Shown here: positions 1-64,000 of the stretch, in pieces | Numbering within the stretch: position 1 is the stretch's first letter | Layout of the letters: each line of letters opens with the position of its first letter | DNA from: Methanomassiliicoccaceae archaeon | Lineage (GTDB): Archaea > Thermoplasmatota > Thermoplasmata > Methanomassiliicoccales > Methanomassiliicoccaceae | Length of the DNA: 64,000 bases | Assembly (NCBI GenBank): GCA_040776945.1 | Contig: JAXGZN010000002.1 | Coordinates: forward strand, 352,001-416,000 | Direction: 5' to 3' | Program-made: the position numbers and the translations under genes | Notes under the pieces: model-generated | Database searches by the model: none | The model's input: the letters and a program-made list of their open reading frames with translations, nothing else | Told to the model about the DNA's origin: nothing

Positions 1-277
1 GGGGGGATGCAGCTGGTTCGTCGCCCACTATGTGCTCGATCGCCGGGGGATCCAGTTCGGTCCTCCGTCCCAGACCAGGATATACGGCGACCGTTACGGG
101 GAGGTGGAGAGGGCCTTCCTGTGCGCGCTGGAGAGGGCGCGCACGTACACCGTGGAAGGCCACATGATGAAGATGTTCTCGGAGGACCAGCGCACCAAGA
201 TGGCCTTCCTGGACCATCCGTTCGTTAAGAAGCGCGTGTTCCCCAACGGCAGAAGGGTCCTTCCCCGCATGAGCTGA
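1..277 (+). CDS. META/HslJ-domain protein, C-terminal part (5' truncated by window edge)
   Basis: Frame from nt 2 reads GGCSWFVAHY...IQFGP...T...E.AFL.ALE.A..Y.V.G..M.MF, matching the META-domain pattern GCNxFxGxY...FGP...E..FL.AL. Confidence 0.6.
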   Translation, partial: GGCSWFVAHYVLDRRGIQFGPPSQTRIYGDRYGEVERAFLCALERARTYTVEGHMMKMFSEDQRTKMAFLDHPFVKKRVFPNGRRVLPRMS

Positions 278-344
278 TCGGTCGACGGACCGGGAGGCCC
301 GTCCCGCTGGCGCCACGTCCTTTTTCGTTCCCGGCCGCCGTGGC

Positions 345-548
345 CTACCTGGCCCTGGTCATTGACCTCGAGTACCTGGCGTCGGCGCAGGTCTTGGACC
401 CTCTCACCACTCCTGCCGCGGTGCACTCTTTCCTCAGATCGCAGAAGGAGCATCTCTCCCACATCCTGGGCCGTCCTCTCCATACTACGGCTGGCCTGCG
501 GTCCTCCGGCAGCTCATCCCTTGCCTTCATATCATTGTTCAGTTCCAT
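345..548 (-). CDS. small Cys-rich hypothetical protein (67 aa)
   Basis: ATG preceded by a purine-rich GGGATGGGATG; CSFC...C...C pattern; ends in TAG. Confidence 0.35.
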   Translation of the reverse strand: MELNNDMKARDELPEDRRPAVVWRGRPRMWERCSFCDLRKECTAAGVVRGSKTCADARYSRSMTRAR

Positions 549-778
549 AGCATCCCATCCCTTGCTTGCAATGTCCGCTCTGCCACATCTACTCTTCCCT
601 CAGGGTCTCACCGCTCAGGAACAAGTGCGGCCGAGCACGGCGAACATCACGAGGACCGACCATGGGGGCGAAACACCTCCTCCGATCCCCCTGCCAGTGC
701 AGCCTTGCCCGCCCTCCCATGGATATAGAGAACGCGGGCCGGAGAGGTCGCCGACACCCCCTCCTCCGTCAACCGGCC

Positions 779-1354
779 TCACGACGAGGAGATGTCGAAC
801 CCCACCATGCGCGTCCAGGTCCTTGGTGCGTTGAACCCCAGCATCTCCCTGACCGCTCCGTCGGTAAGGGTGGTCATGCTGCCGGACGTCGCGTTCCTGA
901 CCTCCTCGATATCGTCAAGATCGTGGATCGGCATCTCGTCCAGGAGGAAGAAAGGCTCGCCCTGGGGGACGCGGTCAGCATACATCACGAAGTCCTCGGA
1001 CATGAAGAAGGCGTCCGGGTTCTCCTTCCTTACCTGCTCCCTCCGTTCCGGGCCGAGATATTCGCCGAGTATCTGCCCGCTGGGGTCGGTCATGTATACG
1101 ATCCCCCGGAGGTCATTGTCAAGGACCAGCCGGTCCTTGCAGACGAGCACCATGCAGACATCGCGCCCGAGGACCGCCTGAACTCCCCGATTGACGTACT
1201 TCATCAGGCCTCCGGCGGCCCCGTTCCTCTCCGCGACTGCCTCGAAATGCCTGATCTGGGCCTTAAGCTCGCTGTCCAGGATGCGCACGGCAAGCACGCC
1301 GGGAACGGACCTCATCCTCTCCTCGACGGCCGCGACCACCGAACCATGGTCCAT
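779..1354 (-). CDS. hypothetical protein (191 aa)
   Basis: Protein-like composition from MDHGSVVAAVEER onward; the longer N-terminus in the ORF track looks non-coding. Confidence 0.7.
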   Translation of the reverse strand: MDHGSVVAAVEERMRSVPGVLAVRILDSELKAQIRHFEAVAERNGAAGGLMKYVNRGVQAVLGRDVCMVLVCKDRLVLDNDLRGIVYMTDPSGQILGEYLGPERREQVRKENPDAFFMSEDFVMYADRVPQGEPFFLLDEMPIHDLDDIEEVRNATSGSMTTLTDGAVREMLGFNAPRTWTRMVGFDISSS

Positions 1355-1719
1355 GGCGAGTGCGAAGGGGCTGCAGCAAAATAAGGGTTCACCGCTCCAG
1401 CCCCGCCGAACCCTCATGCCCAAGGCCGGGACGCGCCCCGCCCTGCATGGGCATGGGGCCGCAAGGTCGTCACGGACGTCCAGAAGGGCGACGGCATAAT
1501 GCGCCATCTGGGGGCCGGGGCGTCCCGTCGGCAGGAAGCGCCGAAGGCTGGGAAAGAGAGGCCCGCGGTCCAGAAAACATATATGATGCGGACCTTGGCG
1601 GTCGGACGTTAGGTGGGGTTGATTCCCGACCTCATCGCGGACCGGGCGCGGAGGGATGTCCATCAATGCGGAAGCGGACGGGGCTCCGACTGAAATACAT
1701 CGAAGACCATAACGCGCAC

Positions 1720-2052
1720 ATGTCCGCAAAGAAGTTCCGCTCGGCCTTCGTGGCAATGGCCCCAGATGTCGACCCCACTGTGCACAGGAGCGTCATCGAG
1801 ACCCCGATCTACTCGCTGACCTCGGTGCTGGTGAGGAACGAGGACGAGGCAGTGACGGTCTGCCGGGAGATGGCGAGAACGGACGGCGTTCATTCGTTCG
1901 TCCTGTGCCCCGGGTTCACCAACAGGGGAGTGGGACGCGTGGCCGAAGCGGTCGGCGACGGCGTCTCCGTCAACGTGGCCAGGGGGGACGGGCCCGGGAG
2001 CGCCGTGGTCCATAAGGTCATGAGCGAGGCCGGGTTCTTCGCTCGCCGGTGA
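1720..2052 (+). CDS. DUF6506-like protein
   Basis: MSAKKFRSAFVAMAPDVDP...GVHSFVLCPGF...VSVNVARGD pattern. Confidence 0.65.
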   Translation: MSAKKFRSAFVAMAPDVDPTVHRSVIETPIYSLTSVLVRNEDEAVTVCREMARTDGVHSFVLCPGFTNRGVGRVAEAVGDGVSVNVARGDGPGSAVVHKVMSEAGFFARR

Positions 2053-2159
2053 GGCCGTCCGGGCAGGCCGCCGACGCATCCTTCGCCGGGTCCGGGGAAC
2101 TCCCGCCCAACCATTAAGCCCTCTCGGATGCGTTGTAAGCACGCCGGGACGGTGAAAGG

Positions 2160-2801
2160 ATGGTCCCCACCCTGGAGGACGAGGTAAAGAAGCTGATAGG
2201 GCTCGCGAGGAGCGAAGGAGCAGAGGCCCGGGCCATCGACGCCGCCAGCGTCATAGTCTCCGATTGGGTCAGGTTCAAGTGCAGCTGGGGGTGCAAGGGC
2301 TACGGGAAGCATCTGGGCTGCCCGCCCTATGCTCCGACCCCGGAGGAGACCCGGCGGGTCCTGAGGGAGTACGACGCTGCCCTTCTGCTCCGCTTCGAGG
2401 GGGTCCCGGACCTCAAGACCATCGATCCGGACAGCATCCCCGAGGACTTCCACCCGATGTACCGGAAGCTCATCCTGTGGATCAGCGATACGGTCCACAA
2501 GGTGGAAAAGACCGCGTTCTACGACGGATTCTACAAGGCCTTCGGCATGGGAGCGTACCCGTGCATCTACTGCGACCATTGCGTGGCCGAGGAGAGCGTC
2601 GGCCCGGTGGACAGGAGCATGAAGCGGCTGTGCCGGCATATGGACAAGGTGAGGCCGAGCATGGAGGCCGCCGGCATCGACGTGTTCAGCACGGCGAGGA
2701 ACGCCGGGTGGGAGCTTAGCACGATACCATGCAAGGACCTCGAGTACGGCAAGATCGTGCACGCCAATATTGTGTCCTTCGGCCTGGTGCTGATCGAGTG
2801 A
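2160..2801 (+). CDS. DUF2284 family Cys-rich metal-binding protein
   Basis: VRFKCSWGC..YG....CPP, CIYCDHC, CRH....RPSMEAAGIDVF motifs. Confidence 0.85.
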   Translation: MVPTLEDEVKKLIGLARSEGAEARAIDAASVIVSDWVRFKCSWGCKGYGKHLGCPPYAPTPEETRRVLREYDAALLLRFEGVPDLKTIDPDSIPEDFHPMYRKLILWISDTVHKVEKTAFYDGFYKAFGMGAYPCIYCDHCVAEESVGPVDRSMKRLCRHMDKVRPSMEAAGIDVFSTARNAGWELSTIPCKDLEYGKIVHANIVSFGLVLIE

Positions 2802-2865
2802 GCGGCAGGCCGCCGCCCCCCGGCAATCATTTTGTCCTCATACGGGGTTCCCCCGACGATATGCG

Positions 2866-3786
2866 ATGAACGGCAAGGAAGAGCTGCAGAAGGTGTGCCG
2901 GACGACCAGAGTGGAGCCGGGCAAGAAGGTGGACATGAAGGACCATCCTTCCTCCTGGAAGGACGCCGGCCGATACTCGGTCAACGGCCTGCGGCTGTGC
3001 AAGGACAACTCCAGCGAACTGCTGGCGAGAAGCCGGGAGCGTCTTGCCAAGATGCAGGAGGTCCTATGGGCCGATGACCGCTTCTCGGTGCTCATCATCC
3101 TGCAGGGCATGGACGCGTCAGGCAAGGACGGGATCATCTCGCACGTCATGTCGGGTGTGAACCCCCAGGGCTGCCAGGTCACGTCCTTCAAGGCCCCGAC
3201 CGCCGAGGAGGCCGGCCATGACTTCCTGTGGCGGTGTGCCAAGGCCCTGCCCATCAAGGGAAAGATAGGCATCTTCAACCGCTCCTATTATGAGGAGGTC
3301 CTGATCACCAGGGTCCACCCTCGGTTCCTTGATGCCCAGAGGCTCCCGGCGAAGGAGTTCGACGAGGATTTCTGGAAAGAGAGGTACGAGGCCATCAACT
3401 GCTGGGAAAGGCACCTCGAGCGCAGCGGGACCAGGATCATCAAGTTCTTCCTGAACGTCTCCAGGGAGGAGCAGAGGGACCGCCTGATGGCCAGGATGGA
3501 CCAGCCTGAGAAGCGGTGGAAGTTCAGCCCGGGGGACGTGGAGGAGCGGCAGCTCTGGCCCAAGTACATGGAGGCGTACAGGAACATGCTCGAGGCCACC
3601 AGCACCAAGCATGCCCCTTGGCACGTGCTGCCTGCGGACCAGAAATGGCTCTCCCGGGTGCTCGCGGCCTTCGTAATAACGTCGAACATCGAGCAGCTGG
3701 GGCTGAGGTATCCCGCTCTCTCGGAGGAGAACGAGAGGGCGATGGCCGCGGCGAGGGAGTTGCTGGCCAAGGAAAAGGGCGGCTGA
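2866..3786 (+). CDS. ppk2: polyphosphate kinase 2 family (polyP:nucleotide phosphotransferase)
   Basis: QGMDASGKDG Walker A, GVNPQGC, FKAPT, HDFLWR, FNRSYYEEV, APWHVLPAD.KW. Confidence 0.93.
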   Translation: MNGKEELQKVCRTTRVEPGKKVDMKDHPSSWKDAGRYSVNGLRLCKDNSSELLARSRERLAKMQEVLWADDRFSVLIILQGMDASGKDGIISHVMSGVNPQGCQVTSFKAPTAEEAGHDFLWRCAKALPIKGKIGIFNRSYYEEVLITRVHPRFLDAQRLPAKEFDEDFWKERYEAINCWERHLERSGTRIIKFFLNVSREEQRDRLMARMDQPEKRWKFSPGDVEERQLWPKYMEAYRNMLEATSTKHAPWHVLPADQKWLSRVLAAFVITSNIEQLGLRYPALSEENERAMAAARELLAKEKGG

Positions 3787-3905
3787 GGCTCAAGCTCCTC
3801 TCTAGAGCGGAACGGAACCATAGGAGGGAGCTTCCCCTCTTCAAGGATGCCGACCGCCCACGCCTAACCTATAATTATCGTTCTAGACAATCTCCGGTCG
3901 AGACC

Positions 3906-5366
3906 ATGGGGACCAAGAAGCTGACGGTGCTGCACGCAAATGACCTGCATGGGGATTTCTTCGAAGAGACCGGCCTCTCGGGGAAGCGCATCGGCGGGCT
4001 GGCCTTGCTCTCTGCTTACATCAGCAAAGTGAGGCAGGAGGAGGAGAACGTGCTGTTCGTCATCGCCGGGGACATCATGCAGGGAAACATCATCGACGCA
4101 GAGTACCGCGGCATCTCCACCATGGCCATCATCAATTACCTCTCTCCTGACGTCATCTGCCTCGGGAACCACGAGTTCGACTACGGCCTCTCGCACCTGC
4201 TTTTCCTCGAGAAGGTGGCGAACTTCCCCATCGTGAACGCGAACCTATACATCAAGCCGTTCAGCAAGCGGCTGATGAGGCCGTTCGTGACGCTCGAGAA
4301 GGCCGGGTTGGACATCCTGATCACCGGCATAATCACCGAGAAGGTCATGGACTCCATAAGGACGGACGCGCTGATCAGCAGCTTCGTCTCCCTGGAGGAG
4401 GCGAGCAACGAGGTGGGCAGGATCTGCAACGCCTACAAGGGAGAGGACATCGAGCTCACCATCCTGCTGACCCACATCGGCATCGATTCAGACCTAGAGC
4501 TGGCCCGGCTCCTCAGGCCGGAGTGGGGGGTGGACCTGATAATCGGCGGGCACTCCCACACCTACCTCGAGCGGCCCCTGTTGGAGAACGGAGTGATCAT
4601 AGTCACCGCCGGAGAGGGCACCAACCAGATCGGCCGGCTCGACCTTGTGGTGGACGAGGACACGAACTCCGTGGCGGACTACCAGTGGCAGCTGGTGCCC
4701 ATCGACGACACCCATCTCCGGCCGGACGAGGGGCTGAAAAGGTACATCGAGTCGTTCCAGCAGAAGGTGGACGACAAGTACAACACCATGATCACCCGCC
4801 TGACCAAGAAGCACACCCATCCCCGGAGGGAGATCGAGACCTCCCTGGGGAACCTGTTCGCCGACGCGCTGGAGGAGATGACCGAGAGCGACATCATGCT
4901 CGTCGGGAGCGGCTCCATACGTTCCAAGGAGCTAGGCCCCGCGGTCACCCTCAAGGACATCGCCACCTGCTTCCCGTACAACGACCCACTGTACAAATCC
5001 ATAGTGTCAGGGGCGCAGCTGAGGTCGATGTTCGGGCACATCATGCGCCGGGAGAACCGAAACGGGGAGGGGGAGTGCTACCAGGTGAACGGCCGCGTAA
5101 GGGCGATCTACGATGATGCGGAGGAAGAGCTTATCTCCCTGACCTTCGACAACCGCGAGGTCACCGACGACCAGCGGTTCAGCGTCTGCCTCCAGGGGCA
5201 CCACCACAAGAACGCCCAGGCCTACCTGGGCGTGTCGCCGGAGGAGCTGGGGGCGGTGCGCTCGAAGATGGTCGCCACCGGCTCCACCGAGGTGCTCGAG
5301 GAGTGGCTGCGCAATCACCAGAACTGCGGCCGCTCGGTCGAGGGCCGCCTGGTGTACATGGGCTGA
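3906..5366 (+). CDS. bifunctional metallophosphoesterase/5'-nucleotidase
   Basis: LHANDLHG, AGD, LGNHEFDYG, LTHIG, GGHSH motifs plus a C-terminal 5'-nucleotidase domain; start placed at MGTKKL. Confidence 0.9.
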   Translation: MGTKKLTVLHANDLHGDFFEETGLSGKRIGGLALLSAYISKVRQEEENVLFVIAGDIMQGNIIDAEYRGISTMAIINYLSPDVICLGNHEFDYGLSHLLFLEKVANFPIVNANLYIKPFSKRLMRPFVTLEKAGLDILITGIITEKVMDSIRTDALISSFVSLEEASNEVGRICNAYKGEDIELTILLTHIGIDSDLELARLLRPEWGVDLIIGGHSHTYLERPLLENGVIIVTAGEGTNQIGRLDLVVDEDTNSVADYQWQLVPIDDTHLRPDEGLKRYIESFQQKVDDKYNTMITRLTKKHTHPRREIETSLGNLFADALEEMTESDIMLVGSGSIRSKELGPAVTLKDIATCFPYNDPLYKSIVSGAQLRSMFGHIMRRENRNGEGECYQVNGRVRAIYDDAEEELISLTFDNREVTDDQRFSVCLQGHHHKNAQAYLGVSPEELGAVRSKMVATGSTEVLEEWLRNHQNCGRSVEGRLVYMG

Positions 5367-5376
5367 GGCGGGGCGC

Positions 5377-5643
5377 TCAGCGGCCCTTGTACGCCCTCAG
5401 CAAGGCCTCGCTGTACTCCGCGGACCGCTTGGTCGGGACGTAGTTGTATTTCCTGGCCGCCCGGAGCAGCGCTTCCGCGATGGACCTCTCGTCCCCCAGG
5501 CCGAGGGCGCGGACCTCGCCGAGTATATCGTCGAGCTTGTTGATCCCTATCTCCGTTCCGCCGATCTCGATCTTCTTTGTGGTCACCTTGCCGGGGGATA
5601 TGCCCCCGCATACGCCGCAATAATCGCCGTCCTTGTCGCTCAT
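5377..5643 (-). CDS. small CxxC-containing archaeal protein
   Basis: YCGVCGG, IGINKLDDIL, YNYVP...EY.EALL..Y. Confidence 0.7.
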   Translation of the reverse strand: MSDKDGDYCGVCGGISPGKVTTKKIEIGGTEIGINKLDDILGEVRALGLGDERSIAEALLRAARKYNYVPTKRSAEYSEALLRAYKGR

Positions 5644-5644
5644 G

Positions 5645-6004
5645 TCACTGCCTTATCATGGTCAAGGTCATCTTGAACCTGGTGACCGCGCTGAGCGCGT
5701 GGGGCACGTTGGCCGGGAGGATGATGCTCTCCCCCTCCTTCACGCTGAAGGTCTCGCCTCCGATCCATATCTCCGACTCGCCGTCCAGTATGGTCACCAG
5801 TGCATCGTACGGAGCGGTGTGCTCCGACAGTCCCTCTCCCTCGTCGAACGAGAATATGGTAATGGTCCCGGCCTTCTTGTTGACCAGCATGCGGCTCGCC
5901 ACCGTGCCGGCCTGGTAGGCCACCAGGTCCTTGAGCTTAAGCACCTTGGCGTACAGTTCGTTCTTCTCCTTCGCCTCTATCTTGATCGGCTCATTGTCAG
6001 CCAT
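5645..6004 (-). CDS. cupin domain protein
   Basis: FSFDEGEGLSEHTAPYDA.V.ILDGE...LPANVPHAL. Confidence 0.9.
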   Translation of the reverse strand: MADNEPIKIEAKEKNELYAKVLKLKDLVAYQAGTVASRMLVNKKAGTITIFSFDEGEGLSEHTAPYDALVTILDGESEIWIGGETFSVKEGESIILPANVPHALSAVTRFKMTLTMIRQ

Positions 6005-6017
6005 GTCATTTCCCCTT

Positions 6018-6380
6018 TCATTTGTCAAAGATGACCGTAACATCCCTCTTCAATGCGAGCTGGGCCGCCGCCTCCATGCCCTTGAGGACCGCCATGGGCA
6101 TGGGGCAGGTGGAATGCTTCAGGGTCCTCCCGCCGGCCTGGTATACCTTGTTCTCGGAGAACGGCATGGTCATGATGTCCATCATCCCGATCGGTTCCAG
6201 CGCCGCTCCGAACTCCTGCACGTGCTTGCACTTGCTGGTTATGGAGCACCTCACGTTCAGGCCCTCGACCCAGCACTCCACGGTCGCCGGGAAGCGGCAC
6301 ACCCCGGTGTCCACGGTCAGCCTGACCCTCTCGGAGCCCATGAACGCGCCGAGGCCTTCCTCCTCATCCTTTGAACCCAT
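6018..6380 (-). CDS. DUF6951-like Cys/His-containing protein
   Basis: VDTGVC.F, ITSKCKHV, HSTCPMP.AVLK..EA...LAL.RDV. Confidence 0.7.
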   Translation of the reverse strand: MGSKDEEEGLGAFMGSERVRLTVDTGVCRFPATVECWVEGLNVRCSITSKCKHVQEFGAALEPIGMMDIMTMPFSENKVYQAGGRTLKHSTCPMPMAVLKGMEAAAQLALKRDVTVIFDK

Positions 6381-6529
6381 ATGATCCTCCTGCCAGGCCC
6401 CTTTCGCCCGATATGCTCCGCGGCCGTTCCATTCAACAAGCGTGGAATCTCCCTTGCCGGTTATAGATGCTTCCCCGAACCGAAGGGTTCCGTCCTCCCT
6501 TGCCGCATGGGCGGGCCGGCGGGAGGTCC

Positions 6530-8593
6530 TTAGTACAAGCGGCGGGACCTCATCAGGACGATCAGCACGGCGGCAAGCACTCCGAAGATGGCCGCGCCGC
6601 CGACGATGATCATATCCTGGCCGATCCCCGCTCCCTCGGAGGACGCCTTGGCCTTGACGGTGAGGATGGCGCTCCGCTCCGCGGTGAGGCCGTCGGCCAT
6701 GACCGCCAGCACCGCTATCTTGTGGCTCCCCTCGGTGAGGCCCGTGATGTCGTATCCGGCGGCATCGCTTCCCAACGTTGCGACGACATGATCGTCCACC
6801 AGCACCTCGATGCGGTCAACCTCGGCCCCGGAAGCGCTGAAGACCCAGGTCAGCCGAACGGCATCGCCGACCGAGTACGAAGGGCTCAGGGGGCCCAACA
6901 TCAAGGACACGCTTCCGAGGGGGCCGTCCGGCCAGCCCCCGGATGCCGCGGTGAATGAGGTCATGTTCTGACCCCAGCGGCCGTCGGCGTCCATGGCCCA
7001 GATGGTCACGCGGTGCTCCCCGGCGCTCAGTCCGATGAAGGTGACGGACCTGAGGGCCGGATCGACCGTCCTGTTCTCCTCCCCGTCCAGGGAGGCGCGG
7101 AGTTCGGCGATGCCCGACATCGAGGTCACTTGGAACGGGACAGTGGCGGTGGTGGACGGGTACGCTCTCCCCGGTTCGGAGAAGGTGATCACCGGGTCCA
7201 TGGTCTCGATCGCTATGACCTCGGTCCTCTCGCTCTCGATGTTGCCGGCCCGGTCGGTGGAGTAGTACCGAACCAGGTGAGCACCGCCATTGGAGATGGT
7301 GACCTCCCCGGCATAGCGGGTCCAGGCGCTGGAATCGACCCGATAGTACGTCGAATCGACGCCCGATCCCTCGTCCACCGGGGTCAGCGAGAACGTGGCG
7401 GGGCCAGCGTAGGTGCTCTCGCCAACGCTGTCGCCGCTCACCGAGATGTCGGTTGCCGGAGCGGCGGTGTCCACCACGGTATAGGCTTCAGGCTCGGACC
7501 TCATGGCCTCGTTCTCCCCGTTCACGTCGAATCCCTGGGTGAAGAACTCGTACCTTCCGTCGGCCGGTGCGGTGAACGATATCGGGCTCGAGTAATGGTT
7601 CCCGCCGTACATGGTCCATCCGCCGCTGCTCCCCTGCCGGTAGTAAAGGTTGACATGGTCGAACGGCACGGAGGGCTGGTTCACGGTGAAGCCGATCTTG
7701 AACGTACGGGAGCCCTGCGCTGAGGCCAGGTTGTCCACGCTTGTGCTCACCGGAACGTTGCCGGGTGCGTCCGACCCGGTGACGATTATGTCATCAAGGT
7801 AGACGCCCTCCCTCATGCCGCCGTTGATGATGCGGACTCCTTGGGCGGCGAAGGCGTCGTCGGCGTCGCCGCCCTCCGGAGCAATGGTCCCGGACACGAA
7901 CTCGAAGCCGATGGCATCGATATCGTTGGGCACACCGATGCTCACATGGATCCATGTCCTAGCCGAGGCCTGGAACTCGCTGTCCGTCCACAGGACCCTT
8001 TTGGTCGCGGGGTCATTGCGGTCGGTCCAATAGAGCACGTTCAGGAAGTCGTACCCCACGCTCTCGCCGGTCAAGGGCTGCTTGGCGTCCGAGGCCCCGG
8101 TGTCGGACCAGAACCAGAAGCTGAGGGTCACGGTGCTGAAGGCGGACGCTCCGACCACCGCCTTCTTCATTATGGAGTCCTGGCCGGTATCGTACCTCGG
8201 CACCCACTGGGACTGGGGCGTGGTGCCCGGAAGGCCGGTGACATTGACGTTCCATGCCTGGGTGTATCCTATGTTGCCGTCGGCCTGGGTGACCGGGACA
8301 AGATAATGGCTGTTGTACCCGGTCCTGGACGCGTAGATGGCGTGGGCGCTATTGAGCAGATTGTGCGCGGAGCGGCACCAATAGTCCTCATTGACCATGC
8401 CGCCGGCGGCGTCCTTGTTCAGATCGAACCGTTGCCAGCTCGCGTCCCATTCAGCGTAGGTCGCTTGTTCCGCGTCCTCCCGGAGGAGGACCGCGGACGC
8501 CGGCGCTGCGGACGTGTTCACGGGCACGGACGTCAGGACAAGGAGCGAGAGCAGGACCAGTGTGCAGGCGGCGGTCAGCCTTTGACGGAGCAT
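6530..8593 (-). CDS. secreted, C-terminally membrane-anchored surface protein with Ig-like/OmpL47-like repeats (paralog A)
   Basis: Signal peptide; DTAAP, SGVDSTYYRVD, YYSTDRAGNIE repeats; C-terminal TM plus RSRR tail. Confidence 0.85.
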   Translation of the reverse strand: MLRQRLTAACTLVLLSLLVLTSVPVNTSAAPASAVLLREDAEQATYAEWDASWQRFDLNKDAAGGMVNEDYWCRSAHNLLNSAHAIYASRTGYNSHYLVPVTQADGNIGYTQAWNVNVTGLPGTTPQSQWVPRYDTGQDSIMKKAVVGASAFSTVTLSFWFWSDTGASDAKQPLTGESVGYDFLNVLYWTDRNDPATKRVLWTDSEFQASARTWIHVSIGVPNDIDAIGFEFVSGTIAPEGGDADDAFAAQGVRIINGGMREGVYLDDIIVTGSDAPGNVPVSTSVDNLASAQGSRTFKIGFTVNQPSVPFDHVNLYYRQGSSGGWTMYGGNHYSSPISFTAPADGRYEFFTQGFDVNGENEAMRSEPEAYTVVDTAAPATDISVSGDSVGESTYAGPATFSLTPVDEGSGVDSTYYRVDSSAWTRYAGEVTISNGGAHLVRYYSTDRAGNIESERTEVIAIETMDPVITFSEPGRAYPSTTATVPFQVTSMSGIAELRASLDGEENRTVDPALRSVTFIGLSAGEHRVTIWAMDADGRWGQNMTSFTAASGGWPDGPLGSVSLMLGPLSPSYSVGDAVRLTWVFSASGAEVDRIEVLVDDHVVATLGSDAAGYDITGLTEGSHKIAVLAVMADGLTAERSAILTVKAKASSEGAGIGQDMIIVGGAAIFGVLAAVLIVLMRSRRLY
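8043..8120. repeat. 78-nt exact repeat shared with 38243-38320
   Basis: aggaagtcgtacccc...ccagaaccagaag is identical at both positions and encodes FWFWSDTGASDAKQPLTGESVGYDF. Confidence 0.9.
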
Positions 8594-9116
8594 TATGGCC
8601 GGCGAGCGACCTTCTCGGACTTAGCGATTGCCATTGCCGTTATCTTCATTGAGAACAGTAAGCGCGTACCGACCGGTCTAGGCGCTCCGGCGGAGCACGG
8701 GGTCCTGCCAGGGTGATGGAAATGGCCGGTCGAACATCAGGGAGGTCATCAAAGCCAGGGACGCGGAATGGTTCGATCAAGGACAATGGGACGGAGTTTG
8801 CTCTGGCTGGTCAGGGAGGTCATTATCCATGCTGATGCTCACGTCAATCCCAATATCTATGTAGATAACAGATGTAGATCGCTGTCACGGTCCGCAGCCC
8901 GCCTTCGAAGGCGAGAGCCTAGCGGTCATCTCTTGTTCGACCGAACCGATCATGGGCTCGGGCGCCATTTCGCCTGGACCTCCCGCCCGGGCCCCCTTCC
9001 ATCAGCATCCTGTGGAGATCGAACGGCGCCGAGCTTCGCTTGTGAAAGCTCACAGCTACCTTGGGCCGCCATGTTCTCTGCTCTTCGACGCGGTCCTCGA
9101 CTCCTGTACTGTCCCC

Positions 9117-10499
9117 CTACGGCAGGTCCAGCCCCAGTAGCCTGAGGGTGTCGCACGCCGAGTCGTAGATCTTTAGGTGCTCCTTGGTCGGGAGCACGGT
9201 CTTCACGTTGTAGCACTCCTGGAACGTTCTTCCCTGGGGGGCGGTGAGATAGCGCCGCTCATAGCCGCGGACGATCTTGTGGACCATCCTGTTCACCTCG
9301 TCCACGCTCATGCCCGCCGCCAGGGTGGCGACCTCGCCGAGCATGCGCGCCTCCATTCCCGTGGTGTAGTCCTCCAGCACGCCCTTGGCGGACGCGCAGC
9401 CCGATAAAAGCTCTCGCCCGCTGGCGGTGTCCAGGAGCGCCTGGGCGGCGATCTCGTGCAGGCACATCTCGGTGCACGGGCCGGAGATGGTGTAGAACTG
9501 GTTAGCGATCAGCAGGTCCGTGTTCGCGTCGATCGCGGCGGCAGAGTGGCCGGCGACCTGCAGCGTCTCCCGTGAGGTGGTCATACCCCAGCGTATGTGT
9601 ATGGGGCCAGATAGGTGATAGCTGGCGTTGAGCAGGGTGAACGAGGCCAAGGTGGTCGCCACGTCGCAGATGGCCGTCTCCTCGATTCCGCCTATGTAGC
9701 CGCCGAGGATCGGCATCTGCTCAACCATGATAACGTTCCCGTTGTGGAGCCAGCCGGAGATCATCACCAGGCTCATGTTGTCGATCTTCAGCTCGTTGAG
9801 CTGAGACACCTCGTGGCTGTCGGTCGGCTTCATGCCGTCCTTGCCATCACAAGCGAGACGCCCCGCTGCGGACAGCGGTGTCTCAGGTCCCTATATGGCC
9901 ATGTATGGTCGTCCGGCCCGGTTGCACGCTTCCCGCACCGCCCTTATCTCGGCGAGCGTGGCCTTGATCTCGAACGGCGTGTTGGTGCTCGACGGGATCC
10001 CCCCGACCGTGGCCATGACTCCGTTGACAAGGGTGTCCACGACCGGCTCCTGGGCGTAGCTCTGCATCATTGGCACGAACACGTCCTCGGAGACCGTGGC
10101 CCCGGTCGGCCCGCCCTGGATGACCGGCTTCTTCGGAGCATTGGCCCGGCGGGGCTCCAGGACCACCTTCTCCCCGTACTCTCCCAGCTGTATGCGCTTG
10201 GGAGCCCCTCTGATTCCCGCCTTGACCTCGTCCTCTGTGACCCTTATGACGCGCTGGGTATCGACGTTGAGGATGCCGACCGATACCAGCATCTCCATTC
10301 CCGCCTGGAACAGCCTCTTCTTCAGGTCAGGGTCCACCGGGATGAACTTATCTCCAAAGTCCAGCTGGTACTTCTCTTTGAGTTCCGCCGCGGCGTCGGG
10401 CACGGTCTTGTTGTCCCATACGTTCTCGGTGGTCATGGGACCCCGCTCCGAGCGCAGGTAGGTCTCATAGACGGTCAATGCCTTCTCGATCGACGCCAA
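9117..10499 (-). CDS. mtmB: monomethylamine:corrinoid methyltransferase, Pyl-containing, divergent second copy
   Basis: TTG start after GGAGAG; in-frame TAG at 9891-9893 (codon 203) in RPYMAI-O-GPE; frame continues to give 460 aa; terminal stop is also TAG. Confidence 0.93.
9855..9884 (-). promoter_or_regulatory. PYLIS-like hairpin 6 nt downstream of the Pyl codon
   Basis: GAGAC-A-CCGCUG-UCCG-CAGCGG-GGC-GUCUC, identical to the copy in the other mtmB. Confidence 0.5.
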
Positions 10500-10519
10500 A
10501 GTTGCTCTCTCCAATGCTC

Positions 10520-11161
10520 TCACATCATCAGCGCGTTGACCCTCTGGACCACCATGGACCCGCACTCACAGTACGCGTCACCGCCGATGTTCTCCACCCA
10601 CTTGCTGGTGCAGCAGGCGCCACCGAATATGGTCTTAACATTGAAAAGTTTTTCTTCCTTGAGACGCTCGATGATCTTCCTCTGGCCGACTAGGGTGGTG
10701 GTCATGAGCGCCGAGGCTCCGACGATGCTGGCGTTCATCTCCTTCGCCGCCTGGGTGAACAGGTGAGGGGGAACGTCCTTTCCTAAGTCATATACCAGGA
10801 ACCCGGCGCTCCTAAGGAACGCGGACACAACGTGCTTCCCGATCTCATGTATGTCCCCCTCCACGGTCCCTATGACCACCACGCCCTTGGACGGGATTTT
10901 CTCCTCGCCCATATGCCTCTCGTAGATGTTGATGGCCTGGGACATCGCCTGGGACGCGGCCAGGACCTGGGGCAAGAACATCCTGCCCTCGTTGAACATG
11001 TCGCTTATCTCCGCCATGCCCGCGCCGAGCCCCTTCTCGATGGCTTCCGCCGGACTGATGCCCATCCGCACCGCCTCCGTGGCGGCAGACACAGCCAACT
11101 TCTTATCGTATCTCATCACTGCCTCTTTCAATAAGGCCAGTATCTCGTCCTTGCTTCTCAA
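10520..11161 (-). CDS. mtmC: methylamine corrinoid protein (second copy)
   Basis: B12 cap FLPQVLAAS, GDIHEIGK (DxHxxG), GASALMTTT, IFGGA; TTG start after GGAGGA; directly upstream of mtmB. Confidence 0.9.
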   Translation of the reverse strand: MRSKDEILALLKEAVMRYDKKLAVSAATEAVRMGISPAEAIEKGLGAGMAEISDMFNEGRMFLPQVLAASQAMSQAINIYERHMGEEKIPSKGVVVIGTVEGDIHEIGKHVVSAFLRSAGFLVYDLGKDVPPHLFTQAAKEMNASIVGASALMTTTLVGQRKIIERLKEEKLFNVKTIFGGACCTSKWVENIGGDAYCECGSMVVQRVNALMM

Positions 11162-11338
11162 ACTATCTCCTCCCACACTCCGTTCCCACCGTTCCCTCCA
11201 AACGATAATCGCGAAGTCCCACTCAGTGTTTCGTGATTGTTAAGATATGCACCTGTAAGTACAGAATGATTTCGGGAAGAAGAGAGCAAGACTCCGCCGG
11301 GACTCCGGCTACAGCATGGCCTGCAGGGGCGCCTCATA

Positions 11339-12976
11339 TCACGCCTCTCCGCTCTCACCGGCCCTAAGTATCTTGATCTTCATCACATGCTCCGGGCATA
11401 CCAGCTCGCAGCGCTTGCACGCCGTCCCCAAGCATAGGTCGGACCGGACCCTGACGCGGGGCACATCGCCGTCGACGATGACCAGGGCCTTCTCGGGGCA
11501 GGACGCCTCGCACTTGCGGCACAGGATGCATCCATCGAGCTTTCCGGTGAGCACGGTACCCGGGTCCCGGAGCACGGTGATCCCCAGCTCCCCGAGGTCG
11601 GGGATGTCCCGGCTGACCTTCCTCTCGACCATGGCCTCCACCGGCTCAAGCCGCAGATGCGGCAGCGAATAGATGTCCAGCATGTCATTGTACGACGCCA
11701 TCGGCATGCCGTAGGACCACAGGGAAAGCTCGATGGAGTAGAGGTTCTTGAAGGTCTCCGAGGTCGCGAACATGCAGTGGGTCGCCCGGAGCTTCTTCGC
11801 GAACTCTCTCAGCTCGTCCAGGTCCTTTCTCCCGGTGGTGATGTCGCGGGCCATGGCCAGGGATGTGTTCCCATACTGAATTATCCTGGTCGAGCCCGGC
11901 GACACCATCCCCACCCGCTGGGCCTTCCCGGCGTCGACGTACAGCCCGGACGCGCCGGACATGAACGAGGTCGGCACGTCGTCCACCCATATGCCCGCTT
12001 CCCTCATCAGCGTGAGGTAGCCGGAGCGCAGGGCGCCGATGGCCTTCCCTGCCTCGGCCACGTCCCCCTCGGTGATGAAAACGCCGTCCTGCAGATGCAC
12101 CCTTGCGTCCGGCGTGGTGATGCGGGGCAGCCGGACGAGCCCGCTCCGCAATCCGCAGTCCAGGGCCGCCACCACCCCGGTACCGGTGATGCCCTTGGCC
12201 CGGCTGTGCATCTCCCCTCTCGCCTTCAGACCTCCGTTCTCCGGTGCGATCACGTCGCCCCGCCTAGCCTCGTAACCCTCGTCGAGGACCCAGCACTCCC
12301 AGCCGTCCTCGGTGATGTTGGCGTCCGAAATCGTCCCCGGAGCGGCTAGCATGCCCATCTCGATTTGCTGCCCCTCCAGAGCCGGCCCGGCGGCGGCCGA
12401 GCCCGAATAGATCTCGCCGTCCTTGATCAGCGCCATCTCCGCGTTGGTGCCATAGTCGATGACCAGGCACGGCTCCTCCTGCTCCAACGCCCCAGTCATG
12501 AGCAGCATCGCCAGAGCGTCCGCTCCGATCTCGTGCCCGACCGCCGGAGGTATGATCACCGAGGCGTCGCCTATCAGCCCCAGGCCGAGCTCGGCGGCGC
12601 CCACGATATCACCGTCCCTCTTAGGAGGGACGACCTTGAGCGTCTCTAGCATCCGCTTTCCGGCGTACGCCAGGTCACGGATCTCTATCTTCTGGAAGAG
12701 CGAGAGCTGGAACGGGTTCCCGCATACCCCTAAGGTGGTGACCTTTCCCAGATCGACCTTCAGGAGAGGGAACAGCCTGGAGACCGTATCGATGATGAGC
12801 CGGTTCGCCTCGTCCTCGCCCGCGTCAATGGCGAAGTTGATGTGGTCGATGACGTTCGAGCCGGGAATGGGATGCCTCGAGGTTATGGCGGTGGAGATGG
12901 TCCTGCCGTCAGCTAGGTCGATGGCCTGTGCCCGGAACCCGCTGGTCCCCAGGTCGAGAGCGATCCCCAGCGGCAT
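11339..12976 (-). CDS. ramA: methylamine methyltransferase corrinoid reductive activase
   Basis: IALDLGTSGFR, HPIPGSNVIDH, DYGTNAEMAL, SAAAGPALEGQ, two C-terminal ferredoxin Cys clusters; TGATG overlap with pylD. Confidence 0.93.
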   Translation of the reverse strand: MPLGIALDLGTSGFRAQAIDLADGRTISTAITSRHPIPGSNVIDHINFAIDAGEDEANRLIIDTVSRLFPLLKVDLGKVTTLGVCGNPFQLSLFQKIEIRDLAYAGKRMLETLKVVPPKRDGDIVGAAELGLGLIGDASVIIPPAVGHEIGADALAMLLMTGALEQEEPCLVIDYGTNAEMALIKDGEIYSGSAAAGPALEGQQIEMGMLAAPGTISDANITEDGWECWVLDEGYEARRGDVIAPENGGLKARGEMHSRAKGITGTGVVAALDCGLRSGLVRLPRITTPDARVHLQDGVFITEGDVAEAGKAIGALRSGYLTLMREAGIWVDDVPTSFMSGASGLYVDAGKAQRVGMVSPGSTRIIQYGNTSLAMARDITTGRKDLDELREFAKKLRATHCMFATSETFKNLYSIELSLWSYGMPMASYNDMLDIYSLPHLRLEPVEAMVERKVSRDIPDLGELGITVLRDPGTVLTGKLDGCILCRKCEASCPEKALVIVDGDVPRVRVRSDLCLGTACKRCELVCPEHVMKIKILRAGESGEA

Positions 12977-13833
12977 CAGATGGCCTCCATCCACACCGCT
13001 CTGCCCTCTAGCAGAGGGGCGCGCGGCAGGGACAGACTGGCGCTCCAAACCGCCATCACCGAAACTCCGATCTGCAGGGGATCGTGCACCAGCGTCGCCA
13101 TCTTGCGGATGCCGATCTCGTCGAAGGAGAAAGGCATCCCCGGGGACGATACCACGCATCCTTGCTGGACCCACTCCCCTGGTATCCTAGCCGGTGAAGC
13201 GTTCAATATGAGGTCGTGACCCTTGACTGCCTCCATCAGGTCATCGCAGACCGTGAACTCCCTGAACTTCGATCTCAGGGCTTCCGCCTTGGAGCGATCG
13301 ACGTCGACCACCGTGACCTTCGCGCCATTCCTCGCCAGCAGCTCGGCCGAACAGCTCCCGACCCGTCCAGCGCCGATCAGCAGGACGTCCCTGCCTCTCA
13401 GGCCGCCGGCGGCCTCCCGCAGGGCGGTGAAGTAGCCAAGAGCGGTGGACCTGATGTTGTTGACGGCCCGCCGGGCCCGGCAATTGATCGCCAGGAACTC
13501 GTTGTCGTCGGCCATGAAGATGAGGTCGGCCCCGGACCCCAGCGCCTCGCCGAGGCCGGCAACGTCGGTCTCCTCGGTGACATATGCCTTCGGCCCAAGG
13601 TGCTCGACGATGGCGCAGACCGATTCCGAGAAGCCCGCGGTCGCGCCGAGGCCAGCGGTGACAGGGACGCACGCGGCCGTAAGGCCCTCCATGTCCAGTT
13701 CGTGGAGGTCTATCCCCACGGAGGTGTAGGCAAGCTCCTTCATGGTCATTCCCAGGGCCCTGGCGAGGGACGAGTCCCGCCCCTGTGAGGAGGATGGCAC
13801 GTCCCTGATCATCTCCGGCGTAAGTCTGGTCAT
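12976..13833 (-). CDS. pylD: pyrrolysine synthase (3-methylornithyl-N6-lysine dehydrogenase)
   Basis: MTRLTP, VPVTAGLG...GFS, FMADD, GAGRVG Rossmann motif, HDPLQIGV; operon position. Confidence 0.95.
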   Translation of the reverse strand: MTRLTPEMIRDVPSSSQGRDSSLARALGMTMKELAYTSVGIDLHELDMEGLTAACVPVTAGLGATAGFSESVCAIVEHLGPKAYVTEETDVAGLGEALGSGADLIFMADDNEFLAINCRARRAVNNIRSTALGYFTALREAAGGLRGRDVLLIGAGRVGSCSAELLARNGAKVTVVDVDRSKAEALRSKFREFTVCDDLMEAVKGHDLILNASPARIPGEWVQQGCVVSSPGMPFSFDEIGIRKMATLVHDPLQIGVSVMAVWSASLSLPRAPLLEGRAVWMEAI

Positions 13834-14987
13834 CAGATAACCTCCTCTGAACCCTCGAGACCCTCGGCGCGCGCGATCTCCCGGATGCACCTGGTCCTCT
13901 TCTCCCTGACGAGCTCAGAAGTGCTGCCGGAGAACATCAGCGTCCCCCTCCAGCTCCTTGCTCCGGGCCTGTGATCGGTCATCGCGTCATCAGCGCCGAA
14001 AAGGCCAGGAGCTATCCTGGGGGATCGGACCTCGGCGAACCCCCTCTCTCCGCACGACCGCATGCGGCCATCGTCGGCGGCGATGTGCTCGTAGACCGAC
14101 GCGCCCTGCCTGACGGGGCCGGCATCCTCCAAGCGGCCATGGACCAGCGCTCCCACCAGCCGCTCCAGGAGATTGACTCCGGTAGCGTGGTATACCGCCG
14201 CGGGGGTCTGGCTGGGGATCCGCGCGTCGATCTCCAGCACCTTTGGGACGCCGCCGCACACGATGGCCTCAACGTCCATGATGCCCCGGAGCCCCATCCC
14301 TTCCGCGATCTTCCTCGCGATGCCGGCGAAGGCAGCCTCGACCGAAGGTTCCAGCCCCTCAGGGGGGCAGCGGACCATGCGGCAGTCGTACCCTGCGTCC
14401 AGAACAACCTCGGTGATCACCATGGGCACCGCCCGAGCTCCGTCCCCGATGACCTCGATGGAGATGTTCGGCCCTTCCACGAACTCCTGGACTATGGGCT
14501 CCTCACCCAGCGCCCTGACCGCCTCAATGCCCATCTCCAGCTCCTCCGGCCCGCTCGCCTTCGCCACCCCTACGCTCCCGCTCTGCCCGGAGGGCTTCAC
14601 CACCACGGGGAAGCCGCAGTTCGGCCAGGGTGACGGAACAGGGACCCCCATCCGCTCGAACAGCTGATTGGAGTGCAGCTTGGACGACGAGATCTCGTAG
14701 GCCCTCATATCGAAGAGAAGGGGCGTTTCCAGCTCTCGGAACATATCGCTCAGGCATATGAGCGCAGCGTAGTTTTCGTTGGCCGGGAGGACGGCATCGC
14801 AATCCTCCAGGACCTTGGCCGCCCGTCCGCGTTCCAAGGTCACGTCCAGAACGACAGCCTCGTCCGCCAGCGACAGAGCGGGGGCGTCCGTTCGGCGGTC
14901 CACCACGAGGGTCTCATAGCCCGCCTTCCGGGCCAGATAGGCGGCTTCCATCCCCTGCAGGGCCCCTCCCACGATGCCAAGCTTCAT
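13833..14987 (-). CDS. pylC: 3-methylornithine--L-lysine ligase (ATP-grasp)
   Basis: IVGGALQGMEAAYLA.KAG, PANEN, KPS..SGS.GV, LEIDARIPSQTP. Confidence 0.95.
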   Translation of the reverse strand: MKLGIVGGALQGMEAAYLARKAGYETLVVDRRTDAPALSLADEAVVLDVTLERGRAAKVLEDCDAVLPANENYAALICLSDMFRELETPLLFDMRAYEISSSKLHSNQLFERMGVPVPSPWPNCGFPVVVKPSGQSGSVGVAKASGPEELEMGIEAVRALGEEPIVQEFVEGPNISIEVIGDGARAVPMVITEVVLDAGYDCRMVRCPPEGLEPSVEAAFAGIARKIAEGMGLRGIMDVEAIVCGGVPKVLEIDARIPSQTPAAVYHATGVNLLERLVGALVHGRLEDAGPVRQGASVYEHIAADDGRMRSCGERGFAEVRSPRIAPGLFGADDAMTDHRPGARSWRGTLMFSGSTSELVREKRTRCIREIARAEGLEGSEEVI

Positions 14988-16087
14988 GTCCTGACCCCCC
15001 TGTCCGCGGCCTTCCAGTTCTCTACCAGCGACGAGTAGGCGGAAGGCATCGCCATCCTGAGACCCAAGCCGTCCAGGATCTCCTCTACCTGAGGGACCGT
15101 CCGTCCGCCGGCCTCGATATCTAGGTCATGCTGCGCCACCCCGGCCAGACCGTGGCTGGGAGGTATTATCGAAGTGATGACATTGGCCCCCGCCACCAGC
15201 CTGGACCGTAGGCCGCCGATCCCCTCAACGTCCAGGCTCGCCGGTATCAGCCGGTCGGGGTACATCAACCTCATTATCGCTATGGCTGTCAGCTCATCTC
15301 GGAACAGGGCATGGTCGCGCTCGGCCATGGGCGTATTGCTCTGGGGAACGAACCCCATCGCCCTCACCTGCCGGACGCCCAGCTCGCCCATGATCTGGAC
15401 CGATCTTGCTCGATCGGCCGCGGTCTCCCCCACGCCGACCATGATCCCCTCCTCGGCCAGCATCCCGGAGTTCATCGCCCATTTCTTCTGGGCGAGCCTC
15501 GTGTCATAATCCTGCCCCGGCCGGAGGAAGGAGAACAGGGCGCGGTTATGTGTTTCCTGGTAGCAGGCGAACCAGTCCCCTCCGGCCTGCCTGAGCCTGG
15601 GGAACACCTCCTGGGGGACAACGCCCGGAGAGACCATCAGGGGAACCTCGACCGCATCGTTCACCCTCTGCACAAGGTCCACGAGATTGGAGCAATCGCC
15701 CCCCTGGTGCATATGAGGGTCCTCCCCCATGGTGAGGTCGACCAGATGCACCCCGGAGTCCTCAAGGGCGGTGGACAGGTCAATGATCTCCTCCAGGGTC
15801 TTGCGGTACCTTACGCTATGGTGGTTCGTGCTGCGATAGAAGCAGAACGAGCAGTTGTTGCGGCAGTAGGTCGAGAAGTACACGAACCCGTAGCAGAACA
15901 CCGCACTGCCGAAGTGCCTCTCCTTGACCTCCCTGGCCGCAGCGAACAGGTCGTCCAGCAGGGTCTGGTCCTTGATCGAGAAGAGAACCTCAAGGTCCTC
16001 TGCAGACGCTTTCGACCCATTCTTCAGACCGGATATCAATTCCTGCGCGCGGCAGGCGTCCGGTGAGCTCCGCCCCCTATATGTCAA
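14984..16087 (-). CDS. pylB: methylornithine synthase (radical SAM); start uncertain
   Basis: YGFVYFSTYCRNNCSFCFYR, DLTMGEDP, ACYQETHN, IPASLDVEG, GLAGVAQ; TTG at 16087 overlaps the end of pylS. Confidence 0.93.
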   Translation of the reverse strand: MTYRGRSSPDACRAQELISGLKNGSKASAEDLEVLFSIKDQTLLDDLFAAAREVKERHFGSAVFCYGFVYFSTYCRNNCSFCFYRSTNHHSVRYRKTLEEIIDLSTALEDSGVHLVDLTMGEDPHMHQGGDCSNLVDLVQRVNDAVEVPLMVSPGVVPQEVFPRLRQAGGDWFACYQETHNRALFSFLRPGQDYDTRLAQKKWAMNSGMLAEEGIMVGVGETAADRARSVQIMGELGVRQVRAMGFVPQSNTPMAERDHALFRDELTAIAIMRLMYPDRLIPASLDVEGIGGLRSRLVAGANVITSIIPPSHGLAGVAQHDLDIEAGGRTVPQVEEILDGLGLRMAMPSAYSSLVENWKAADRGVRT

Positions 16088-16904
16088 GGCGGGCCCCCCG
16101 CAAGTACATGAGGCTTCGCCCAACCTTCTTGATGTTGCTAGCTCCGGTCTTCACCATGAGCAGGCGTTCCAGTCCATAACCGGCTCCCACCCAGGCATCG
16201 GTAATCCCATGAGCGCCATCGAGCCTGTGGGGCCCACATGCCGCCGAGGCCACCTCGATCCCGTTGACTTCCACGTCCAGAGTGTCGCCGTATACCTCGG
16301 AATCGGTGGTGCACAGTTCGTAGTCCAGACCGACGGTCCTCATTATAAGGTCGATATGCGCCCTAAGGCAGGTCATGGGATCGCCTTCCGGGGCCATCTC
16401 CACCAGGTTGAGCATGGTGAACTCCTCGAGATGGTCTGAGCCGCGGCTCTCCTTCCGATAGCAGGTCCCGATCTCGAACATGCGCAGGGGCATCTTCGCC
16501 GTGCGCTTCAGATGACGCATCAAGAAATACAGGTTCGGGGCGAGCATAGGTCGGAGGCAGCGCCCCTCGTCCAGCCAGAACACCTGGTGATGAAGAGGGT
16601 GCGAATCGTCGATCCCCATCTTGGACAGCGCTCTTGAGGAGATTATGGTCGGGGTCCTGACCTCGAGGAAACCGTTGCTGATGAGAGCATGAGCGAGGAC
16701 CTCCTCCAAGTGGGCCAATCGGTCCCGCTCGGGCCGTTTCTGAACATACCTTATCTCCTTCCGGTTGGCGGCCTGGTGATGCGCAACCTCAACAGCGAAC
16801 GCCTCATCCCGTTCCTCGCTGGTCTCGAACCTCTTGATCACATCAGGGGTCCCGCCGAGCTCCCTCAGCCTCTGCTTCTGAGATGACGTCCACTCAATGG
16901 CCAT
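16077..16904 (-). CDS. pylS: pyrrolysyl-tRNA synthetase lacking the N-terminal domain (275 aa)
   Basis: SQKQRLRELG, CLRPMLAPNLY, FEIGTCYRKES, HLEEFTMLNLVE, GAGYGLERL; ends in TAG. Confidence 0.97.
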   Translation of the reverse strand: MAIEWTSSQKQRLRELGGTPDVIKRFETSEERDEAFAVEVAHHQAANRKEIRYVQKRPERDRLAHLEEVLAHALISNGFLEVRTPTIISSRALSKMGIDDSHPLHHQVFWLDEGRCLRPMLAPNLYFLMRHLKRTAKMPLRMFEIGTCYRKESRGSDHLEEFTMLNLVEMAPEGDPMTCLRAHIDLIMRTVGLDYELCTTDSEVYGDTLDVEVNGIEVASAACGPHRLDGAHGITDAWVGAGYGLERLLMVKTGASNIKKVGRSLMYLRGARLDI

Positions 16905-16946
16905 TGGAATCCCCCCTGTAAGGGCTGAATGATAATGGCAAATTTA

Positions 16947-17018
16947 TGGCGAAGTGCCCGGGAGTCGAACCCGGCTGCCGCGGCTGTAGAGGCCTGGTGG
17001 TCGCCGGACCAACACTCC
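16947..17018 (-). tRNA. pylT: tRNA-Pyl (CUA anticodon, encoded CCA)
   Basis: GGAGUGU acceptor pairs with GCACUUC-G-CCA; short GGUC/GACC D-arm; bulged anticodon stem with loop CUCUACA; T-arm CCGGG-UUCGACU-CCCGG. Confidence 0.95.
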
Positions 17019-17199
17019 ATCCATTACGAAGCATGTGCAGTATGTCCGCCTTTGGATAGATATCAGGAGATTTATCACTTGTCAAGAACAGGGAACGCAG
17101 ATAGGCTCGTCCGGCGTTCGGCCTCGAAGATCCCTCAGTACCCGGAGCGGATTGAGAAATGGCCTTATACCTCTCGTTTTTCATCTGTTCCCCATTTTG

Positions 17200-17400
17200 A
17201 AGAATGTGAATGATAATATAAAGACTTTTTGCCTTATCGTTGGCCATCAAAATAATACATATTTAAAATTATCTTTTTTTCCTTTTATATGGCATTAAAA
17301 TGTTATATAAAGTTTGTTACTCGATACTATTGTTTTATATACATAATTAGCAATAGGTAGGTTAGCCATTAATATTTTGAATAATGGCATATTCGGAGGA
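17200..17400. promoter_or_regulatory. AT-rich divergent promoter region between pylT and mtmC
   Basis: Sharp GC drop, several TATA-like boxes (TTATATAA, TTTTATATA), GCCATTA-N10-TAATGGC inverted repeat, GGAGGA RBS at 17395-17400. Confidence 0.65.
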
Positions 17401-17406
17401 TACAGA

Positions 17407-18045
17407 ATGAGCAACAAAGCTGAAATACTGGGACGTCTCAAGAAATCCGTAGAGACTTGGGACGTCAAGTTGGCCGAATCGGCGGCAAAAGAGGCTTTGG
17501 CGGCCGGGATCGAGCCGGGAGAGGCTGTGGAGAAGGGCCTTGGAAAGGGCATGGAGACCATCAGCAACCTGTTCGATGACGCCAAGATCTTCCTGCCCCA
17601 GGTTCTGGCCGCGTCCCAGGCCATGGAGAAGGCGCTGAAGATCTTCGAGCCGGCCATGACCAAGGGAAAGTCCGCGCTCAGGGGAACCGTGGTCATCGCC
17701 ACTGTTCTGGGCGACATCCACGAGATCGGGAAGAACGTGGTTGCGGCCATGCTGAAGGGCGCTGGATACAATGTGATCGACCTTGGCAGAGATGTAGCTC
17801 CAGAGAAGTTCGTGGAGGCGGCCAAGGAGAACAATGCCGATGTGGTAGGTGCCTCTGCGCTGATGACCACCACGGTAGTCGTTCAGAAGGACATCGTTGA
17901 AATGCTCAAGGCAGAGAAGGTCAAAGTGAAGACGATCTTCGGAGGCGCTCCTGCCAACGAGGAATGGGTCCAGAGCATCGGCGGGGACAAGTACTGCCCA
18001 TCTGGCGCCGAGGCGGTTGAGATGGTCAACGCTCTAGTGGGGTGA
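17407..18045 (+). CDS. mtmC: monomethylamine corrinoid protein
   Basis: IFLPQVLAAS, GDIHEIGK, GASALMTTT, IFGGAP; GGAGGA RBS. Confidence 0.93.
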   Translation: MSNKAEILGRLKKSVETWDVKLAESAAKEALAAGIEPGEAVEKGLGKGMETISNLFDDAKIFLPQVLAASQAMEKALKIFEPAMTKGKSALRGTVVIATVLGDIHEIGKNVVAAMLKGAGYNVIDLGRDVAPEKFVEAAKENNADVVGASALMTTTVVVQKDIVEMLKAEKVKVKTIFGGAPANEEWVQSIGGDKYCPSGAEAVEMVNALVG

Positions 18046-18051
18046 TATGAA

Positions 18052-19431
18052 ATGGCACTTGCAAGACCACTATCAGTCTTTGATGTGTACGACCGCTTCA
18101 TGAAGGGCAAGAAGGTCACCGAAGCGGAGTGGGACTACCAGATCATACCCACCAACGCGGCGGCGATGAAGAAGAAGTACAACATCAAGTTCGGCAAGGA
18201 AATGATCCCCGAGGACAAGGATCTGAAGAACCGGCTGTTCCAGGCTGGAATGGAGATGCTGGTCACCACCGGGTTCTACAACTCCGATCTCGGCCGTGTC
18301 ATGAACATAACCGAGGAAGAAATCCGGGAAGGGATTAAGAAGACCCCCACCAAGCTTCTCCTGGGAGAGTACCGTGACGCAGCCAGGTTCGAGCCCAGGC
18401 ACGGCAACGACAGGAGAAAACCGATCATCCAGGGAGGGCCGACCGGAGCGCCTGTCTCTGAGGAAGTGTTCGTCCAAGTCATGCAGAGCTACGCCCAGGA
18501 GGCTACTGTAGATACCCTGGTGAACGGCGTCATGGCCACCATCGAAGGCCACAGCGCTACCACCAACACTCCATGGGAGATCAAGGCGGAGCTCGCAGAG
18601 CTCAGGGCAGTGAGGGAGGCCAGAATAAGGGCCGGACGACCATACATGGCCATATAGGGACCTGAGACACCGCTGTCCGCAGCGGGGCGTCTCGCTACGA
18701 ACCTTCTTGGCGGGCTGAGGCCTTGTGACTCCCACGAGTGCTCGCAGCTCAATGAACTAAAGATAGACATGGCAGCCCTCAACATGCTTTCCGGATGGAT
18801 CCTCAACGGGGATACCATCATGATCGAGCAGATGCCGATCTTCGGGGGGTACTGCGGAGGGGTCGAGGAAACTGCCATCTGCGATGTGGCCACCCACCTG
18901 GCGTCGTTCACCCTGTTCAACGGGAACTTCCACCTGGACGGTCCGATCCACATCCGCTGGGGCATCACCACTTCTCGGGAGACGCTGCAGATCGCCGGCC
19001 ACGTGGCCGCCGCGGTCGATGCGAACACCGACCTGTTGATCGCCAACCAGTACTACCCCATATCGGGTCCCTGCACCGAGATGTGTCTACTCGAGACGGC
19101 CGCTCAGGCCATGGTGGACACTGCCTCCGGTCGGGAACTGCTGTCCGGGTCCGCGGCCGCCAAGGGCGTGGCCATGGACAAGACCACCGGTATGGAAGCC
19201 AGGATCATGGGCGAAGCTTCGATTGCGACCTGTGGCATGAAGATCTCCGACGTCAACGAGATACTCGAGAAGCTGGTCAGCTCCTACGAGGGCAACTACC
19301 ACAAGCCTCCTGCCGGCAAGCGCTTCCAGGAGTGCTATGACGTCAATACCGTCAAGCCCACCGACGAGTACCTGAAGGTCTACGACAACGTTGTCAAGAC
19401 CCTGAGGGACCTCGGCCTAGCGATCAAGTGA
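18052..19431 (+). CDS. mtmB: monomethylamine:corrinoid methyltransferase, Pyl at codon 202
   Basis: In-frame TAG 18655-18657 is codon 202, the canonical MtmB Pyl position; E205 and E229 retained; 459 aa; TGA stop. Confidence 0.96.
18629..18696. repeat. 68-nt exact repeat spanning the Pyl codon (inverted copy at 9852-9919); contains the hairpin at 18664-18693
   Basis: gggccggacgaccatacatggccataTAGggacctgagacaccgctgtccgcagcggggcgtctcgct is present in both mtmB genes. Confidence 0.92.
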
Positions 19432-19448
19432 GCCTAGGGCTCCAGAAA

Positions 19449-19470
19449 CCTTTTTTCCTTTTATTTTTAA
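19449..19470 (+). terminator. oligo-T archaeal terminator-like tract after mtmB
   Basis: ccttttttccttttattttt between mtmB and the transporter. Confidence 0.5.
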
Positions 19471-19495
19471 CAACTGGACGGCTAACAGGAGGAGA

Positions 19496-20755
19496 ATGGA
19501 AATGCGAATAGGAGCAAAGATCGGAGTAATCTTGATAATCGCGTGCCTAGCGATGTTATTGGTGCCAGTAGGCCACGCCTCCGCTTTTGGTGAGGAGCTG
19601 ACCACTCCTACCGGAGGCACGGGAGCTACGGGCGACCAATCGTTGCTGGAGGATGAGCTGCATAAATACAACAAGAACCAGGACGTCTGGTTCATGCTCA
19701 TGCTGGTCGCCTTCCTGATGATGTTCATCCGGAAGTTCGAGTGGGGCGTCGCGCTCGCGGTGCTCCTGGTGACAGTCACCAGCTTTCTGGCATACATGGC
19801 CGTCGAGGAGTTCTTCTTCGATAAAGCGTGGAACCAGGACCTGATGTTGATGGGAGTGATATGTTCGATCACCGTGGTCATCGCGATAGGGATGTTCCTT
19901 GGGACGGTGAAGATGTGGCAGTACTTGCTCGTCGGAGCCATATTCGGTCCGATGTTCGCTTTTATCGAGTGGTTCATGTTCACCTATCTGGACGGTGTTG
20001 TCGACCCCGGTGGATCGATCCTGGTGCACATGTGCGCGGCGTACTTCGGCATGGGCGTTATATTGACTATCAGGGAGAAAAGAGCGTTCCATGAGCCGAT
20101 GTACACCACAACACATAGCGTCACCTTCGTCTGGTTGGCGTCAATGCTATTATGGATGTTGTGGCCTTCCTTCGTGACCGCCCTGCTTCCCGCGGACCAG
20201 GTCACTTGGGGAATGATCACCTGCTACATGGCAGGCATAGGCTCGATAATCACCACCTATATCATATGTCAGCTGGTGCAGAAGAAGGTCAATCCGCTGA
20301 TCTATACATACGCGATGCTGGCCGGCCCGGTGGCAATCGGTTCACCGCTGCTATCGGTCAACCAGTGGGGAGCGCTCATAATCGGATTGATCGCCGGTGC
20401 CCTGTCCGCCCTGGCGTTCATCTACCTGCAGCCGTGGCTGTGCAAGAAGATCGGAGCGCTCGACGTCATGGGCGTGCACAACCTGCATGGTGTCGGAGGA
20501 TGGATCGGTGCCCTATCCGCTGCGATAATCATCGGTAGCGTGACCAACGCTATCGCCGCGGTCGGTGTCGTCATAATAACCATGGTCGTCGGCGGCATAA
20601 CCGGCGGCATCGTGAGACTGACCAGGGGGACCATCACCGATGACATGCTGTTCACCGATGACAGCGACTTCATAAAGACCGAGGCCCCACCGCTGGAGGC
20701 TCTGCCCAGGGAGGTGATTGTGGCAGGCGGGACAGTTCCTGCAGACCAACGTTGA
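19496..20755 (+). CDS. Rh50-type Amt/Rh family ammonium/methylamine channel
   Basis: Rh-type motifs QDVWFM..FLMMFIRKF, DPGGSILVH..AYFG, LWMLWPSF, D..GVHNLHG; twin His present; GGAGGAG RBS. Confidence 0.88.
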   Translation: MEMRIGAKIGVILIIACLAMLLVPVGHASAFGEELTTPTGGTGATGDQSLLEDELHKYNKNQDVWFMLMLVAFLMMFIRKFEWGVALAVLLVTVTSFLAYMAVEEFFFDKAWNQDLMLMGVICSITVVIAIGMFLGTVKMWQYLLVGAIFGPMFAFIEWFMFTYLDGVVDPGGSILVHMCAAYFGMGVILTIREKRAFHEPMYTTTHSVTFVWLASMLLWMLWPSFVTALLPADQVTWGMITCYMAGIGSIITTYIICQLVQKKVNPLIYTYAMLAGPVAIGSPLLSVNQWGALIIGLIAGALSALAFIYLQPWLCKKIGALDVMGVHNLHGVGGWIGALSAAIIIGSVTNAIAAVGVVIITMVVGGITGGIVRLTRGTITDDMLFTDDSDFIKTEAPPLEALPREVIVAGGTVPADQR

Positions 20756-21039
20756 TTCCTCCTCAAGAAAAACGAAGCGTGCTCCCACACGTGTTCGATA
20801 CTTCCACCAAAACCCCTTCAAAACCTTTTCCCAATCACTTACCCGCATCGCCCCCTGTTCTGTTCTCAGCGCGTTCCGTTCGCGTAGGGTGATGGAAGGC
20901 CGGACGATCTTCCGGTCCGTGCGACCTGTTCTTCGATCCCCGATCCCCTCTACGCCTGAAGGCACGCCGGAGGCCATGATGATTATAACTATGTAGAATG
21001 AGCTAGAATAAGACCATCAAAGGCCCATTTTGGTGAGAC

Positions 21040-23298
21040 ATGGTCCCCATAGACAGATTATCGGCTGGTAGTCTCAGGGAGATCGTTCATCTGTCCGGAG
21101 AGGGCATAATGGTCCTGGACCAGGACGGGCGGATAGATGACATCAATGAGCGCGGGGCCTCGATGCTGGGCAAACGTCCGGAGGACCTGATCGGGCGCGT
21201 ACTGGACCAGGCGGGCCTTCCAGCCGCGGCGGCCTCGGCAGGCCATCGAGAGGAACTTGTACTACTTGACGGCGGTCGAGCGGCCCGGTTTTCCTTGACC
21301 TCCGCGCCCCTCCGCGGCGACGAGGAAGGAAGAGGGACCCTGATCATCTTCCGGGAAATCACCGGCGCCTGGGAGGCCGAGGCCAGGTATCGCTCCCTGT
21401 TCCAGAACCCCCACGAGGTCGTGGCGCTGATGAGGTATGTGCTCGACAGCGAGGACAATGTCATCGACGCGGTCTTCGCCGACGTGAACGAACTGTTCAC
21501 GGCCGCGACAGGGCTGACAAGGGCAGAGGTGGCGGAAAGGACGGCCACCGAGGTGCTCGGCCTCGATGCCGTGCGGGAGCACCTGTCCATCCTTCAACAT
21601 GTCCGGTCGAGGAACGAGAGGATGTCCTGCGAGACCTATTATGCTCCGCTCGATGCGACCGTCCGCAACTTCTTCGCACCGGCAGGTCCGGACATGTTCA
21701 TCCTTTCCTCGATGAACGTAACCAAGGTCGCAAGGGCCATGAAGGCATTAGAGGAGAAGGCCGAGGTCGCCCGCCGAAAGACCGAGGAGATGGAGGCATT
21801 GATGGACATCGTCCCATCGGCCATTTGGATCGCCGATGATCCTGAGTGCAAGGTCATCACCGGCAATAGGGCCGCCGATCTTCTCTACGAGTCCGAGGAC
21901 GACGAGAACGTTTCCGCCGGGACCTCCAAAGGAGTGGAGCTCAACCCAACGAGGCGTTTTTTCAAGAACGGTCGGGAGCTTAGGCCGGAGGAGCTTCCGA
22001 TGCAGGCCGCGGCCGCCACGGGAGCGCCACATCTCAATTGTGAGATCGACGTCCTGGTGCCCAGCGGTAAAAGGAAAACGATTCTGGGCAACGCGATCCC
22101 TCTATTCGACAATGACGGCAAGGTTCGCGGCAGCGTTGCATCGTTCCTCGACATCACCGAGCGCAAGACGACCGAACAGCGGCTCAAGGAGAGCGAGGCC
22201 AAATACCATGGGCTGTTCGATTGCCTGCACGAGGCGGTGAGCATATCGGAATACCTATTTGATGAGCAGGGAGAGGTAATCGACTGGAAATGCCTCGATG
22301 CCAATCGAAGGGCCTCTATGTTGTTCGGGAAGAGGAAGGAGGAGCTTATAGGCCTTAAGGCCTCCCAGATGGTTGGAGAGGCCACGGTGGCCAAGCTGCT
22401 CCCGATGGTGAGGGACATGAGAGCTTCCGGCCTCCCGCAGATGTTCGAGGACCGCTTCGAGCCATTGAAAAGGGACTTCCTCAACATGTTCAATCCCTTC
22501 GGCAAGGACCTCTTCATCTCCACATCGTTGGACATCACTGTGATCAAGGAGGCCCAGAGGCGGGCGGAGGACTACTCCAAAAAGCTCGAGCGCTCCAACG
22601 AGGAGCTGCAGCAGTTCGCCTACGTGGCCTCTCACGACCTGCAGGAACCGCTGCGCATGGTGACCATCTATATCGGCCTGCTGGAGAAGAGGCACGGCAG
22701 GGAGCTTAGCGATGAGGCAAGGAGATGCATGGACACCGCGGTCGAAGGGGCCCACCGCATGCGGCAGCTGGTGAACGACCTATTGGCCTACTCGCGCGTG
22801 GACTCGTTCACCGTAGACCTTGTTCCGGTCGATCTGGGAGAAGCGACCATGTCGGTGATGGCCGAGCTACGGCCGTCGATCATGGAGGCAGAGGCCGACA
22901 TAATCATCGATCGACTTCCGATCGTGCGCGCGGACGAGGCCCAGATGAGGCAGTTGCTGACCAATCTGGTCGGCAACGCAATCAAGTTCCGCAGGGGACC
23001 TGCGCCGGTGGTCCGCATCTCCGCCGCCGCCACTCGGGAGCATCATCATATCTCGATCGAGGACAACGGCATCGGCATAGATCCCAGGCACTCCGACAAG
23101 TTGTTCCATATGTTCCAGCGGCTGCACACCAGGGAGGAGTACCCCGGCACCGGCATCGGCCTAGCCATAAGCAAGAAGATCGTGGAGCGGCACGGCGGAC
23201 GCATCTGGTTCGAGTCGGAGGTCGGGAAGGGTACGACGTTCCATTTCACCCTGCCGCGGTCAGGGGAAGGCGATCAAGGACCGGTCGGGCCGCAATGA
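21040..23298 (+). CDS. multi-PAS sensor histidine kinase
   Basis: PAS repeats; H-box FAYVASHDLQEPLR, NLVGNAIKF, DNGIGI, GTGIGL, GTTFHFTLP. Confidence 0.92.
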   Translation: MVPIDRLSAGSLREIVHLSGEGIMVLDQDGRIDDINERGASMLGKRPEDLIGRVLDQAGLPAAAASAGHREELVLLDGGRAARFSLTSAPLRGDEEGRGTLIIFREITGAWEAEARYRSLFQNPHEVVALMRYVLDSEDNVIDAVFADVNELFTAATGLTRAEVAERTATEVLGLDAVREHLSILQHVRSRNERMSCETYYAPLDATVRNFFAPAGPDMFILSSMNVTKVARAMKALEEKAEVARRKTEEMEALMDIVPSAIWIADDPECKVITGNRAADLLYESEDDENVSAGTSKGVELNPTRRFFKNGRELRPEELPMQAAAATGAPHLNCEIDVLVPSGKRKTILGNAIPLFDNDGKVRGSVASFLDITERKTTEQRLKESEAKYHGLFDCLHEAVSISEYLFDEQGEVIDWKCLDANRRASMLFGKRKEELIGLKASQMVGEATVAKLLPMVRDMRASGLPQMFEDRFEPLKRDFLNMFNPFGKDLFISTSLDITVIKEAQRRAEDYSKKLERSNEELQQFAYVASHDLQEPLRMVTIYIGLLEKRHGRELSDEARRCMDTAVEGAHRMRQLVNDLLAYSRVDSFTVDLVPVDLGEATMSVMAELRPSIMEAEADIIIDRLPIVRADEAQMRQLLTNLVGNAIKFRRGPAPVVRISAAATREHHHISIEDNGIGIDPRHSDKLFHMFQRLHTREEYPGTGIGLAISKKIVERHGGRIWFESEVGKGTTFHFTLPRSGEGDQGPVGPQ

Positions 23299-23781
23299 CC
23301 TGCATGGCGGCCTCAATGTCAATTACGGACATCTGCGCCCGGCAGGGCCCTTTCAAAGGTCGCCACCTTTCCGCAGAGCACGCATCTCTCGACGACCTGG
23401 ACCTTATCCATCCTGAACCTGATGTCCTGCAGATGTCCGCACCCTGGACATGGGACCGTTCTCAGGACATAATGACGCATCCTCATATGCTCGTTCCATT
23501 GAGCGCCCGGTCAGGTTATTCCGCTTTCGGGGGGAGGTGTCCGAAAATGGCCCCGCCGAGGCACAGCCCGTCCGGACCGGCCAGCGGGCTGCCGTTCCCA
23601 TGCTTCTAGCGCGGGAGGAAAGCGAACCTCTCCAATCTATCGAACTGGAAAGATCACTTGGGTTCGGGCGGCCATCATCAGAGACCATTAAATACATCCA
23701 GTTCTACTTATTATCTCAACATTAAGATTTATGACGCCGGCCTGGGGCGGGCCAAAGGGCGTTCTAGAGCGGGGGGCGGAC

Positions 23782-25341
23782 ATGAGCATCGCGAGGATAT
23801 GGTCGATCAGGAGGCCCGGTGGCAATGTGGACACCGGCCGCAGGCAAATGGGCCCGCTATGGGCGGTCATCCTGCTATCAGCAGCACTGCTGGCCCCGCT
23901 CGCCGCAGCCCAAGGCGCGGCGGAGGCCGGAACGGAGCCGGTGATGGCGGTCGAGACCATAAGGACGGGAAGCTCATCGGACTGCGATATCGCCGTGGAC
24001 CCCAACGGCAACCCTCACGTCTGCTATTTCGACGTCGACAGCGGAAGCCTGATGTACGCCACCGGCCACAGGGGCACATGGTCCATCGAGGCCATCGCCG
24101 GCCCGGGACTGACAGGGAGCGCATTCTCCCTGGCGGTGGACGCGGAAGGAAACGCCCACGTATCGTACGTCGGAACCTATGGGACGAGCTACGACGACCT
24201 CATCTATGCCACCAATAAAGGCGGGAGGTGGCACCATCAGCTAATAGATGACGCGGAAGTGCTGGGATATACCTCTGCGGCTGTCGACGGCCAGGGAAGC
24301 GTCCACATCAGCTATCACACCGGCGGCAGCTATGAGGACGACAACCTCATGTATGCCACGAACGCGGGCGGCACATGGAGGACCGAGGTCGTGGATGCCG
24401 GGCAGGCCGGATACTACAACGCCATCGCCATCGGTCCGAACGGGACCGTCCACATCGCAGCCTACGCCGGGATCGGAAGCAAGCCGCTCAGGCACAGCAC
24501 CAATGAGGGCGGCCTGTGGAGCAGCGAGGACATCGAGGGAAGCGTGTGGGTCGGAAGCTTCTGCTCGATAGCGTTGGACCCTCATGGCCACCCCCGCGTT
24601 GCGGCGTCCACAAGCGACCATATCGGCCAAGTGGACCTGAAGCACGTCATCCGCTCTGACGGTGCATGGTCTCCGGAGATCATCGAGCACGGAGGCTACG
24701 TATGGGGCCGCTCCATAGCCATCGATGGCAATGACAGCTCCCACATTTGCTATCGCTCCTATGCCGACAACGCGCTCATGTACCAGACCAATGCCGGAGG
24801 GCAGTGGAGCGCCAGGACCGTCGACCTTCTCGGCTCGGCGAACTCCTGCGGCTCGATAGCCGTCAGCAGCGACGGCGTCGTTCACATGTGCTATATAACT
24901 AAGGACGCTGGCGGCACACGTCTCAAGCACGCCACGATCGGAGACGTCCAGAACATCGAGGCGCCGTCCGCCCCGACCGGCCTGGCGGCATCGGTCGTCA
25001 ACGGCTCGGTGCAGCTCAGCTGGACCTCCCAGTCCAGCGGCTCTGCGTTCAACGTGTATCGCGGGACCGACCCCAGCGCGATGAGCCTCATCGCCACGGT
25101 CAACGGGACCTCATACCTGGACAGGGAGCCCGGAGGGGCCGGTTCGTTCTTCTACCGGGTCGAAGCGGTGGACGGCGGCGGCGCGAGCGAGGCGGTCCAG
25201 GCGGTCGTGAACATCACGGCATCCGACAGCTTGGTCAGGGACGAACCTCTCCTGCCGGTGTCTCTCGCGGGCATCATCGGAGCGGGGGCCGTCGTTGCCA
25301 TGCTTGCTCTGGGCGCGATCATCCTGATGAAGCGGAAATGA
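23782..25341 (+). CDS. secreted beta-propeller-repeat plus FN3 surface protein with C-terminal TM
   Basis: Repeats of IAVD..G..HISY.....LMYATN.GG.W; APSAPTGL..FNVYRG FN3; TM plus KRK tail; start uncertain. Confidence 0.8.
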   Translation: MSIARIWSIRRPGGNVDTGRRQMGPLWAVILLSAALLAPLAAAQGAAEAGTEPVMAVETIRTGSSSDCDIAVDPNGNPHVCYFDVDSGSLMYATGHRGTWSIEAIAGPGLTGSAFSLAVDAEGNAHVSYVGTYGTSYDDLIYATNKGGRWHHQLIDDAEVLGYTSAAVDGQGSVHISYHTGGSYEDDNLMYATNAGGTWRTEVVDAGQAGYYNAIAIGPNGTVHIAAYAGIGSKPLRHSTNEGGLWSSEDIEGSVWVGSFCSIALDPHGHPRVAASTSDHIGQVDLKHVIRSDGAWSPEIIEHGGYVWGRSIAIDGNDSSHICYRSYADNALMYQTNAGGQWSARTVDLLGSANSCGSIAVSSDGVVHMCYITKDAGGTRLKHATIGDVQNIEAPSAPTGLAASVVNGSVQLSWTSQSSGSAFNVYRGTDPSAMSLIATVNGTSYLDREPGGAGSFFYRVEAVDGGGASEAVQAVVNITASDSLVRDEPLLPVSLAGIIGAGAVVAMLALGAIILMKRK

Positions 25342-25494
25342 CGGCCATCCACGAGGGTTGTCCGCTGTGCACAGCCATCCTCTCCCAGGCGGCCGCGGTT
25401 CTAGCGTCCATAACCTCTCTCCAGGCCTTAGGCTACGCAAGAGATTAAGATAGTTCGAGCGCGTTATGTCCCTAAGCACTGCGGCGGACCTCCT

Positions 25495-26433
25495 ATGATG
25501 CCCATCGAAGTAAGGGAGCTCGTTAAGCACTATGGGGACGTAAAGGCTGTAGATGGCATCTCCTTTTCCGTCAAGGAGGGCGAGATATTCGGGCTCCTGG
25601 GGCCCAACGGCGCTGGTAAAACGACCACCATCGAGATCCTGGAAGGTCTGAGGAAGAAGGACGGGGGCGAGGCCCTTGTGCTCGGCATCGACCCCTGGAG
25701 CGATGGACGCCGCCTTCACCGCAGGATCGGGGTGATCCCCCAGGAGTTCAACTTCTTCGAGAAGACCACCCCGAGAGAGGCGGTCATCTACTATGCCAGC
25801 CTCTTCGGCGTCAAGGTCGATGCGGACGAGATCCTGAGGTCGGTGCTGCTGGAGAGCTCTTCGAACACGCTGTTCGAGAACCTTTCGGGAGGGCAGAAGC
25901 AGAAGACCGGCCTTGCTCTTTCCCTGGTGAACTCCCCGGACCTGCTTTTCCTTGACGAGCCGACCACGGGCCTGGACCCCAACGCCCGGAGGGCGATCTG
26001 GGAGGTCATAGAGAACCTCAAGGTCAAGGGCAAGACCATCGTGCTCACGACCCATTACCTGGATGAGGCCCAGCGGCTGTCGGACAGGGTCGCGATCATG
26101 GACCAAGGGCGGATCGTGGCGATGGGCACCTCTGAGGAGATCATCGCCCGGCACGGCTCCGGAGAGAGGCTGGAGATCCAGGGAAGCGAGGCCCTTGCGA
26201 ACTACATCCGCGCGGACACCGGCCTGGATGTCGGGCATGCCGGGAACGAGATAAGCATCGCCATCGGGACAAAGAACGATGCGCTGGCGGCCCTCGAGTC
26301 GGCGGAACGGTCCAAGATGGATTGGGGGGACATACGGACCAGGAGGGACAGCCTGGACGATGTGTTCGTAAGGCTGGTAAGAGGAGAGGTCGACGAGACC
26401 GGGGATCTGGTAGGGGGCGAGAGGGATGGATGA
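25495..26433 (+). CDS. ABC-2 exporter ATP-binding protein
   Basis: GPNGAGKTT, LSGGQKQK, LFLDEPTTGLD, TTHY. Confidence 0.95.
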   Translation: MMPIEVRELVKHYGDVKAVDGISFSVKEGEIFGLLGPNGAGKTTTIEILEGLRKKDGGEALVLGIDPWSDGRRLHRRIGVIPQEFNFFEKTTPREAVIYYASLFGVKVDADEILRSVLLESSSNTLFENLSGGQKQKTGLALSLVNSPDLLFLDEPTTGLDPNARRAIWEVIENLKVKGKTIVLTTHYLDEAQRLSDRVAIMDQGRIVAMGTSEEIIARHGSGERLEIQGSEALANYIRADTGLDVGHAGNEISIAIGTKNDALAALESAERSKMDWGDIRTRRDSLDDVFVRLVRGEVDETGDLVGGERDG

Positions 26434-27565
26434 GCCTCGCTCCGGCCGAGGGATAAGCGGCAGGCGGATCCTTGCCGACTTCCTGGTGTACAGCCGGGGG
26501 TACCTGCGGAACCGCATAGGGGTCTTCTTCGGCCTGGTCTTCCCGGTAGTACTGATACTGATCTTCGGGGCCATCTTCTCCGGCACCTCCTCCGGGACGG
26601 TGACGGTCTACGTGCAGAACTTGGACGCCGGCCCCTTCCCATCCCCAGAGATGGACATCTCGGGACATCTCATCGACGCCCTGAACAGGTCAGGCACGGT
26701 GAACGTGGTCATGGTGTCGCCCTCTGAGGACCTTCCGAGGTACATGGCCAACCGCTCCGCGTCGGACGGCGTGGTGATACCGGCGGACTTCTCGTCCGAC
26801 TACCTCGCCGCCCGGCCGATCAACCTGACCGTTTACGGCAACCCCGCCTCCAGCAGCAGCGCCATAGTATCGGGCACGCTCGGCGGGATAGCCAACCTCT
26901 TCAACCTGCAGCGGTTCAACGGGACGAGCGTCATCGGCCTGGACCATGCGACCGTCAGCGCCCAGCAGACCGAGTACGTGGATTTCCTGATCCCAGGGCT
27001 GATAGGCTTCTCCATCCTCGTCAGCCCCATGTTCTCGCTGGTCAACGTGACCTCGGAATATAAGAAGACCAAGCTGTTCAAGCAGCTCAGCCTCACCCCC
27101 CTCACCAAGATGGAATGGCTGGCCGCGAAGGTCATGTGGTACATTGTCCTCTCGGCGGCGTCGTTCGTGCTGATGGTCATCGTGGGCATAGCCGCCTTCG
27201 GGGCCCACATCACGCTCACCGCATGGATAGTTCCGTTCTTGGTCCTGGGCCCCATGCTGTTCGCCGCGATCGGCATGCTCGTCGGCACGGTGTCGAAGAA
27301 CCCTGAGACGGCAGGAGTGGTCGGGAACATAGTCACCTTCCCCATGATGTTCCTGTCCGGTACCTTCTTCCCCATCAGCATCATGCCCGATTACCTTCAG
27401 ACCATCGCCCACGTCCTCCCGCTCTTCTACGTCATCGAGGGCTTGAACAACGTCATGGTCTACGACAATGTTGCGGGGGCGATGATCGACATCGCCGTGG
27501 TCGCGGTGCTGACCGCGGTATTCTTCATCGCCGCAGTGATGCTGTTCAAGTGGAGAGAGGATTGA
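26426..27565 (+). CDS. ABC-2 type permease
   Basis: YVDFLIPGLIG, FPMMFLSGTFFP, LPLFY; multiple TMs. Confidence 0.92.
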   Translation: MDEPRSGRGISGRRILADFLVYSRGYLRNRIGVFFGLVFPVVLILIFGAIFSGTSSGTVTVYVQNLDAGPFPSPEMDISGHLIDALNRSGTVNVVMVSPSEDLPRYMANRSASDGVVIPADFSSDYLAARPINLTVYGNPASSSSAIVSGTLGGIANLFNLQRFNGTSVIGLDHATVSAQQTEYVDFLIPGLIGFSILVSPMFSLVNVTSEYKKTKLFKQLSLTPLTKMEWLAAKVMWYIVLSAASFVLMVIVGIAAFGAHITLTAWIVPFLVLGPMLFAAIGMLVGTVSKNPETAGVVGNIVTFPMMFLSGTFFPISIMPDYLQTIAHVLPLFYVIEGLNNVMVYDNVAGAMIDIAVVAVLTAVFFIAAVMLFKWRED

Positions 27566-28056
27566 GCCGTCCTTTGCCTTGGCCGGCCTGATAGCAAAGG
27601 TCTCAGAGGAGGATCGCCCCCGGTGCTACGGAACGGTCTCACGTTGCGGCGAAGGTGCGATGCCTCCGGAGCGCTGCCGGACATGGTCCATCGCCTCAAC
27701 GTCGAAAGGGAGGTCCGTACCCGGTCCGACCAGGCCAATGGAGGGCCGGGCGACGATGTCGGCCTCAACTGCCACATATTTGATGATGGGACGGAAGGCG
27801 TTCAGAACGTCGTCGTAGCTGCCGCCGTCGGGCCCGGAAGGGCTTCCAACCTTGCCTACGGGACCGGCAACGGATGCGGCGCAGCCCGTCCCGTCCGTCT
27901 CGTCGGGCCTTGCAGCCTGCACTTGCCGTCTCGGCATGAAGGACCGGCGGGCCGTTCCTTATCTCCCCCGGCGACAGGGACCATGCTCAAGGGGAACATA
28001 TTATCACCCATCTCCTCCAACGTGGCATCGGCATCGAGCGAACGAAGGGTGATGAT

Positions 28057-28368
28057 ATGAGATCGACAGAGGCGGTGGAGAAGAGGAGCGAAGTATCGAA
28101 CGGTCCGGCCGGAAGACCGCTCCTCGAGAACGACAGAGTGAGGATCATAAGATCGATCATCGGGCCGGGAGAGAGGAAGGCCATGCACTCCCATCCCGAT
28201 CACGCGATCTATGTGGTCAAGGGCGGAAAGGTGCGCTCGACCTCCCCGGGGGGCTCTCAGGACCTAGACCTGGTGGGAGGCGAAGCGCTGTTCATGGGAC
28301 CGATGTCGCACGAGGTCGCCAACATCGGCGACACCGAGGTCGAGCTGGTGGTCATCGAGATCAAGTGA
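28057..28368 (+). CDS. cupin domain protein
   Basis: LLENDRVRI, MHSHPD, HEVANIGDTEVELVVIEIK. Confidence 0.85.
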   Translation: MRSTEAVEKRSEVSNGPAGRPLLENDRVRIIRSIIGPGERKAMHSHPDHAIYVVKGGKVRSTSPGGSQDLDLVGGEALFMGPMSHEVANIGDTEVELVVIEIK

Positions 28369-28431
28369 TCCATCGGGCCCTCGTCCGCGCATAGGCACGA
28401 CCGAGCCCCGGCCTGGAGAGCGGAGGCCCGG

Positions 28432-28929
28432 TCAGGGCGCCGGTTCGCTGTACCGCCGGTACATCCCGCGGAGATGCTCGTCCCGCAGCGAGTGGTAGGC
28501 GCGGGCGTTGGCCTCCGCCCGGTCGTGGATGCTGGCGTCATCGTACCGTATGATCTTGCCGGGAACGCCAACGACCACTGAGCGGGGAGGGATGTCCATG
28601 TTGCCGGTGATGACCGCGTTGGCGCCGATTATGCAGTCATCGCCTATGATCGCGCCCTCGATCACCGTCGAGTTCATCCCGATTATGCAGCTGTCGCCGA
28701 CGGTAGCGCCGTTGATGATCGCCCCGTGCCCGATGGTGACGTTCTTCCCTATGATCGTCGGAAAGCCGGTCTCCACGTGAAGGACGGCATGCTCCTGCAC
28801 GTTGCTTCCCTCCCCGACCACCACTCGGTCATGGTCGGCGCGTATCACCGCGTAGGGCCATATGCTCACTCCATCACCCAGTTCGTAGTTGCCGATCAGC
28901 ACCGCTGTCGGATCGATGTACCTGCTCAC
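28432..28929 (-). CDS. gamma carbonic anhydrase family (hexapeptide repeat) protein
   Basis: IDPTAVLIG, VIRAD, GSNVQE..VLH, VTIGHGA, GVPGK; GTG start after GAGGA. Confidence 0.9.
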   Translation of the reverse strand: MSRYIDPTAVLIGNYELGDGVSIWPYAVIRADHDRVVVGEGSNVQEHAVLHVETGFPTIIGKNVTIGHGAIINGATVGDSCIIGMNSTVIEGAIIGDDCIIGANAVITGNMDIPPRSVVVGVPGKIIRYDDASIHDRAEANARAYHSLRDEHLRGMYRRYSEPAP

Positions 28930-29037
28930 GCGATCGTCCTCTGGACCGATATCGGGCGGGAAGGCCATATACTATCTCGTTGCCGGGAAATGGGCAGCAC
29001 AATCAATATCCATGCGAGGACATGACGATCATAGTAC

Positions 29038-29589
29038 ATGTTGTCCAAAGAGAGCGCCTTGGCCATCGTTCGCGAGCACATACGGAAGGAGAGCAACATC
29101 AAGCACATGATCGCCGTGGGAGCGATCATGGGCGAGCTCGCCGCTCGCTTCGGCGAGGATGCAGTCCGCTGGGAACTGGCAGGGCTGCTGCATGACATCG
29201 ACCTGGAGGAGTGCTCGTCCATGGAGGACCACGGCGTCATAGCGAAGGGCATCCTCTCCGGCAAGGTGGACGATGAGATCATCGATGTCATCATGGCGCA
29301 CAACCACGAGGCGACCGGCGTGCCGGTGGACAGCCGGGCGAAGACCGCCCTTATCGCCTCCGATGCCGCCTCCGGACTGATCATGGCCTGCGCCCTGGTC
29401 ATGCCGTCGAAGAAGCTCGCGGACGTACGGGCCAGTTCATTGCGGAAGAGGTTCGGCAGCAAGGACTTCGCAAGGAACGTGAGCCGCGAGCGGATAATGA
29501 GATGCGAGGAACTTGGCCTGTCCCGGGACGATTTCCTGGAGATATCCCTGGAAGGGCTGAGGAAGGTCTCAGATGAGCTGGGGCTGTGA
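29038..29589 (+). CDS. HD domain (HDIG) phosphohydrolase
   Basis: KHMIAV, AGLLHDID, HG, AH, ASDAASGLI.ACAL..PSKKL. Confidence 0.9.
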   Translation: MLSKESALAIVREHIRKESNIKHMIAVGAIMGELAARFGEDAVRWELAGLLHDIDLEECSSMEDHGVIAKGILSGKVDDEIIDVIMAHNHEATGVPVDSRAKTALIASDAASGLIMACALVMPSKKLADVRASSLRKRFGSKDFARNVSRERIMRCEELGLSRDDFLEISLEGLRKVSDELGL

Positions 29590-30303
29590 TCCCGCACATC
29601 GGAACGGCGATCATCGTTGCCTCCCCGCACCCGCATGCCGTCCGACGCGGCACCGTTCCCCGGATACCCGTTCGAGCGGTCTCCCGTCCTGCATTGGGCG
29701 ATCGATATGCTCGTCCCGCCCCTCCCCCTCCGATCGCCGAACATGAACGGAGCTTCAGCCTCTCGGCCATCCTCTCGATCCATGAGCAAAGGAACCGTTC
29801 GACCGGCGCGAACCTGTCCGGACCGCCGGGGACGGGCTCCAGGCCCCTGTGGGACCGACAACTTGGGGCCGGGGGAAGGAGTTGCACCTTCGAACACGGA
29901 CTTGCGGTCCGCTCCATTGATGCTCTGGCACCCCGGCATTGATGCAAGCTGCCGACCATAGAACTCCGGCATTCGCAGGATGCCAACATGGTACAAGGTT
30001 CCATTGATATTAAACCTGCCTCGCCGACATCGTTGACGATACAGCTGGGGCTGCTCGATGGTCGATGCCATCGATGCCCATCTCAAGGGCCCCTCGAGCT
30101 CATCGCCTAGTGATTCCACAATGCGAAACATCATGACATTAGTTTTATCAATGCATAGAAGAATGAAAGAACGCCCCCCGGCTGAGGGGCCGCCAAGATT
30201 CCAATCCTTGTAGCTCATATGTTTCCTCCAAAATCCCTCTCAGCCGGGCCGGTCCTTTTCTCTCAGCGGATGGCCTCTGCGAGACCGTGGCGCGCAGGTC
30301 GAC

Positions 30304-32145
30304 CTATCCACGTCTCCGCAGGCCGAACACGACCGCGATGGCCCCTGAGGAGACCAGGGCCGCGATGCCCAAATATGCCAGGGGCGGGCCGCTCTCCGCC
30401 TCCATCCTCAGCGAGATCGGCACGCTCGCCTGCGCCGCAGAGATGTTCACGTCAGCCGTCATTACCTGATAACCGTCCTTGGTAACGCTTATGGCATATC
30501 GGCCCGGCGGGACGTCGGCGAAAAGGAAGGAACCATCCCTGTCCGTCGTCGTCCTCATGCCGTTGCTCAAGGCCACAACGGCATCCGACACTGCCTTGCC
30601 GCCGCTGTCAAGGACCACCCCACTGATGCTTTGCCCGTTCCCCTCGGTGGTGAACGACCAACTGTGGCTGAAGGCCCTGCCCTCGATGTCCACGCCGGCC
30701 ACGGTGGCCTGGTAGACCGTGTTCGACGAGAGGGGGACGGAGGGAGTGAAGATCGCCTCGCAGCCTTTCCACGAAACGGAGCCGGAAACCCCCCCAACGA
30801 CGATGCTCACCGTGCTCCTGGCGACCTGGTCCTTGAACGATACGACCACCGGGGCGTCTCGCGGGGCATCGGCGCCGGACGGGAAGACGGTCATAGTGGG
30901 AACGCCAAGGCTCACGGTGAAGGCGGTGGAGGCCTCCACGATGTTGCCTGCCCGGTCCTGGACCCTGACGACCGCGGTGTGTGCTCCGCTGGACAGGGAA
31001 CGGAAGGTATACGACGAGCCGGCAGCGGTCGCCGGGGCGCCGCCGTCCAGCGATACGGTCGCCTTCCCGATCCCGGTGCCGACATCGGACGCTGACCATT
31101 CCACCGTGACCATGGCCGACCCGAAGATGGTGCTTGGGTCCGGAGCGGTCAAGGAAAGCGCAGGCGGGACGGTGTCAACGGTCACCGCCGCCTCGGCCGC
31201 GGCCGGCTTCCTCTCGACATCGGTCGAGTTCCTGGCCAATGAATAGAGCTCGTACCTCCCATCGGCCGGCACCTTGAACTGGACGGGCGACAAGGTGAAC
31301 ATGCCGTCAGGGGCAGAGGGATCGGAATACATCGTCCAAGGGGATCCGCCAGTGCGGTAGTAGAGGGAGAAGCGGTCCGCATCGGTCACGCTCACAGGCA
31401 CCTGGACGGTGCGGCTGTTGGAGTAAGGGCTCAGCCCGCTGATGCGGGATGTCATCGGGGCGGGGAGGACCTTTCCGGTGGTGAGGACCATGTCGTCGAT
31501 CATCACCCCGGGATAGTGGCCCACAGTGTCCATGCTGGTCTTGTACTCCCACTCCATCCAGACCGTCCCGGGCGGCAGCTCGATGACCACCTGCTGCCAG
31601 CCGCCGCTGTCGGCCGCCGGCTGCTTCCACGCCGTCCAGGTCGAGAGGCCGTTGTTGAGGTTAACGCACAGATAGTCGGTGAGCTCGCCGGTGTAGCCAG
31701 GGTCATGCGTCTTGGCCCAGTACCAGAACGACAGCGTCATGCCGTCATAGCGGGCGGCGTTCGGCGGAGCATACCTGACCCAGGAGTCCATGCCTGGGTC
31801 GGGGTAGCCGTTCACCAGGTTGCTGACGCCATTTATGGAGTTCGTCCCAATCTTGGCGCCGTACAGCACAGATGAGGAGGAATGGGCGGTGACGGTGTAA
31901 CCCACCGCTCGGGAGAGCGTGTTCAGCGAGTCGGCGTTGGCACGGCACCACTGGTCGTCATCATGTCCCGCGGCATACTCTCCACGGGACCATCCCAGGG
32001 GCTCCCAATCGCGGATGAATATTCCGATCCCCTCGAAATCGGTGGAGAATATCACCGTCGGCTCGGCGGCCTCGGAGGGCGCCGCCGGCATAAGCACGGC
32101 TGTCATCACTGCTGCAAGGACAATGGCGGCGGTCGCGTTCCTCAT
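30304..32145 (-). CDS. surface protein with shared N-terminal domain plus Ig-like and carboxypeptidase-regulatory-like domains (paralog B)
   Basis: Signal peptide; DQWCR, SFWYWAKT, GVMIDDM; DTVPP, DRAGN, HSWSFTT, ISGVVLDS.G..V..A.V; TM plus RRRG; TAG stop. Confidence 0.85.
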   Translation of the reverse strand: MRNATAAIVLAAVMTAVLMPAAPSEAAEPTVIFSTDFEGIGIFIRDWEPLGWSRGEYAAGHDDDQWCRANADSLNTLSRAVGYTVTAHSSSSVLYGAKIGTNSINGVSNLVNGYPDPGMDSWVRYAPPNAARYDGMTLSFWYWAKTHDPGYTGELTDYLCVNLNNGLSTWTAWKQPAADSGGWQQVVIELPPGTVWMEWEYKTSMDTVGHYPGVMIDDMVLTTGKVLPAPMTSRISGLSPYSNSRTVQVPVSVTDADRFSLYYRTGGSPWTMYSDPSAPDGMFTLSPVQFKVPADGRYELYSLARNSTDVERKPAAAEAAVTVDTVPPALSLTAPDPSTIFGSAMVTVEWSASDVGTGIGKATVSLDGGAPATAAGSSYTFRSLSSGAHTAVVRVQDRAGNIVEASTAFTVSLGVPTMTVFPSGADAPRDAPVVVSFKDQVARSTVSIVVGGVSGSVSWKGCEAIFTPSVPLSSNTVYQATVAGVDIEGRAFSHSWSFTTEGNGQSISGVVLDSGGKAVSDAVVALSNGMRTTTDRDGSFLFADVPPGRYAISVTKDGYQVMTADVNISAAQASVPISLRMEAESGPPLAYLGIAALVSSGAIAVVFGLRRRG

Positions 32146-32394
32146 TCGCCCCACGGAGATATTTAGTTGAGTAGGAATTATTTAAAATCAACTATTATTA
32201 TTCTCACCGTACGGTCCTTGTCGCTCGATGTAAGCTCGGTGGGCGCCCATGGCCCTTCAGCCATCGCCTCCCTGCCCCTCCTGTGCAAAAAGGCGGCCAT
32301 CCTCATGTGCTGGCCCGCCGGCATCGAAAAGGACACCGGGCGAACGGTCGAGAACGCCGCGCGATAGAAGACGCGAGAAGCGCGCAGGCGATGC

Positions 32395-32643
32395 TCACGC
32401 CGTCGCGCTCTGGGCGATCGACGGTCTGGAGGCTCTGCTCATAAGCTCGTGGAAATGCTCCAGCGCGTATTGGTCGTTGATGCTCACGACGAGGACGTAC
32501 TTGTCGCCCTCCATCCTTGCCCCCATGACCATGCCCAATGTGCGGCCGCCAACCTCGAACGGGCAGGACTCCTCGGCCATGAACCTCTCGTACATGGCCT
32601 TAGTGACCTCGTCCTTGGAAGGAGGCGTAATATGCAGGATCAC
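32395..32643 (-). CDS. small hypothetical protein
   Basis: GTG start just downstream of an AT-rich promoter-like region; protein-like sequence. Confidence 0.5.
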   Translation of the reverse strand: MILHITPPSKDEVTKAMYERFMAEESCPFEVGGRTLGMVMGARMEGDKYVLVVSINDQYALEHFHELMSRASRPSIAQSATA

Positions 32644-32816
32644 AAATTGATTATCTAACGAATAGTATAAATGCGATAGTATTCTAATTGCGATTATTGA
32701 TAGCGACACTTGTCCCCGCGCCGGCCGCCGGCACGATAAGGGGCACATAGGCGGTCCGCCGTCCTGCGGACATATTTTAATCCTCCAATATCATAAGAAC
32801 TGCCGGCGAGCAGGGG

Positions 32817-34649
32817 ATGACCGAGACATCTGTTCAAACAGCGGTCCTGAAGGACGGGGCATTGGCCTGGAGCGCCGACAGCAGTGCCTGCCTGGTCTAT
32901 CCGGTCGGCAGGCAGAGGGCCCGCCTGCTTCTCGCCGCCGATCTCCTGGCCGGCTTCGCCGACCGCACCCTCGGCAACGCATCGCTCAGGCTCGCGACCG
33001 CCCTGGAAGGCTGGGAGAGGAGCAGAAGGCAGGCTGCTTCCGACCCCGCACTGACCGATAGGGAGAGAAGGAGCAAAGAGGCATCCATCGGAAAGGAGAC
33101 GGACAAGCTTAGAAAGGAGCTAGGCCAATTGGAAAGCTTCGACAAGGGCCGCTACCTGTACGAGGTGGCCAAGGCCACTCTATTAGAGGACTTCGAGTTC
33201 GGCCAGCTCACCAGCTTGGTGAGGAAGCACATCTCGGAGCGGGACGAGAGGGGGCAGAGCGAGCCGGCGGGCGAGGGGGCTGGGCCGGAGGGCGCTTGGA
33301 CCGCGGTCCAGGTGTCCCCTCAGGACAGGGACCTGCTGGAGGCGGTCCATGCAATCAAGGAGAGCTCGCCCGTATCCAAGGAGCTATTCCTGGAGAAGCG
33401 CATCCTGCCGGCGGCCTGGTTCTTGGAGTGGATGGTCCGCAACGAAGGCCTGGCCTTGGAGCTGGGCCGCTCGGAGCTCAAGGCGATGAAGGCCCTGGCC
33501 CCGCTGGAGAAGGACATGGGGCCCACGCTAATGACCTCTCACCGCGAGATCGTGCGCATGGCATGCGCTCTCCGGGCATTGAGCGGCGCCATGGACCTGG
33601 TCCAAGGAGCGAGGGGCGGGCCGGCGCGGCCGAGGCTGCGAAGCGATTACATCGCCTCCTTCCTACCCGCCTTCGCCGACTACCGCTCGCTGGCCGAGAG
33701 GTTCGACCGGGCCAAGGAAAAGGACCTCGCCGGCATCGTGGTAGTGGGCATGGGCGGCTCGGGCAAGACCACATTCCTTCGGAGATGCTACTCCCTGCTC
33801 CGCAGCGATCCCGAGAACCAAGGCCTCAGCGAGGAGATAGATCCCAAGAGCACCGCCTTCGTGGTCGGCCACATGTTCCGGGACATCACCGTGCCGATGT
33901 TCGACGGCAGGAAGGAGCTGACCCTATGCTGGATGGACACCGCCGGTTCGGAGGACTACCGCCTTCTGGGCCAGCAGCTTACGGCGTCCGTGCGAGAGCT
34001 GAGGAACAGGATGTTCCTGGGGAGACCGGCGGACTACAGCCTGCTGTTCATGTGGTCATATGAGCCCAGCTACGATCCTGGACGCGATGCCCAGGGTTTC
34101 GAGGACGTGCTCACTCGGTTCATGGAGGAGGTCGAGGACCTGGCCTATTATGACCTGGAGCTTCCCGGGAGGACGTACCTGCTTCTCAACAAGGCCGACG
34201 CGGCCGAAGGAAAGGGAACGGCCGAGCGGTTCGCGATCGAGCACGAGAGGCGGTTCCGGGCAGTGATGGAGAGGAAGGGCATGCCCGGGGAATGCCTAGG
34301 CTTCATATCAGTCCTCAACGGCTCGGACAAGGACATCGCGGACCGCTTCTCGGTCACCATGTTCGGTCTATCGGACCGTGAGTGGAAGAGCGCAACGGCA
34401 TCCGTCCGAGCGGGCATAAACCAGGGGATCATGGGAAACCTGCTCGATACGGAGGCCGCCATGCTGTTCAAGCGGGAGGTTTATGATCCGTGCTCAGGCC
34501 TCGGACAGGAGGAATATCTGAGAGAGACGGTCGCATGGATCGATAGGTACCTCCGGACGCCCGGCGGCGCGAACGTTTCGACGAGGGCGCTCCTAAGGAG
34601 CCTCAGGGCGTTCCTGAGCGGGGAGATGGATGGAGATGCGGTCGCTTAG
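32817..34649 (+). CDS. 610-aa protein with a Ras-superfamily-like small GTPase domain and a long helical N-terminus
   Basis: G1 GMGGSGKT (aa 311), G3 DTAGSEDY (aa 374), G4 NKAD (aa 458), G5-like ISVL; TAG stop. Confidence 0.8.
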   Translation: MTETSVQTAVLKDGALAWSADSSACLVYPVGRQRARLLLAADLLAGFADRTLGNASLRLATALEGWERSRRQAASDPALTDRERRSKEASIGKETDKLRKELGQLESFDKGRYLYEVAKATLLEDFEFGQLTSLVRKHISERDERGQSEPAGEGAGPEGAWTAVQVSPQDRDLLEAVHAIKESSPVSKELFLEKRILPAAWFLEWMVRNEGLALELGRSELKAMKALAPLEKDMGPTLMTSHREIVRMACALRALSGAMDLVQGARGGPARPRLRSDYIASFLPAFADYRSLAERFDRAKEKDLAGIVVVGMGGSGKTTFLRRCYSLLRSDPENQGLSEEIDPKSTAFVVGHMFRDITVPMFDGRKELTLCWMDTAGSEDYRLLGQQLTASVRELRNRMFLGRPADYSLLFMWSYEPSYDPGRDAQGFEDVLTRFMEEVEDLAYYDLELPGRTYLLLNKADAAEGKGTAERFAIEHERRFRAVMERKGMPGECLGFISVLNGSDKDIADRFSVTMFGLSDREWKSATASVRAGINQGIMGNLLDTEAAMLFKREVYDPCSGLGQEEYLRETVAWIDRYLRTPGGANVSTRALLRSLRAFLSGEMDGDAVA

Positions 34650-36894
34650 GGACCTCGACGCTGAGCTGGGCAGGCACAATCTCCTGTTCGCCCGGACGCC
34701 GGAAAAGGCACGATTGTGCCGACAGCTGTTGACCGGCAGCGTCCTGCTCCACGGATCGGGAGGGATGGGGAAGACAACCCTCATGCTCCATGCCCTGCGG
34801 GAGCTGGGAAGCATGGGAGGCGGCCTCCAAAGCGCCTCCCCGCCCGTCCCGGACGCTGGGCACTCATTCTACTTCGAGGACCTTAGCGCCTTCATCCGTT
34901 TCCTCGGGGTAAGGAAAAGACCGCTCACGGTGAACAGGGCCTCGATCGCCTTCAGATGGGACGAGGGCGGTGAGAGGAAGGAATCGACCATCACGCTCCG
35001 CGGACGGGGAGCATCGGTCCCCGAGGGCAAGGCCACGCCGATGGCGGCATCGTCACCGATCTTCCAGACCGACCGCCTGGTCGTCCGCTCCACGCTGGAG
35101 GCGGTCATAGGGCCGAGGTTCGACATGGAAGAGGTGGCAAAAAAGGCAGAGCCTACGCTGGCCCGCTTCTCCGAGACCCTGGGGCAGGCCATAGAGCAGG
35201 CAAGGAGAGGGAAAGGCAAGGATGCCATCCAGGGCGCGGGCGGGGGCGGGACCGGAAGGACTATGCCGGCGAGGATCGCAGGCGCCCTGGCCGCGGTCGT
35301 GGACGGCTCGGTCGGGGAGGGGAGCAGGGAGCGCGGCGTCGTCCTGAACTTCCTGGAGGAGGAGCTGGCAGCCCTCGTGGAAGAGTGCAACAGGGAGGTC
35401 TACCTCTCCGCGGCGTCTTTCCTCAGAGCGGAAGACGGACCTGTCCGGCGTTCGTCCCTCCGGGAGTTCGAGGATAGCCTGCTGGAGTTCCTGGACAACA
35501 GCAACCTCGATCGCCTTGTCCCCGGAGAGATGACCTTTTGGAGATGGTACATAGGGATCGATCACTTGGAGAGAGGGGTGCCCGGGTGGACCCTGGACAT
35601 CAAGAAGGAGGCGGTCCGCATGATCTATGAGAAACTGTCGGAGAAGGACGGCTTCCACGCGGTAATGGCCGTGGAGCCCAATCCCGCCCTGATCTTCGGG
35701 CACATGGGGCCAGGAGAGGTCAGGTCCGACAGGGAAGGCGCGGCCATCTCCTCTATGGAGGTCATCATGCCTCCCAAAGACGACCTCGTGCGCGAGAGCT
35801 CCAACTTCATTGTCGAGAACGTCGATGACCTCGGCGGCCTGCGGAAGGCCGATGTGCAGAAGGTGATGGCGGACCTCTACGACCACTGCAGAGGGCGGAT
35901 CAGGCTATACTATCTGGTGCGCAGCATCAAGAACCTTCCCGCGCTGCAAGCGCAGGGGATGGAGCAGGTAGAGCCGGACGCGTCGTTCCTGGACCGGCAG
36001 CTGGGGGATGCCCTGGGCCAGCTGGGCATGCGCTATGAGTACGATATCAGCATCAAGAACCTGCCGGCGGTGCAGCCCCTGTTGGAACTGGCGAGGATGA
36101 GGGAGCGGTCGGCCGCGGAGAGCGCCCCGCAGATATCCAGGAACGTGATGTCCTGGCTCCTGGACGTCCACCAGGTAGGCCCGGCGGTGGGGGCCGGCAG
36201 ATACCTGGCCGCCATGGAGGCCTATGGCGTCCTGAAGGTCGACGGGGACCGCATCGGGTTCTTCGACCCCTATGTGGAGTGGGAGATGCGTTCTTTGGCC
36301 AGGTCTGCGGACCATGGGGACCCTCCTCTGGCGATAGCCTTCCGTTCGGTCGACCGGCTGAACCGCTTCCTTTCCGTCGTGGACGAGGCAGACGTCCTGG
36401 CCCTCTCCAGCTACATCTCGGCGTCGCTCTCGAAATGGTCGGCCACGTCCAGGACCGATCCCGGGATATATGCCTCTCTGGTCTCCGCTCTGGAGGGCGG
36501 AGGGGACTTTCCCGACCGCAGGAGAAAGCTCGCTGCCTTGGCGGCCAGCGCCGTCCTCGGCGGCGTGCCCTTCCCCTCGGTCGACCTAGAGGGCCGCCGC
36601 CGGCAGATCATCGCTGAGCTGCTGAGGGGAGCGGTCAACGGCAGCGACCCGCGGCTGGCCTCGCTGGCCTCCCGGGCCGCGAGGAAGATGACCGAGCTGG
36701 CGGGGGCCAAGGGATGCGTGCTCTGCGGTGCTCACTTAGAGGACGGCCAGGTCATTTGCGCTTCCTGCGGAGCGGACTACCGGGACATATGCCCGTCCTG
36801 CGGAGAGAGTCTGGCCCCTCACTTCGCATACTGCGCCGGCTGCGGGGCCGAGGCGCCCCGGGACCGGACGGCCCGCCAGGGGACCGAGCTCTGA
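34630..36894 (+). CDS. STAND/archaeal-type P-loop ATPase with winged helix and C-terminal double zinc ribbon
   Basis: Walker A GSGGMGKT, Walker B-like YIGIDHLE, wHTH-like GVLKVDGDRIGFFDPYVEW, four CxxC pairs; overlaps the upstream gene by 20 nt. Confidence 0.78.
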   Translation: MEMRSLRDLDAELGRHNLLFARTPEKARLCRQLLTGSVLLHGSGGMGKTTLMLHALRELGSMGGGLQSASPPVPDAGHSFYFEDLSAFIRFLGVRKRPLTVNRASIAFRWDEGGERKESTITLRGRGASVPEGKATPMAASSPIFQTDRLVVRSTLEAVIGPRFDMEEVAKKAEPTLARFSETLGQAIEQARRGKGKDAIQGAGGGGTGRTMPARIAGALAAVVDGSVGEGSRERGVVLNFLEEELAALVEECNREVYLSAASFLRAEDGPVRRSSLREFEDSLLEFLDNSNLDRLVPGEMTFWRWYIGIDHLERGVPGWTLDIKKEAVRMIYEKLSEKDGFHAVMAVEPNPALIFGHMGPGEVRSDREGAAISSMEVIMPPKDDLVRESSNFIVENVDDLGGLRKADVQKVMADLYDHCRGRIRLYYLVRSIKNLPALQAQGMEQVEPDASFLDRQLGDALGQLGMRYEYDISIKNLPAVQPLLELARMRERSAAESAPQISRNVMSWLLDVHQVGPAVGAGRYLAAMEAYGVLKVDGDRIGFFDPYVEWEMRSLARSADHGDPPLAIAFRSVDRLNRFLSVVDEADVLALSSYISASLSKWSATSRTDPGIYASLVSALEGGGDFPDRRRKLAALAASAVLGGVPFPSVDLEGRRRQIIAELLRGAVNGSDPRLASLASRAARKMTELAGAKGCVLCGAHLEDGQVICASCGADYRDICPSCGESLAPHFAYCAGCGAEAPRDRTARQGTEL

Positions 36895-36974
36895 CCGACG
36901 GCGGTGCGGGAGGACGGCGGACCGCCGATGCAGTCGCCTCTAAAGGAACGAAGGTCGAGATATTAGGATTCGGA

Positions 36975-37012
36975 AGAAAAGGATAAAAGAGAAGAGGGGG
37001 CGGCGCCCCGTT
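36975..37012 (-). terminator. GC hairpin plus pyrimidine tract after the surface protein gene
   Basis: Minus strand reads GGGGCGCCGCCCC followed by TCTTCTCTTTTATCCTTTTCTTCC. Confidence 0.5.
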
Positions 37013-37017
37013 GCTCC

Positions 37018-38754
37018 CTACTTCCTGCGCCTGATCAGCAGGAACGCTCCGGCCGCGGCCGCAAGCACGATCGCGGCGATCCCGATCATTACCAGCGGGT
37101 CGGTGAAGAACGAGCCTGGGCCGCTGCTTCCGACGGAGAAGGTCTTCGAGCTGACGAGGACGTTCCCGTCCGAATCGGTGGCCTTGATGGTCAGGGTATG
37201 CTCGCCCGTCTTGAGGCCGGCGAAGGCCACCGACCTGCCGGACGGGTCCATGCTCACCATCTCGCCGTCGTCGAGCGAGTATTGCAGGCCGACCAAGGTC
37301 GCGCTGTCAAGGGCAACTGTGAAGTTGACCGTCACGTCCCCGTTGGGGGTTATCGACACATCATTGAACGTGATCCCCGGGGTCCCGTGGGAAAGGGTGA
37401 TCGCCGCGCTCTTGATGCTCTCCACGTTTCCGGCCAGGTCGGTCGCGTAATACTCGATGGTGTAGCTGCCGTCCCTGGCGAAGCCAACACCTGAGGAGTA
37501 CTCGTTCCAAGCGCCGCCGTTCACCCGGTAGTAGATGGCCTTGACCCCGGAGACAGCGTCGGTCGCACTTAGGGTGAAGGAAACGGACCCCTCGTAGCTG
37601 GTGCCGTTCCCGTTGCCGGAGAAGGCGATGGTAGATGCCGGCCTGGTGAGATCGATGGTGGTCGTAGCGTCCGCCGCGTTCCGCGCCGGCTCGATAACAT
37701 CGAGGTTGTCCGTGCCTCGAGTGAAGAACTCATAGGCACCCTCGCGGGGCGCGGTGAACTGGATGGTACGGGTGGTGTTGGGGAACTTCCCATCCGGCCT
37801 CAGGGATGTCTCGTACTTGATCCAGTTCCCGGTCCCGTCGATTCGGTAGTAGAGGTCGATCCACTTCATTCCCACCTGGGGATCGTTGTTCGTCCAGTTG
37901 ACGTTAAAGGTCAGGTTGTTCTGGTAAGCATCAAGGTAGTCCACGGCCGTGACCAGGTTCTCCGAGGGGAGCAGGTCGGTCCCGACCACGGTGATATCGT
38001 CGAGGAACACGCCCTTCCTCATCCCTCCGTTCACCATGTTGACGAACGGAGCCGGGCTGCTCGCGTCGCCCCCCGCCGGAGCGACGGTCCCGGACACGAA
38101 CTCGAAACCGACCCAGGTCGAGTTGCTGGGAATTACAATGGACTTCTGGATCCACCTCATGCTCCCCGCCTCCGCCTCGGTATCGGTCCATGCCACGTGC
38201 TTCACGCGGTTGTCGCCGGTCCCGGTGAAGTAGATGAGGTTGAGGAAGTCGTACCCCACGCTCTCGCCGGTCAAGGGCTGCTTGGCGTCCGAGGCCCCGG
38301 TGTCGGACCAGAACCAGAAGTTCACGGTCACGGTCCCATAGTATCTCGCCTGGGAGTTGAGCTGCTTCCGCATCACCGCGTCCATCCCGGTGTCGTAGCG
38401 GAGCACATGGCTCTTCTGAGTGGGATCGCTCGAAGCGGTCACATTGACGTTCTCCACCTGGGTCCCGTTGGCGTAGTAATGGGAGTTGAACCCGTTCTTG
38501 GCGCAATAGATCGAGAAGGTCCCGCTGTGGACCTCATGCTTGGTCCTGCACCAAGTATCATAATCGTTGGCGGTGTTGGCGTCATAACGGTCCCATTGCG
38601 CGGCCCAGAGGTTGAAGGACCCTTCTTCCGCGCCTTCGGAGATGAACGTCTGCTCGGACGGCAAGGCCGCGCTCACCCCATGAGGGATGGCCGTGACCAG
38701 CGTCGTCGCGCACAATAGAAATGCAATGGCTATGCTGAACCAGGAGCTTTTCAC
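37018..38754 (-). CDS. surface protein with Ig-like/OmpL47-like domains (paralog C)
   Basis: Signal peptide; clear homology to 6530-8593 (WCR, RYDTG, FWFWSDTG, GFEFVSG, YATDLAGNVE); TM plus RRRK; TAG stop. Confidence 0.87.
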   Translation of the reverse strand: MKSSWFSIAIAFLLCATTLVTAIPHGVSAALPSEQTFISEGAEEGSFNLWAAQWDRYDANTANDYDTWCRTKHEVHSGTFSIYCAKNGFNSHYYANGTQVENVNVTASSDPTQKSHVLRYDTGMDAVMRKQLNSQARYYGTVTVNFWFWSDTGASDAKQPLTGESVGYDFLNLIYFTGTGDNRVKHVAWTDTEAEAGSMRWIQKSIVIPSNSTWVGFEFVSGTVAPAGGDASSPAPFVNMVNGGMRKGVFLDDITVVGTDLLPSENLVTAVDYLDAYQNNLTFNVNWTNNDPQVGMKWIDLYYRIDGTGNWIKYETSLRPDGKFPNTTRTIQFTAPREGAYEFFTRGTDNLDVIEPARNAADATTTIDLTRPASTIAFSGNGNGTSYEGSVSFTLSATDAVSGVKAIYYRVNGGAWNEYSSGVGFARDGSYTIEYYATDLAGNVESIKSAAITLSHGTPGITFNDVSITPNGDVTVNFTVALDSATLVGLQYSLDDGEMVSMDPSGRSVAFAGLKTGEHTLTIKATDSDGNVLVSSKTFSVGSSGPGSFFTDPLVMIGIAAIVLAAAAGAFLLIRRRK

Positions 38755-38977
38755 GCCGGGCGATTGAAAATATCTCCGTATAAATCTTGCTCCTTGATTG
38801 GTACGTTGGTGTGCTTAACGACCAATAGGGGGCACCTGCTCGACCGGTCCGCGGCAGCGTGCTGATGGACGGCGAGGGGCGGTCCGCAGCGTCCATTTCC
38901 CAGCGTCTTCTTGGTGTTAAGGAATTGATATGCAAGGGGAACCATTCATAATGGGGCACGTGATGAGGTAGAGACCG

Positions 38978-41446
38978 ATGGTCGAGGCCAATGACCGACC
39001 GAGCTGCGGTCCAGCGGTCGACAATTCGCTGCATGAGGACATCAAGGCGCAGATAGAGGAGGGGCTTGACCGCTCAGGCTTTTTAATATTCGTTCTGAGC
39101 AGTGAGATGAGGATAGAGTTCATCAGCAGATCGGCGGCGGCCTTCATGGGAAGGCGGCCTGAGGACGTGATCGGCCGCACGCCCGGGGACCTCGGTCTTC
39201 CGGTGCAATTGCATGAGTCCATCAAGCGGCTGGTCAACGAGGCGCTGACCTCCAAAAAGGTCCTGAGAGGAACATACGTGGCGAGCTTGAGGGAGATCAA
39301 GCAGTTCGAGTATGAGATCTCGCCAATCTTCGCCGGGGGCCCCAGGCCGAAGGCCGTCCTCGCCTTTGTCTATGACCGCACCGCCCAGGCATTGGAGAGG
39401 AAGGTGCTGGAAGCCATCGTCAAGGTGAACGACATAGTGAGGCCGTCCCTTGGTTCGGATGACCTTGTGAAAAGGACCGTACGCGCTTTGTCAGGCTCGC
39501 TTAACGACGACGCCTTCGCCCTGGTGATAGATGACAACGGAACTTGGAGGGTCGACCACTCGTTCGACCTACCTCCGGAGGAGATGAGCTCCTTGGAGAA
39601 CAGCATGGTCTGCTTGATCTCCGGCCTGATCGGCGGGAACGCGCCCGTGTCGATAGGCGACATTTCGCGCGATCCCCGGGTTCCGAGCGAAATCGCCCAC
39701 AGGACCGGGGCCGGCCCCCTTCTTGTGATCCCGGTGGAACTGGCCCACGGCGTGAAGATCGCCCTGCTGTTCTTCCGCTTCGATGATCGGCCGTTCGGCA
39801 GCATCGAGATGGACCTGGGGGAGAAGATGGCGTCCTCGGTCGCCGTGGCCATCACCGACATGCTGATGGTCCGGGACCTCAGGGCCGCCGATCTGGAAAA
39901 GGAGAGCATGCTGGTCCGCCTGTCCAAGGAAAGGGAGAACCTGGCAGCCATCTTCGAGGCCAACCCGTTGGCCCTGGCCCTGTTCCAACGGGACGGGGAG
40001 AACCTTCGGCTGGCGCTATGCAGCAAGATATTCCGGGACGATACGTACGGGGCCGTGCCCCACCCCCTCGAGGGAAAGCGGATGGAGGAGCTTGGCATCC
40101 CCGAGGAGACCGCCTATCTGCGGAAGATGGCGGAAGCGGCCCTGAGGACCGGCCAGACCCAGGTGTCCGAGGAACATGTCCACCATACTGGACGGGAACA
40201 GTTCCCAACGAAGATAATGATGGCCCCGATCTCCCGGCAGCCCGACACGGTCCTCATGGCCGGCGTGAGCATATCGGACCTGGTCAACGCCAAAAAGCAG
40301 CTGGAGGAGTACGCCACCCGGATAGAGGCGGAGCGTGTGCGGCTCCGCACGATAATCGACACCTTGCCGGTCGGGGTCGTGCTGGTCGATGCCTCCGGCA
40401 AGGTCATCGAGACGAACAGCACCAGAAGGGCCGAGATCTGGGGCACCTCGCCCAAGGACCGGGCCTTGGCCAACATCTATCCGTCAAGGGCGAGATGGTC
40501 CAACACCGGCATGTCCGTGGCCAAGGACGAGTGGCCTATCGCACGGGCCTTGAGGAAGGGGGAATGCGTCAAAGGCGAAATGATCGATATAACCAGGTTC
40601 GACGGCAAGCGGGGCACGGAGCTGATATCGGCCGCCCCCATCCACGATGCCTCGGGCAAGCGCATCGGGGCCGTAGGAATCATGCAGGACATAACCGAGC
40701 AGAGGCAATTGGAACAGGACGCCGTGGAAGCGAAGGAACGTGCGGAAACGTTCCTCGACCTGCTCACCCATGATGTCCAAGGGCACAACGCGGCCATATC
40801 CGGGTACATCCAGATGGCCCTGTCCAAGGACAAGCAGGGTAAGCGGAAGGACGACCTACAAAAGGCCTTGGAGGCCATCAAGGCGTCCACCGAACTGATC
40901 GATACCGTGCGGAAGATACAGATGGTGGAGACGCACGATACCGCACACGGCCACATAGAGCTGTCCTCGACATTGGAAGATGTGGCCTCCGAGATAACGG
41001 CGGTCGGAGGGAAGAGGGTCCACATCGAGATGAGCACCAAGCCGGACAGCTTCATACTGGCATCGCCCATGATCCGGGAGGTCTTCATGAACCTGCTCAT
41101 CAACTCGGTCAGGCACTCCGAGGAGGAGGTCCATATAACGGTGAGGCAGAACCGCATCTATGACGGCGGGCGGGAATATCACAAGTTCATCATCGAGGAC
41201 GACGGGCCGGGCATACCGGACGATGTCAAGCCGAGCATCTTCCTGCGCAAGTATCGCGGCCGGACCAAGGCCAAGGGCAGCGGCCTCGGACTGTACCTCA
41301 CAAAAAGGCTGGTGGAGGAGCATGGAGGGAAGATATGGATGGAGGACCGCGTGCCCGGAAACCATGCCAAGGGAGTAAGGTTCATCGTCCACCTCCCGAC
41401 CGTGTCCATGCCCTCCGTCCACGCGACAGGCACCGAGCACGCATGA
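38978..41446 (+). CDS. PAS/GAF sensor histidine kinase
   Basis: PAS and GAF segments; DLLTHDV H-box, NLLINSVRH, DDGPGIPD, GSGLGL. Confidence 0.9.
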   Translation: MVEANDRPSCGPAVDNSLHEDIKAQIEEGLDRSGFLIFVLSSEMRIEFISRSAAAFMGRRPEDVIGRTPGDLGLPVQLHESIKRLVNEALTSKKVLRGTYVASLREIKQFEYEISPIFAGGPRPKAVLAFVYDRTAQALERKVLEAIVKVNDIVRPSLGSDDLVKRTVRALSGSLNDDAFALVIDDNGTWRVDHSFDLPPEEMSSLENSMVCLISGLIGGNAPVSIGDISRDPRVPSEIAHRTGAGPLLVIPVELAHGVKIALLFFRFDDRPFGSIEMDLGEKMASSVAVAITDMLMVRDLRAADLEKESMLVRLSKERENLAAIFEANPLALALFQRDGENLRLALCSKIFRDDTYGAVPHPLEGKRMEELGIPEETAYLRKMAEAALRTGQTQVSEEHVHHTGREQFPTKIMMAPISRQPDTVLMAGVSISDLVNAKKQLEEYATRIEAERVRLRTIIDTLPVGVVLVDASGKVIETNSTRRAEIWGTSPKDRALANIYPSRARWSNTGMSVAKDEWPIARALRKGECVKGEMIDITRFDGKRGTELISAAPIHDASGKRIGAVGIMQDITEQRQLEQDAVEAKERAETFLDLLTHDVQGHNAAISGYIQMALSKDKQGKRKDDLQKALEAIKASTELIDTVRKIQMVETHDTAHGHIELSSTLEDVASEITAVGGKRVHIEMSTKPDSFILASPMIREVFMNLLINSVRHSEEEVHITVRQNRIYDGGREYHKFIIEDDGPGIPDDVKPSIFLRKYRGRTKAKGSGLGLYLTKRLVEEHGGKIWMEDRVPGNHAKGVRFIVHLPTVSMPSVHATGTEHA

Positions 41447-41525
41447 GCGGCGGACCTCGCGCCCCACCGTGCCGAAGGTTATCATGTTTATATCCTGAAT
41501 ACGCCTTCGCATGGACGGTGCAAGG

Positions 41526-41780
41526 ATGCTGAGGGAGTCGCGTTTTTTTAGGGCCTTCGTCCTTACCGCGTGGTTCTATACCTTCCTGCTATGGTCGTAC
41601 ATCGCGGTCAGGATCATAACGTACGATTACATCGTATTTGACCCGTTCATATGGTCGATACCTTGGCTGTCCTTCGGGCAGCTGGGCGCGATGGCGTTCA
41701 TCGCCAGCTCGGTGCTCATGTTCACGTACCTCTATCTCTGGGGGTTTGGAAGGACTTGGCGGCCCGGCACCGGCCATTGA
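41526..41780 (+). CDS. small two-TM membrane protein
   Basis: Two hydrophobic aromatic-rich segments; 84 aa. Confidence 0.65.
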   Translation: MLRESRFFRAFVLTAWFYTFLLWSYIAVRIITYDYIVFDPFIWSIPWLSFGQLGAMAFIASSVLMFTYLYLWGFGRTWRPGTGH

Positions 41781-42142
41781 CCCGCCGGGAGCTGAGAGGT
41801 CGAAAAAGATGACCCATCTACCGCGGTAACGTCCCCTTCCCTCTCCGTCCAGCCAACCATAGGATCAAGGCAGGCAGGACCTATAGTTGCGCATATACGG
41901 CAGCATCGGAAGGGGCATCTGAAGCTCCGGATCCCTGCCGCCGCCCATAAGAACTGGGTTGAAGGGCCCCGACCTCCCCTGCAGGGTCCCTCCAACGTTG
42001 AGATCGAAGGTCCAACGGCCCCCACCGCCGGGATGGGCATAGGCGCCACCAGGCCATCTCTTCTTCTGCGCTTCCGCAGCACCTATCGCGCCAGATGACC
42101 TAATGGTTCTAGAAGCATGCCTCGGCTTCTGCGTCAAGGCGG

Positions 42143-42799
42143 TCAACCGATCATGAGGGACGAGAGCACAGTATTGCCCTCTCGTGCCCTGGCGGGAAGC
42201 CTCTTTCCGCAGGTTGGACAGGAGCGGAAGCTGAGGAGGACGATGCCGCCGCATTCGGGGCACTCCGCCGTCGGCGCCCTAGGGTCAAATCCGCAGTAGG
42301 GGCAGAGGTCAGGGTCTCCCCTCATCGTGCGGCCGCAGAGCGCACAAGCGTACCCGCCACCCGGTGGCGACCTCCCGGCGAGGCCAGCGGGGGGACCGGC
42401 GGCCACGGAACAGAGGGAGTCCATAGCGCTCTCCGCCCCACGCACGTCATGGGCCAATATCCTCTCTTCGACGGCATCCAACTCCTTGGAGGTCATGCCC
42501 AGGGCCCTGGACCCCCTCTTCATCCCTGCCAGGCGGTGGAGCGACGGGAGCATCAGGCCGACGCGGCCCTCGTAAAGGGATATCGCCGACCAAGCTTCGT
42601 TGACCATGCCCTTGGCCAGCAGGTCCTCGATGGAGCGGAGGTCCGCCTCCAACGCCTGCTTGGCGCAGCCCAGCTCCGCGAACGGTCCCTTGGAAAGCTC
42701 GCCCCTTAGCTCGATCACCCGCTGATGCGGCCGCACCATCGAATCAAGGCACGCGCTGATGTTCCTCGTTCTCGTAAGCAGTTCCCGGGCAATGTCCAA
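42143..42799 (-). CDS. helical protein with C-terminal double zinc ribbon; start uncertain (TTG 42799 or ATA 42811)
   Basis: CALC...CPYC...CPEC...CPTC. Confidence 0.7.
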   Translation of the reverse strand: MDIARELLTRTRNISACLDSMVRPHQRVIELRGELSKGPFAELGCAKQALEADLRSIEDLLAKGMVNEAWSAISLYEGRVGLMLPSLHRLAGMKRGSRALGMTSKELDAVEERILAHDVRGAESAMDSLCSVAAGPPAGLAGRSPPGGGYACALCGRTMRGDPDLCPYCGFDPRAPTAECPECGGIVLLSFRSCPTCGKRLPARAREGNTVLSSLMIG

Positions 42800-42807
42800 G
42801 GCCGGGC

Positions 42808-43224
42808 CTATTCGCTCACCCCCCAGAACCCGCTCACGCCGTCCAGCCCTATGGCCGCCCGGTCCACGGTCAGACCCCTGTCCCTCGCCTCCATGACCTT
42901 GGACTCGATGGAGATCAGCTCCGACCTGCCCTGCCTGACGACCTCCATGACCTGATCCAGCTCCTGTCGCGCCAGGTCGGTCCGCCTTATGCATTCGCGG
43001 TACCGCTTCTGCCGCAAGAGCGTTCGGGACGAGTCCAGCTCAGCAGAGAACTCGGCAACGGCGAAAGGAGGAAGGGACCTAATCCCGATCGACAGCTCCT
43101 CGATCCCCCTCTCGGCCACAGGCCGGTTCTTGCGGCCGTCCCAGAGAGCGAACGACACGGTGAGAACGATTATCAGCAGAGCTGACACGATCAGCAACGA
43201 TGGGACGATGAGCCCGCCCTGCAA
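42808..43224 (-). CDS. N-terminally membrane-anchored coiled-coil protein
   Basis: GAGGTGG RBS, hydrophobic N-terminal TM, charged helical body; TAG stop. Confidence 0.65.
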   Translation of the reverse strand: MQGGLIVPSLLIVSALLIIVLTVSFALWDGRKNRPVAERGIEELSIGIRSLPPFAVAEFSAELDSSRTLLRQKRYRECIRRTDLARQELDQVMEVVRQGRSELISIESKVMEARDRGLTVDRAAIGLDGVSGFWGVSE

Positions 43225-43545
43225 GATGGTTCCACCTCGTTCTTGGATGGGTCTCGGAATGCCTTATATTTTCCCCGGCCTAGCCGACCCCCACTCCTGC
43301 AAAGGGGACAGATGAACAAGATGGAAAGGAGCCCCCGCCGTTCGAAGTAAGGTAAGCCGTCATTATAATATTAATATTCATAATATATTAAGCGAGCAAC
43401 GTGTCCGGACAACGTCCCGCATCATACTAAAAATGATTCCTTGTATTATCCATTTTCATAACTGGCTTTGATATTGGCGTACCGTCCTTTTATAGACACC
43501 CCGAACGTCTCATGCCTTTACTGCTAAGGTATTGCCGTTTCGTTC

Positions 43546-43569
43546 GTTTATAAATATAATATTATAAAC
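43546..43569. promoter_or_regulatory. TATA-overlapping inverted repeat GTTTATAA-N8-TTATAAAC
   Basis: Perfect 8-bp arms about 55 nt upstream of the 43624 start. Confidence 0.55.
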
Positions 43570-43623
43570 ATAAACTGAAGGGCATGGCAGGACCGGTCAG
43601 CCGCCGGACATAGGGGCGATCCC

Positions 43624-45909
43624 ATGAACAGGATCACAAGATTTGTGAAGAAAAGGCCGAGGAGCGCGTTGATCGCGATAGCGCTCGTAGGAACGCTGAT
43701 GCTCATGGCAACCCTGGCACCCCTTGCCACGGAAACTTCCAATGCAGGTTACGTGCTGAGCAGGAAGAACGCTTCCCTCAGCCTGAGCGTTGGATCGACC
43801 GAGGTCAAGGTCGGGGAAAAGGTCCACCTTTCCGGCATGCTTTCCGGAGTTGCCAACAAGGCCTATGCCAAGATCTCGTTGTCGGTCGTCATGCCCGACG
43901 GTTCGTTGACCTATCCCGCCCAGGGGACGACCACCTACACGTCCAGGACCGGCGGTTTCTCCATCGATCTCGTACCCAAGGTGCCCGGCAGGTACACGGT
44001 CACCGCCTCCTATCAAGGCGGCCGAGTTGATGTTTCCGCCAGCAAGGCGATCACCGCACTGGCCGCCAGAAGCACGGCGGCCCCGGTCAAGGCTGCGACC
44101 TCCATCGGCCTGGCATTGGGCTCTTCGAGCGTCACTGTCGGCGAGGCCGTGATCGCCAACGGGACGCTGACCTCAGGCGCAGGCGTGGTCGGGGCCCCGA
44201 TCGGCGTGTCCATAACCCTTCCGGACGGGTCCTCGGTGAACATGGGCCGCTCGCAGATAACCACAGGTGCCATGGGCGCATTCTCCTTCGAGTATGTTCC
44301 GACCATGGTCGGCAACCACAATCTGACGGCGACCTACGCCGGCAACGACACTCTCAAGGGATCTACGACCAGCGTGTCGTTCGCGGCCATATCGGAGGTC
44401 GCGCCAGAGCCGCCGATCGCCACATCCCTCACCCTGACCCCGTCCGCGGCGACAATCGAGGTCGGGAAGAACATACGCGCTTCGGGCCTGCTGACCGGCC
44501 TTACGCCAGTGTCCGGCGAGACGGTCGATGTTCGCGTGACCCTCCCCGACGGGTCCGCCGTCAATCCGGCCCAGGGACCAACGGTGACAACAGGCCAGGA
44601 CGGAACGTTCTTGATCGACTACACGCCAAGGGCCATCGGGAACCACAGGTTCACCGCGACCTTCTCTGGCAGCTCTCAGCTGAGGGGCTCTTCGGTCTCC
44701 GCCGCCTTCACCGTAACCGAGCCGGCGGCACCTCCCGTCCCGGACCCGGGCACCGGGGGCGACCCTCCGGTGGCGCCGCTATCGTACGCCTTCACCGTCA
44801 CCTCCTCAGGTCCCAACTACGTAACGAAGAGCGCCTCCGGGGCCACGGTCTACTCCGGGACCAACGCCGCGACGGCCATCCAGACCGCGCTCAACTCCCT
44901 GACCTCCGGTCGGACGTCCAAGCAGGCGGTCCTGCTCCAGGGAGACTTCAGCGTGACAAAGGCCATAAGCATGCCCAGCTACACCATCTTGGTACTGGAG
45001 GGCAAGGTCACGTGGGGCTCTAGCGCCGTAGGGTACATCCTTACCGCCGTCAACAAGAACAACTTCGAGGTCCGTGGAGGGGAATGGGACGGCAACAAGG
45101 CGTCCCGGACCATGACGTCGAGCAGCAATCCTTTCGCCTTCGAGCGCTGCAGCGACGTGATCATCTCGAACCTCAAGGTACACGACGGCCCGTACGACAA
45201 CATCGAGTTCGAGTACAGCGAGAGGATCACCATCTCCAACGTGGAGAGCTACAACACCCGGTGGACGTCCATCGTCATGGCGTACTCCAACAACTGCATC
45301 ATAGAGAACTGCCACATCCACGACTCCGACCAGGGCGGGTGCTACTTCTACTGCGAGGACGACGGCGTGGCCCAGACCATCAACAACAACATCATCCGCA
45401 ACAACCTGGTGGAGCGCACCTGGACCTCTGGACTGAGCTTCAGCATCAGGGGTGTGGAGGACCGCACCGACGGCGGCCTCATCGAAGGCAACACGGTCAT
45501 CGACGGCGGCCGGGACACCGATCATCCGGGCATCAACATCGGCTGGGGCGCCGGCCGCCTTGCCACCAACACCATCGTGCGGAACAACCTGATCTATTCG
45601 ACCTCCCGCGCCGGGGAGGGCGGGATCGAGTTCGCCGGGAGCGGCTGCGTGTGCGAGGGCAACACCATCCGCGACACCCCGGGATACGCGATACACCTGG
45701 TGGGCAACAATAACCGCGTGACAGGCAATTCGATCACCAACGCCGGCTGGGACGACGGCGGGGCCGGGGTGCACATCGAGGGCAGCAACAATATGGTAAC
45801 GGACAACACCATCATGAACTGCCGCACCTACGGCATCGCGGTGTACAGCGGCACTGGGAACACGATATCGCCGAACACCTTCTCTGGGAACAATAGGAAC
45901 GTCCGTTGA
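43624..45909 (+). CDS. secreted protein with three Ig-like repeats and a right-handed parallel beta-helix (pectate lyase/NosD-like)
   Basis: Signal anchor; repeats (V/I)xxPDGS...QG...TT...G.F...Y.P...G.H..TA.Y.G; Asn-rich ITISN/IIENC/IRNN/IEGN repeats. Confidence 0.87.
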   Translation: MNRITRFVKKRPRSALIAIALVGTLMLMATLAPLATETSNAGYVLSRKNASLSLSVGSTEVKVGEKVHLSGMLSGVANKAYAKISLSVVMPDGSLTYPAQGTTTYTSRTGGFSIDLVPKVPGRYTVTASYQGGRVDVSASKAITALAARSTAAPVKAATSIGLALGSSSVTVGEAVIANGTLTSGAGVVGAPIGVSITLPDGSSVNMGRSQITTGAMGAFSFEYVPTMVGNHNLTATYAGNDTLKGSTTSVSFAAISEVAPEPPIATSLTLTPSAATIEVGKNIRASGLLTGLTPVSGETVDVRVTLPDGSAVNPAQGPTVTTGQDGTFLIDYTPRAIGNHRFTATFSGSSQLRGSSVSAAFTVTEPAAPPVPDPGTGGDPPVAPLSYAFTVTSSGPNYVTKSASGATVYSGTNAATAIQTALNSLTSGRTSKQAVLLQGDFSVTKAISMPSYTILVLEGKVTWGSSAVGYILTAVNKNNFEVRGGEWDGNKASRTMTSSSNPFAFERCSDVIISNLKVHDGPYDNIEFEYSERITISNVESYNTRWTSIVMAYSNNCIIENCHIHDSDQGGCYFYCEDDGVAQTINNNIIRNNLVERTWTSGLSFSIRGVEDRTDGGLIEGNTVIDGGRDTDHPGINIGWGAGRLATNTIVRNNLIYSTSRAGEGGIEFAGSGCVCEGNTIRDTPGYAIHLVGNNNRVTGNSITNAGWDDGGAGVHIEGSNNMVTDNTIMNCRTYGIAVYSGTGNTISPNTFSGNNRNVR

Positions 45910-45926
45910 GCGGTCTCGCGGCCTCC

Positions 45927-45958
45927 CCGCCTCCAGAGCGGAGGCGGCGTTCTTTTTT
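45927..45958 (+). terminator. hairpin plus U-tract terminator
   Basis: CCGCCTCC-agagc-GGAGGCGG followed by TTCTTTTTT. Confidence 0.7.
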
Positions 45959-46086
45959 CCCTGGGCCGGGACAGAGGCCTCGTTCGACGCACGGCCGCCG
46001 GTCGGCCGATGCCCCCGGCCCATTTGATTAACGATAGAGAAATATAAGCGCGAAGGCCATTCGGAGCCCGCGAGGGACTGACTAGC

Positions 46087-47355
46087 TTGAAAGCCAGGTC
46101 CACAGGCCGCAAGGCAATAATGCTGGGCATGCATCTGAAGATCCTGCAGGAGATGGGCTCGCACGGCGTGAGCTGCATATCCATGCTCCCTCGGCGACAA
46201 CTGACGGCCTATTCGCGTTATGGCACCCAACAAGCTTGCCCTGGTCCGGAGGTCGATGAGGCAGGGGCCCTCGACACCCTCTATGACAGATGCGTGAAGG
46301 AGGGCGACAGCCCGGTGCTCATCCCGTACAGCGACACATGGGTAAATGCCGTCACCAAGCAAATGAGCAGGTTCAAGGAGGTCTCCACCCCTTGCATGCC
46401 CGACAGAGAGGCTGCGGAGCTGGTGCTGGACAAGGAAAGGTTCTGCCGACTGGGTCAGCAACGGGGATACATGACCCCCATGTCCTGGACCTTGGAGGAG
46501 GCTCGCGAACTGAGCGATGGCCAGTTCCCCATAGTGGCCAAGCCGAAGGTCCACCGGATGACCGGAAACAGGGGGATGGTCCAGATCAACCGGCAAATGG
46601 ACCGCCTGAGGTTCGTGGTGATCAAGGACCGCCAGGAACTGGAGCGTTTCGTTCTAAGGGAGAGGGACCTGCTGCCCTATCTCACCTTTCAGGAGTACGT
46701 CCGGGGAATGACCGACGCGATCTACAACATCGGGCTGTACGCGGACCGCAGATCGACGGTCCTGGGCTCGGTCAGCGGACACAAGATGCGCGGTTATCCG
46801 GCGAGCCACGGGGACTGCGTGCTGGGAGAGAACTGCGAGCTCCCTGAAGAGCTGATGGAAAATGCCCTGAAGATAGTTAGGGACCTCAGGCTCACCGGCC
46901 TGGCCGAGTTCGAGTACAAGAAGGACTCGGAGACGGGCGACTTCAGGCTCATCGAGGTGAATCCTCGAGCCTGGTCGTGGATCGGCATAACCCCGGCCTG
47001 CGGGGTCAGCCTGCCTATGATGGCCTATAAGGACCTTACCGACGCCTATGATCCATCGGACTTCGAGCCCTTCAGCGGCAAGGTGAAGTACGTCCGGCTG
47101 CTGGAGGACCTTGCGAACTGCATGTATCTCTACGGCAAGGACCACCCCCCGTTCAAGCGCTCTCCCTCGGAATGGCTCAGGGACATCAAGGCCGATCGCC
47201 TGGTGGTCTACGACTTCGACCGGCGGGACCCTCTGCCGAGCGCCATTATAATGGTCAACATGCTCCAGAACATGACCCGCCACGCCCTGGGCCGGAGGGG
47301 CGCCCAAGCCGAAAGGGGGCGGGGAACGGACCGGGACCCGCCGCCCGCGATGTAG
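46087..47355 (+). CDS. ATP-grasp carboxylate-amine ligase (D-aspartate-ligase-like)
   Basis: LIPYSD, DKERF, FPIVAKP, FQEYVRG, EFEYKKD..GDFRLIEVNPR; TAG stop. Confidence 0.85.
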   Translation: MKARSTGRKAIMLGMHLKILQEMGSHGVSCISMLPRRQLTAYSRYGTQQACPGPEVDEAGALDTLYDRCVKEGDSPVLIPYSDTWVNAVTKQMSRFKEVSTPCMPDREAAELVLDKERFCRLGQQRGYMTPMSWTLEEARELSDGQFPIVAKPKVHRMTGNRGMVQINRQMDRLRFVVIKDRQELERFVLRERDLLPYLTFQEYVRGMTDAIYNIGLYADRRSTVLGSVSGHKMRGYPASHGDCVLGENCELPEELMENALKIVRDLRLTGLAEFEYKKDSETGDFRLIEVNPRAWSWIGITPACGVSLPMMAYKDLTDAYDPSDFEPFSGKVKYVRLLEDLANCMYLYGKDHPPFKRSPSEWLRDIKADRLVVYDFDRRDPLPSAIIMVNMLQNMTRHALGRRGAQAERGRGTDRDPPPAM

Positions 47356-47403
47356 GCCGAACGTACAGAACGGCTGCCTTATCATACCAGGCAGGTCGCC
47401 CCA

Positions 47404-49383
47404 TTATTGCCGCGGACGGGCGGAAGGCACGTCCCAGACCGCCAGGCAGAACGTGTTCTGTCCATGGTCCCCGGCATTGGCGAGGTCCAGTGCGGCTGAG
47501 GTCACCGGACCGGCGTCCATGACCTTCTCAAAGACGATCGACCCCCCCGCCGCAAGCTTGGGAACGATGAACTGCCATGCCTTGGCCCCCTCTATCGCCT
47601 TGATGATCTGACCGCCGGCCTTGAGATAGTAGTCGGGGCGCTCCTTCGTGAACAGCGTCAGTCCGATGACGTCCTGTGCGGCGGAGCTCTTGAGGCTCAC
47701 CGCGGTCTCGCTCTCTGAGAGATCGACCCGGTCGATGAGGATCGAGCGATCGTATATCTCTCTAGGGGTTGCGTACCAAACGTTGTAGTTCTCGGACATG
47801 GCAGCGAAGTAGTCGTCGACCAGCGGCATAAGGTGCCAGGTGCCGTCTGGATGGACCTTGGCGCCCAAGGACACCATCTCCGCCCCGGTGATCCTTTCAT
47901 AGGGATGCCCCAGGGCGGGGTGGGACTCGACCGCGTAGTCCTTCCCCCCGTCGCTCACGTACGCGTATCGCCAGGTGTAATCATGCCATATCATCACCGC
48001 GCTGTTGCTGGCATAGATCTCCTGCCGTGCTGCCAGATCGTCCCTGGTGGCCGGAGCGAACGCGGGCTGCCAGTCATTGGTCTCCTCCAGGAAAGCGTAG
48101 GGGGAGGACCGCTGCAGCACCAGTCCCGGGTAGTCAGGATGGCGGTACATCACGCCGCCGAGGTTAAGGTCCTGGGCCTGCGAATGGCTATGGGTCTCAT
48201 CGTTGACCCAGATCATAACGTTCTTCTCGACCAAGCGGTCACTGATGAAATAGGGGGAGGTCGTGACGCGGCCCTGCTGCCAGATGTCCTGCTGCACATC
48301 GCCGTGGTCCACCCATGACCTCAGCGGTCCGTACATGGACTCGAACTGTTCGATCATCGGAATAAGGGCCGCCCGGTCGGATGAATGGCTGGTCACCGCG
48401 TGCAGCCCTATCTCCCACCCCGAGCTTTGAAGGGCGTAGAGGGCCTGCGCGTATTCCGGGTCGGTGTTCACGCTGTACTCCGAGTCACGGCTGGCGGTGT
48501 TCATCCACGCCAGGAACTCTCCGCGGACCCCGTACCTCTCCTTCAATTGCTTCATTATGGCCAGCTGCGCGGGGTTGGCCTGGTCGGCATGTATCTGCAG
48601 AGCCAAGGAGAAATCGTGGCCCCATGGAGTGATGGTCTTGTGGAGCCGGTCTCGATAGGTCACGCTGCCGCCGTTCCCGATGTCCATCCTTTTAATGACC
48701 ACAGCGGCCGGCGAGGACCACCTCTCCCTGTTGGCCTCCAAGGTCGCTCCGGCGAAGACGAGGCGGTCCTCCGCCCTCCCTGTCCGGAAGGAATGTTGGA
48801 AACCGTCAACCCCTACGTTCAAGTTTCCTCCGCTCACCTCCACGGCGATGTCCACCGTGCCCCTGGCGCGTACGTCGTACATGAACGAGAAGCTCTCGTA
48901 CTCGATCGTCCCCTCTCCAAGCCAGATATGTGGGGCGACGGTGATCTTGTTCGGAGTGAGCATGATGGCCGCGGAGTAGTACCACGACGAGGTCTTGGCG
49001 GATGAGAACTTGATGCTCAGACCTAGGAAGTGGGAGGCGTCAAGCGAGCTGAGGTCCAGCTTCATTCTCGTCGAGTTCGCCGTCATCGAGCTCTTCATCA
49101 GATATAGGCTGGAGGCATTGTTGTCAAGGGTCACCTTCAGCCCATCCTCTCCGATGCTGTAGCTCGTCCTCCCCCCGGTCGCCCTGATGCCAACCCCAAG
49201 CGGGAGGCCTCTGAACTCCTCCGAGATCACAGGGTCGCCGATGACATAGCCAGGTTCAGGGAAACGGTCCACGGTCCTCTTCGTCTCGTTTCCCTGCACG
49301 AGGATGCCTGCAGCTAGGACTGTCACGGCGCAGATGCACGCGGCCGCTACGAAGAAGTACCTCTGGGTGACCTTGTTGGCCAT
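47404..49383 (-). CDS. membrane-anchored protein with polysaccharide-deacetylase-like domain
   Basis: N-terminal TM; GWEIGLHA...H, SWVDHG, IWH, VWYAT..EI. Confidence 0.65.
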   Translation of the reverse strand: MANKVTQRYFFVAAACICAVTVLAAGILVQGNETKRTVDRFPEPGYVIGDPVISEEFRGLPLGVGIRATGGRTSYSIGEDGLKVTLDNNASSLYLMKSSMTANSTRMKLDLSSLDASHFLGLSIKFSSAKTSSWYYSAAIMLTPNKITVAPHIWLGEGTIEYESFSFMYDVRARGTVDIAVEVSGGNLNVGVDGFQHSFRTGRAEDRLVFAGATLEANRERWSSPAAVVIKRMDIGNGGSVTYRDRLHKTITPWGHDFSLALQIHADQANPAQLAIMKQLKERYGVRGEFLAWMNTASRDSEYSVNTDPEYAQALYALQSSGWEIGLHAVTSHSSDRAALIPMIEQFESMYGPLRSWVDHGDVQQDIWQQGRVTTSPYFISDRLVEKNVMIWVNDETHSHSQAQDLNLGGVMYRHPDYPGLVLQRSSPYAFLEETNDWQPAFAPATRDDLAARQEIYASNSAVMIWHDYTWRYAYVSDGGKDYAVESHPALGHPYERITGAEMVSLGAKVHPDGTWHLMPLVDDYFAAMSENYNVWYATPREIYDRSILIDRVDLSESETAVSLKSSAAQDVIGLTLFTKERPDYYLKAGGQIIKAIEGAKAWQFIVPKLAAGGSIVFEKVMDAGPVTSAALDLANAGDHGQNTFCLAVWDVPSARPRQ

Positions 49384-49768
49384 ATTATCGGGTCCAGCCA
49401 AGTATCTAGCATGCTCGATAATTAACTTTCTTTGACAGAGTTCACGTTGGACACGACCGCTCGCGGCCACGAGCGCCGACCGGACCGAGCGTCCCGCCCC
49501 CCTTCGCAGCTCCTTGGCGCCGCATGCGCGAGGACAACCCGACATGAGGCCGGTGTCCCTCTTGTGGCCGGGGAACAAAGCGCTTCGAGATCGCATGGCG
49601 CTCCTCAGGAGGCAGCTGACGGCATCGCCGTGGTGGACCACGAGATCGTCAACGGACCAATGAGCTGGTCAATATCATTTTTTTACATGGAACGCTTAAG
49701 GCCCTACTTACGAGGGAACGGACAGGGCAAGGCCGTTCAGGGCCATCATGCGTTGGAGGACGATGCCG

Positions 49769-50332
49769 ATGAGCACGAGCGCTGGCCTGCGCGGGACCCT
49801 CTCCGCGGTCTTCGACCGTGCCGCCACTCTTGCCTATCAGGGCCTGGCCAAGATAGGCCTCCGGCTCACCTTCTATTACCTCTACTCCCTGGGACCAGAG
49901 CATCCCTCCGTTCAGAACAGGTCTCGAAGGCGGGAAGTCATCTGCCTTCCCGACCCCTCGCCGACATCCGACGAGGCCGCCATCACAGCCTATGTCGGAG
50001 GAGAGAGGGCGGGAAGGGTCGCCCTTACCGCCATGCCCTCCTACATACCCCGGATCAAGGCCACCTGGGACGCGGAGGGGGCGCTGATATACGACCTGAT
50101 GGTCTTGAAGGAAGGAAGGCGCCAGGGCATAGGCAGGTCCCTATTAACGGCCGCGATCGAGGCCAACGCAGGCACCAAGCTCTACGCCATGGTCTTCGTG
50201 ACCAACATGCCGTCCAGAAGGCTGTTCGAGAGCTGCGGCTTTCGGATCGAGGGGCGTTTGTTCTATGTCGAGGTGTTCGGTAAGGCCATCAGGAACGCGG
50301 GCTCATTGAGATATCTCAAGGTCGGGCAGTAG
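49769..50332 (+). CDS. GNAT N-acetyltransferase (single domain)
   Basis: RRQGIGRSLL acetyl-CoA motif A, N.PS.RLFESCGF; GGAGGA RBS; TAG stop. Confidence 0.85.
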   Translation: MSTSAGLRGTLSAVFDRAATLAYQGLAKIGLRLTFYYLYSLGPEHPSVQNRSRRREVICLPDPSPTSDEAAITAYVGGERAGRVALTAMPSYIPRIKATWDAEGALIYDLMVLKEGRRQGIGRSLLTAAIEANAGTKLYAMVFVTNMPSRRLFESCGFRIEGRLFYVEVFGKAIRNAGSLRYLKVGQ

Positions 50333-50595
50333 GGCGACCATATGATGGGGCGCTCCGGCTCTCCGCGAACGGACCGCCGCGCCCCCCCCCCTCGGGCCTT
50401 TGGCCCCGGGGGGATCGGACGATCACCGAGCCCCTCGTCCGATCAGCGCCGCTGCCCGCCCGATCCGAGAGGAGATAAATCATGATGGCGTTCAGGGACG
50501 AACGCGGACATGGCATCCCAACCTCACCGCCGCCCTATCCCCGCCCGGGAGTGAAGGCCCGACCGAACCTTATCTACGACGGAGTAGCGACCTAC

Positions 50596-51843
50596 TCATC
50601 CCTTGCGGACATCCCACCGGCGGTCCAGTAGGATCTGGGCCCTAAGCGGATCGGACATTCCCCCGGAGTTGAAGTCCGACGGCATGGAAACGTTGATGGC
50701 CCTCTCCACCCGGTGCCCGGCAAGCATGTCGAACCCGCCCTGCTTGTGGGCCCCGATGGTTATGGTGTAGTTGCCGGCCACGAGCAGCCTACGCGGAAAG
50801 GTCAGCCTGGCCTCGAAGGTGCCAGGTCCCAGACTGTCGTTGCTGGCATCCCAGTCGGTGAAATATGAGCGGATGAGCTCGTCGCCAAGGGAGTTGTTGA
50901 TGAAGACCCCCATGCGCAACTTCTCCGCCCTCTCCGGCAGGGAGAACCGCACCACGATGTCGAACTCCTCGGAACCGTCAATGAGGATGGCGTCCCTGCC
51001 GGACTGAAGTATGTCCATCGACAGGACCTCGATGCCCATGGCCTGGATGGGGAACACCCCGTCCTGGACCTCAAGGGAGCGGGAGTACTCGGCTATGACC
51101 TCGTCCACCGGGCCCTTGCCGGCCATCTTGCCCGCTCTCAAAAGCAAAGCGTTCTGGCACAGGTTCTTCACCGCGTGCATGTTGTGCGACACGAAGATGA
51201 CGGTGCGGCCTTCCTCCGAGACCTCCTTCATCTTTCCGAGGCATTTTGTCTGGAACTGCTGGTCTCCGACGGCCAGCACCTCGTCCGCGATCAGCACGTC
51301 TGGCTCCAGGTGCGCGGCCACGGCAAAGGCCAGGCGAAGGTACATCCCCGACGAGAACCTTTTGATCGGAGTGTCCAGGAACTTCTCCACCTCGGCGAAC
51401 CTGACGATGTTGTCGAACCTGGCCTCGATCTGCTTCTTGGTCATCCCCAGGATGGCGCCGTTGAGGAATATGTTCTCTCTGCCGGTGAGGTCGGGGTGAA
51501 ATCCGGTCCCGACCTCCAACAGGCTGCCGACCGAGCCCCGCAGCACGACCTCGCCCTCTGTGGGGTACGTGATCTGGGAGAGTATCTTCAGCAGCGTGCT
51601 CTTCCCCGCGCCGTTCCGTCCTATGATGCCGACGCTCTCTCCCTTCTGGACATCGCAGCTGATGTCCTTCAGGGCCCAGAAGCATTCCTTAGGCTGCCGG
51701 ACGCTCCTGAGGCTCCGGAGGGGATGGCGCACTGCCGTGGCGATGCTGTCGCCGAGCCTTCCCCCTCCCGAGTGGTAGTAGCCCCTGCTGGAGCTGATGA
51801 TGTATTGCTTGGAAACGTTGCGGATCTCGATCATCGGGTCCAT
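50596..51843 (-). CDS. wzt: Wzt-type polysaccharide ABC transporter ATPase with C-terminal Wzt domain
   Basis: FWALKDIS, GRNGAGKST, LLEVGTGFHPDLTGRENI, FSSGM..RLAF, DEVLAVGD..FQ.KC. Confidence 0.92.
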   Translation of the reverse strand: MDPMIEIRNVSKQYIISSSRGYYHSGGGRLGDSIATAVRHPLRSLRSVRQPKECFWALKDISCDVQKGESVGIIGRNGAGKSTLLKILSQITYPTEGEVVLRGSVGSLLEVGTGFHPDLTGRENIFLNGAILGMTKKQIEARFDNIVRFAEVEKFLDTPIKRFSSGMYLRLAFAVAAHLEPDVLIADEVLAVGDQQFQTKCLGKMKEVSEEGRTVIFVSHNMHAVKNLCQNALLLRAGKMAGKGPVDEVIAEYSRSLEVQDGVFPIQAMGIEVLSMDILQSGRDAILIDGSEEFDIVVRFSLPERAEKLRMGVFINNSLGDELIRSYFTDWDASNDSLGPGTFEARLTFPRRLLVAGNYTITIGAHKQGGFDMLAGHRVERAINVSMPSDFNSGGMSDPLRAQILLDRRWDVRKG

Positions 51844-52034
51844 AGGAGCACCTCTCCGGTCGCCTTGTTACCCCAGGCCATTCGCCCACTGATTGACCTT
51901 CTACTATTAAGTGGATGTGCCAGCGAGGCCGCCGCCCCGGAACCCGCATGACGCCATGCGCGATGCCCCGCTCGGTCGGAGGATTGGATTCATTGCGGTC
52001 GATATAAATATCCGCGCCGTGCTAGATCGCTCAC

Positions 52035-53093
52035 ATGCGGACGGTGCTCTTGACCACCACCAGCGAGATGAGCGATCATCGCCACGAATGGGAGGAGCTC
52101 AGGCGGGAGTGCCGCGGGACGGTGTACTCGTCGTTCGATATGGTCCGGGCCTGGTTCGAATGCTACCGAGAGGACGCCTCGCCAAGGGTCATCATGGCCG
52201 AGGACCGCGGAGAACTCGTGGGGCTGGCCCCCCTGTCCTATCACCATTACGTGTCGATGGGGCTGCCGATCAGGGTCCTGGCCCTGCCCGGAGAGGTCCG
52301 CCATAAGCTGTGGATGGCGACCGTATCGTTCATGTTCAGGCCCGGGAGGGACGATGCTCTCGAAACCATGGTGGCGAGGGCCAGGAAGGTGGGGTGGAAC
52401 ACCTTCACCGCCTGCCACATGATCGACAACGCTGAGACCAGGCGTTTCATTGGCGCGATGCGCTCGCGGTGGAAGGTTGTCGATCACCGGATGGACAAGA
52501 GCGTCACGCTCACCTTCCCGGAGAAGGGGGACATAGCCACAATGTTCGAGCGGAAGGCCAGGGAGAACCTCAGGAACCGCGCCAAGAAGCTGGAGCGGGA
52601 GAAGGGCGACGTGTCGTTCAGGACACTGCCTCCGGGCGAGGTCGAGGCGGCTGTCGAGGAGTACGCACGGCAGCACGAGGAGCGGTACTCGAAGAAAGGC
52701 GGGAGCATCTTCAGGTCACCCGATAACATCCAGTTCCTGAAAGCCGTGATGAGGGCGGCAATGGACCAGGGCTATGGCTTTGCCCATGAGCTGAGGATCG
52801 ATGGGCAGGTGGCGGCCCAGAGCTTCGGGTTCATCGACGGCGACGTCGTCCGCCCGTACCGCTTCGGGATGAACGACGCCTTCACCGCCTACTCTCCGGG
52901 ATGGCAGCTGCATCATCGCTCATTCTCTTATTTTCGGGACCGCGGCATGAGACAATGCTCCCTGGGGGCCGGCGACGAGGCCTACAAGTACCGGATGGGG
53001 GGCGTGGAATCTCAGCTGCTGGGGATCATGGTAAGGAGGGGAGCGATCGGCCTCGTGGACAGGATGGCCCGCCGGTTGGAGGCCGGAAGGTGA
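52035..53093 (+). CDS. CelD/BcsL-like (Acetyltransf_6) GNAT, copy 1
   Basis: WEEL, GELVGLAPL, LRIDGQVAA..FG, AYSPG, LGAGDEAYK.R.G. Confidence 0.88.
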   Translation: MRTVLLTTTSEMSDHRHEWEELRRECRGTVYSSFDMVRAWFECYREDASPRVIMAEDRGELVGLAPLSYHHYVSMGLPIRVLALPGEVRHKLWMATVSFMFRPGRDDALETMVARARKVGWNTFTACHMIDNAETRRFIGAMRSRWKVVDHRMDKSVTLTFPEKGDIATMFERKARENLRNRAKKLEREKGDVSFRTLPPGEVEAAVEEYARQHEERYSKKGGSIFRSPDNIQFLKAVMRAAMDQGYGFAHELRIDGQVAAQSFGFIDGDVVRPYRFGMNDAFTAYSPGWQLHHRSFSYFRDRGMRQCSLGAGDEAYKYRMGGVESQLLGIMVRRGAIGLVDRMARRLEAGR

Positions 53094-53272
53094 GAGGACG
53101 CGGAAAGACCCCGGAAGATGTTGACAGCTCGCTCAAGCATATCGGGGCACATCGTGAGCGATTGCCGGGGAGGGTCGGAGAGAGGGAACTCGTCACCGGA
53201 TGTCCTTTATGAACAAAATCCCTAATGGCAAATAAATTATATTCGTCCCTGACATATCTTGGTGGTCTTTGG

Positions 53273-54415
53273 TTGAGGTCGACTTTATTAACTTCGGTCG
53301 AGGAGGTCTCCGAGCAAGAAGAGCGTTGGGAGGCCCTCAGGATGGAGTGCGGCGGGACGATCTACTCCTCGAACTTCATGAACCGGGTGTGGTACGAGAC
53401 GTTCTCCGCATCCTCAACGCCCTGCGCGATAATGGTGGAGGAGAAGGGCGACCTGCTGGGCATCGCACCATTGACCAGATATAAGTACAGGGTCGCGAAG
53501 CTACCCATCAAGGTCCTGTCCCTGGCCGGGGACATGCGCAACCGTTTGCGGCTGACGACCAACTCCATCCTCTATCGTCCGGACCGGCCCGATGCCCTCG
53601 AGGCCATCATCGACCAGATGAAGAGACTGAACTGGAGCGTCCTTTGGACCATCAATATGGAGTCCTCGACGGAGGCCGCCCGCTATATGGATCTGGTGCG
53701 CACCACCTGGCGCGAGGTCGAGTACGGCGCGAAGAAGAACCTTGAGGTCCCCCTGCCTCCCTCGGGCCCTCTGGCCGACAGTTACACCAAGGACGGGAGG
53801 CGCAATTTCAGGAAGCTCATGAACAGGCTCGAACGGGAAAGCATGAACGTGTCTCTGGTAAAGCTCGGCATGGACGATCTGGACCGGGCCGTGGACACCT
53901 ACGCGAGGCAGCACATCGAGCGATGGGAAAATAAAGGGGGCAGCTATTTCCGGAACCCCGAGAACGTCGAGTTCCTGAGATCGGCGTCCAAGGAGGCGCA
54001 TGCCCGGGGCAAGGGGTTCGCCTACGAGATCACCCTGAACGGCGAGGTGGCCGCCCAGATCTTCGGTCTCATCGAAGGGACCACCGCATACGGGGAGCGC
54101 ATCGGGATGGACAACAGGTTCATGAGATACTCCCCTGGCTGGCTTATAAGCAATAGTGCCCATACCGATCTGAGGGACAGGGGGGCCGAGGTCTGCGTCA
54201 TGGGCCTGGGCGGAGAGCGTTACAAATATGAGATGGGGGCGAAGGAGAGGGACCTGGTGGGCATCGGGGCCACCCGCGGCATCATGTCCCTCATGTCCCG
54301 GGTGGCGCTGAGCCCTAGGATGAAAGGCATCGAGTCCCGGCTGGGCATAATGTCCGGGACGGCGTACACGGGGACCAACCGGTCCGCGGAGGCGGCGTCC
54401 GATCAGAGCGATTGA
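53273..54415 (+). CDS. CelD/BcsL-like GNAT, copy 2
   Basis: Same motifs as copy 1; TTG start chosen by alignment with paralog N-termini. Confidence 0.88.
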   Translation: MRSTLLTSVEEVSEQEERWEALRMECGGTIYSSNFMNRVWYETFSASSTPCAIMVEEKGDLLGIAPLTRYKYRVAKLPIKVLSLAGDMRNRLRLTTNSILYRPDRPDALEAIIDQMKRLNWSVLWTINMESSTEAARYMDLVRTTWREVEYGAKKNLEVPLPPSGPLADSYTKDGRRNFRKLMNRLERESMNVSLVKLGMDDLDRAVDTYARQHIERWENKGGSYFRNPENVEFLRSASKEAHARGKGFAYEITLNGEVAAQIFGLIEGTTAYGERIGMDNRFMRYSPGWLISNSAHTDLRDRGAEVCVMGLGGERYKYEMGAKERDLVGIGATRGIMSLMSRVALSPRMKGIESRLGIMSGTAYTGTNRSAEAASDQSD

Positions 54416-54445
54416 TCGTGTTCAAAGATGCCCGGAGCCTGTTCC

Positions 54446-55552
54446 ATGTCCATGACCGCCTCTGTAATAGATACGCATGATGGCCTTGATGGACTGGAAG
54501 ATCGGTGGGAGCGATTGAGGAAGGAGTGCGGGGCCGGGATATACTCGTCCTATTTCCTAACCCGCTCCTGGCTGGAGAACTACCGCGCCGTGTCCAGTCC
54601 CCGCATCGTGCTGGTCGAGGAACACGGGGAGCTCGTCGGCCTGGCCCCTCTGGCCGTCCATACGCACAGGTCGGGCCGGCTATCGGTCAACGTACTGGCC
54701 CTCGCGGGCAGGGTGGCCGGACGTCTGTTCATATCCCCAAGCACCATCCTGCTCCGGCCGGGCCGGGACGATGCCCTCGAACCCATGCTGAAGGCGATGA
54801 GGGGGATGGATTGGAGCTTCCTTTCGGCCATATACATGGAGGACATCCACCCCGCCTCAAGGTTCATAGAGGTCGCGGGCCGGACCTGGCGGCCCGAGCC
54901 GCATCCCGAGAACAGCCTGGTCATCCTCTCCCTTCCGGAAGGGGACATATCCGCCATGTACGAGGCTGGAGCAAGGAGGAGCTTTGAGAAGCGGTCAAGG
55001 GCGCTGGAACGCGGCGGCCATAAGGTCTCGCTGAGGAAGGTGGCCTCAGAGGACCTGGACCGGGCCGTGGAAACCTACGCGAGGCAGCACATCGAGCGAT
55101 GGGAAAATAAAGGGGGCAGCTATTTCCGGAACCCTGAGAACGTCTTGTTCCTTAGATCGGCCCTCAAGGAAGCGGCCCTTCGGAACAAAAGCTTCGCCCA
55201 CGAGATCCTGATCGACGGGGAGGTGGCGGCCCAGAACTTCGGCTTTGTAGAGGGAGATCGCGCCTACTCGTACCGTCTGGGCATGAACGACGCCTTCGCC
55301 CGGTACTCGCCGGGGTGGATGGTAAAGCATTTCGGAATGACCGATCTTCGCGACAACGGAGTGATCAAGTGCGATTTCGGCGTCGGGGAAGAGAAGTTCA
55401 AGACGATGATGGGCGGGACAACCATCCCGCTCATAGGATTTAGGGCAAGCCGGGGGCTCATGTCCCTGCTGTCGCGAGCGCAGAGCATAAAGGAACGCTT
55501 TGAAAGGCGGGAGCATTCAAGCTCACGAGCGGATGTTGGACCTAACGCATAA
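54446..55552 (+). CDS. CelD/BcsL-like GNAT, copy 3
   Basis: GELVGLAPL, HIERWENKGGSYF, YSPGW, DFGVGEEKFK. Confidence 0.88.
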   Translation: MSMTASVIDTHDGLDGLEDRWERLRKECGAGIYSSYFLTRSWLENYRAVSSPRIVLVEEHGELVGLAPLAVHTHRSGRLSVNVLALAGRVAGRLFISPSTILLRPGRDDALEPMLKAMRGMDWSFLSAIYMEDIHPASRFIEVAGRTWRPEPHPENSLVILSLPEGDISAMYEAGARRSFEKRSRALERGGHKVSLRKVASEDLDRAVETYARQHIERWENKGGSYFRNPENVLFLRSALKEAALRNKSFAHEILIDGEVAAQNFGFVEGDRAYSYRLGMNDAFARYSPGWMVKHFGMTDLRDNGVIKCDFGVGEEKFKTMMGGTTIPLIGFRASRGLMSLLSRAQSIKERFERREHSSSRADVGPNA

Positions 55553-55613
55553 CTATGAAAAATTTAATATATTTCGAGATGAAAATAAGAACTAGATGGA
55601 ATAGGTGTGAGAA

Positions 55614-56738
55614 ATGATCGCGTCCCTGTTGACCACCACCGACGAGCTTGCCGAGCTGGAGGTCTGCTGGGAGGGCCTAAGGCAGGATTGCGGAGGAACG
55701 ATCTATGCCTCTAACGGGCTGATAAGGACATGGTTCGAGGCATACTCTCATTTTGCGTCCCCCAGGGTGATCATCATCGAGGAAGGGGGTGAACTGCTCG
55801 CGGCGGTCCCCCTGGCATCCTATACATATCGGGTTGCGAAGCTTCCCATGAAGGTGCTCGCCCTGGCCGGAGAGGTCAAGGACCGGTTGAGGCTGTCCAC
55901 GATATCGCCCCTTTTCCGGGACCATAGAGGAAATGACCTGATGCATAGGACGATGAAGGAACTAGGCAGGATGAAGTGGAACCTGCTGACCGCGGTTAAT
56001 CTGGAGGACAACGGGGCCAACCGCATGTTCATAGACGCGGTAAGGGCGAACTGGCAGACCGAGGAGTTCCCGCCCGCCAGGAAGATGACCCTGGACCTTC
56101 CTGCCGAGGGCAGCCTGATGAGCTCTCTGGACAAGAAGACCCGGAAGAACCTCGAGTACCGGCGCCGGTTGTTGGAGCGGGAGGGCCACACGATGGAGTT
56201 CCGCAAGGTCTGCGCAGAGGACATCGATCCCGCCGTCGACATCTATGCGAAGCACCACATCGAACGGTGGGAAAAGAAAGGGGGCAGCTATTTCCGGAAC
56301 CCCGAGAACGTAGAGTTCTTGAAGCGCTACGCGGGGCTGACCTGCCGCTCGGGCCAGGGGCACTTCTATGAGCTGCGGATCGACGGACAGGTCGCGGCCC
56401 AGGACCTCTATCTCCTAGACGGCAATGTTGTCTACGGGGACAAGACGGGAATGAACAACGATTTCCTGCGCTATTCTCCAGGGTGGTTCATTCAGATCCA
56501 TGCTCTTGACGAGCTGAGGGACATGGGCGCAGAGAGATATGTGATGGGCATCGGCGGAGAGAGGTACAAATCGGAGATGGGAGCGGTGGAATCCCCCCTG
56601 TTGGGCATCCGGGCGACGCGGGGACGGGCCTCCATGCTCGGCCGGCTATCGCGCACATCCGCGTTCAAGTACTTGGACGAGCGGCTGGACCTGACCAAGA
56701 GAACGATCGACGTCCAGGGAGAGAGCCCGGAGGCCTGA
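55614..56738 (+). CDS. CelD/BcsL-like GNAT, copy 4
   Basis: HIERWEKKGGSYF, YSPGW, GGERYK; AGGTG RBS. Confidence 0.88.
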   Translation: MIASLLTTTDELAELEVCWEGLRQDCGGTIYASNGLIRTWFEAYSHFASPRVIIIEEGGELLAAVPLASYTYRVAKLPMKVLALAGEVKDRLRLSTISPLFRDHRGNDLMHRTMKELGRMKWNLLTAVNLEDNGANRMFIDAVRANWQTEEFPPARKMTLDLPAEGSLMSSLDKKTRKNLEYRRRLLEREGHTMEFRKVCAEDIDPAVDIYAKHHIERWEKKGGSYFRNPENVEFLKRYAGLTCRSGQGHFYELRIDGQVAAQDLYLLDGNVVYGDKTGMNNDFLRYSPGWFIQIHALDELRDMGAERYVMGIGGERYKSEMGAVESPLLGIRATRGRASMLGRLSRTSAFKYLDERLDLTKRTIDVQGESPEA

Positions 56739-56838
56739 GCGCTTTTGCCAGCGCGTTAACGGGCCTCAGATAATTTTATATCCGATAACTCATATTTTCT
56801 AATCCCCATAGTCAGTTTCAGCATGAAGGTGCAAACAG

Positions 56839-57918
56839 TTGAGAACTTCGCTGGTTGAAGATCCGAAGGAGCTTGCCGACCACGAGGAGCGTTGGGAGGC
56901 CCTGAGGCATGAGGCCGGGGGGACCATCTTCTCCTCCAACCTGATGGTCCGGACCTGGCTGAGCTCCTACCGCGGTTCGGTCGGCTCCCGCGTCATCCTC
57001 ATCGAGGACAAGGGGGAACTGGTGGCCGCGGCCCCTTTGGCCATCCATGTCCACAGGATCGGCATGGTCCCCATAAAAGTGCTCTCGCTCGCAGGCGGGG
57101 TCACCGGCAAGCTGTACCTGGGGACGAACTCGGTACTATGCCGCCCCGGAAGGGATGACGCCCTCGACCTCATGATGAGCGAGATAAAAAGGATGGACTG
57201 GTCCCTGCTGAGCTCGTTGAACATGCTCGATTCATGGTCATCCCGCGCCTACAGGCAGATGGTTGCCGACAGATGGCATGAGGTGAGCGCTCCCCCCATG
57301 AAGATGTACACGGTCACCATACCTGACAAGGGCGAGATCGTGGACCTGTTCAGCAAGAACTCCAGGAGGAACATCAAGAAGGACCTTAAGCACCTTAAGG
57401 ACCGTGGGAGCAAGGTCACCTTCAACAACATACCGCTGGAGGACATCCCCCGGGCCGTGGACATCTATGCCATGGAGCACATCGAGCGTTGGGGGCCGAA
57501 AGGGGGCAGCTACTTCCGCGACCCTGAGAACGTGAAGTTCCTCTCGACCATCGTCCAGGAGGCATTGTCCCGCGGCTGCGGCTTCGCCCGGGAGATACTT
57601 ATCGACGGAGAGGTGGCGGCCCAGAACTTTGGCTTCATGGAGGGGGGCACCGAGTACTCGTACCGCGTGGGCATGAACAACGCCTTCACCGAACACTCTC
57701 CCGGCTGGCTCATCAAGCTCTACGGCCTGGAGGCCGCCAGGTCATCGGGGATCAGGCAGCATGTGCTCGGAGTGGGGAACGAGGAGCACAAGTCGCATAT
57801 GGGAGGGGAGGAGACAACGCTGTTGGGGATAAGGGCCAGCCGCGGTCTCCTCTCGCCGATGATGGTACTGTCCTCGGCGGCGGGGGCGATCAGGAAACGG
57901 TTCGGCCCCGCGAAATGA
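56839..57918 (+). CDS. CelD/BcsL-like GNAT, copy 5
   Basis: HIERWGPKGGSYF, HSPGW, GNEEHK; TTG start after AGGTG. Confidence 0.88.
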   Translation: MRTSLVEDPKELADHEERWEALRHEAGGTIFSSNLMVRTWLSSYRGSVGSRVILIEDKGELVAAAPLAIHVHRIGMVPIKVLSLAGGVTGKLYLGTNSVLCRPGRDDALDLMMSEIKRMDWSLLSSLNMLDSWSSRAYRQMVADRWHEVSAPPMKMYTVTIPDKGEIVDLFSKNSRRNIKKDLKHLKDRGSKVTFNNIPLEDIPRAVDIYAMEHIERWGPKGGSYFRDPENVKFLSTIVQEALSRGCGFAREILIDGEVAAQNFGFMEGGTEYSYRVGMNNAFTEHSPGWLIKLYGLEAARSSGIRQHVLGVGNEEHKSHMGGEETTLLGIRASRGLLSPMMVLSSAAGAIRKRFGPAK

Positions 57919-57928
57919 ACCCCTCATG

Positions 57929-59113
57929 CTAACTTCTGAGGTGGAAGATCAGATTGGAGAGCGTATCTTTCGCCAACAGCTTGCTCACCGCCGGCATTAC
58001 ATCATCGGGTGCGAAGTAGGAGAAGCTCTCTGCTTCGAAGTACTGGGATATCGCCTCCCTCAGGCCGCCGCTCCTGCCCTGCCCGATCACGGACATGACA
58101 TCGGAAAGGGCGTTCACCCAAAGGACATCGTCCCGGTAGTCCGCAGCGTCAGGGACCTCCTGGCCGGTCAGGTCAAGGTACTGGATGAGCGGAAAGTTAA
58201 TGCCCGCGCAGGTGGCCTGGACGGTCTGGAACCAGAACCTGAAGTTGATGTCCAGCATCTTGTAGCGGCCGTCGCGGTCATCGAGCTTGAACTCAACATC
58301 GGCTATGCCCCGATGGCCCATCCCGGTAAGGAGCCGGTGCCCCAGTTCCGCGACCTCCTGATTGTGAACGCTCTTCAGCATGGTGCCCATTCCGAAGTCG
58401 ACCGGGAACTGCCTGATCTTCTGAGCGGTGAAGGTGCCCCTCGCCCTCCCGCTCCGGTCGATGTAGATGCTTACCTCGAAGTGGTTGGTATTTGGCCCGA
58501 TGACGATCTCCTGCACCATGGCCTCCAGGCCGGTGGGGAGGATCCTATCGAACAGCGAGACCAGTTCTCCCGGGCCGTCGGCGCTGAACCCTTTGTTCGG
58601 GAAATGCATCCGCCACAGGTGCCCGGAGTACGGCTTTATGAAGACGGGGTATTGCAGATCGCCCTTCAATGCCTCGATGTCCTGCATATCGCGGGGATAG
58701 AACGTCTTGGCGATCGGCACGTCGAGGCGCTCGGCCTGGTCCTGCTGGAACCTCTTGTTGGTCAGCCCCTTGGACACCTCTTCGTCGGGGAGGATGAGCT
58801 CGAACCTCTTCTCCAATCGATAACGGTATCGGGAAGCGAACTGCACCCAGTGATCGGAGGCCGGGAACAGGACGCCCTTGGGGCCGCCGTCGGCCGCCTC
58901 CAGCAAGGCCTCCAGCGCCCTCTCCGGCTCCTTGGTAGGCGCGGCTATCCGCATCCCCCGGCCGTAACGCGAGGACAGCCCGGGGGAGGAGGCGTGGTCG
59001 AAGATCCTCATCGGCACCCCTTCACGACCCAAGCTCCTGATGACCCCTAGGCCGCTGACGTCCCCGTCCAGCACATAGGCCTTGGCCTCCTTGTTGAACG
59101 ATCCGGCGGTCAT
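57929..59113 (-). CDS. ATP-grasp carboxylate-amine ligase, second copy
   Basis: GLGVIRSLGREGV, LFPASD, YPVFIKP, VQEIV.G, VEFKLDDRDGRYKMLDINFR; TAG stop. Confidence 0.87.
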   Translation of the reverse strand: MTAGSFNKEAKAYVLDGDVSGLGVIRSLGREGVPMRIFDHASSPGLSSRYGRGMRIAAPTKEPERALEALLEAADGGPKGVLFPASDHWVQFASRYRYRLEKRFELILPDEEVSKGLTNKRFQQDQAERLDVPIAKTFYPRDMQDIEALKGDLQYPVFIKPYSGHLWRMHFPNKGFSADGPGELVSLFDRILPTGLEAMVQEIVIGPNTNHFEVSIYIDRSGRARGTFTAQKIRQFPVDFGMGTMLKSVHNQEVAELGHRLLTGMGHRGIADVEFKLDDRDGRYKMLDINFRFWFQTVQATCAGINFPLIQYLDLTGQEVPDAADYRDDVLWVNALSDVMSVIGQGRSGGLREAISQYFEAESFSYFAPDDVMPAVSKLLAKDTLSNLIFHLRS

Positions 59114-59177
59114 CGGGACCTCCCCATGGAGCGATTCATGCGACGCTCGATTGTATGAGACCGTACAAATATATATC

Positions 59178-60608
59178 TCAGCTGTTATGCTCTTGGATAA
59201 GACGGGCGATGGCCTCGGCCGATAGCCTTGACTCCACGTTCTTCCACTTCTTCCGATCGGGCATGCTCTCCAGCAACTTGATCGTTATGTCCGAGCCCTC
59301 GCCGAGAAGCTCGGCGAAGGAGCGCCGGATGCGGTCCGCCTCGGCGTCCTCCAACCCCGCGGAGCTGTAGACCTCTATGGTGAACTTGAGTGCGTCCTCC
59401 TGCACCAGCATAAGGAACTCTGGGGGGACGGCGAGGAAGGGGATGACCTCCTTCTCGTAGAAGTTGTCCACCCCCACGCCGGATACGGCCCGGCCACCGG
59501 CAGTGATGATCATGTCGTTCACACGCCCCTCTATCGCCCTGAAGGTCACATGCTCCCTTCCGCACGGGCATTCCCCGCCCAGCGTCACATGGTCCCCGAT
59601 ATCGTAGTTGATGAACGGCATGGAGCGGTTGCAAAGACTGGTGCCGATCAGGCGTTCCATCCCCCAGTCGTCCTCCAGCAGGCCGATCGCCCCCGTCTCC
59701 ATGTTCTGATGGTATCGGCCTTCGGAGCACTCCCCAGCGGAAATAACGTACTCCGACTGGCTGTACCAGTCCCGCACCGGGCAGCCCATGGCGCTCTCGA
59801 TGGCCTCCCGCATGGACCCAGGGAGCTGCTCGGAACTGGTATGGACGAAACGCGGGGACGCCTCCATCCTCGCTCCGGCCGCTTCCATCCCCCGGCTGAG
59901 GACGTACAGGGAGTGAGGATACCCTCTGACGATCTCGGGACGAAAGCGGTTCAGCCTGCCAATGATCTTCCTTATGTTGTCCCGGCCCAAGGCGTAGGTG
60001 TTGAAGGTCAGCTCCCCGACCCGGCCGTCCCATCTCCACAGCGCGCCCCTTTCCCTCTCGGAAACGAAATCTCCGCGGAACGAGGCTATACGCGCATCCA
60101 GGCCGGAGGCGCCGCAGCCCAAATAGTGCCTCCAGACCGCCGCCAGCTCCACCTCCCTGGTCTGCTGGTCAAGGAGAAAGCTCAGCGGCCGCCCCGTGGA
60201 GCCTGTGGTGCTGGCCTTCCCCGGACGGTAGGAGGCCTGATCGGATGCGATCATCCTTTCCCCCTCCTTCCTTATGATGTCCTTGGTAAGGACCGGCAGC
60301 CGCCGCAGCGCGCCAAGGTCCTTGACCTCTTGGGAGCGGAGCCCGACCGCCTTGAACACATCATGATAGTACGGCACGTTGCGCTCGGCATGTTCGAGGA
60401 CGAGGCGGAGCTGTCTCAGCTGGATGCGCTCCAGCTCCTCACGCGACCGCCTCTCGCTCTCCATAAGGCCTTCGAGACGCCGCCGGAATCCTCCGCCCAG
60501 GAGAAGGCTGCGCGGGACCGGGCTCATCACCGCGCCCATCGCGCTCTTCAGCGATGGGGGCAAGCGCTCGTAGAGCCTGAGGCCGGCGCTGTACGGCACC
60601 AAGCTCAT
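59178..60608 (-). CDS. CapK-like phenylacetate--CoA ligase family adenylating enzyme
   Basis: HA.RNVPYY, LPVLTKD, TTGSTGRP, GYPHS, WYSQSE, MPFINYDIGD, IEGRVND. Confidence 0.88.
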   Translation of the reverse strand: MSLVPYSAGLRLYERLPPSLKSAMGAVMSPVPRSLLLGGGFRRRLEGLMESERRSREELERIQLRQLRLVLEHAERNVPYYHDVFKAVGLRSQEVKDLGALRRLPVLTKDIIRKEGERMIASDQASYRPGKASTTGSTGRPLSFLLDQQTREVELAAVWRHYLGCGASGLDARIASFRGDFVSERERGALWRWDGRVGELTFNTYALGRDNIRKIIGRLNRFRPEIVRGYPHSLYVLSRGMEAAGARMEASPRFVHTSSEQLPGSMREAIESAMGCPVRDWYSQSEYVISAGECSEGRYHQNMETGAIGLLEDDWGMERLIGTSLCNRSMPFINYDIGDHVTLGGECPCGREHVTFRAIEGRVNDMIITAGGRAVSGVGVDNFYEKEVIPFLAVPPEFLMLVQEDALKFTIEVYSSAGLEDAEADRIRRSFAELLGEGSDITIKLLESMPDRKKWKNVESRLSAEAIARLIQEHNS

Positions 60609-60651
60609 GCCGATTGCCACCCCCCAGCCCTGCCGGTCGAAAGGAAGGGCA

Positions 60652-62145
60652 TCAGTCCCCCCTCCTTCCGGCGGTCCTCCCGCTCCTCATGGCTGTGAAG
60701 CGGCGGGCGTAGTTGAGCGCGATGTCGATCTCGTCCCTGGTGAAGCCCTTAAGGGCCAGTAGGACCACGAAATAGATGACGGCCCCGGCCGCAATGACCA
60801 GGAATATGCCCAGCATGCTGCCGGTGGTCCCGATCAAGAGGATGCTCGCGGCCATGGCCAAGGAGGCCGCCACGCTCTTGGCGATCGCGGCCCAGTCCAC
60901 GCTGAAGGTGAGGAACCGCCTGGATATGGACAGGCCGATGAGCAGCATGACCACGTGGGACGCGGTCGCGGCGATACCGGCGCCGACTATGCCGAACAGC
61001 GGGGTGAGCACGAACACCAGGGCGACGTTCAGGACCGCCGGGATGCTGAACGTTATGAAGTTCAGATGGGTCTTCTTCACCAGGTGAGGCACATTGTCCA
61101 CGAACCGGGACATGCCTGACAGCAGGCCTGCCAGCGCGATGAAGGGGATCACCGCCGCCCCGGGCGCGAACGCCGGGGTCGTCAGCGCCATGATGATCGG
61201 TCCGGCCAGGACCGATATGCCGACCACTGCGGGCAGGACAAGTATCATGTAATAGCGGAAGGACCTCCTCAGGTACTCCTTGACCTGGTCGATCCTGCCA
61301 TCATCATATAGTCTCGCCAGGGTCGGATAGAGGACCAGCTGTATGGGGGCGACCAATAGGTAGATCACCGCGCCGATGTTGAACGCCGCGGAATATATGC
61401 CCGCCAGGCTCAGACCGACCAGGATGGCCAGCAAATACCTGTCGCTTGAGGACAGGACCCAGTGGATAAGGGTATTGGGGGTCAGGGGCAGCCCGAACTT
61501 GAAGTTCCGCTTGAATATCTCCCGGTCCGGCCGGGAATATCCGACCTGACGAAGCACCAGGGACAGACCCATTATGAACGCCACCACCGCGATGATGAAG
61601 GAGCCGAGCACCGCTCCCAGGACGCCCATGCCTCCGACCACGAACAGCAGGATGAGCCCGACCTCGCCGAAGGCGTTGAAGATGTTCACCAAGGCATAGG
61701 TCCTGATCTGCCCCATCGCCCTGAAGTAGGAGCTGTTGATCCCCGTGAAGGCCGCGAAGGGCACGGTAAGCGCTCCCAACACTAGCACGGCGGCCAAGGT
61801 CCCGTCCTGGAAGATGAACTCGGCGAGAGGGACGCAAAGGGCGATCATGGCCGCGGTCAGAACGGCGCCGAAGGCCGCCACGATGGCGAAGGCCCCGAAG
61901 TACTCCCGGCTGATCCTTTTTCGGTCCTCCCCGGACCTCAGGAACCTGAGGAGGGTCACGCTCTGTCCCAGGATGGCCACCGACGACAACAGGGAGATGG
62001 TGACCAGCACCTGCACCCAGAGCCCGTAGTCATTGGTCCCCAGGGTCTTGGTGATGACCGGCAGGAGAAGGAAGTTGCCGACGTTCACCAGCACCTGAGT
62101 GAGACCAATGATAACCGCATCCTTTGCCAGGTCCTTGAACGCCAT
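60652..62145 (-). CDS. Wzx-type oligosaccharide flippase
   Basis: About 14 TMs; LLPVITK.LG..DYG, SDRYLL..LVG...GIYSAA, YPTLARLYD. Confidence 0.9.
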   Translation of the reverse strand: MAFKDLAKDAVIIGLTQVLVNVGNFLLLPVITKTLGTNDYGLWVQVLVTISLLSSVAILGQSVTLLRFLRSGEDRKRISREYFGAFAIVAAFGAVLTAAMIALCVPLAEFIFQDGTLAAVLVLGALTVPFAAFTGINSSYFRAMGQIRTYALVNIFNAFGEVGLILLFVVGGMGVLGAVLGSFIIAVVAFIMGLSLVLRQVGYSRPDREIFKRNFKFGLPLTPNTLIHWVLSSSDRYLLAILVGLSLAGIYSAAFNIGAVIYLLVAPIQLVLYPTLARLYDDGRIDQVKEYLRRSFRYYMILVLPAVVGISVLAGPIIMALTTPAFAPGAAVIPFIALAGLLSGMSRFVDNVPHLVKKTHLNFITFSIPAVLNVALVFVLTPLFGIVGAGIAATASHVVMLLIGLSISRRFLTFSVDWAAIAKSVAASLAMAASILLIGTTGSMLGIFLVIAAGAVIYFVVLLALKGFTRDEIDIALNYARRFTAMRSGRTAGRRGD

Positions 62146-62386
62146 TCCGTTCCTCCGTTCGAGCCCGGACAAATATGGTGAACATGTAGATAGAACATCC
62201 TACCTGAATCTGGAGGCGGGACGTACTCCGCGGGATAGGCCCGATCGGCGCCGAGGGAAGGGGACCGAATATTCATTCCGCGAACCTAGGATGCATCACA
62301 TTGCATTATATTGAGAGGGCACGATACATGATGGGTTCGGAGGTAATATTTATCAAGATAGATACCGCTTGGACCCGGTGGGTGGG

Positions 62387-64000
62387 ATGAGGTCCAAGCT
62401 TAGGGTCGGACTGTTGCTGGACGGGGCCGTCGTGCCGTACTGGGCCGCCCGAACGATCGAAAGGATCGTCCGCTCCGGCTCGGCCGACATAGTCCTGGCG
62501 GTGGTGGACGGAGGCACTGAGAAGGACATCGACCCCATCAGGGCCACAGAGTCCTTCCTTTATGATACCTACATCTGGTTCGACCGCCGGAAGAACGGCA
62601 GGCGCTTGGACCCACTCGCCGCCGAGGACATCCCTCCGGACCTGGACAAGGCCTCCAGAGTATATCTGAGACGAACCACCGAGGCCCGCCGATTTCTTTC
62701 CGAGGAGGTTGTCCGCAAGATCCACGAGCGCGATCTGGACGTGATGATCGACATAGGCAACGTGACCCCCTTGGGAGAACTTTCGCGCTGCGCCCGCCAC
62801 GGCGTGTGGTCGTTCTCCCCAGGCGACGGCGTGAGATATGACTCCAGCTCCCCTGGCTTTTGGGAGATATTCCATCGGGAACCGGTCACCTGCGCTCATG
62901 TGCGGCGCATCGTGCGCGGTTCGACCTCCATCATCTACCTTTCAAGGTCGCATACGATCACCACGTCGGAGAAGAGGAACCGTGACCAGCTGTACCTCAA
63001 GGGGATCTCGTTCCTGCCTAGGCTCCTGGACATGCAATACGCTCTTGGGAAGGAACCCCTGCCCTCGCTGGATGTGGGAACGGTAACCGCTCAACCCTCG
63101 CTTCGCCGCAACGGGCCGGGCAACCTCGACATGATGTCCTATTATATCCGCAGGCTGCCTCGGGACGCCCGACTGCTGTCCGGAAGAGCGCTCTTTGAGG
63201 AGCGATGGGCGGTCCAGTACAGCCTGGACAGCAAGATCCCATCCAGTTATGACGGCTTTCATCAGCTGATGCCTCCGAAGCACACCTGGTGGGGGGACCC
63301 CCAGGCGGCGCAGCAGGACGATGATTATTACATCTTCATCGAGGAGCTCGCTCTGCCCCGCAGCCGCAACCACGCCCGCATCTCGGTCATCAAGCTCAAT
63401 GCCGACGGCGGCCACGAGGGGCCGGTCCCGGTCCTGGAACGTCCGTACCACTTGTCCTATCCCTTCGTCTTCGAGTGGAAGGGCTCGCACTACATGGTCC
63501 CGGAGTCCTCCAACAATCGGACCATCGAGCTGTACGAGGCCGAGGAGTTCCCGTACCGCTGGAGGTTCGTCAAGGACATCATGACCAACGTTGAGGCGGT
63601 GGACACCACCATCGTCCGCCGCCACGGACTGTGGTGGCTCTTCACCAACATGCGGGAGAACGAGGGCGGCCCGATCAACGACGAGCTGTTCCTCTTCCGC
63701 TCGGACGATCTGCTGGGGGACGACTGGGTCCCGCATCCTCTAAACCCCATCGTCACCGATGTCCGCTCCGCCCGTCCGGCCGGGCGGATATTCGAGATGG
63801 ACGGGGTGCTGTACCGTCCGTCCCAAGATTGCTCGAAATGCTATGGGTACGCGGTCAACATCAACCGCATCCAGGAGATGACCGAGGCGACATATAGAGA
63901 GTCCAGGACCGCATACCTGGAGCCTAAGGAGTTCCCCGGCGCCTCCCGGGTGCATACCTTCAGTCACATCCACGGCCTCACCGCAGTGGACACCTATATC
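62387..64000 (+). CDS. formyltransferase-like N-terminus plus GINT1-like beta-propeller protein (3' truncated; missing from the ORF track)
   Basis: Open frame from MRSKLRVGLLLD to the window end; HGVWSF.PGD, PGFWEI, WGDP, HLSYPFVF, YMVPES, HPLNPI, ARPAG, RPSQDC..YG, HTF. Confidence 0.82.
   Translation, partial: MRSKLRVGLLLDGAVVPYWAARTIERIVRSGSADIVLAVVDGGTEKDIDPIRATESFLYDTYIWFDRRKNGRRLDPLAAEDIPPDLDKASRVYLRRTTEARRFLSEEVVRKIHERDLDVMIDIGNVTPLGELSRCARHGVWSFSPGDGVRYDSSSPGFWEIFHREPVTCAHVRRIVRGSTSIIYLSRSHTITTSEKRNRDQLYLKGISFLPRLLDMQYALGKEPLPSLDVGTVTAQPSLRRNGPGNLDMMSYYIRRLPRDARLLSGRALFEERWAVQYSLDSKIPSSYDGFHQLMPPKHTWWGDPQAAQQDDDYYIFIEELALPRSRNHARISVIKLNADGGHEGPVPVLERPYHLSYPFVFEWKGSHYMVPESSNNRTIELYEAEEFPYRWRFVKDIMTNVEAVDTTIVRRHGLWWLFTNMRENEGGPINDELFLFRSDDLLGDDWVPHPLNPIVTDVRSARPAGRIFEMDGVLYRPSQDCSKCYGYAVNINRIQEMTEATYRESRTAYLEPKEFPGASRVHTFSHIHGLTAVDTYI

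Follow-up and report, generated by a model that had tools for sequence, protein, structure and literature searches.

An amber codon that ends pylS over the pylB start may let a Methanomassiliicoccaceae archaeon gauge its pyrrolysine supply

Release factor 2 is autoregulated through an in-frame stop codon, a +1 frameshift at a UGA inside prfB, and in the trp and his leaders ribosome-mediated attenuation reads the supply of charged tRNA and sets the expression of biosynthetic genes. At the pylS/pylB junction analyzed here, as at prfB, a stop in a translation-factor gene would be read against an activity which that gene controls, giving feedback without a separate regulator; here, however, the stop ends pylS, the release factor would compete with Pyl-tRNA, and the effect is supposed to fall on the gene that follows. 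The pylB gene has a probable start of its own (TTG, 16087) and does not appear to be a frameshift continuation of pylS of the prfB type. The likeness to trp and his is that the supply of charged tRNA would be read by the ribosome at specific codons, whereas pylS has no leader peptide, alternative hairpins or terminator, and the action would be on translation rather than transcription. The features of a leader-peptide attenuator are absent at pylS, where the UAG closes a complete enzyme gene rather than a short leader ORF and the junction is without significant structure.

Excerpts of two studies on Methanosarcina acetivorans report that UAG is read both as stop and as Pyl and that the ribosome dwell time at UAG tracks tRNA-Pyl charging (PMC12626013, PMC13663744). 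The excerpted text of PMC12626013 also puts forward that cells seem to monitor, by a route not yet known, how efficient readthrough is, and describes an in-frame TAG close to the PylB C-terminus in this species that might tune Pyl synthesis. That codon and the one described here both place a UAG within the pyl gene set itself; as far as the excerpts of PMC12626013 go, however, the former lies in pylB of another lineage, has no link to a gene junction and is a suggestion only, whereas the latter belongs to pylS. In the literature, a PYLIS-like stem-loop after UAG has been described only in mtmB and is dispensable, and no cis signal that decides between Pyl and stop at UAG is known (PMC8211752, bioRxiv 10.1101/2024.09.30.615893). 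The open question addressed here is how Pyl users cope with a codon that stands for stop as well as for an amino acid.

The window, a stretch of 64,000 nt of a Methanomassiliicoccaceae archaeon (contig JAXGZN010000002.1, positions 352,001 to 416,000), contains the Pyl machinery, namely pylT, pylS and pylBCD, as judged from profile matches and ARAGORN. The pyl genes and ramA are all on the minus strand in the order pylT, pylS, pylB, pylC, pylD, ramA. They form a single compact chain, in which every start after pylS coincides with, or sits only a few bases from, the stop of the gene ahead and has a G-rich Shine-Dalgarno-like run before it. The features are given below in window coordinates.

18052..19431, plus strand: mtmB copy 2 (PF05369), with one internal TAG; Pyl codon at 18655-18657 in CAT ATA TAG GG
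16947..17018, minus strand: pylT, tRNA-Pyl with anticodon CUA (ARAGORN)
16077..16904, minus strand: pylS, predicted 275-aa PylRS without the N-terminal domain, TAG stop (ORF list, translation, TIGR02367)
16094..16099, minus strand: GGGGGG run inside pylS, probable Shine-Dalgarno site of pylB, 6 nt before the TTG
16085..16087, minus strand: TTG, likeliest pylB start, overlapping the pylS end (in the pylB frame; relatives)
16080..16082, minus strand: ATA, final sense codon of pylS (sequence)
16077..16079, minus strand: TAG stop of pylS, an ambiguous codon where tRNA-Pyl exists (sequence, translation)
15990..16076, minus strand: possible extension of pylS by readthrough (28 codons, then TGA at 15992-15990), crossing pylB in another frame
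14984..16087, minus strand: pylB, methylornithine synthase (TIGR03910)
13833..14987, minus strand: pylC (TIGR03909); its ATG overlaps the pylB TGA (ATGA, 14987-14984)
12976..13833, minus strand: pylD (TIGR03911); its ATG overlaps the pylC TGA (TGATG, 13835-13831)
11339..12976, minus strand: ramA, corrinoid reductive activase (TIGR04270); its ATG overlaps the pylD TGA (TGATG, 12978-12974)
9117..10565, minus strand: mtmB copy 1, with an internal TAG; Pyl codon at 9893-9891 in ATA-TAG-GG

PylS scored 280 bits against NCBIfam TIGR02367 (PylS_Cterm; cut-off 178) over residues 47-275 of its 275 aa, and PylB scored 432 bits against TIGR03910 (cut-off 348). With the catalytic-domain model above its cut-off and a length near 275 aa, the window PylRS is assigned to the class without the N-terminal domain. 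Contigs from RNA libraries (4 runs of 3 studies) span pylT, pylS and pylB at 99-100% identity and carry no TAG variant; these contigs show presence and bridging only, not readthrough or a single transcript, its strand, ends or level, and the libraries possibly contain DNA.

The 3′ end of pylS reads CTT GAC ATA TAG, with the TAG at 16079-16077 on the minus strand, and the base after it is G. The first-pass annotation had placed the likely pylB start at TTG 16087, 8 nt upstream of this TAG, and the sequence agrees, giving a gene overlap of 11 nt. This TTG at -8 is the only start codon common to the window and its four closest relatives (L001-L005), and in L004 it is the sole ATG, GTG or TTG candidate for pylB. 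A start at the next in-frame candidate, TTG 16039, was rejected: the AGGA there is without spacing, about 7 positions of the TIGR03910 profile would be lost, and relatives do not share it. The overlapping start is not general, however, as most members of the window's own family (f1) begin pylB with an ATG 13-16 nt past the TAG, behind a ribosome-binding site that overlaps the TAG; it is thus special to a subclade. Across relatives the distance from stop to ATG is +12 to +16.

As the GGGGGG run pairs with the 16S rRNA 3′ end (GGATCACCTCCT) by G-U wobbles only, it would make a weak ribosome-binding site. The four closest relatives carry GGAGG-type runs at the equivalent place, and a similar G run is found 7 nt ahead of the pylC ATG. 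Judged by the start/stop distance and the ribosome-binding run inside the pylS 3′ end, pylS-pylB is predicted to be a translationally coupled junction. As in the ATGA and TGATG coupling junctions of prokaryotic operons, stop and start lie 8-16 nt apart and the ribosome-binding run is in the upstream gene, and the design is the same as at the other three junctions of the pyl operon. These three were correctly described as using TGA (ATGA at pylB/pylC, TGATG at pylC/pylD and pylD/ramA). Unlike at the usual coupling junctions, the pylS stop is UAG, which can be decoded by the operon's own products.

The amber stop of pylS over the start of pylB may thus be a built-in gauge of pyrrolysine supply. 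As the operon itself makes the tRNA and the amino acid that decode UAG, release at the pylS stop is conditional in principle. When charged tRNA-Pyl is scarce, all ribosomes finishing pylS would be released at the UAG atop the pylB start, from which re-initiation would be possible. With charged tRNA-Pyl in plentiful supply, some ribosomes would insert Pyl, translate 28 more codons in the wrong frame and be released 97 nt inside pylB, too far for re-initiation; their product would be a PylRS longer by 29 residues. On balance there would be negative feedback of Pyl-tRNA on PylB and then, via the coupled chain, on PylC, PylD and RamA, with a strength set by the readthrough fraction. In most relatives the same logic would hold with the pylB ATG 13-16 nt after a UAG that is part of the ribosome-binding site. 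As 22% of the genes end in TAG, readthrough must stay modest, and any feedback would be capped in size. We consider such Pyl-dependent uncoupling of pylB at an ambiguous-UAG junction plausible, with a probability of roughly 0.4. The paper texts searched yielded no mention of Pyl-dependent uncoupling at pylS/pylB.

We compared the pylS stop codons of relatives. The relatives do not choose the stop at random: all 22 listed pylS copies of f1 were examined, and 21 of them end in TAG. The TAG copies are spread over several branches of the gene tree, including second copies within one genome, and the genome with the lone TGA-ending copy holds a TAG copy too. In the other two families, pylS ends in TGA in 46/50 copies. 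One genus of family f3 is grouped with some f1 TAG copies inside a TAG clade of the gene tree with moderate support (87/74), and TAG appears to have been replaced by TGA in this genus. TAG accounts for 22% of stops in the window genome (327/1458 long ORFs) and for 15% and 11% in two sampled relatives, and G follows the TAG in 144 of the 327 TAG-ending long ORFs of the window genome. From these comparisons, the pylS TAG is unremarkable within the window genome alone and more than chance across relatives.

The pylS stop changed once over a gene-tree length of 5.78, and free-standing stops change more: 4 times over 4.39 in ramA, 6 over 2.09 in mtmB and 5 over 6.67 in the corrinoid protein gene. 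The stops of pylB, pylC and pylD, which lie at junctions, changed 1, 1 and 0 times over tree lengths of 5.0-5.7. Since these junction stops are just as constant as the TAG of pylS, its conservation by itself does not set the TAG apart. The TAG is kept in three junction designs, with the ribosome-binding site overlapping it and the ATG at +13 to +16, with the site displaced (L018, L020 and L021) or with the start at -8 (L001-L005).

The sequence around the pylS stop had been described as the same as that around the Pyl codons of mtmB, and indeed a count over both strands of the window gives CATATAGGG exactly three times, at these places and nowhere else. Over 27 nt the contexts in the two mtmB copies do not differ; these are paralogues, and the contexts were therefore counted as one instance; the own stop of mtmB copy 1 is a further TAG in another context (9119-9117, CCG-TAG-G). 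We then examined the codon before UAG in mtmB, mttB and mtbB, which represent three unrelated methyltransferase families. ATA directly precedes the true Pyl codon in 34/35 f1 genes (22/22 mtmB, 7/8 mttB, 5/5 mtbB) and in 8/8 mtmB genes of f3. The share is only 4/14 in family f7, where Val and Met occur too, and 0/9 in bacterial mttB, where the residue is Gly. The pylS genes show the ATA-TAG pair in 18 of the 21 TAG-ending f1 copies, the window's included. Among ordinary TAG-ending ORFs of the window genome it is found in 5/326, and the genome uses ATA for 25% of Ile codons and prefers ATC (66%). The ATA-before-UAG criterion was derived in the present analysis for f1 and is not an established rule. 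As ATA also precedes TGA in 4 f3 pylS copies, it may simply be ancestral.

The pylS stop resembles PYLIS-assisted mtmB in being a UAG in a Pyl-decoding organism within a local ATA-TAG-GG, but the hairpin that follows the mtmB UAG has no counterpart at pylS. A 141-nt fold of the pylS/pylB junction revealed neither significant structure (z = +0.44) nor a PYLIS-like stem-loop after the UAG, and an Rfam search of the whole window at gathering thresholds gave 0 matches.

Translation with TAG read as O confirmed that readthrough would add 29 residues, O followed by GAELTGRLPRAGIDIRSEEWVESVCRGP; its end, given before as about 95 nt inside pylB, was computed as the TGA at 15992-15990, 97 nt in. The extension peptide is unconserved among relatives and, apart from one in-frame fusion, ranges in length from 1 to 50 codons. 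This variability arises because the extension runs, in a different frame, through a part of pylB that is itself variable. Conserved homologous coding sequence after UAG, the mark of a genuine Pyl recoding site, is absent at pylS. The pylS frame stays open for 25-50 further codons in 18/18 ATA-TAG copies. At least 25 open codons were found at 17/17 tested ATA-TAG loci, a threshold picked after the data were seen, and synonymous shuffles reach that length with a probability of 0.2-0.9 per locus. The open length was not significantly above that of the shuffles when 11 lineage representatives were combined by Fisher's method (p about 0.2, hand calculation). In genome ORFs, the open frame after TAG is not shorter than after TGA (median 24 vs 26 codons), and the 28 codons after the window pylS are typical. 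Two TAG-ending pylS copies have a back-up stop only 1-2 codons further on, so that any overshoot would be cut off at once. Across ordinary genes of the window genome, ATA-TAG is not avoided (5/326 vs 15/956 for ATA-TGA) and back-up stops are not in excess after TAG, which argues that readthrough is low or harmless.

These results have to be weighed against the possibility that the pylS TAG is an ordinary inherited stop held in place by a compact junction, readthrough being small, unselected noise. This explanation has a substantial chance of being right, although we would not give it even odds. In most f1 loci the pylB ribosome-binding site overlaps the TAG, so that the AG of the stop lies within a TAGGAGG or otherwise in a GGAGG/GGGGG run, and in the subclade of the window the TAG is inside the first codons of pylB; in other families, TGA overlaps GAGGTG-type runs in the same manner. 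The equal conservation of the other junction stops, the lack of structure at the junction, the unconserved extension, and the genome-wide tolerance of ATA-TAG without enrichment of back-up stops all fit an ordinary stop. So does family f3, which has similar TAG shares of 16% and 18% and yet ends pylS with TGA in 8/8 copies. The constraint imposed by the junction is soft, however, since most loci have no start-stop overlap and a change of TAG to TAA is a single substitution that keeps a stop; moreover, TAG survives in the three loci untouched by the ribosome-binding site and in the five with an upstream-moved start. An ordinary stop also leaves aside why the synonymous ATA is kept in 18/21 copies despite the 66% preference for ATC and why the same ATA marks 34/35 real Pyl codons in f1. 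The suggestion of the first-pass annotation that the junction is an attenuator stands in part: the conserved TAG and the shared ATA-TAG-G context speak for it, and the equally conserved TGA junctions, the TGA of f3 and the back-up stops speak against it.

Two further explanations keep the readthrough and change its consequence. The protein itself could be the purpose, with a PylRS isoform carrying Pyl and the tail being less active, less stable or differently localised, so that the feedback would fall on tRNA charging and not on pylB. The conserved TAG in its Pyl-like context and the frames open for 25-50 codons in all 18 ATA-TAG copies are compatible with this, but a tail whose sequence is not conserved and whose open length does not significantly exceed that of shuffles makes it very improbable. 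The sign of the regulation could also be the opposite, in that a ribosome paused at the UAG or crossing the start region opens pylB initiation and PylB goes up with Pyl-tRNA. UAG is a major pause site in M. acetivorans according to the excerpts of PMC13663744; against this, the junction has no stable structure to be opened (z = +0.44), and driving a suppressor tRNA by positive feedback would be hazardous where 22% of the stops in the genome are TAG. We regard this explanation as very improbable. A stronger form of the Pyl-dependent uncoupling of pylB is doubtful: that AUA-UAG is a selected cis context for Pyl decoding in those Methanomassiliicoccales lineages which still use UAG stops, and that selection has made the AUA-UAG of pylS a sensor of charged tRNA-Pyl, which draws ribosomes away from the pylB start and thereby throttles the coupled pylB-pylC-pylD-ramA chain. 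If this selected-sensor reading were true, the feedback would be written in the genetic code itself.

The question of how stop and amino acid share one codon thereby gains two testable handles. One is the UAG that closes the synthetase gene throughout the family, ahead of the coupled biosynthetic genes, and the other is the AUA-UAG pair found at the true Pyl codons of three unrelated enzyme families in just those lineages that still use UAG as a frequent stop. Should either of them matter, no built-in control element of the Pyl system would have been described before it, and amber suppression with these PylRS/tRNA pairs, which are in wide use, would benefit in practice.

Two other origins of the ATATAG motif were considered and set aside. 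Avoidance of CTAG as the cause of ATA over ATC does not fit a CTAG observed/expected ratio of only 0.76 or the 35% of TAG stops that follow a C. Were ATATAG a TATA box, the transcript would have its 5′ end about 25 nt further on, within the pylB gene; the motif is found inside methyltransferase genes as well.

The genes pylT, pylS, pylB, pylC, pylD and ramA all lie on the minus strand of the window, arranged as follows.

17018-16947, minus: tRNA-Pyl, anticodon CUA (ARAGORN)
16904-16077, minus: pylS, 275-aa PylRS catalytic domain (TIGR02367, 280 bits against a cut-off of 178)
16079-16077, minus: TAG stop of pylS, at the end of CTT GAC ATA TAG
3′ of pylS, minus: pylB (TIGR03910, 432 bits), followed by pylC, pylD and ramA
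14987-14984, minus: pylB/pylC junction ATGA, GGGGGG run ahead
13835-13831, minus: pylC/pylD junction TGATG, GAGGAGG run ahead
12978-12974, minus: pylD/ramA junction TGATG, GGAGG run ahead

When the pylS TAG is translated as pyrrolysine (Pyl), the protein gains 28 further residues and ends at the TGA at 15992-15990. The first-pass annotation, which had proposed that this amber stop and the overlapping pylB start form a Pyl-sensing feedback switch, described the locus correctly on every checkable point, namely the pylS stop, the pylB start, the readthrough extension, the non-amber stops at the other junctions (ATGA, TGATG and TGATG) and the 9-mer CATATAGGG. The window has three copies of this 9-mer, one at the end of pylS and one at each of the two mtmB Pyl codons. 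Contigs from RNA libraries of anaerobic digesters, bioreactors and activated sludge (four runs, three studies) bridge pylT, pylS and pylB at 99-100% identity and carry the pylS TAG without any variant; they are compatible with co-transcription of the three genes, short of proof.

The open frame of pylB extends from 16123 on the minus strand, with in-frame TTGs at 16123, 16087 and 16039 and neither ATG nor GTG ahead of the conserved part. We compared pylB starts in 30 loci found by searching 201 Methanomassiliicoccales genomes. The window and its four closest relatives, whose pylS is 68-76% identical, have a single start in common, the TTG lying 8 nt ahead of the pylS TAG; in one relative (L004) this TTG is the only ATG, GTG or TTG available. 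A GGAGG-type or G-only run lies 6-8 nt upstream of this TTG in 5/5 loci; the 16S rRNA of the window's genome ends in GGATCACCTCCT. Starting at TTG 16039 would trim ~7 positions of the PylB family profile. TTG 16087 is thus a well-supported putative start of pylB. The other members of the window's family (f1) carry the pylB ATG (TTG in L018 and L050) 13-16 nt after the pylS TAG, mostly behind a ribosome-binding run that starts at the G of this TAG, e.g. ...ATATAGGAGGCAGCGCATG. The window's subclade has TCA, ACG, CCC or CCG at the site of the relatives' ATG. The claimed overlap therefore holds for the window and its four closest relatives but not for the rest of f1, and on this comparison is a derived state. 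In L018 (genome G045), where the pylB TTG lies at +15, pylS and pylB share one reading frame across the TAG, and readthrough would yield a PylS-PylB fusion of ~640 residues.

The search listed 117 full-length pylS matches, with pylS present in 19 of the 24 f1 genomes; we examined 72, including all 22 from f1. The stops are not random across the order: f1 has TAG in 21/22 (one TGA, no TAA), and the other two families have mostly TGA, in 8/8 copies of f3 (no TAG or TAA) and 38/42 of f7 (three TAG, one TAA). The only f1 copy with TGA (L006) shares its genome with a second pyl cluster, in which pylS ends in TAG (L049). A scan of named records, which overlaps this survey so that the counts are not independent, gave TAG in all nine best pylS loci, titled Methanomassiliicoccus, Methanomassiliicoccaceae or unclassified archaeal MAGs, TGA in most loci titled Methanomethylophilaceae, Methanoplasma or Methanogranum, and four TAG and four TAA among bacterial pylSc (n=8). 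On a tree of 32 PylS copies, one clade comprises all f7 and the other f1 plus one f3 genus; TAG was replaced by TGA twice within the latter. Three TAG-ending copies in genomes assigned to f7 (L074, L078) or titled Methanomethylophilaceae (L111) have an f1-like C-terminus (...RIDI or ...RIEI), with ATA-TAG in 2/3, and may reflect transfer of an f1-type cluster. Another f7 pylS (L085, genome G180) has no TGA at the customary place after ...YRIN and continues for 20 codons, up to a TAG. In two Actinomycetota loci (L149, L152), pylSc ends in GAA TAG GGGG, then GTG, with a back-up stop 4 codons on; the order of TAG, G run and pylB start makes for a similar layout.

The four junctions would form a chain of translationally coupled genes headed by pylS, whose stop is the one codon with a reading that hinges on the operon's own product. 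A Pyl-dependent share of ribosomes would pass the pylS UAG, translate out of frame until 97 nt into pylB and be unable to re-initiate at the pylB start. PylB, and with it the genes coupled downstream, would thereby come under negative feedback, with a tailed PylRS as by-product. In M. acetivorans, according to two studies (PMC12626013; PMC13663744), the same cell reads UAG as stop and as Pyl, tRNA-Pyl charging rises from ~21% to 58% on trimethylamine, and ribosome occupancy at UAG tracks this charging. We put the probability of Pyl-dependent readthrough feedback at pylS/pylB that is large enough to measure at about 0.4.

The main rival, that the TAG is an inherited ordinary stop held by junction constraint, is a credible account that we also hold at somewhat below even odds. 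TAG is a minority stop in all genomes sampled, with 327/1458 long ORFs (22%) in the window's genome and, as rough values from 27-65 ORFs each, 15% and 11% in two f1 genomes, 16% and 18% in two f3 genomes and 3% in an f7 genome. Borrel et al. (PMC4153887) give 11.3% for M. luminyensis, about half the share in the window's genome, and 1.6% for Ca. M. alvus. Stop changes were counted on trees of genes from the surroundings (at most 20 kb) of 20 pyl clusters in f1.

Stop-codon changes on f1 gene trees
pylS, junction: 1 change, tree length 5.78
pylB, junction: 1 change, tree length 5.67
pylC, junction: 1 change, tree length 5.01
pylD, junction: 0 changes, tree length 5.37
ramA, free-standing: 4 changes, tree length 4.39
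mtmB, free-standing: 6 changes, tree length 2.09
corrinoid protein gene, free-standing: 5 changes, tree length 6.67

By these counts per tree length, the pylS TAG has changed far less than free-standing stops and about as little as the other junction stops; the terminal stop of mtmB varies in relatives (TGA 8, TAG 7, TAA 7). The pylB, pylC and pylD stops are fixed by their direct overlap with the next start codon (ATGA, TGATG), and the constraint on the pylS stop is softer. The pylS TAG is retained in L018, L020 and L021, where the ribosome-binding run lies off it, and in the five loci with the pylB start shifted upstream. Against a need for TAG, f3 has a similar TAG share and does well with TGA there.

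The Pyl genes found in the window's genome are two mtmB copies, both flanking the pyl operon, and there was no mtbB or mttB match. Copy 1 has two in-frame TAGs, the Pyl codon at 9891-9893 (minus; ATA-TAG-GG) and its own stop at 9117-9119 (minus; CCG-TAG-GG), so that ribosomes on a single message have to decode the first UAG and terminate at the second. Corrinoid protein genes at 17377-18045 (plus) and 10520-11176 (minus) pair with the two copies and score just below the curated TIGR02370 cut-off (212 and 213 bits against 215). ATA-TAG marks the mtmB Pyl codons in the window (18652-18657, plus; 9896-9891, minus). Across these and loci L031-L041 and L191-L225, ATA precedes the Pyl UAG in 34/35 f1 methyltransferase genes (22/22 mtmB, 7/8 mttB and 5/5 mtbB), 8/8 f3 mtmB, 4/14 f7 mtmB and mttB, and 0/9 bacterial mttB, which have Gly (GGA, GGC, GGT). 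The mtmB, mttB and mtbB enzyme families are mutually unrelated, and synonymous sites adjoining the ATA are free to vary in f1. The f7 genes, from a family with hardly any TAG stops, place Ile, Val or Met before the UAG and use five further codons (ATT, GTA, GTT, GTC, ATG). ATA makes up 25% and ATC 66% of Ile codons in the window's genome. Avoidance of CTAG does not explain the ATA, since the CTAG deficit is mild and 35% of TAG stops have a C in front. Together the two codons may provide a lineage-specific context for Pyl decoding, and we rate this shared context as the largest addition of the survey.

At the pylS stop, ATA-TAG is found in 18/21 TAG-ending f1 copies. The remaining three copies are those in which the ribosome-binding run is displaced; in two of these another stop follows 1-2 codons on, and in the third the TAG falls in the pylB frame. 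Among ordinary TAG-ending ORFs of the window's genome, ATA-TAG occurs in 5/326 (1.5%, vs 1.6% for ATA-TGA), i.e. ordinary genes do not avoid it, and thus it is neither a sufficient nor a harmful readthrough signal. Caution is also due as Ile is the ancestral C-terminal residue of pylS, and four f3 copies end in ATA-TGA. It is unlikely that the feedback effect and the ATA context were jointly selected for such a purpose.

Translational coupling and codon-based feedback are known in kind; here both would rest on the amber codon that the Pyl system decodes. The closest published statement concerns M. acetivorans PylB, with an in-frame TAG near the C-terminus that might tune Pyl synthesis (PMC12626013); there the codon is in pylB, whereas here it is the pylS stop. 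The accessible full-text literature, main texts chiefly from outside the subscription journals, had no mention of ATA before Pyl codons or of pylS ending in TAG; an earlier mention is possible. The passages compared came from PMC3941956, PMC4153887, PMC5688252, PMC9630628, PMC13663744, PMC8211752, PMC12626013 and bioRxiv 10.1101/2024.09.30.615893.

In 18/18 ATA-TAG copies, 25-50 codons follow the pylS TAG before the next in-frame stop, a length not significant against synonymous shuffles of pylB (no post-hoc threshold; hand-combined p ~0.2). Back-up stops in ORFs of the window's genome come no earlier after TAG than after TGA and show no excess. Folding against shuffles gave no significant RNA structure at the pylS/pylB junction (z = +0.44), and Rfam had no match anywhere in the 64-kb window, the region of a hairpin within mtmB included. 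This hairpin (GAGAC...GUCUC with a GC-rich inner stem, ~18663-18695, plus) starts ~6 nt past the mtmB UAG, at the expected place of a PYLIS-like element, and the 141-nt fold is weakly better than shuffles (z = -1.1).

Follow-up and report, generated by a model that had tools for sequence, protein, structure and literature searches.

Gene organisation of the locus

The window analysed here, a stretch of 64,000 nt from a Methanomassiliicoccaceae archaeon (GenBank assembly GCA_040776945.1, contig JAXGZN010000002.1, positions 352,001 to 416,000), encodes two monomethylamine methyltransferases, MtmB1 and MtmB2 (Table 1), whose genes are the only mtmB genes identified by tblastn in this genome; neither mtbB nor mttB was detected there. 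Each mtmB gene lies downstream of a gene for a corrinoid protein, and the two mtmCB operons are inverted around a pyl cassette, which according to Pfam also carries pylD, pylC and pylB (ORF limits in the cassette are those of the first start codon and are unrefined). The mtmC1 and mtmC2 genes are 68% identical without a long identical run; elsewhere in the window, two surface-protein genes have 112 nt in common at 91%.

The pyrrolysine (Pyl) codon of mtmB1 is an in-frame TAG at 18655-18657, and the gene ends in TGA. The gene mtmB2, which may start at TTG 10499 or ATG 10436, has its Pyl TAG at 9891-9893 and uses TAG also as its own stop (9117-9119). RNA contigs from three studies start at 17375-17377, at mtmC1, and contain the mtmC1-mtmB1 stretch with 0 differences, presence in an RNA library alone being no proof of transcription, while the coverage of mtmB2 in RNA runs comes in pieces that end at or near the tract described below.

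Table 1. Features of the mtmCB operons and the pyl cassette, in coordinates of the window
Feature	Position	Strand	Basis
mtmB2	9117..10499	-	Pfam MtmB, 734.6 bits
Match to Rfam RF01982 PYLIS_1, 63.7 bits, sub-threshold	9794..9893	-	cmscan
68-nt tract, second copy	9852..9919	-	in mtmB2
Hairpin, copy 2	9855..9884	-	RNAfold
mtmC2, corrinoid protein, upstream of mtmB2	10520..11176	-	Pfam B12-binding, B12-binding_2
pyl cassette, between the inverted mtmCB operons	11339..17018	-	Pfam; ARAGORN
RACo-type corrinoid activase, in pyl cassette	11339..13174	-	Pfam
pylS, stop codon TAG	16077..16904	-	Pfam
tRNA-Pyl, anticodon CTA	16947..17018	-	ARAGORN
mtmC1, corrinoid protein, directly upstream of mtmB1	17377..18045	+	Pfam B12-binding, B12-binding_2
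mtmB1, monomethylamine methyltransferase	18052..19431	+	Pfam MtmB, 795.9 bits, 1 internal TAG; translation
68-nt tract, mtmB1 copy	18629..18696	+	identical to mtmB2 copy
ATA (Ile) codon immediately 5' of Pyl TAG	18652..18654	+	invariant in relatives
Match to Rfam RF01982 PYLIS_1, 50.0 bits, sub-threshold	18655..18754	+	cmscan
Hairpin, copy 1	18664..18693	+	RNAfold; RNAalifold

Identical tract around the Pyl codon

The first-pass annotation had described a perfectly identical tract around the Pyl codon of two otherwise divergent genes, and sequence comparison bears out both parts of this description. The mtmB1 copy equals the reverse complement of the mtmB2 copy at 68/68 nt, and the exact 68-mer occurs twice in the 2.17-Mb genome, while in the codon alignment the genes share only 289 of 460 residues (63%) and 940 of 1380 bases (68%), with next-longest identical runs of 21, 17 and 15 nt. 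At 68% identity, a run of 68 nt would arise by chance with a probability of about 5e-12 per start position and 6e-9 per gene (own arithmetic).

The tract is composed of 26 nt upstream of the UAG, the UAG itself, a spacer of 6 nt, a hairpin of 30 nt and 3 further nt. Its A/T-ending codons are indeed unusual for this genome, as had been noted, with genome-wide shares of 10.4% for GCA, 8.5% for ACA, 11.0% for CCA and 8.0% for CGA; CGT, with 7.1% the rarest of the six Arg codons, is the codon needed for the A-U pair of the hairpin. The ATA codon before the Pyl TAG is present in 42/42 mtmB genes of the families compared below (f1 and f3), in 12/12 mtbB and in 11/12 mttB genes.

Hairpin downstream of the UAG codon

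The hairpin begins 6 nt after the Pyl UAG and consists of an outer stem of 5 bp (GAGAC/GUCUC; in copy 1, 18664-18668 with 18689-18693), an internal loop with the unpaired A 18669 and GGC 18686-18688, and an inner stem of 6 bp (CCGCUG/CAGCGG; 18670-18675 with 18680-18685) capped by a UCCG loop (18676-18679). The helices and loop, which had been drawn from the letters alone, are exactly those of the RNAfold minimum-energy structure in both copies. For the 121-nt stretches, z scores are -2.27 and -2.31, and 3 of 200 shuffled sequences fold as well in each case.

The comparison set comprises 42 mtmB genes of the same order, 30 from the genome's own family (f1) and 12 from a second family (f3). The RNAalifold consensus of 40 sequences has an energy of -16.57 kcal/mol, with 98.4% of the cells paired, and all 11 pairs form in 30/30 f1 and 10/12 f3 genes, the two exceptions (G056 and G106) refolding into a re-registered stem. 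The hairpin is also kept in genomes for which a single mtmB was found (G021, G045, G051 and G054). One-sided changes in the pairs yield G-U pairs in 7/7 cases, which fits an RNA of the sense strand and not the DNA or the antisense strand.

Covariation, which had been named as a check of the hairpin, is absent: within f1 and f3, 0/11 pairs show compensatory changes, and the covariation term of the RNAalifold set is 0. In every pair one partner is a synonymous site and the other is held by the protein sequence, so the classical covariation test can here be neither passed nor failed. Across orders, both arms of the inner stem are different (UCCCUG/CAGGGA against CCGCUG/CAGCGG), in a shifted register and with amino-acid changes. 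When the same 15 codons are recoded synonymously, the RNA folds at about -13 to -16 kcal/mol, while the mean for the gene is near -9, so the peptide itself predisposes the RNA to structure; the real sequence beats its recodings at p <= 0.05 in 12/30 f1 and 11/12 f3 genes, with p = 0.10 and 0.15 for the two copies of this genome.

Synonymous constraint and distribution among relatives

Third codon positions in the pairs and the capping loop are nearly invariant in the 42 f1 and f3 mtmB genes, whereas the two in the internal loop vary freely. In the 30 f1 genes, 6 of the 9 four- or six-fold degenerate columns at codons +3 to +12 (CCG, CTG, TCC, GCG, CGT and CTC) have zero codon entropy and the GCA/GCG column has 0.58 bits, while the free internal-loop positions, ACN and GGN, reach 1.00 and 1.65 bits; elsewhere in mtmB, 0/114 comparable columns fall below 0.3 bits. 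On the tree of the 42 genes, the six fixed columns have undergone 0-2 codon changes, whereas the 112 background columns average 14.8 and none has fewer than 4. Synonymous conservation in orthologues of other species, on which the hairpin had been proposed to stand or fall, is thus present.

The 42 nt after the UAG rank within the most stable 5% of windows of their gene in 30/30 f1, 12/12 f3 and 38/78 f7 (third family) mtmB genes, and in 38/63 mtmB genes of the Methanosarcinales type, in which another sequence, UUCCCUG-N6-CAGGGAA, pairs at the equivalent place; in f7, roughly every second mtmB gene is without the hairpin despite its Pyl codon. Of the proposal that the element is lineage-specific, the sequence therefore stands, but not the hairpin as such, which also occurs in Methanosarcinales-type genes and in part of f7.

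The non-homologous gene mtbB shows the same signature, an RNA conservation that exceeds what the protein requires. Its window after the UAG belongs to the top 5% in 9/10 f1, 2/2 f3 and 12/20 f7 genes, and its paired third positions are fixed, while the loop codon CCN is free (1.83 bits) and 0/97 background columns have zero entropy. In mtmB and mtbB alike the fold is confined to one site, where it starts 3-6 nt downstream of the recoded UAG, and this placement in two unrelated genes points to the decoding step. The mttB genes of f1 have no general hairpin, with 2/12 post-UAG windows in the top 5%.

Gene conversion between the mtmB paralogs

The two mtmB paralogs fall in different ancient clades of the tree, and across the whole gene, in 11 f1 genomes, the within-genome paralog distance (0.337) exceeds the orthologue distances (0.223 and 0.269). 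Counted around the Pyl codon, this order is reversed at 0..+30 (0.021 against 0.058 and 0.066), and at +210..+240 the paralog distance is marginally the lower one (0.215 against 0.246 and 0.235). At positions +8, +26 and +32, the paralogs carry the same base in 11/11 genomes, and at +5 and +14 they agree in 7/11 and 9/11, while the base differs between genomes. All 3 in-tract differences between this genome (G000) and its nearest relative (G037) are common to both paralogs; outside the tract, 213 sites are of the orthologue type and 12 of the paralog type. The ends of the tract also vary by genome (-26..+42, -22..+49, -6..+49, -3..+41 and +6..+50).

A bounded tract in which paralogs are closer than orthologues, with orthologue-type phylogeny outside it, is the pattern of interlocus gene conversion, and since variable sites agree within genomes and differ between them and the tract ends vary, we infer that short conversion events have recurred, seeded on the conserved core. 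Such short-tract conversion between the paralogs very probably homogenises the flanks, and the 26 nt upstream, the spacer and the 3 nt downstream would be identical because of it. The first-pass annotation had held conversion and a recoding element against each other as alternatives; both appear to operate, the 30-nt core being attributable to selection and the flanks to conversion.

The tract copies lie about 8.7-9 kb apart in inverted orientation and flank the pyl genes. In 8/10 other two-copy f1 genomes the copies are likewise about 9 kb apart on opposite strands, and in G037 and G072 they are on different contigs. No joints of an inverted pyl cassette were found among the contigs compared, and contigs of this kind cannot exclude an inversion.

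Our literature search found no earlier account of an element of this kind in Methanomassiliicoccales, nor any of conversion at a Pyl site. Gene conversion among methylamine methyltransferase paralogs of Methanosarcina was reportedly described by Nayak and Metcalf in ISME J in 2019. The likeness, as far as the title of that report goes, is concerted evolution of paralogous methylamine methyltransferase genes; here, by comparison, the two genes diverged long ago (68% identity) and conversion is limited to some tens of nucleotides at the Pyl codon.

TAG stop codons and decoding factors

TAG is a common stop codon in this genome, as had been noted, and terminates 353 of 1595 called genes (22.1%), about as frequently as in Pyl-free archaea; the reported median is 5% in genomes that encode Pyl and 22% in those that do not (PMC12626013). 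Based on samples of 35-87 called genes per genome (the whole genome for G000), the share is 12.6-23.8% in f1 and f3, except for 6.4% in G006, which keeps the hairpin, and 0-6.2% in f7 (0-12% with a cruder gene caller). Use of TAG is linked to the hairpin only at the level of families, which offers two or three independent contrasts at most, and within f7 TAG-stop use and hairpin state are unrelated.

Genuine TAG stops of this genome show no depletion of stable folds downstream (mean -9.67 kcal/mol, against -9.54 after TGA; p = 0.70), and 26 of the 353 precede a fold of at least equal stability, so stability alone cannot be the signal. Within mtmB2, the Pyl UAG precedes a fold of -17.2 kcal/mol and the stop UAG one of -4.8. 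This genome has four strong GTP_EFTU matches (434, 734, 451 and 599 aa), which by their size probably represent the standard archaeal set, and two weak ones; neither an extra EF1A/SelB-like GTPase nor a second release-factor-sized eRF1_3 match was found in it.

Proposed function and alternative explanations

Taken as a whole, the probable explanation has two layers, a selected hairpin and recurrent conversion around it, with a role in Pyl decoding as the proposed function. Selection very probably acts on the RNA fold, and purifying selection at synonymous sites would keep the hairpin in the sense-strand mRNA throughout f1 and f3. The selected core, which is the one place where the ancient paralogs remain identical over a long stretch, may then seed short-tract conversion, which would have recurred in many lineages and led to the 68 identical nt found here. 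While the UAG occupies the A site, the foot of the stem would lie at the mRNA entry of the ribosome and could there bias the contest of Pyl-tRNA with the single release factor in favour of Pyl insertion. We lean towards this favouring of Pyl decoding over termination, an effect which would matter in a genome where about 22% of genes terminate with UAG and a known need for Pyl is confined to the two mtmB genes.

A more general model is offered tentatively, and we would not be surprised to see it fail. In those Methanomassiliicoccales lineages that use UAG as a regular stop (13-24% of genes), insertion of Pyl may be gene-specific and directed by a true cis signal consisting of AUA, UAG, a spacer of 3-6 nt and a stable capped hairpin, which would have originated independently in mtmB and mtbB, act on the ribosome directly without a dedicated factor, and make its selected core a hotspot of conversion at the Pyl site.

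A selected hairpin might instead do another job, such as mRNA stability or processing, protection of the 3' half upon termination at the UAG, pausing for the folding of an active-site loop, or throttling when Pyl-tRNA is scarce. All evidence of selection on the fold applies equally to such roles, ordinary TAG stops do not avoid stable folds, and mttB and many f7 mtmB genes do without one. We nevertheless regard these roles as unlikely, since two unrelated genes carry the fold just after the recoded UAG only, and since replacement of the Methanosarcina element, in the portion of PMC2933860 available, shifted the ratio of full-length to truncated product. An element of the DNA, either a palindromic site for protein binding or a recombination site that flips the pyl cassette, is improbable: the sequence is an inverted repeat and its copies are inverted around the pyl genes, an arrangement shared by most other two-copy f1 genomes, but G-U pairs, to which all one-sided changes lead, are mismatches in DNA, the hairpin is equally fixed where a single mtmB is found, and the UAG of mtbB is also followed by a hairpin, of different sequence.

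Recent conversion might also be the sole cause, with the hairpin a functionless accident of a GC-rich conserved peptide. Conversion does occur at the tract and is reportedly known among the Methanosarcina paralogs, the peptide predisposes to structure, this genome's own copies do not stand out clearly from their synonymous recodings, and covariation is absent. Conversion within genomes, however, can neither fix six synonymous sites across 42 genes of two families with saturated neighbours nor leave just the two internal-loop third positions free, and the sequence is kept in genomes with one copy found; the fixed sites contradict this reading, which is accordingly very improbable. The first-pass annotation had also allowed for assembly collapse. 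Short-read graphs do break at the tract, but the probability of an artefact, by collapse or chimera of the two paralogs, is negligible. RNA contigs from the three studies traverse the mtmB1 copy without a difference, and in a DNA run (possibly the source of the assembly) the 68-mer forms its own node in the graph with a depth of 14.7, against 6-8 for its four flanks, which are distinct and reach 30 nt into the node. Independent assemblies of 10 other f1 genomes, moreover, carry such a tract at this position, with lengths of 29-71 nt (69 in G037 and 71 in G072).

The proposed hairpin-assisted decoding bears on a dispute of about twenty years, whether insertion of Pyl needs a signal in the mRNA, and the element reopens this question. 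Synonymous sites are frozen exactly at paired positions, with the same signature in a second, unrelated Pyl gene, and this evolutionary signature is much clearer than the limited covariance that the consulted section of PMC2933860 gives for the PYLIS of Methanosarcina. The element is small, has defined positions for synonymous knock-outs and is testable in existing Pyl reporter systems. It also indicates that an RNA element under selection can determine where gene conversion between old paralogs takes place.

Comparison with PYLIS, SECIS and readthrough elements

We class the element as a variant of the known and disputed PYLIS kind that prefers a different fold. It resembles the PYLIS of Methanosarcina mtmB in the gene, the position from the Pyl UAG, the 5' arm GAGAC and a debated role proposed in the translation of UAG as Pyl. 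Both matches to RF01982 start at the in-frame UAG of mtmB, and their scores in mtmB2 (63.7 bits, E = 1.4e-12) and mtmB1 (50.0 bits, E = 9e-9) lie below the Rfam gathering score of 70 bits. PYLIS_1 as modelled by Rfam is a fold of about 100 nt in which a long-range stem (10-17 with 82-89) encloses a hairpin (40-60), whereas the element described here is a local hairpin of 30 nt in a region that the model leaves unpaired. In the cmscan alignments the PYLIS_1 pairs are often non-standard here, especially in mtmB1, and for both copies the local hairpin is the fold favoured by RNAfold. By our own reading of the alignment, mtmB2 contains a sequence complementary to GAGACACC at a distal position.

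Published comparisons of PYLIS report little covariance or conservation, as far as the accessible text of PMC2933860 and PMC9499178 goes, in contrast to the extreme synonymous constraint found here. The part of PMC2933860 at hand also reports that replacement of the PYLIS in Methanosarcina mtmB1 lowers full-length MtmB and raises the truncated product, and that Pyl-tRNA is delivered via the general elongation factor. Ribosome profiling shows the clearest UAG-associated occupancy in mtmB, according to an excerpt of PMC13663744, and the relevant portions of two reviews state that Pyl insertion needs no cis element (PMC8211752, PMC9499178).

Bacterial SECIS elements, as outlined in a section of PMC1976440, are likewise hairpins that lie within a reading frame, a few nucleotides 3' of a recoded stop. 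A placement of this kind inside the coding sequence is constrained by protein and RNA alike. The bacterial SECIS acts via the dedicated factor SelB, and this genome, by contrast, has no extra GTPase of the EF1A/SelB type among its matches. Viral and eukaryotic readthrough stimulators are stem-loops or pseudoknots spaced a few nucleotides after the stop codon, and the element shares with them a stable structure at a short distance 3' of a leaky stop. Such stimulators have been detected through enhanced conservation of synonymous sites, as stated in the available text of PMC3159437. They act, however, on near-cognate decoding by eukaryotic ribosomes, whereas here a cognate suppressor tRNA is set against the archaeal release factor.

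Tract, genes and transcript

The tract of 68 nt around the Pyl codon (UAG) is identical in mtmB1 and mtmB2 (listed in the table below), as the first-pass annotation had observed, while the two genes agree at 289 of 460 residues and 940 of 1380 bases in the codon alignment, where the next longest identical runs are 21, 17 and 15 nt. The 68-mer occurs at exactly two sites in the 2.17-Mb genome, which by tblastn contains these two mtmB genes only, and neither mtbB nor mttB was found in it (99.8% complete). Each mtmB is preceded by an mtmC gene for the corrinoid protein, and the two mtmCB operons are inverted, with a RACo-type activase, pylD, pylC, pylB, pylS and tRNA-Pyl between them. In a tree built without the tract, mtmB1 and mtmB2 belong to separate old clades and each has orthologues of other genera as its neighbours; the identity thus does not stem from a recent duplication.

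Coordinates of the features discussed
Feature	Position	Strand	Remark
mtmB1	18052-19431	+	Pyl codon 18655-18657; stop TGA
mtmB2	about 9117-10499	-	Pyl codon 9891-9893; stop TAG 9117-9119
68-nt tract, mtmB1	18629-18696	+	
68-nt tract, mtmB2	9852-9919	-	reverse complement of mtmB1 copy
Hairpin core, mtmB1	18664-18693	+	30 nt
Hairpin core, mtmB2	9855-9884	-	30 nt
ATA before Pyl codon, mtmB1	18652-18654	+	
ATA before Pyl codon, mtmB2	9894-9896	-	
pylS stop	16077-16079	-	TAG; gene of 275 codons
Ig-domain surface protein	6530-8593	-	shared stretch 8023-8134
Ig-domain surface protein	36736-38754	-	shared stretch 38223-38334
Five tandem paralogs	52035-57918	+	352-396 aa; Acetyltransf_6 (GNAT) domain in each

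Reads uphold the tract against collapse in assembly. The region 17377-19431 is present in full or nearly so in 16 RNA runs of nine studies (P1-P9), a single contig of ~3.45 kb in three runs from three studies starts at 17375-17377, spans mtmB1 and continues past it with 0 differences, and in a DNA run, which may be the source, the 68-mer is a separate node at about double depth. The first base of these contigs falls at the mtmC1 start codon (17375-17377), and one of them has a sequencing adapter as a loose end, which suggests that the mtmC1-mtmB1 transcript is leaderless. Contig depth, a poor measure of expression, is 32-44 at mtmC1-mtmB1 versus 1-7 over the pyl genes and mtmB2.

Hairpin and synonymous constraint

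The minimum free energy structure of both copies (RNAfold) comprises GAGAC/GUCUC, an unpaired A opposite GGC, CCGCUG/CAGCGG and a UCCG loop, with its first paired base 6 nt after the UAG, in agreement with the helices and loop proposed on first reading. The 121-nt stretches around both copies have z of about -2.3, and RNAalifold returns the same structure from 40 sequences (-16.57 kcal/mol). The conserved GC-rich peptide itself favours structure, as synonymous recodings of it reach about -13 to -16 kcal/mol; the hairpin of this genome (-17.2 kcal/mol) gives p = 0.10 and 0.15 against such recodings.

The order, probably Methanomassiliicoccales to judge by gene content and one named relative, was sampled with 151 genomes, 83 of them with mtmB, from which 120 mtmB genes were extracted (two from 55 genomes, one from six and four from one); from genomes with the pair, full-length mtmB among the matches listed were taken and contig-end fragments omitted. 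The families are termed f1 (that of this genome) and f3 and f7 (the other two carrying mtmB). The window after the UAG lies within the gene's most stable 5% in 30/30 f1, 12/12 f3 and 38/78 f7 mtmB, and p ≤ 0.05 against synonymous recodings is reached by 12/30 f1 and 11/12 f3 genes. One f7 genome has an mtmB homologue without an in-frame TAG (G103:C28:140276-141634; 48% identity to the query), which is probably an MtmB-like methyltransferase that does not use Pyl.

Synonymous conservation in other species, which had been anticipated, is pronounced. The 30 f1 genes come from several genera and from both paralog clades. In them, six of the nine four- or six-fold codon columns from codon +3 to +12 are invariant (CCG, CTG, TCC, GCG, CGT and CTC), and the GCA column exchanges with GCG alone, the one exception being an amino-acid replacement in genome G060 (GTA, Val). 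The ACN and GGN columns (1.00 and 1.65 bits) vary as the rest of the gene does, where 0 of 114 comparable columns fall below 0.3 bits. On the tree of 42 f1 and f3 genes, the six columns changed codon 0-2 times, against a background mean of 14.8 and minimum of 4. Each frozen third position pairs with a protein-fixed base or is the C of the UCCG loop, while both free ones sit in the internal loop; the U of an A-U pair comes from CGT, the genome's rarest Arg codon (7.1%). All seven one-sided changes in the alignment yield G-U pairs, which fits sense-strand RNA rather than duplex DNA. Two f3 genes break three pairs, and several simultaneous changes there give a re-registered stem. The alignment contains no compensatory covariation, and the coding constraints permit none without protein change.

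Selection and gene conversion

The tract combines a compact, PYLIS-like hairpin under strong selection with recurrent gene conversion. Conversion had been raised as an alternative to a selected element; it does occur, and it accounts for the flanks alongside the core, not in its stead, as the frozen core explains 30 nt of identity and not 68. Genomes in which one mtmB was found keep the same core sequence. Eleven f1 genomes have both paralog types. There, the paralogs of a genome are 0.021 apart at 0..+30 (nt from the UAG), against 0.058 and 0.066 for orthologues; they are marginally closer than orthologues at +210..+240 (0.215 against 0.246 and 0.235) and farther apart over the whole gene (0.337 against 0.223 and 0.269). 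Paralogs agree within most genomes, while genomes differ from each other, at +8, +26 and +32 (11/11 genomes), +14 (9/11) and +5 (7/11). The closest relative has orthologues 12% and 19% divergent from those of this genome. Outside the tract, 213 sites in this comparison show the orthologue pattern and 12 the genome pattern; inside it, all three differences are present in both paralogs. By arithmetic such a result has a chance of about 2e-4, with the caveat that paralog identity in one of these genomes served to define the tract. The pair's longest identical run lies at the UAG in 10/11 two-copy f1, 2/6 f3 and 1/38 f7 genomes, and its ends vary from genome to genome. As the sole long stretch of identity, the core may seed conversion, and states at -4 and -12 suggest that in this lineage the upstream flank was donated by mtmB2.

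The mtmB pair is inverted and about 9 kb apart in 9/11 two-copy f1 genomes, this one included, and lies on different contigs in G037 (the nearest relative of this genome) and G072. Most f7 genomes have adjacent copies on the same strand; f7 pairs share their longest runs at other places in the gene, frequently near +410 to +465. The two large surface-protein paralogs have 41% protein identity and, over a stretch of 112 nt, 91% DNA identity, which may mark a further conversion tract. The five tandem paralogs, 60-77% identical in repeat segments, adjoin polysaccharide-synthesis genes.

TAG stops and a possible role in decoding

Of the proposed recoding element, the selected hairpin is upheld; a role in Pyl decoding would be its most likely function, at somewhat better than an even chance. 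TAG ends 353 of 1595 called genes (22.1%), confirming that many genes use it as a stop. In small samples of relatives the share is 12.6-23.8% in f1 and f3, apart from a single value of 6.4%, and 0-6.2% in f7; published values are 11.3% in one named species of the order and 1.6% in another (PMC4153887), with medians of 5% for Pyl-encoding versus 22% for Pyl-free archaea (PMC12626013). TAG use goes with hairpin constancy at family level, where two or three contrasts underlie the association, but not within f7. No avoidance of stable folds after genuine TAG stops was seen, and no candidate for a dedicated elongation or release factor was found in the genome.

One mRNA carries both the Pyl UAG and the stop UAG of mtmB2, with folds of -17.2 kcal/mol after the former and -4.8 kcal/mol after the latter; beyond the stop, a further in-frame TAG follows after 65 codons and a TGA after 90. 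Pyl readthrough of the pylS stop would add 28 residues before the next stop codon is reached, which could feed back on the synthetase or be without effect.

ATA directly precedes the Pyl TAG in both genes here, at loci L273-L294, L300 and L302, and across three unrelated gene families: mtmB (42/42 in f1 and f3), mtbB (12/12) and mttB (11/12). In Methanosarcinales-type mtmB this codon is ATA in 55, GTT in 17 and GTC in 7 (n = 79). ATA makes up 25% of Ile codons genome-wide and precedes 8/353 TAG stops; it may belong to a decoding context, or reflect codon preference on top of an active-site requirement.

Comparison with other Pyl genes and PYLIS

The mtbB genes of relatives, unrelated in sequence to mtmB, have their own hairpin from 3-6 nt after the UAG, and that window is in the gene's top 5% in 9/10 f1, 2/2 f3 and 12/20 f7 genes. 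Paired third positions vary little or not at all in 12 f1 and f3 mtbB genes, against 1.83 bits for the loop codon CCN; none of the 97 background columns is at zero entropy. The mttB genes show no general hairpin (top 5% in 2/12).

PYLIS is regarded as dispensable and poorly conserved in passages of PMC2933860, PMC8211752 and PMC9499178. The literature covered, which excludes the original PYLIS papers and a 2019 paper on conversion in Methanosarcina, contains no prior description of the element or of Pyl-site conversion in this order. Methanosarcinales-type mtmB (80 loci) has a 7-bp hairpin of different sequence in the same place, the window after the UAG being in the top 5% in 38/63 unique loci. 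The Rfam model PYLIS_1 matches both copies at 63.7 and 50.0 bits, below its 70-bit threshold; it describes a long-range fold, unlike the local hairpin here, and the two have the GAGAC arm alone in common.

Follow-up and report, generated by a model that had tools for sequence, protein, structure and literature searches.

Architecture of P1, P2 and P3

We have analyzed a window of 64,000 nt from a Methanomassiliicoccaceae archaeon (assembly GCA_040776945.1, contig JAXGZN010000002.1, positions 352,001 to 416,000, forward strand). Two overlapping genes lie on its plus strand, P1 (32817..34649, 610 aa) and P2 (34630..36894, 754 aa). P1 is a large, divergent switch protein predicted to bind GTP, coupled with the Cdc6/STAND-type ATPase P2 in a small accessory cassette of this methanogenic archaeon. 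An initial annotation of the DNA had described the two reading frames with an overlap of 20 nt, and as open reading frames they are indeed present. In the other six genomes that carry P2, however, its N-terminus reads MRSL, matching an ATG at 34636 in the window (which gives 752 aa). The conserved overlap is therefore 14 nt rather than 20; it is 14 nt in six of the seven genomes and 4 nt in one.

The domains of P1 were assigned from homologs and a predicted model (pLDDT 83, pTM 0.74), and its motifs were examined in an alignment of 13 sequences that are 43-83% identical to the window protein; twelve other full-length relatives and one fragment were found. These data show that the core of P1 is a TRAFAC-class G domain (aa 301-519; 33717..34373) in which G1, G3 and G4 are complete and serine replaces the catalytic glutamine. 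The motifs proposed initially all recur in the family. The P-loop GMGGSGKT (G1, aa 311-318; 33747..33770) is invariant in 13/13 sequences, extending through T319. The candidate G2 or switch I motif IDPKST (aa 341-346; 33837..33854) is also invariant in 13/13, and T346 would be the Mg-binding threonine; the model has a pLDDT below 50 at residues 343-348. At G3 (DTAG, aa 374-377, followed by S378; 33936..33950) the whole stretch C371-W-M-D-T-A-G377 is invariant, and residue 378, the position of the catalytic glutamine in Ras and Rho, is serine in twelve sequences and alanine in one. N458, K459 and D461 of the guanine-specificity motif G4 (NKAD, aa 458-461; 34188..34199) are invariant, as is S498 of the G5-like ISxL.

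The label Ras/Rho-like proved too specific. Residues 300-519 match structures of Rag/Gtr, Arl2, EF-Tu, RhoE, MglA and Roc to much the same degree (Z 12-14.7), with Gtr1 (4arz_A) at Z 14.7 (VIA; rmsd 3.0, 169 aligned), LokiRagO (8yl2_A) at 14.3, EF-Tu at 13.5 and RhoE at 13.0. The best Foldseek matches are RhoA, RhoC and Rab11 (E 2e-4). None of the Ras, Roc and small_GTP models comes near its cut-off (12.6, 13.3 and 13.5 bits against 21.6, 27 and 42.5, respectively; Ras is the Pfam model). No small-GTPase subfamily is preferred. P1 thus shares its fold and its G1, G3 and NKxD motifs with Rag/Gtr, Arf/Arl, Rho and Roc proteins, but differs in its length, in extensions of 300 aa at the N-terminus and 90 aa at the C-terminus, and in the serine.

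The N-terminal domain (aa 1-300; 32817..33716) comprises four short strands and then long helices in the model, in agreement with the initial description of some 300 mainly helical residues. It is the fastest-evolving part of P1, with a mean identity of 47% vs 70% for the G domain. No homologs were found outside the P1 family among 1.84 billion representative sequences; fold searches barely covered this domain. A roadblock or longin fold had been suggested as a possibility; no such order of secondary structure is seen in the model, the domain having been searched within whole P1.

P2 belongs to a family of 14 proteins (12 others at full length and one fragment). Its model (pLDDT 74, pTM 0.57), alignments and structure matches show a Cdc6/STAND-type AAA+ module with nucleotide-binding domain, helical lid and winged helix, together with an insert, a variable helical region and a double zinc ribbon. 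Walker A (GSGGMGKTT, aa 42-50; 34753..34779) is invariant from G44 to T50, bearing out the assignment as a P-loop ATPase. The long insert noted initially is seen in the model as roughly 210 aa ahead of Walker B (aa about 99-300; 34924..35529), with four long beta strands and a helical bundle. Foldseek also returns RuvBL1/2 over about 500-550 alignment columns; RuvBL, we presume, carries an insert at the equivalent position. In the Walker B strand (WYIGIDH, aa 306-312; 35545..35565) I310, D311 and H312 are invariant. The second acidic residue that is usual here is histidine, so that ATP hydrolysis by P2 is uncertain. The helical region (aa 561-690; 36310..36699) is the least conserved part, at 43% mean identity. 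It is followed by the double zinc ribbon (aa 696-739; 36715..36846), whose four CxxC pairs had been recognized at the outset; all eight cysteines are invariant, and the segment passes the Pfam DZR cut-off of 27.3 bits with a score of 30.3.

Residues 1-560 of P2 fold as the Cdc6/STAND module (Z 14-16.4), aligning with ORC2, Cdc6 and STAND structures including their winged-helix domain, and the predicted winged helix therefore stands. The highest score is for Aeropyrum ORC2 (1w5t_A, Z 16.4, rmsd 5.5, 316 aligned), and near it are the archaeal ATPases SSO1545 (2fna_A, 15.8) and PAB2304 (2qen, 15.4), in which an AAA+ domain likewise precedes a winged helix. One might thus see in P2 an Orc1/Cdc6 paralog that has diverged and serves DNA replication or the handling of chromosomes, P1 being a GTPase associated with the origin; in the available text of PMC10927574 the haloarchaeal GTPase OapA/ArvA was first noted for association with replication origins. 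Yet the ORC2 score is tied with those of plant and animal STAND proteins (NRC4 15.9, Dark 14.8, CED-4 14.1), no Cdc6/ORC family model matches P2, and P2 differs in its large insert, some 200 extra C-terminal residues, its zinc ribbon and its accessory distribution: four of the 11 genomes in the genus lack the module, and it is absent at a syntenic site in G045. We consider this explanation very improbable.

Among STAND NTPases (Apaf-1/CED-4/NB-ARC, NACHT and Avs) the same 560 residues superpose on the nucleotide-binding, helical and winged-helix module; EfAvs5 gives Z 12.0, and Foldseek also finds Avs3, SAMD9 and NOD2. The variable helical region is placed as are the sensor regions of STAND proteins. 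P2 nevertheless falls below the model cut-offs (AAA_16 21.1 vs 32.6 bits, NB-ARC 14.0 vs 23.5), and differs in the insert and the D-H Walker B, in having a zinc ribbon at its C-terminus and no N-terminal effector domain, and in its obligatory pairing with a GTPase.

A third linked gene, P3 (42143..42994, minus strand), was delimited by ortholog alignment. Its start is uncertain: ATG at 42994 gives 283 aa and TTG at 42799 gives 218 aa. P3 is small and helical, and at its C-terminus has a double zinc ribbon (42206..42346, minus strand) that is shown to be homologous to that of P2 (hhalign probability 96.8% over 59 columns). The window copy scores 25.9 bits on Pfam DZR, below the cut-off; three orthologs pass (29.8, 32.2 and 33.2 bits) and one fails (20.7 bits). 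No membrane segment was found in P2 or P3, and no membrane-spanning or hydrophobic segment in P1. The initial annotation had mentioned neither P3 nor the cassette-like presence and absence of the genes.

Distribution and linkage of the module

The P1 and P2 families are orphans. A search of 1.84 billion representative sequences with P1 gave seven matches; P1 occurs in 7/201 genomes of the order, all of one genus, and full-length P2 in the same seven. No relatives of the pairing were detectable outside that genus in these two sets. The initial annotation had not recognized the pairing; neither protein could be placed in a curated family, and literature searches found no published account of the two together. 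The pairing itself is real and conserved, P1 and P2 being adjacent and overlapping in all seven genomes. Their percentage identities, paired by contigs of equal length, run in parallel (65/63, 64/62, 64/62, 55/56 and 43/42 for P1/P2). Full-length matches to P3 (E <= 1e-71) occur in exactly the same seven genomes, out of 11 in the genus, and always within 10 kb of the pair; the remaining four genomes give matches to its zinc ribbon only. P1, P2 and P3 are under purifying selection, with dN/dS of 0.22 (G021 vs G029), 0.22 and 0.29, respectively.

The module is found only in this Methanomassiliicoccus-type genus and is patchy within it, being present in six of the 10 other genomes. In G045 (99% complete) the flanking genes are in order, and both P1-P2 and P3 are absent, at two separate sites. 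The data show that gain or loss affects P1, P2 and P3 jointly. At the first site window positions 32674..36984 are replaced by 751 bp (blastn breakpoints 32673 and 36985). The cassette is bracketed by a 20-nt inverted repeat (32746..32765 and 36911..36930), which scores 17 against a maximum of 12 in shuffled sequences and is unique in the genome; the other six genomes yielded no copy of it.

Alignment of the seven genomes shows a promoter-like element common to P1 and P2, upstream of P1 (32764..32781, plus strand). This BRE/TATA-like element, which from its consensus we take to be an archaeal promoter, lies about 40 nt ahead of the P1 start codon and is followed by a conserved GGTGAG-type motif; columns C148, G153, A154, T157, T159-T162, A164 and T165 of the upstream alignment are invariant in 7/7 genomes. 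Contigs from RNA libraries (four runs from four studies), which may contain DNA, cover P1, P2 and P3 without mismatches. Two of these contigs run across the P1/P2 junction (X2, 34404-34908; X3, 34327-35033), although a single transcript is not thereby proven.

P1 and P2 could in principle be mere neighbors with unrelated functions, since neither is in a known family and their functional link is inferred. That is extremely improbable in view of the 4-14 nt overlap in every genome, the identical phyletic pattern across 201 genomes, the joint loss in G045 and the parallel divergence.

Neighboring genes and known systems

The surface-protein genes flanking P1-P2 were described initially as paralogs, which is so (27% identity, E 1e-26), and as part of the setting of the pair. 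The pair is kept in 7/7 genomes, but its position between these genes only in the two closest relatives. The link matters for a reading in which the module is a lineage-specific gene regulator, P2 being a MalT-like ATP-dependent STAND transcription regulator, P1 its GTP-dependent co-regulator and nearby envelope or surface-protein genes the targets. P2 is predicted to have both a winged helix and a zinc ribbon through which it might bind DNA, and SSO1545 and PAB2304 are among its near-top matches. Envelope genes are numerous in the window, Ig-like surface-protein genes lie no more than about 2.5 kb from a module gene in five of the seven genomes, and a PAS/GAF histidine kinase is nearby in four. 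Against this, the adjoining surface proteins differ in family across genomes; the same genes S1 and S2 occur together with the kinase in G045, which lacks the module; and the S3 family is found in module-less genomes, its best matches in G054 and G037 being far from the module. No DNA-binding family model matches, and no conserved operator was found beyond the promoter element. Such a regulator seems unlikely.

A role in membrane remodeling or vesiculation was also considered, by analogy with ArvA, ArvB and ArvC of Haloferax, the zinc-ribbon protein serving as a GAP-like regulator. The gene order of that operon is the same in the available text of PMC10927574 (a GTPase, the next downstream gene and a less tightly linked zinc-ribbon protein), and the G domain of P1 is similar to Arf, Arl and Rag. 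But ArvA is there a single-domain GTPase with an N-terminal amphipathic helix, from a study set limited to proteins of at most 250 aa, whereas P1 has 610 aa, no hydrophobic segment and no amphipathic helix that we identified. ArvB and ArvC are DUF2073 and DUF2072 proteins in the same account, and none of the three Arv families matches P1, P2 or P3 at E <= 1. ArvA is also described there as widespread and apparently vertically inherited, in contrast to an accessory module of one genus. We regard a vesiculation device as improbable.

The DO-GTPase/GAP1 conflict systems (Kaur, Burroughs, Iyer, Aravind 2020, PMC7159879) also share features of organization with the module. As portrayed in the text available, the gene of a TRAFAC GTPase directly precedes that of a large constant partner in an accessory neighborhood, zinc ribbons are part of the system, and a third component, all-helical or of Ig/FNIII type, occurs. 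ESM Atlas feature matches for P1 include DO-GTPase clusters (score 0.90), a lead only. The families differ, with no match to Pfam DO-GTPase1/2, GAP1 or GASH at E <= 1. By comparison with that text, the partner of P1 is a P-loop Cdc6/STAND ATPase and not GAP1, the zinc ribbons are at the C-termini of P2 and P3 and not at the GTPase N-terminus, and a single GTPase gene is present instead of two. The Ig-like neighbors here are not conserved with the module.

A place in defense had been raised at the outset. With PADLOC, P1 and P2 matched nothing above P-loop noise (AriA, E 0.0022; PtuA, E 0.039) and P3 nothing at all; PHROG gave no match apart from the zinc ribbon. Candidate defense genes are beside the module in only one of five contexts scanned, that of G054, where three of them adjoin P3; in the other four the neighbors are ordinary genes. 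Of the earlier reading as a whole, then, the conserved GTPase/STAND pairing has stood; the Ras/Rho label, the surface-protein link and a match to defense systems have not.

A proposed GTPase-gated switch

The most likely interpretation of P1-P2 is a GTPase-gated STAND switch, a function that we infer. More fully, and tentatively, we favor a self-contained accessory cytoplasmic NTPase-switch module of P1, P2 and P3, with P1 gating P2 in a conflict-type role, a reading to which we give somewhat less than an even chance. The switch module is suggested by the motifs and folds, strict co-occurrence, adjacency with overlap and the conserved promoter-like element, and by parallel divergence, purifying selection, RNA-library coverage, the accessory cassette and the lack of membrane segments. 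Standing against it and the conflict role are the ordinary neighbors, D311-H312, and several negative results: there is no recognizable effector domain, the PADLOC and PHROG searches had the outcomes given above, diversifying selection is not apparent from gene-wide dN/dS, and the family shows no sign of wide horizontal spread. Confinement to one genus is unusual for defense systems.

On its motifs P1 is expected to bind GTP through NKxD, and might hydrolyze it slowly, or only with the help of a partner. In complex with P2 it would gate an ATP-dependent conformational change or oligomerization, by analogy with STAND switches. P2 would signal onward via its winged helix and its zinc ribbon, which would bind either nucleic acid or a partner protein, and P3 may be an adaptor or antagonist that acts via a zinc ribbon of that type. 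The fast-evolving N-terminal domain of P1 and the helical region of P2 are the likeliest sensing or interface surfaces. The biological role is the least certain step. Patchy presence in the genus, cassette replacement and the three candidate defense genes in G054 point to conflict, for which GTPase-centric and STAND systems with zinc ribbons are a precedent in the available text of PMC7159879. The module may thus provide these methanogens with an anti-virus or anti-mobile-element sensor switch, its logic analogous to that of the bacterial GTPase-centric and STAND systems.

An accessory three-gene unit

We have analyzed two overlapping genes on the forward strand, one encoding a protein of 610 amino acids with a GTPase domain (P1, 32817..34649, +) and the other a Cdc6/STAND-type ATPase of 754 amino acids (P2, 34630..36894, +). 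The ORF listing confirmed both reading frames and the 20 nt overlap between them reported in the initial annotation. In the six other pair-bearing genomes P2 starts with MRSL..., a start equivalent to the window's ATG at 34636, and the conserved overlap is 14 nt in six of the seven genomes and 4 nt in genome G054. Comparison of gene neighborhoods, a check that had been proposed, found P1 and P2 next to each other in all seven genomes, always overlapping and in an unchanged order, and in each of them an invariant BRE/TATA-like element (32764-32781 in the window) and a GGTGAG-type motif lie upstream of P1. The two proteins have diverged in parallel; their identities to the window proteins on contigs equal in length are 65/63, 64/62, 64/62, 55/56 and 43/42% for P1/P2. 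Between genomes G021 and G029 the dN/dS ratio is 0.22 for P1, 0.22 for P2 and 0.29 for the small zinc-ribbon protein P3, with values of 0.14-0.35 for three neighboring genes, and P1, P2 and P3 are under purifying selection. No membrane-spanning segment was found in any of the three.

An apparent natural fusion of P1 and P2 (P0031, 337 aa) was rejected, because its match to P2 breaks up into short in-frame islands of the kind that an error-ridden assembly typically produces. An apparently split P1 in genome G051, seen as two matches, is broken at an ambiguous base of that assembly. A 20 nt inverted repeat brackets the cassette in the window (32746-32765 and 36911-36930). Its arms are complementary at 19 of 20 positions and each contains an 11 nt palindrome; it scored 17 against a maximum of 12 in 30 shuffles, and occurs nowhere else in the 2.17 Mb genome. 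It is present in one genome of the seven, with nothing comparable in the other six, and the idea that it generally accompanies the module was discarded. No Rfam RNA family was found in the window between 30000 and 46000.

The window genome is 99.8% complete in two contigs and contains P1 and P2 in one copy each. A word-indexed search of 5.8 billion proteins returned 14 sequences for each of the two proteins, made up of the window protein, 12 full-length relatives and one fragment, and the P2 family profile retrieved the same 14 proteins. The only named relatives of the two come from a Methanomassiliicoccus MAG (Thermoplasmatota). The P1 profile, run exhaustively with HMMER against 1.84 billion representatives, gave seven matches at E ≤ 0.001 (two full-length and five fragments), and no longer, fused form of P1 was found among them. 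Within the order, P1 was detected in 7 of 201 sampled genomes, all belonging to the genus of the window (where six of the ten other genomes carry it), and in none of the 190 that represent the remaining 36 genera. Full-length P2 occurs in exactly the same seven of the 201 genomes, the remaining matches covering the zinc ribbon only. The families are thus closed and restricted to a single genus, in which four of the 11 genomes lack the module.

P3 (42143..42994, −; start uncertain) has a conserved helical region followed by a C-terminal double zinc ribbon. It is present at full length (E ≤ 1e-71) in exactly the seven pair-bearing genomes; the other four genomes of the genus, one of which (G081) is just 67% complete, gave generic zinc-ribbon matches only (E ~1e-7). 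Its position relative to the pair varies. P3 lies upstream by ~0.9 kb in both G021 and G029 and by ~0.6 kb in G075, and downstream by ~40 bp in G054, 5.3 kb in the window, ~6.4 kb in G051 and ~9.6 kb in G037. All eight zinc-ribbon cysteines are invariant in the P3 alignment. Three of five orthologs pass the Pfam double zinc ribbon model (PF12773) with 29.8, 32.2 and 33.2 bits, while the window copy (25.9 bits) and that at locus L018 of G054 (20.7 bits) fall below the cut-off of 27.3. The homology between P2 and P3 is restricted to the zinc ribbons (hhalign 96.8%, 59 columns), and the idea that P3 is a stand-alone copy of the C-terminal module of P2 was rejected, the common part being the ribbon alone.

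A natural knockout is provided by G045, a genome that is 99% complete, lacks the module and keeps the local gene order. The surrounding genes have identities to the window of 80% for a hexapeptide transferase, 73% for an HD protein, 56% for a kinase, and 50, 67 and 48% for three Ig-like surface proteins (S1, S2 and S3, respectively). The DNA similarity ends at window position 32673 and restarts at 36985. In place of the 4.3 kb that hold P1, its promoter and P2, G045 has 751 bp. The site of P3 is occupied by a glycosyltransferase and a 162-aa ORF, with no P3. The loss or gain of P1-P2 and of P3 at two separate sites of the same block is the strongest evidence for the mutual dependence of the three genes, and the contrast with G045 shows that the module is accessory. 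The only ORF within the 751 bp (6253-6540 of locus L027, −; 96 aa) has a weak ribbon-helix-helix match (RHH_8, E 0.005), and could represent a different cassette occupying this position.

A small ORF of 66 aa (MYERFMAEES..., 32395-32595, −) lies between S1 and P1 and has no Pfam match. It is conserved in G037, G051 and G045 with 42-53% identity, in the last of these within the same block, between S1 and S2, and RNA-library contigs cover it (32267-32626 in run X6); the longer ORFs that overlap it on either strand appear to be spurious. As its conservation is limited to those three genomes, it was assigned to the flank rather than to the module.

Do the surface proteins form part of the unit? 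S1 (30304..32154, −) and S2 (37018..38754, −) are both secreted, C-terminally anchored Ig-like proteins, and the pair is indeed flanked by two paralogous surface-protein genes (27% identity, E 1e-26), as had been noted. Ig-like genes occur within ~2.5 kb of a module gene in five of seven genomes, but do not make up a single family. Members of the S3 family are also found in genomes without the module, and the best S3 matches in G054 and G037 are far from it; S1, S2 and the kinase stay together in G045 where the module is absent. The Ig-like neighbors were therefore rejected as a conserved fourth component, and the suggested link to surface-protein control is not maintained.

Of the words sampled from the pair, up to 71% were found in sludge and digester metatranscriptome runs. 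Contigs from four runs of four studies were placed on positions 30000-46000 of the window, and cover P1, P2, P3 and their neighbors, every listed piece without mismatches. Two span the P1/P2 junction (34404-34908 in run X2 and 34327-35033 in X3), and two start near the P1 ATG, at 32812 (X2) and 32815 (X6). Contigs assembled from RNA libraries show neither a single transcript, nor a level, nor a true 5′ end, and may include DNA; they support, but do not prove, expression of the module genes. At 42633, inside the P3 ORF, contigs of all four runs depart into a shared different sequence, and upstream of that position the sampled strains are probably not identical to the window. At 38111-38267, inside S2, contigs of two runs skip 127 or 155 bases or differ in letters, which suggests strain-level variation in the length of S2.

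Elsewhere the window encodes PAS histidine kinases, a corrinoid protein, pyrrolysine biosynthesis enzymes and the monomethylamine methyltransferase MtmB. The MtmB gene (18067-19431, +) has a single in-frame TAG at codon 197 of its translated stretch (~18655-18657), the expected pyrrolysine codon; an ORF on the opposite strand (18073..18735) is probably spurious. The pyrrolysine cluster (12979-16904, −) contains PylD-like, ATP-grasp (PylC-like), radical SAM (PylB-like) and class II aaRS core (PylS-like) genes, and adjoins a RACo-type corrinoid activase (11342-13174). PylB and RACo were tried as phylogenetic yardsticks for the genus and abandoned, because paralogs gave inconsistent identities. 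Five tandem paralogs with a FemAB-like Acetyltransf_6 domain (52035-57915, +) adjoin a Wzt-type ABC ATPase (50599-51843) and a polysaccharide flippase (60655-62172), in what looks like an envelope-glycan or peptide-bridge cluster.

The GTPase-domain protein P1

The sequence motifs of P1 were examined in an alignment of 13 family members, with 43-83% identity to the window protein. The G1, G3 and G4 motifs claimed in the initial annotation are invariant in all 13. The P-loop GxxxxGK[ST] is present as GMGGSGKT, within the invariant GMGGSGKTT of residues 311-319. G3 (DxxG) corresponds to D374-T-A-G377 in the invariant CWMDTAG of residues 371-377, and N458, K459 and D461 of the guanine-specificity motif NKxD (NKAD) do not vary. 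S498 is likewise invariant. T346, the candidate switch I threonine of G2, lies in IDPKST (341-346), which is without variation in the 13 sequences; in the structural model this loop has pLDDT < 50. At position 378, equivalent to the catalytic glutamine Ras Q61 and Rho Q63, there is serine in 12 members and alanine in one, so that glutamine is lacking and the serine noted earlier holds for all members but one. A glutamate, E379, is found five residues past D374 of DTAG. The N-terminal domain is the least conserved part of the protein, with a mean identity of 47%.

An AlphaFold model built from the 13-member alignment was confident (pLDDT 83, pTM 0.74). Residues 1-300 are predicted to form four short strands and long helices, followed by an alpha/beta domain (304-519) and helices (520-601). 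The order of secondary structure in the N-terminal part, where a check for a roadblock or longin fold had been proposed, differs from those of both folds. The top Foldseek matches of P1 were RhoA, RhoC and Rab11 (E 2e-4 to 5e-4, TM by target ~0.6, 15-19% identity). VIA-align of residues 300-519 gave Gtr1 (4arz_A) with Z 14.7 (rmsd 3.0, 169 aligned), a Lokiarchaeal Rag-like GTPase with Z 14.3, the tubulin-cofactor complex entry 9edr_G with 14.1, EF-Tu with 13.5, RhoE with 13.0, MglA with 12.9 and the LRRK2 Roc domain with 12.3, and a structure search independent of Foldseek agrees with this picture. Among the best 50 rows of each of two fold searches, 50/50 align to the G domain of a GTPase entry at Z ≥ 11.

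Sequence models place the protein less precisely. No Pfam family reaches its cut-off, the best matches covering the P-loop only (score/cut-off in bits: AAA_16 20.7/32.6, Ras 12.6/21.6, Roc 13.3/27), and NCBIfam small_GTP scores 13.5 bits with a cut-off of 42.5. A profile of the family found nothing significant among PDB sequences, the best being a GPN-loop GTPase at E 0.048, again in the P-loop only. Pfam detects no zinc ribbon in P1. The ESM Atlas connected P1 with TRAFAC and DO-GTPase clusters, and P2 with AAA_22, AAA_16 and nSTAND clusters, in both cases at the level of a lead (scores 0.89-0.91). The modeled region 301-519, in which the G1, G3 and G4 nucleotide-binding motifs are complete, is best described as a predicted TRAFAC G domain that can be placed in neither the Ras nor the Rho group. 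The earlier 'Ras/Rho-like' label is accordingly too specific, since the domain matches Rag, Arl-type, EF-Tu, Rho, MglA and Roc structures alike and the Ras, Roc and small_GTP models stay below cut-off.

The ATPase P2

The P2 Walker A sequence G44-G-M-G-K-T-T50 is invariant in the alignment. The Walker B strand WYIGIDH (306-312) is conserved; D311 is followed by an invariant histidine rather than by an acidic residue, with E314 two residues on. In the model (pLDDT 74, pTM 0.57) the Walker A half and the Walker B strand are separated by an insert (residues ~99-300) that consists of a beta meander of four strands and a helical bundle. Foldseek matched Avs3, SAMD9, EfAvs5, Cdc6, PAB2304, Apaf-1, NOD2 and RuvBL1/2 at E 3e-4 to 3e-2. 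A module of nucleotide-binding, helical and winged-helix domains is present, residues ~1-560/600 of the model aligning with NRC4, Dark, CED-4 and RPP1 (Z 14-16, 281-321 residues). Individual VIA-align scores, for matches spanning residues ~1-560, were 15.9 for NRC4, 15.8 for SSO1545, 15.4 for PAB2304, 14.8 for Dark and 14.1 for CED-4.

The highest of all was Aeropyrum ORC2 (1w5t_A; Z 16.4, rmsd 5.5, 316 aligned), with 1fnn_A at 12.8, and P2 shares the AAA+ and winged-helix fold of Orc1/Cdc6. An Orc-like role for P2 is nevertheless less likely, as no Cdc6/ORC family model matches and the module is accessory rather than core. P2 similarly shares Walker A and the tripartite module with STAND NTPases, and none of the models NB-ARC, NACHT, AAA_16 and nSTAND1-6 passes (AAA_16 21.1/32.6 and NB-ARC 14.0/23.5 bits); a fragmentary relative reaches 25.1/27.7 bits with nSTAND6, spanning 35 residues only. 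The P2 profile found nothing significant among PDB sequences (best E 0.0057, in the zinc-finger region). The sole region above a curated cut-off is the C-terminal double zinc ribbon at 696-739 (PF12773, 30.3 bits, cut-off 27.3), with four CxxC pairs and all eight cysteines invariant. Before it lies the most variable part of P2, the helical segment 561-690, with a mean identity of 43% and no match to a repeat family. Model, structural alignment and Pfam together agree with the original description of a STAND-like ATPase with a long insert, a wHTH and four CxxC pairs. P2 thus appears as a Cdc6/STAND-type AAA+ module with lid, winged helix, large insert, variable helical region and zinc ribbon.

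Relation to described systems and proposed role

The initial annotation did not recognize the pairing of P1 and P2, and we too found no description of it in open-access literature or bioRxiv, although the supplementary tables of Kaur et al. 2020 (PMC7159879) may list archaeal systems. P1 shares fold, G1, G3 and NKxD with the Ras-superfamily/TRAFAC small GTPases and differs in lacking the catalytic glutamine. Kaur et al. describe DO-GTPases as having a conserved glutamate in Walker B and N-terminal zinc ribbons on the GTPase; P1 has no such ribbon. Models for DO-GTPase1/2, GAP1-N/M/C, GASH and FNIII gave no match at E ≤ 1 to P1, P2 or P3, and here the Ig-like neighbors are not conserved with the module. 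A membrane role like that of ArvABC is also less likely. In that system (PMC10927574) ArvA is a single-domain GTPase, ArvB is DUF2073 and ArvC is DUF2072, whereas P1 has 610 aa and both DUFs are absent at E ≤ 1 from the three proteins. In short, the folds are shared with Ras/Rho, STAND and Orc1/Cdc6 proteins, but membership there and in the DO-GTPase/GAP1 and ArvABC systems fails at the level of family models. The module resembles a two-switch NTPase system and belongs to none of the described systems.

In the comparison with defense libraries, PADLOC matched no family to P2 or P3, and to P1 only AriA (E 0.0022) and PtuA (E 0.039), which are P-loop noise. Pfam detected no effector domain family in P1 or P2, which separates them from Avs and other known defense systems, and PHROGs matched the zinc ribbon only. 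Candidate defense families (Fic/SoFic/PDC-S04, PDC-M38A/PD-Lambda-5_A and PDC-S02) were matched in one place only among 45 neighbor proteins of five contexts, by three successive genes next to P3 in G054 (L018 14854-18326); two ABC transporters had generic PADLOC matches. A defense-island context was not seen in four of the five contexts scanned.

The three genes constitute an accessory, cytoplasmic unit built on two nucleotide switches. Judging from its NKxD motif P1 would bind GTP and, lacking the catalytic glutamine, may hydrolyze it slowly or with the help of a partner. Because the genes are translationally coupled and strictly co-inherited, P1 and P2 are proposed to form a complex, in which P1 would control the ATP-dependent switching of P2. 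The winged helix and zinc ribbon of P2 would carry the output, and P3 would act as an adaptor or antagonist. The main rival to a sensor is a regulatory role, with P2 as a DNA-binding STAND protein. We tentatively prefer, at somewhat less than even confidence, a GTPase-gated P2 switch unit with a conflict-type sensor role. That role is favored by the behavior of the unit as an accessory cassette, its patchy presence in the genus, and analogy to GTPase-centric and STAND systems as set out by Kaur et al. (PMC7159879). The basis for it is thin, given no effector domain, no defense-island context in four of five cases and a single genus. A more elaborate version, which we consider rather unlikely, is an undescribed archaeal sensor in which P1, with a putatively new N-terminal domain of 300 residues, gates the Cdc6/STAND ATPase, the zinc-ribbon adaptor is the third part, and the unit is moved or replaced as a cassette (here within the unique 20 nt inverted repeat) and acts against methanogen viruses or mobile elements.

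The two great families of signaling switches driven by nucleotides are the GTPase switches and the STAND ATPases; to our knowledge, obligate pairs of the two with translational coupling are rare. P1 and P2 are orphans in sequence, yet have confident predicted folds. They provide a clean natural contrast of presence and absence in otherwise syntenic genomes, and their genes occur in sludge and digester metatranscriptomes. The restriction of the module to a single genus limits the weight of the finding. The defense and regulatory repertoire of methanogens is poorly known, and the module offers a tractable case of the lineage-specific invention of a signaling or conflict device in these organisms.
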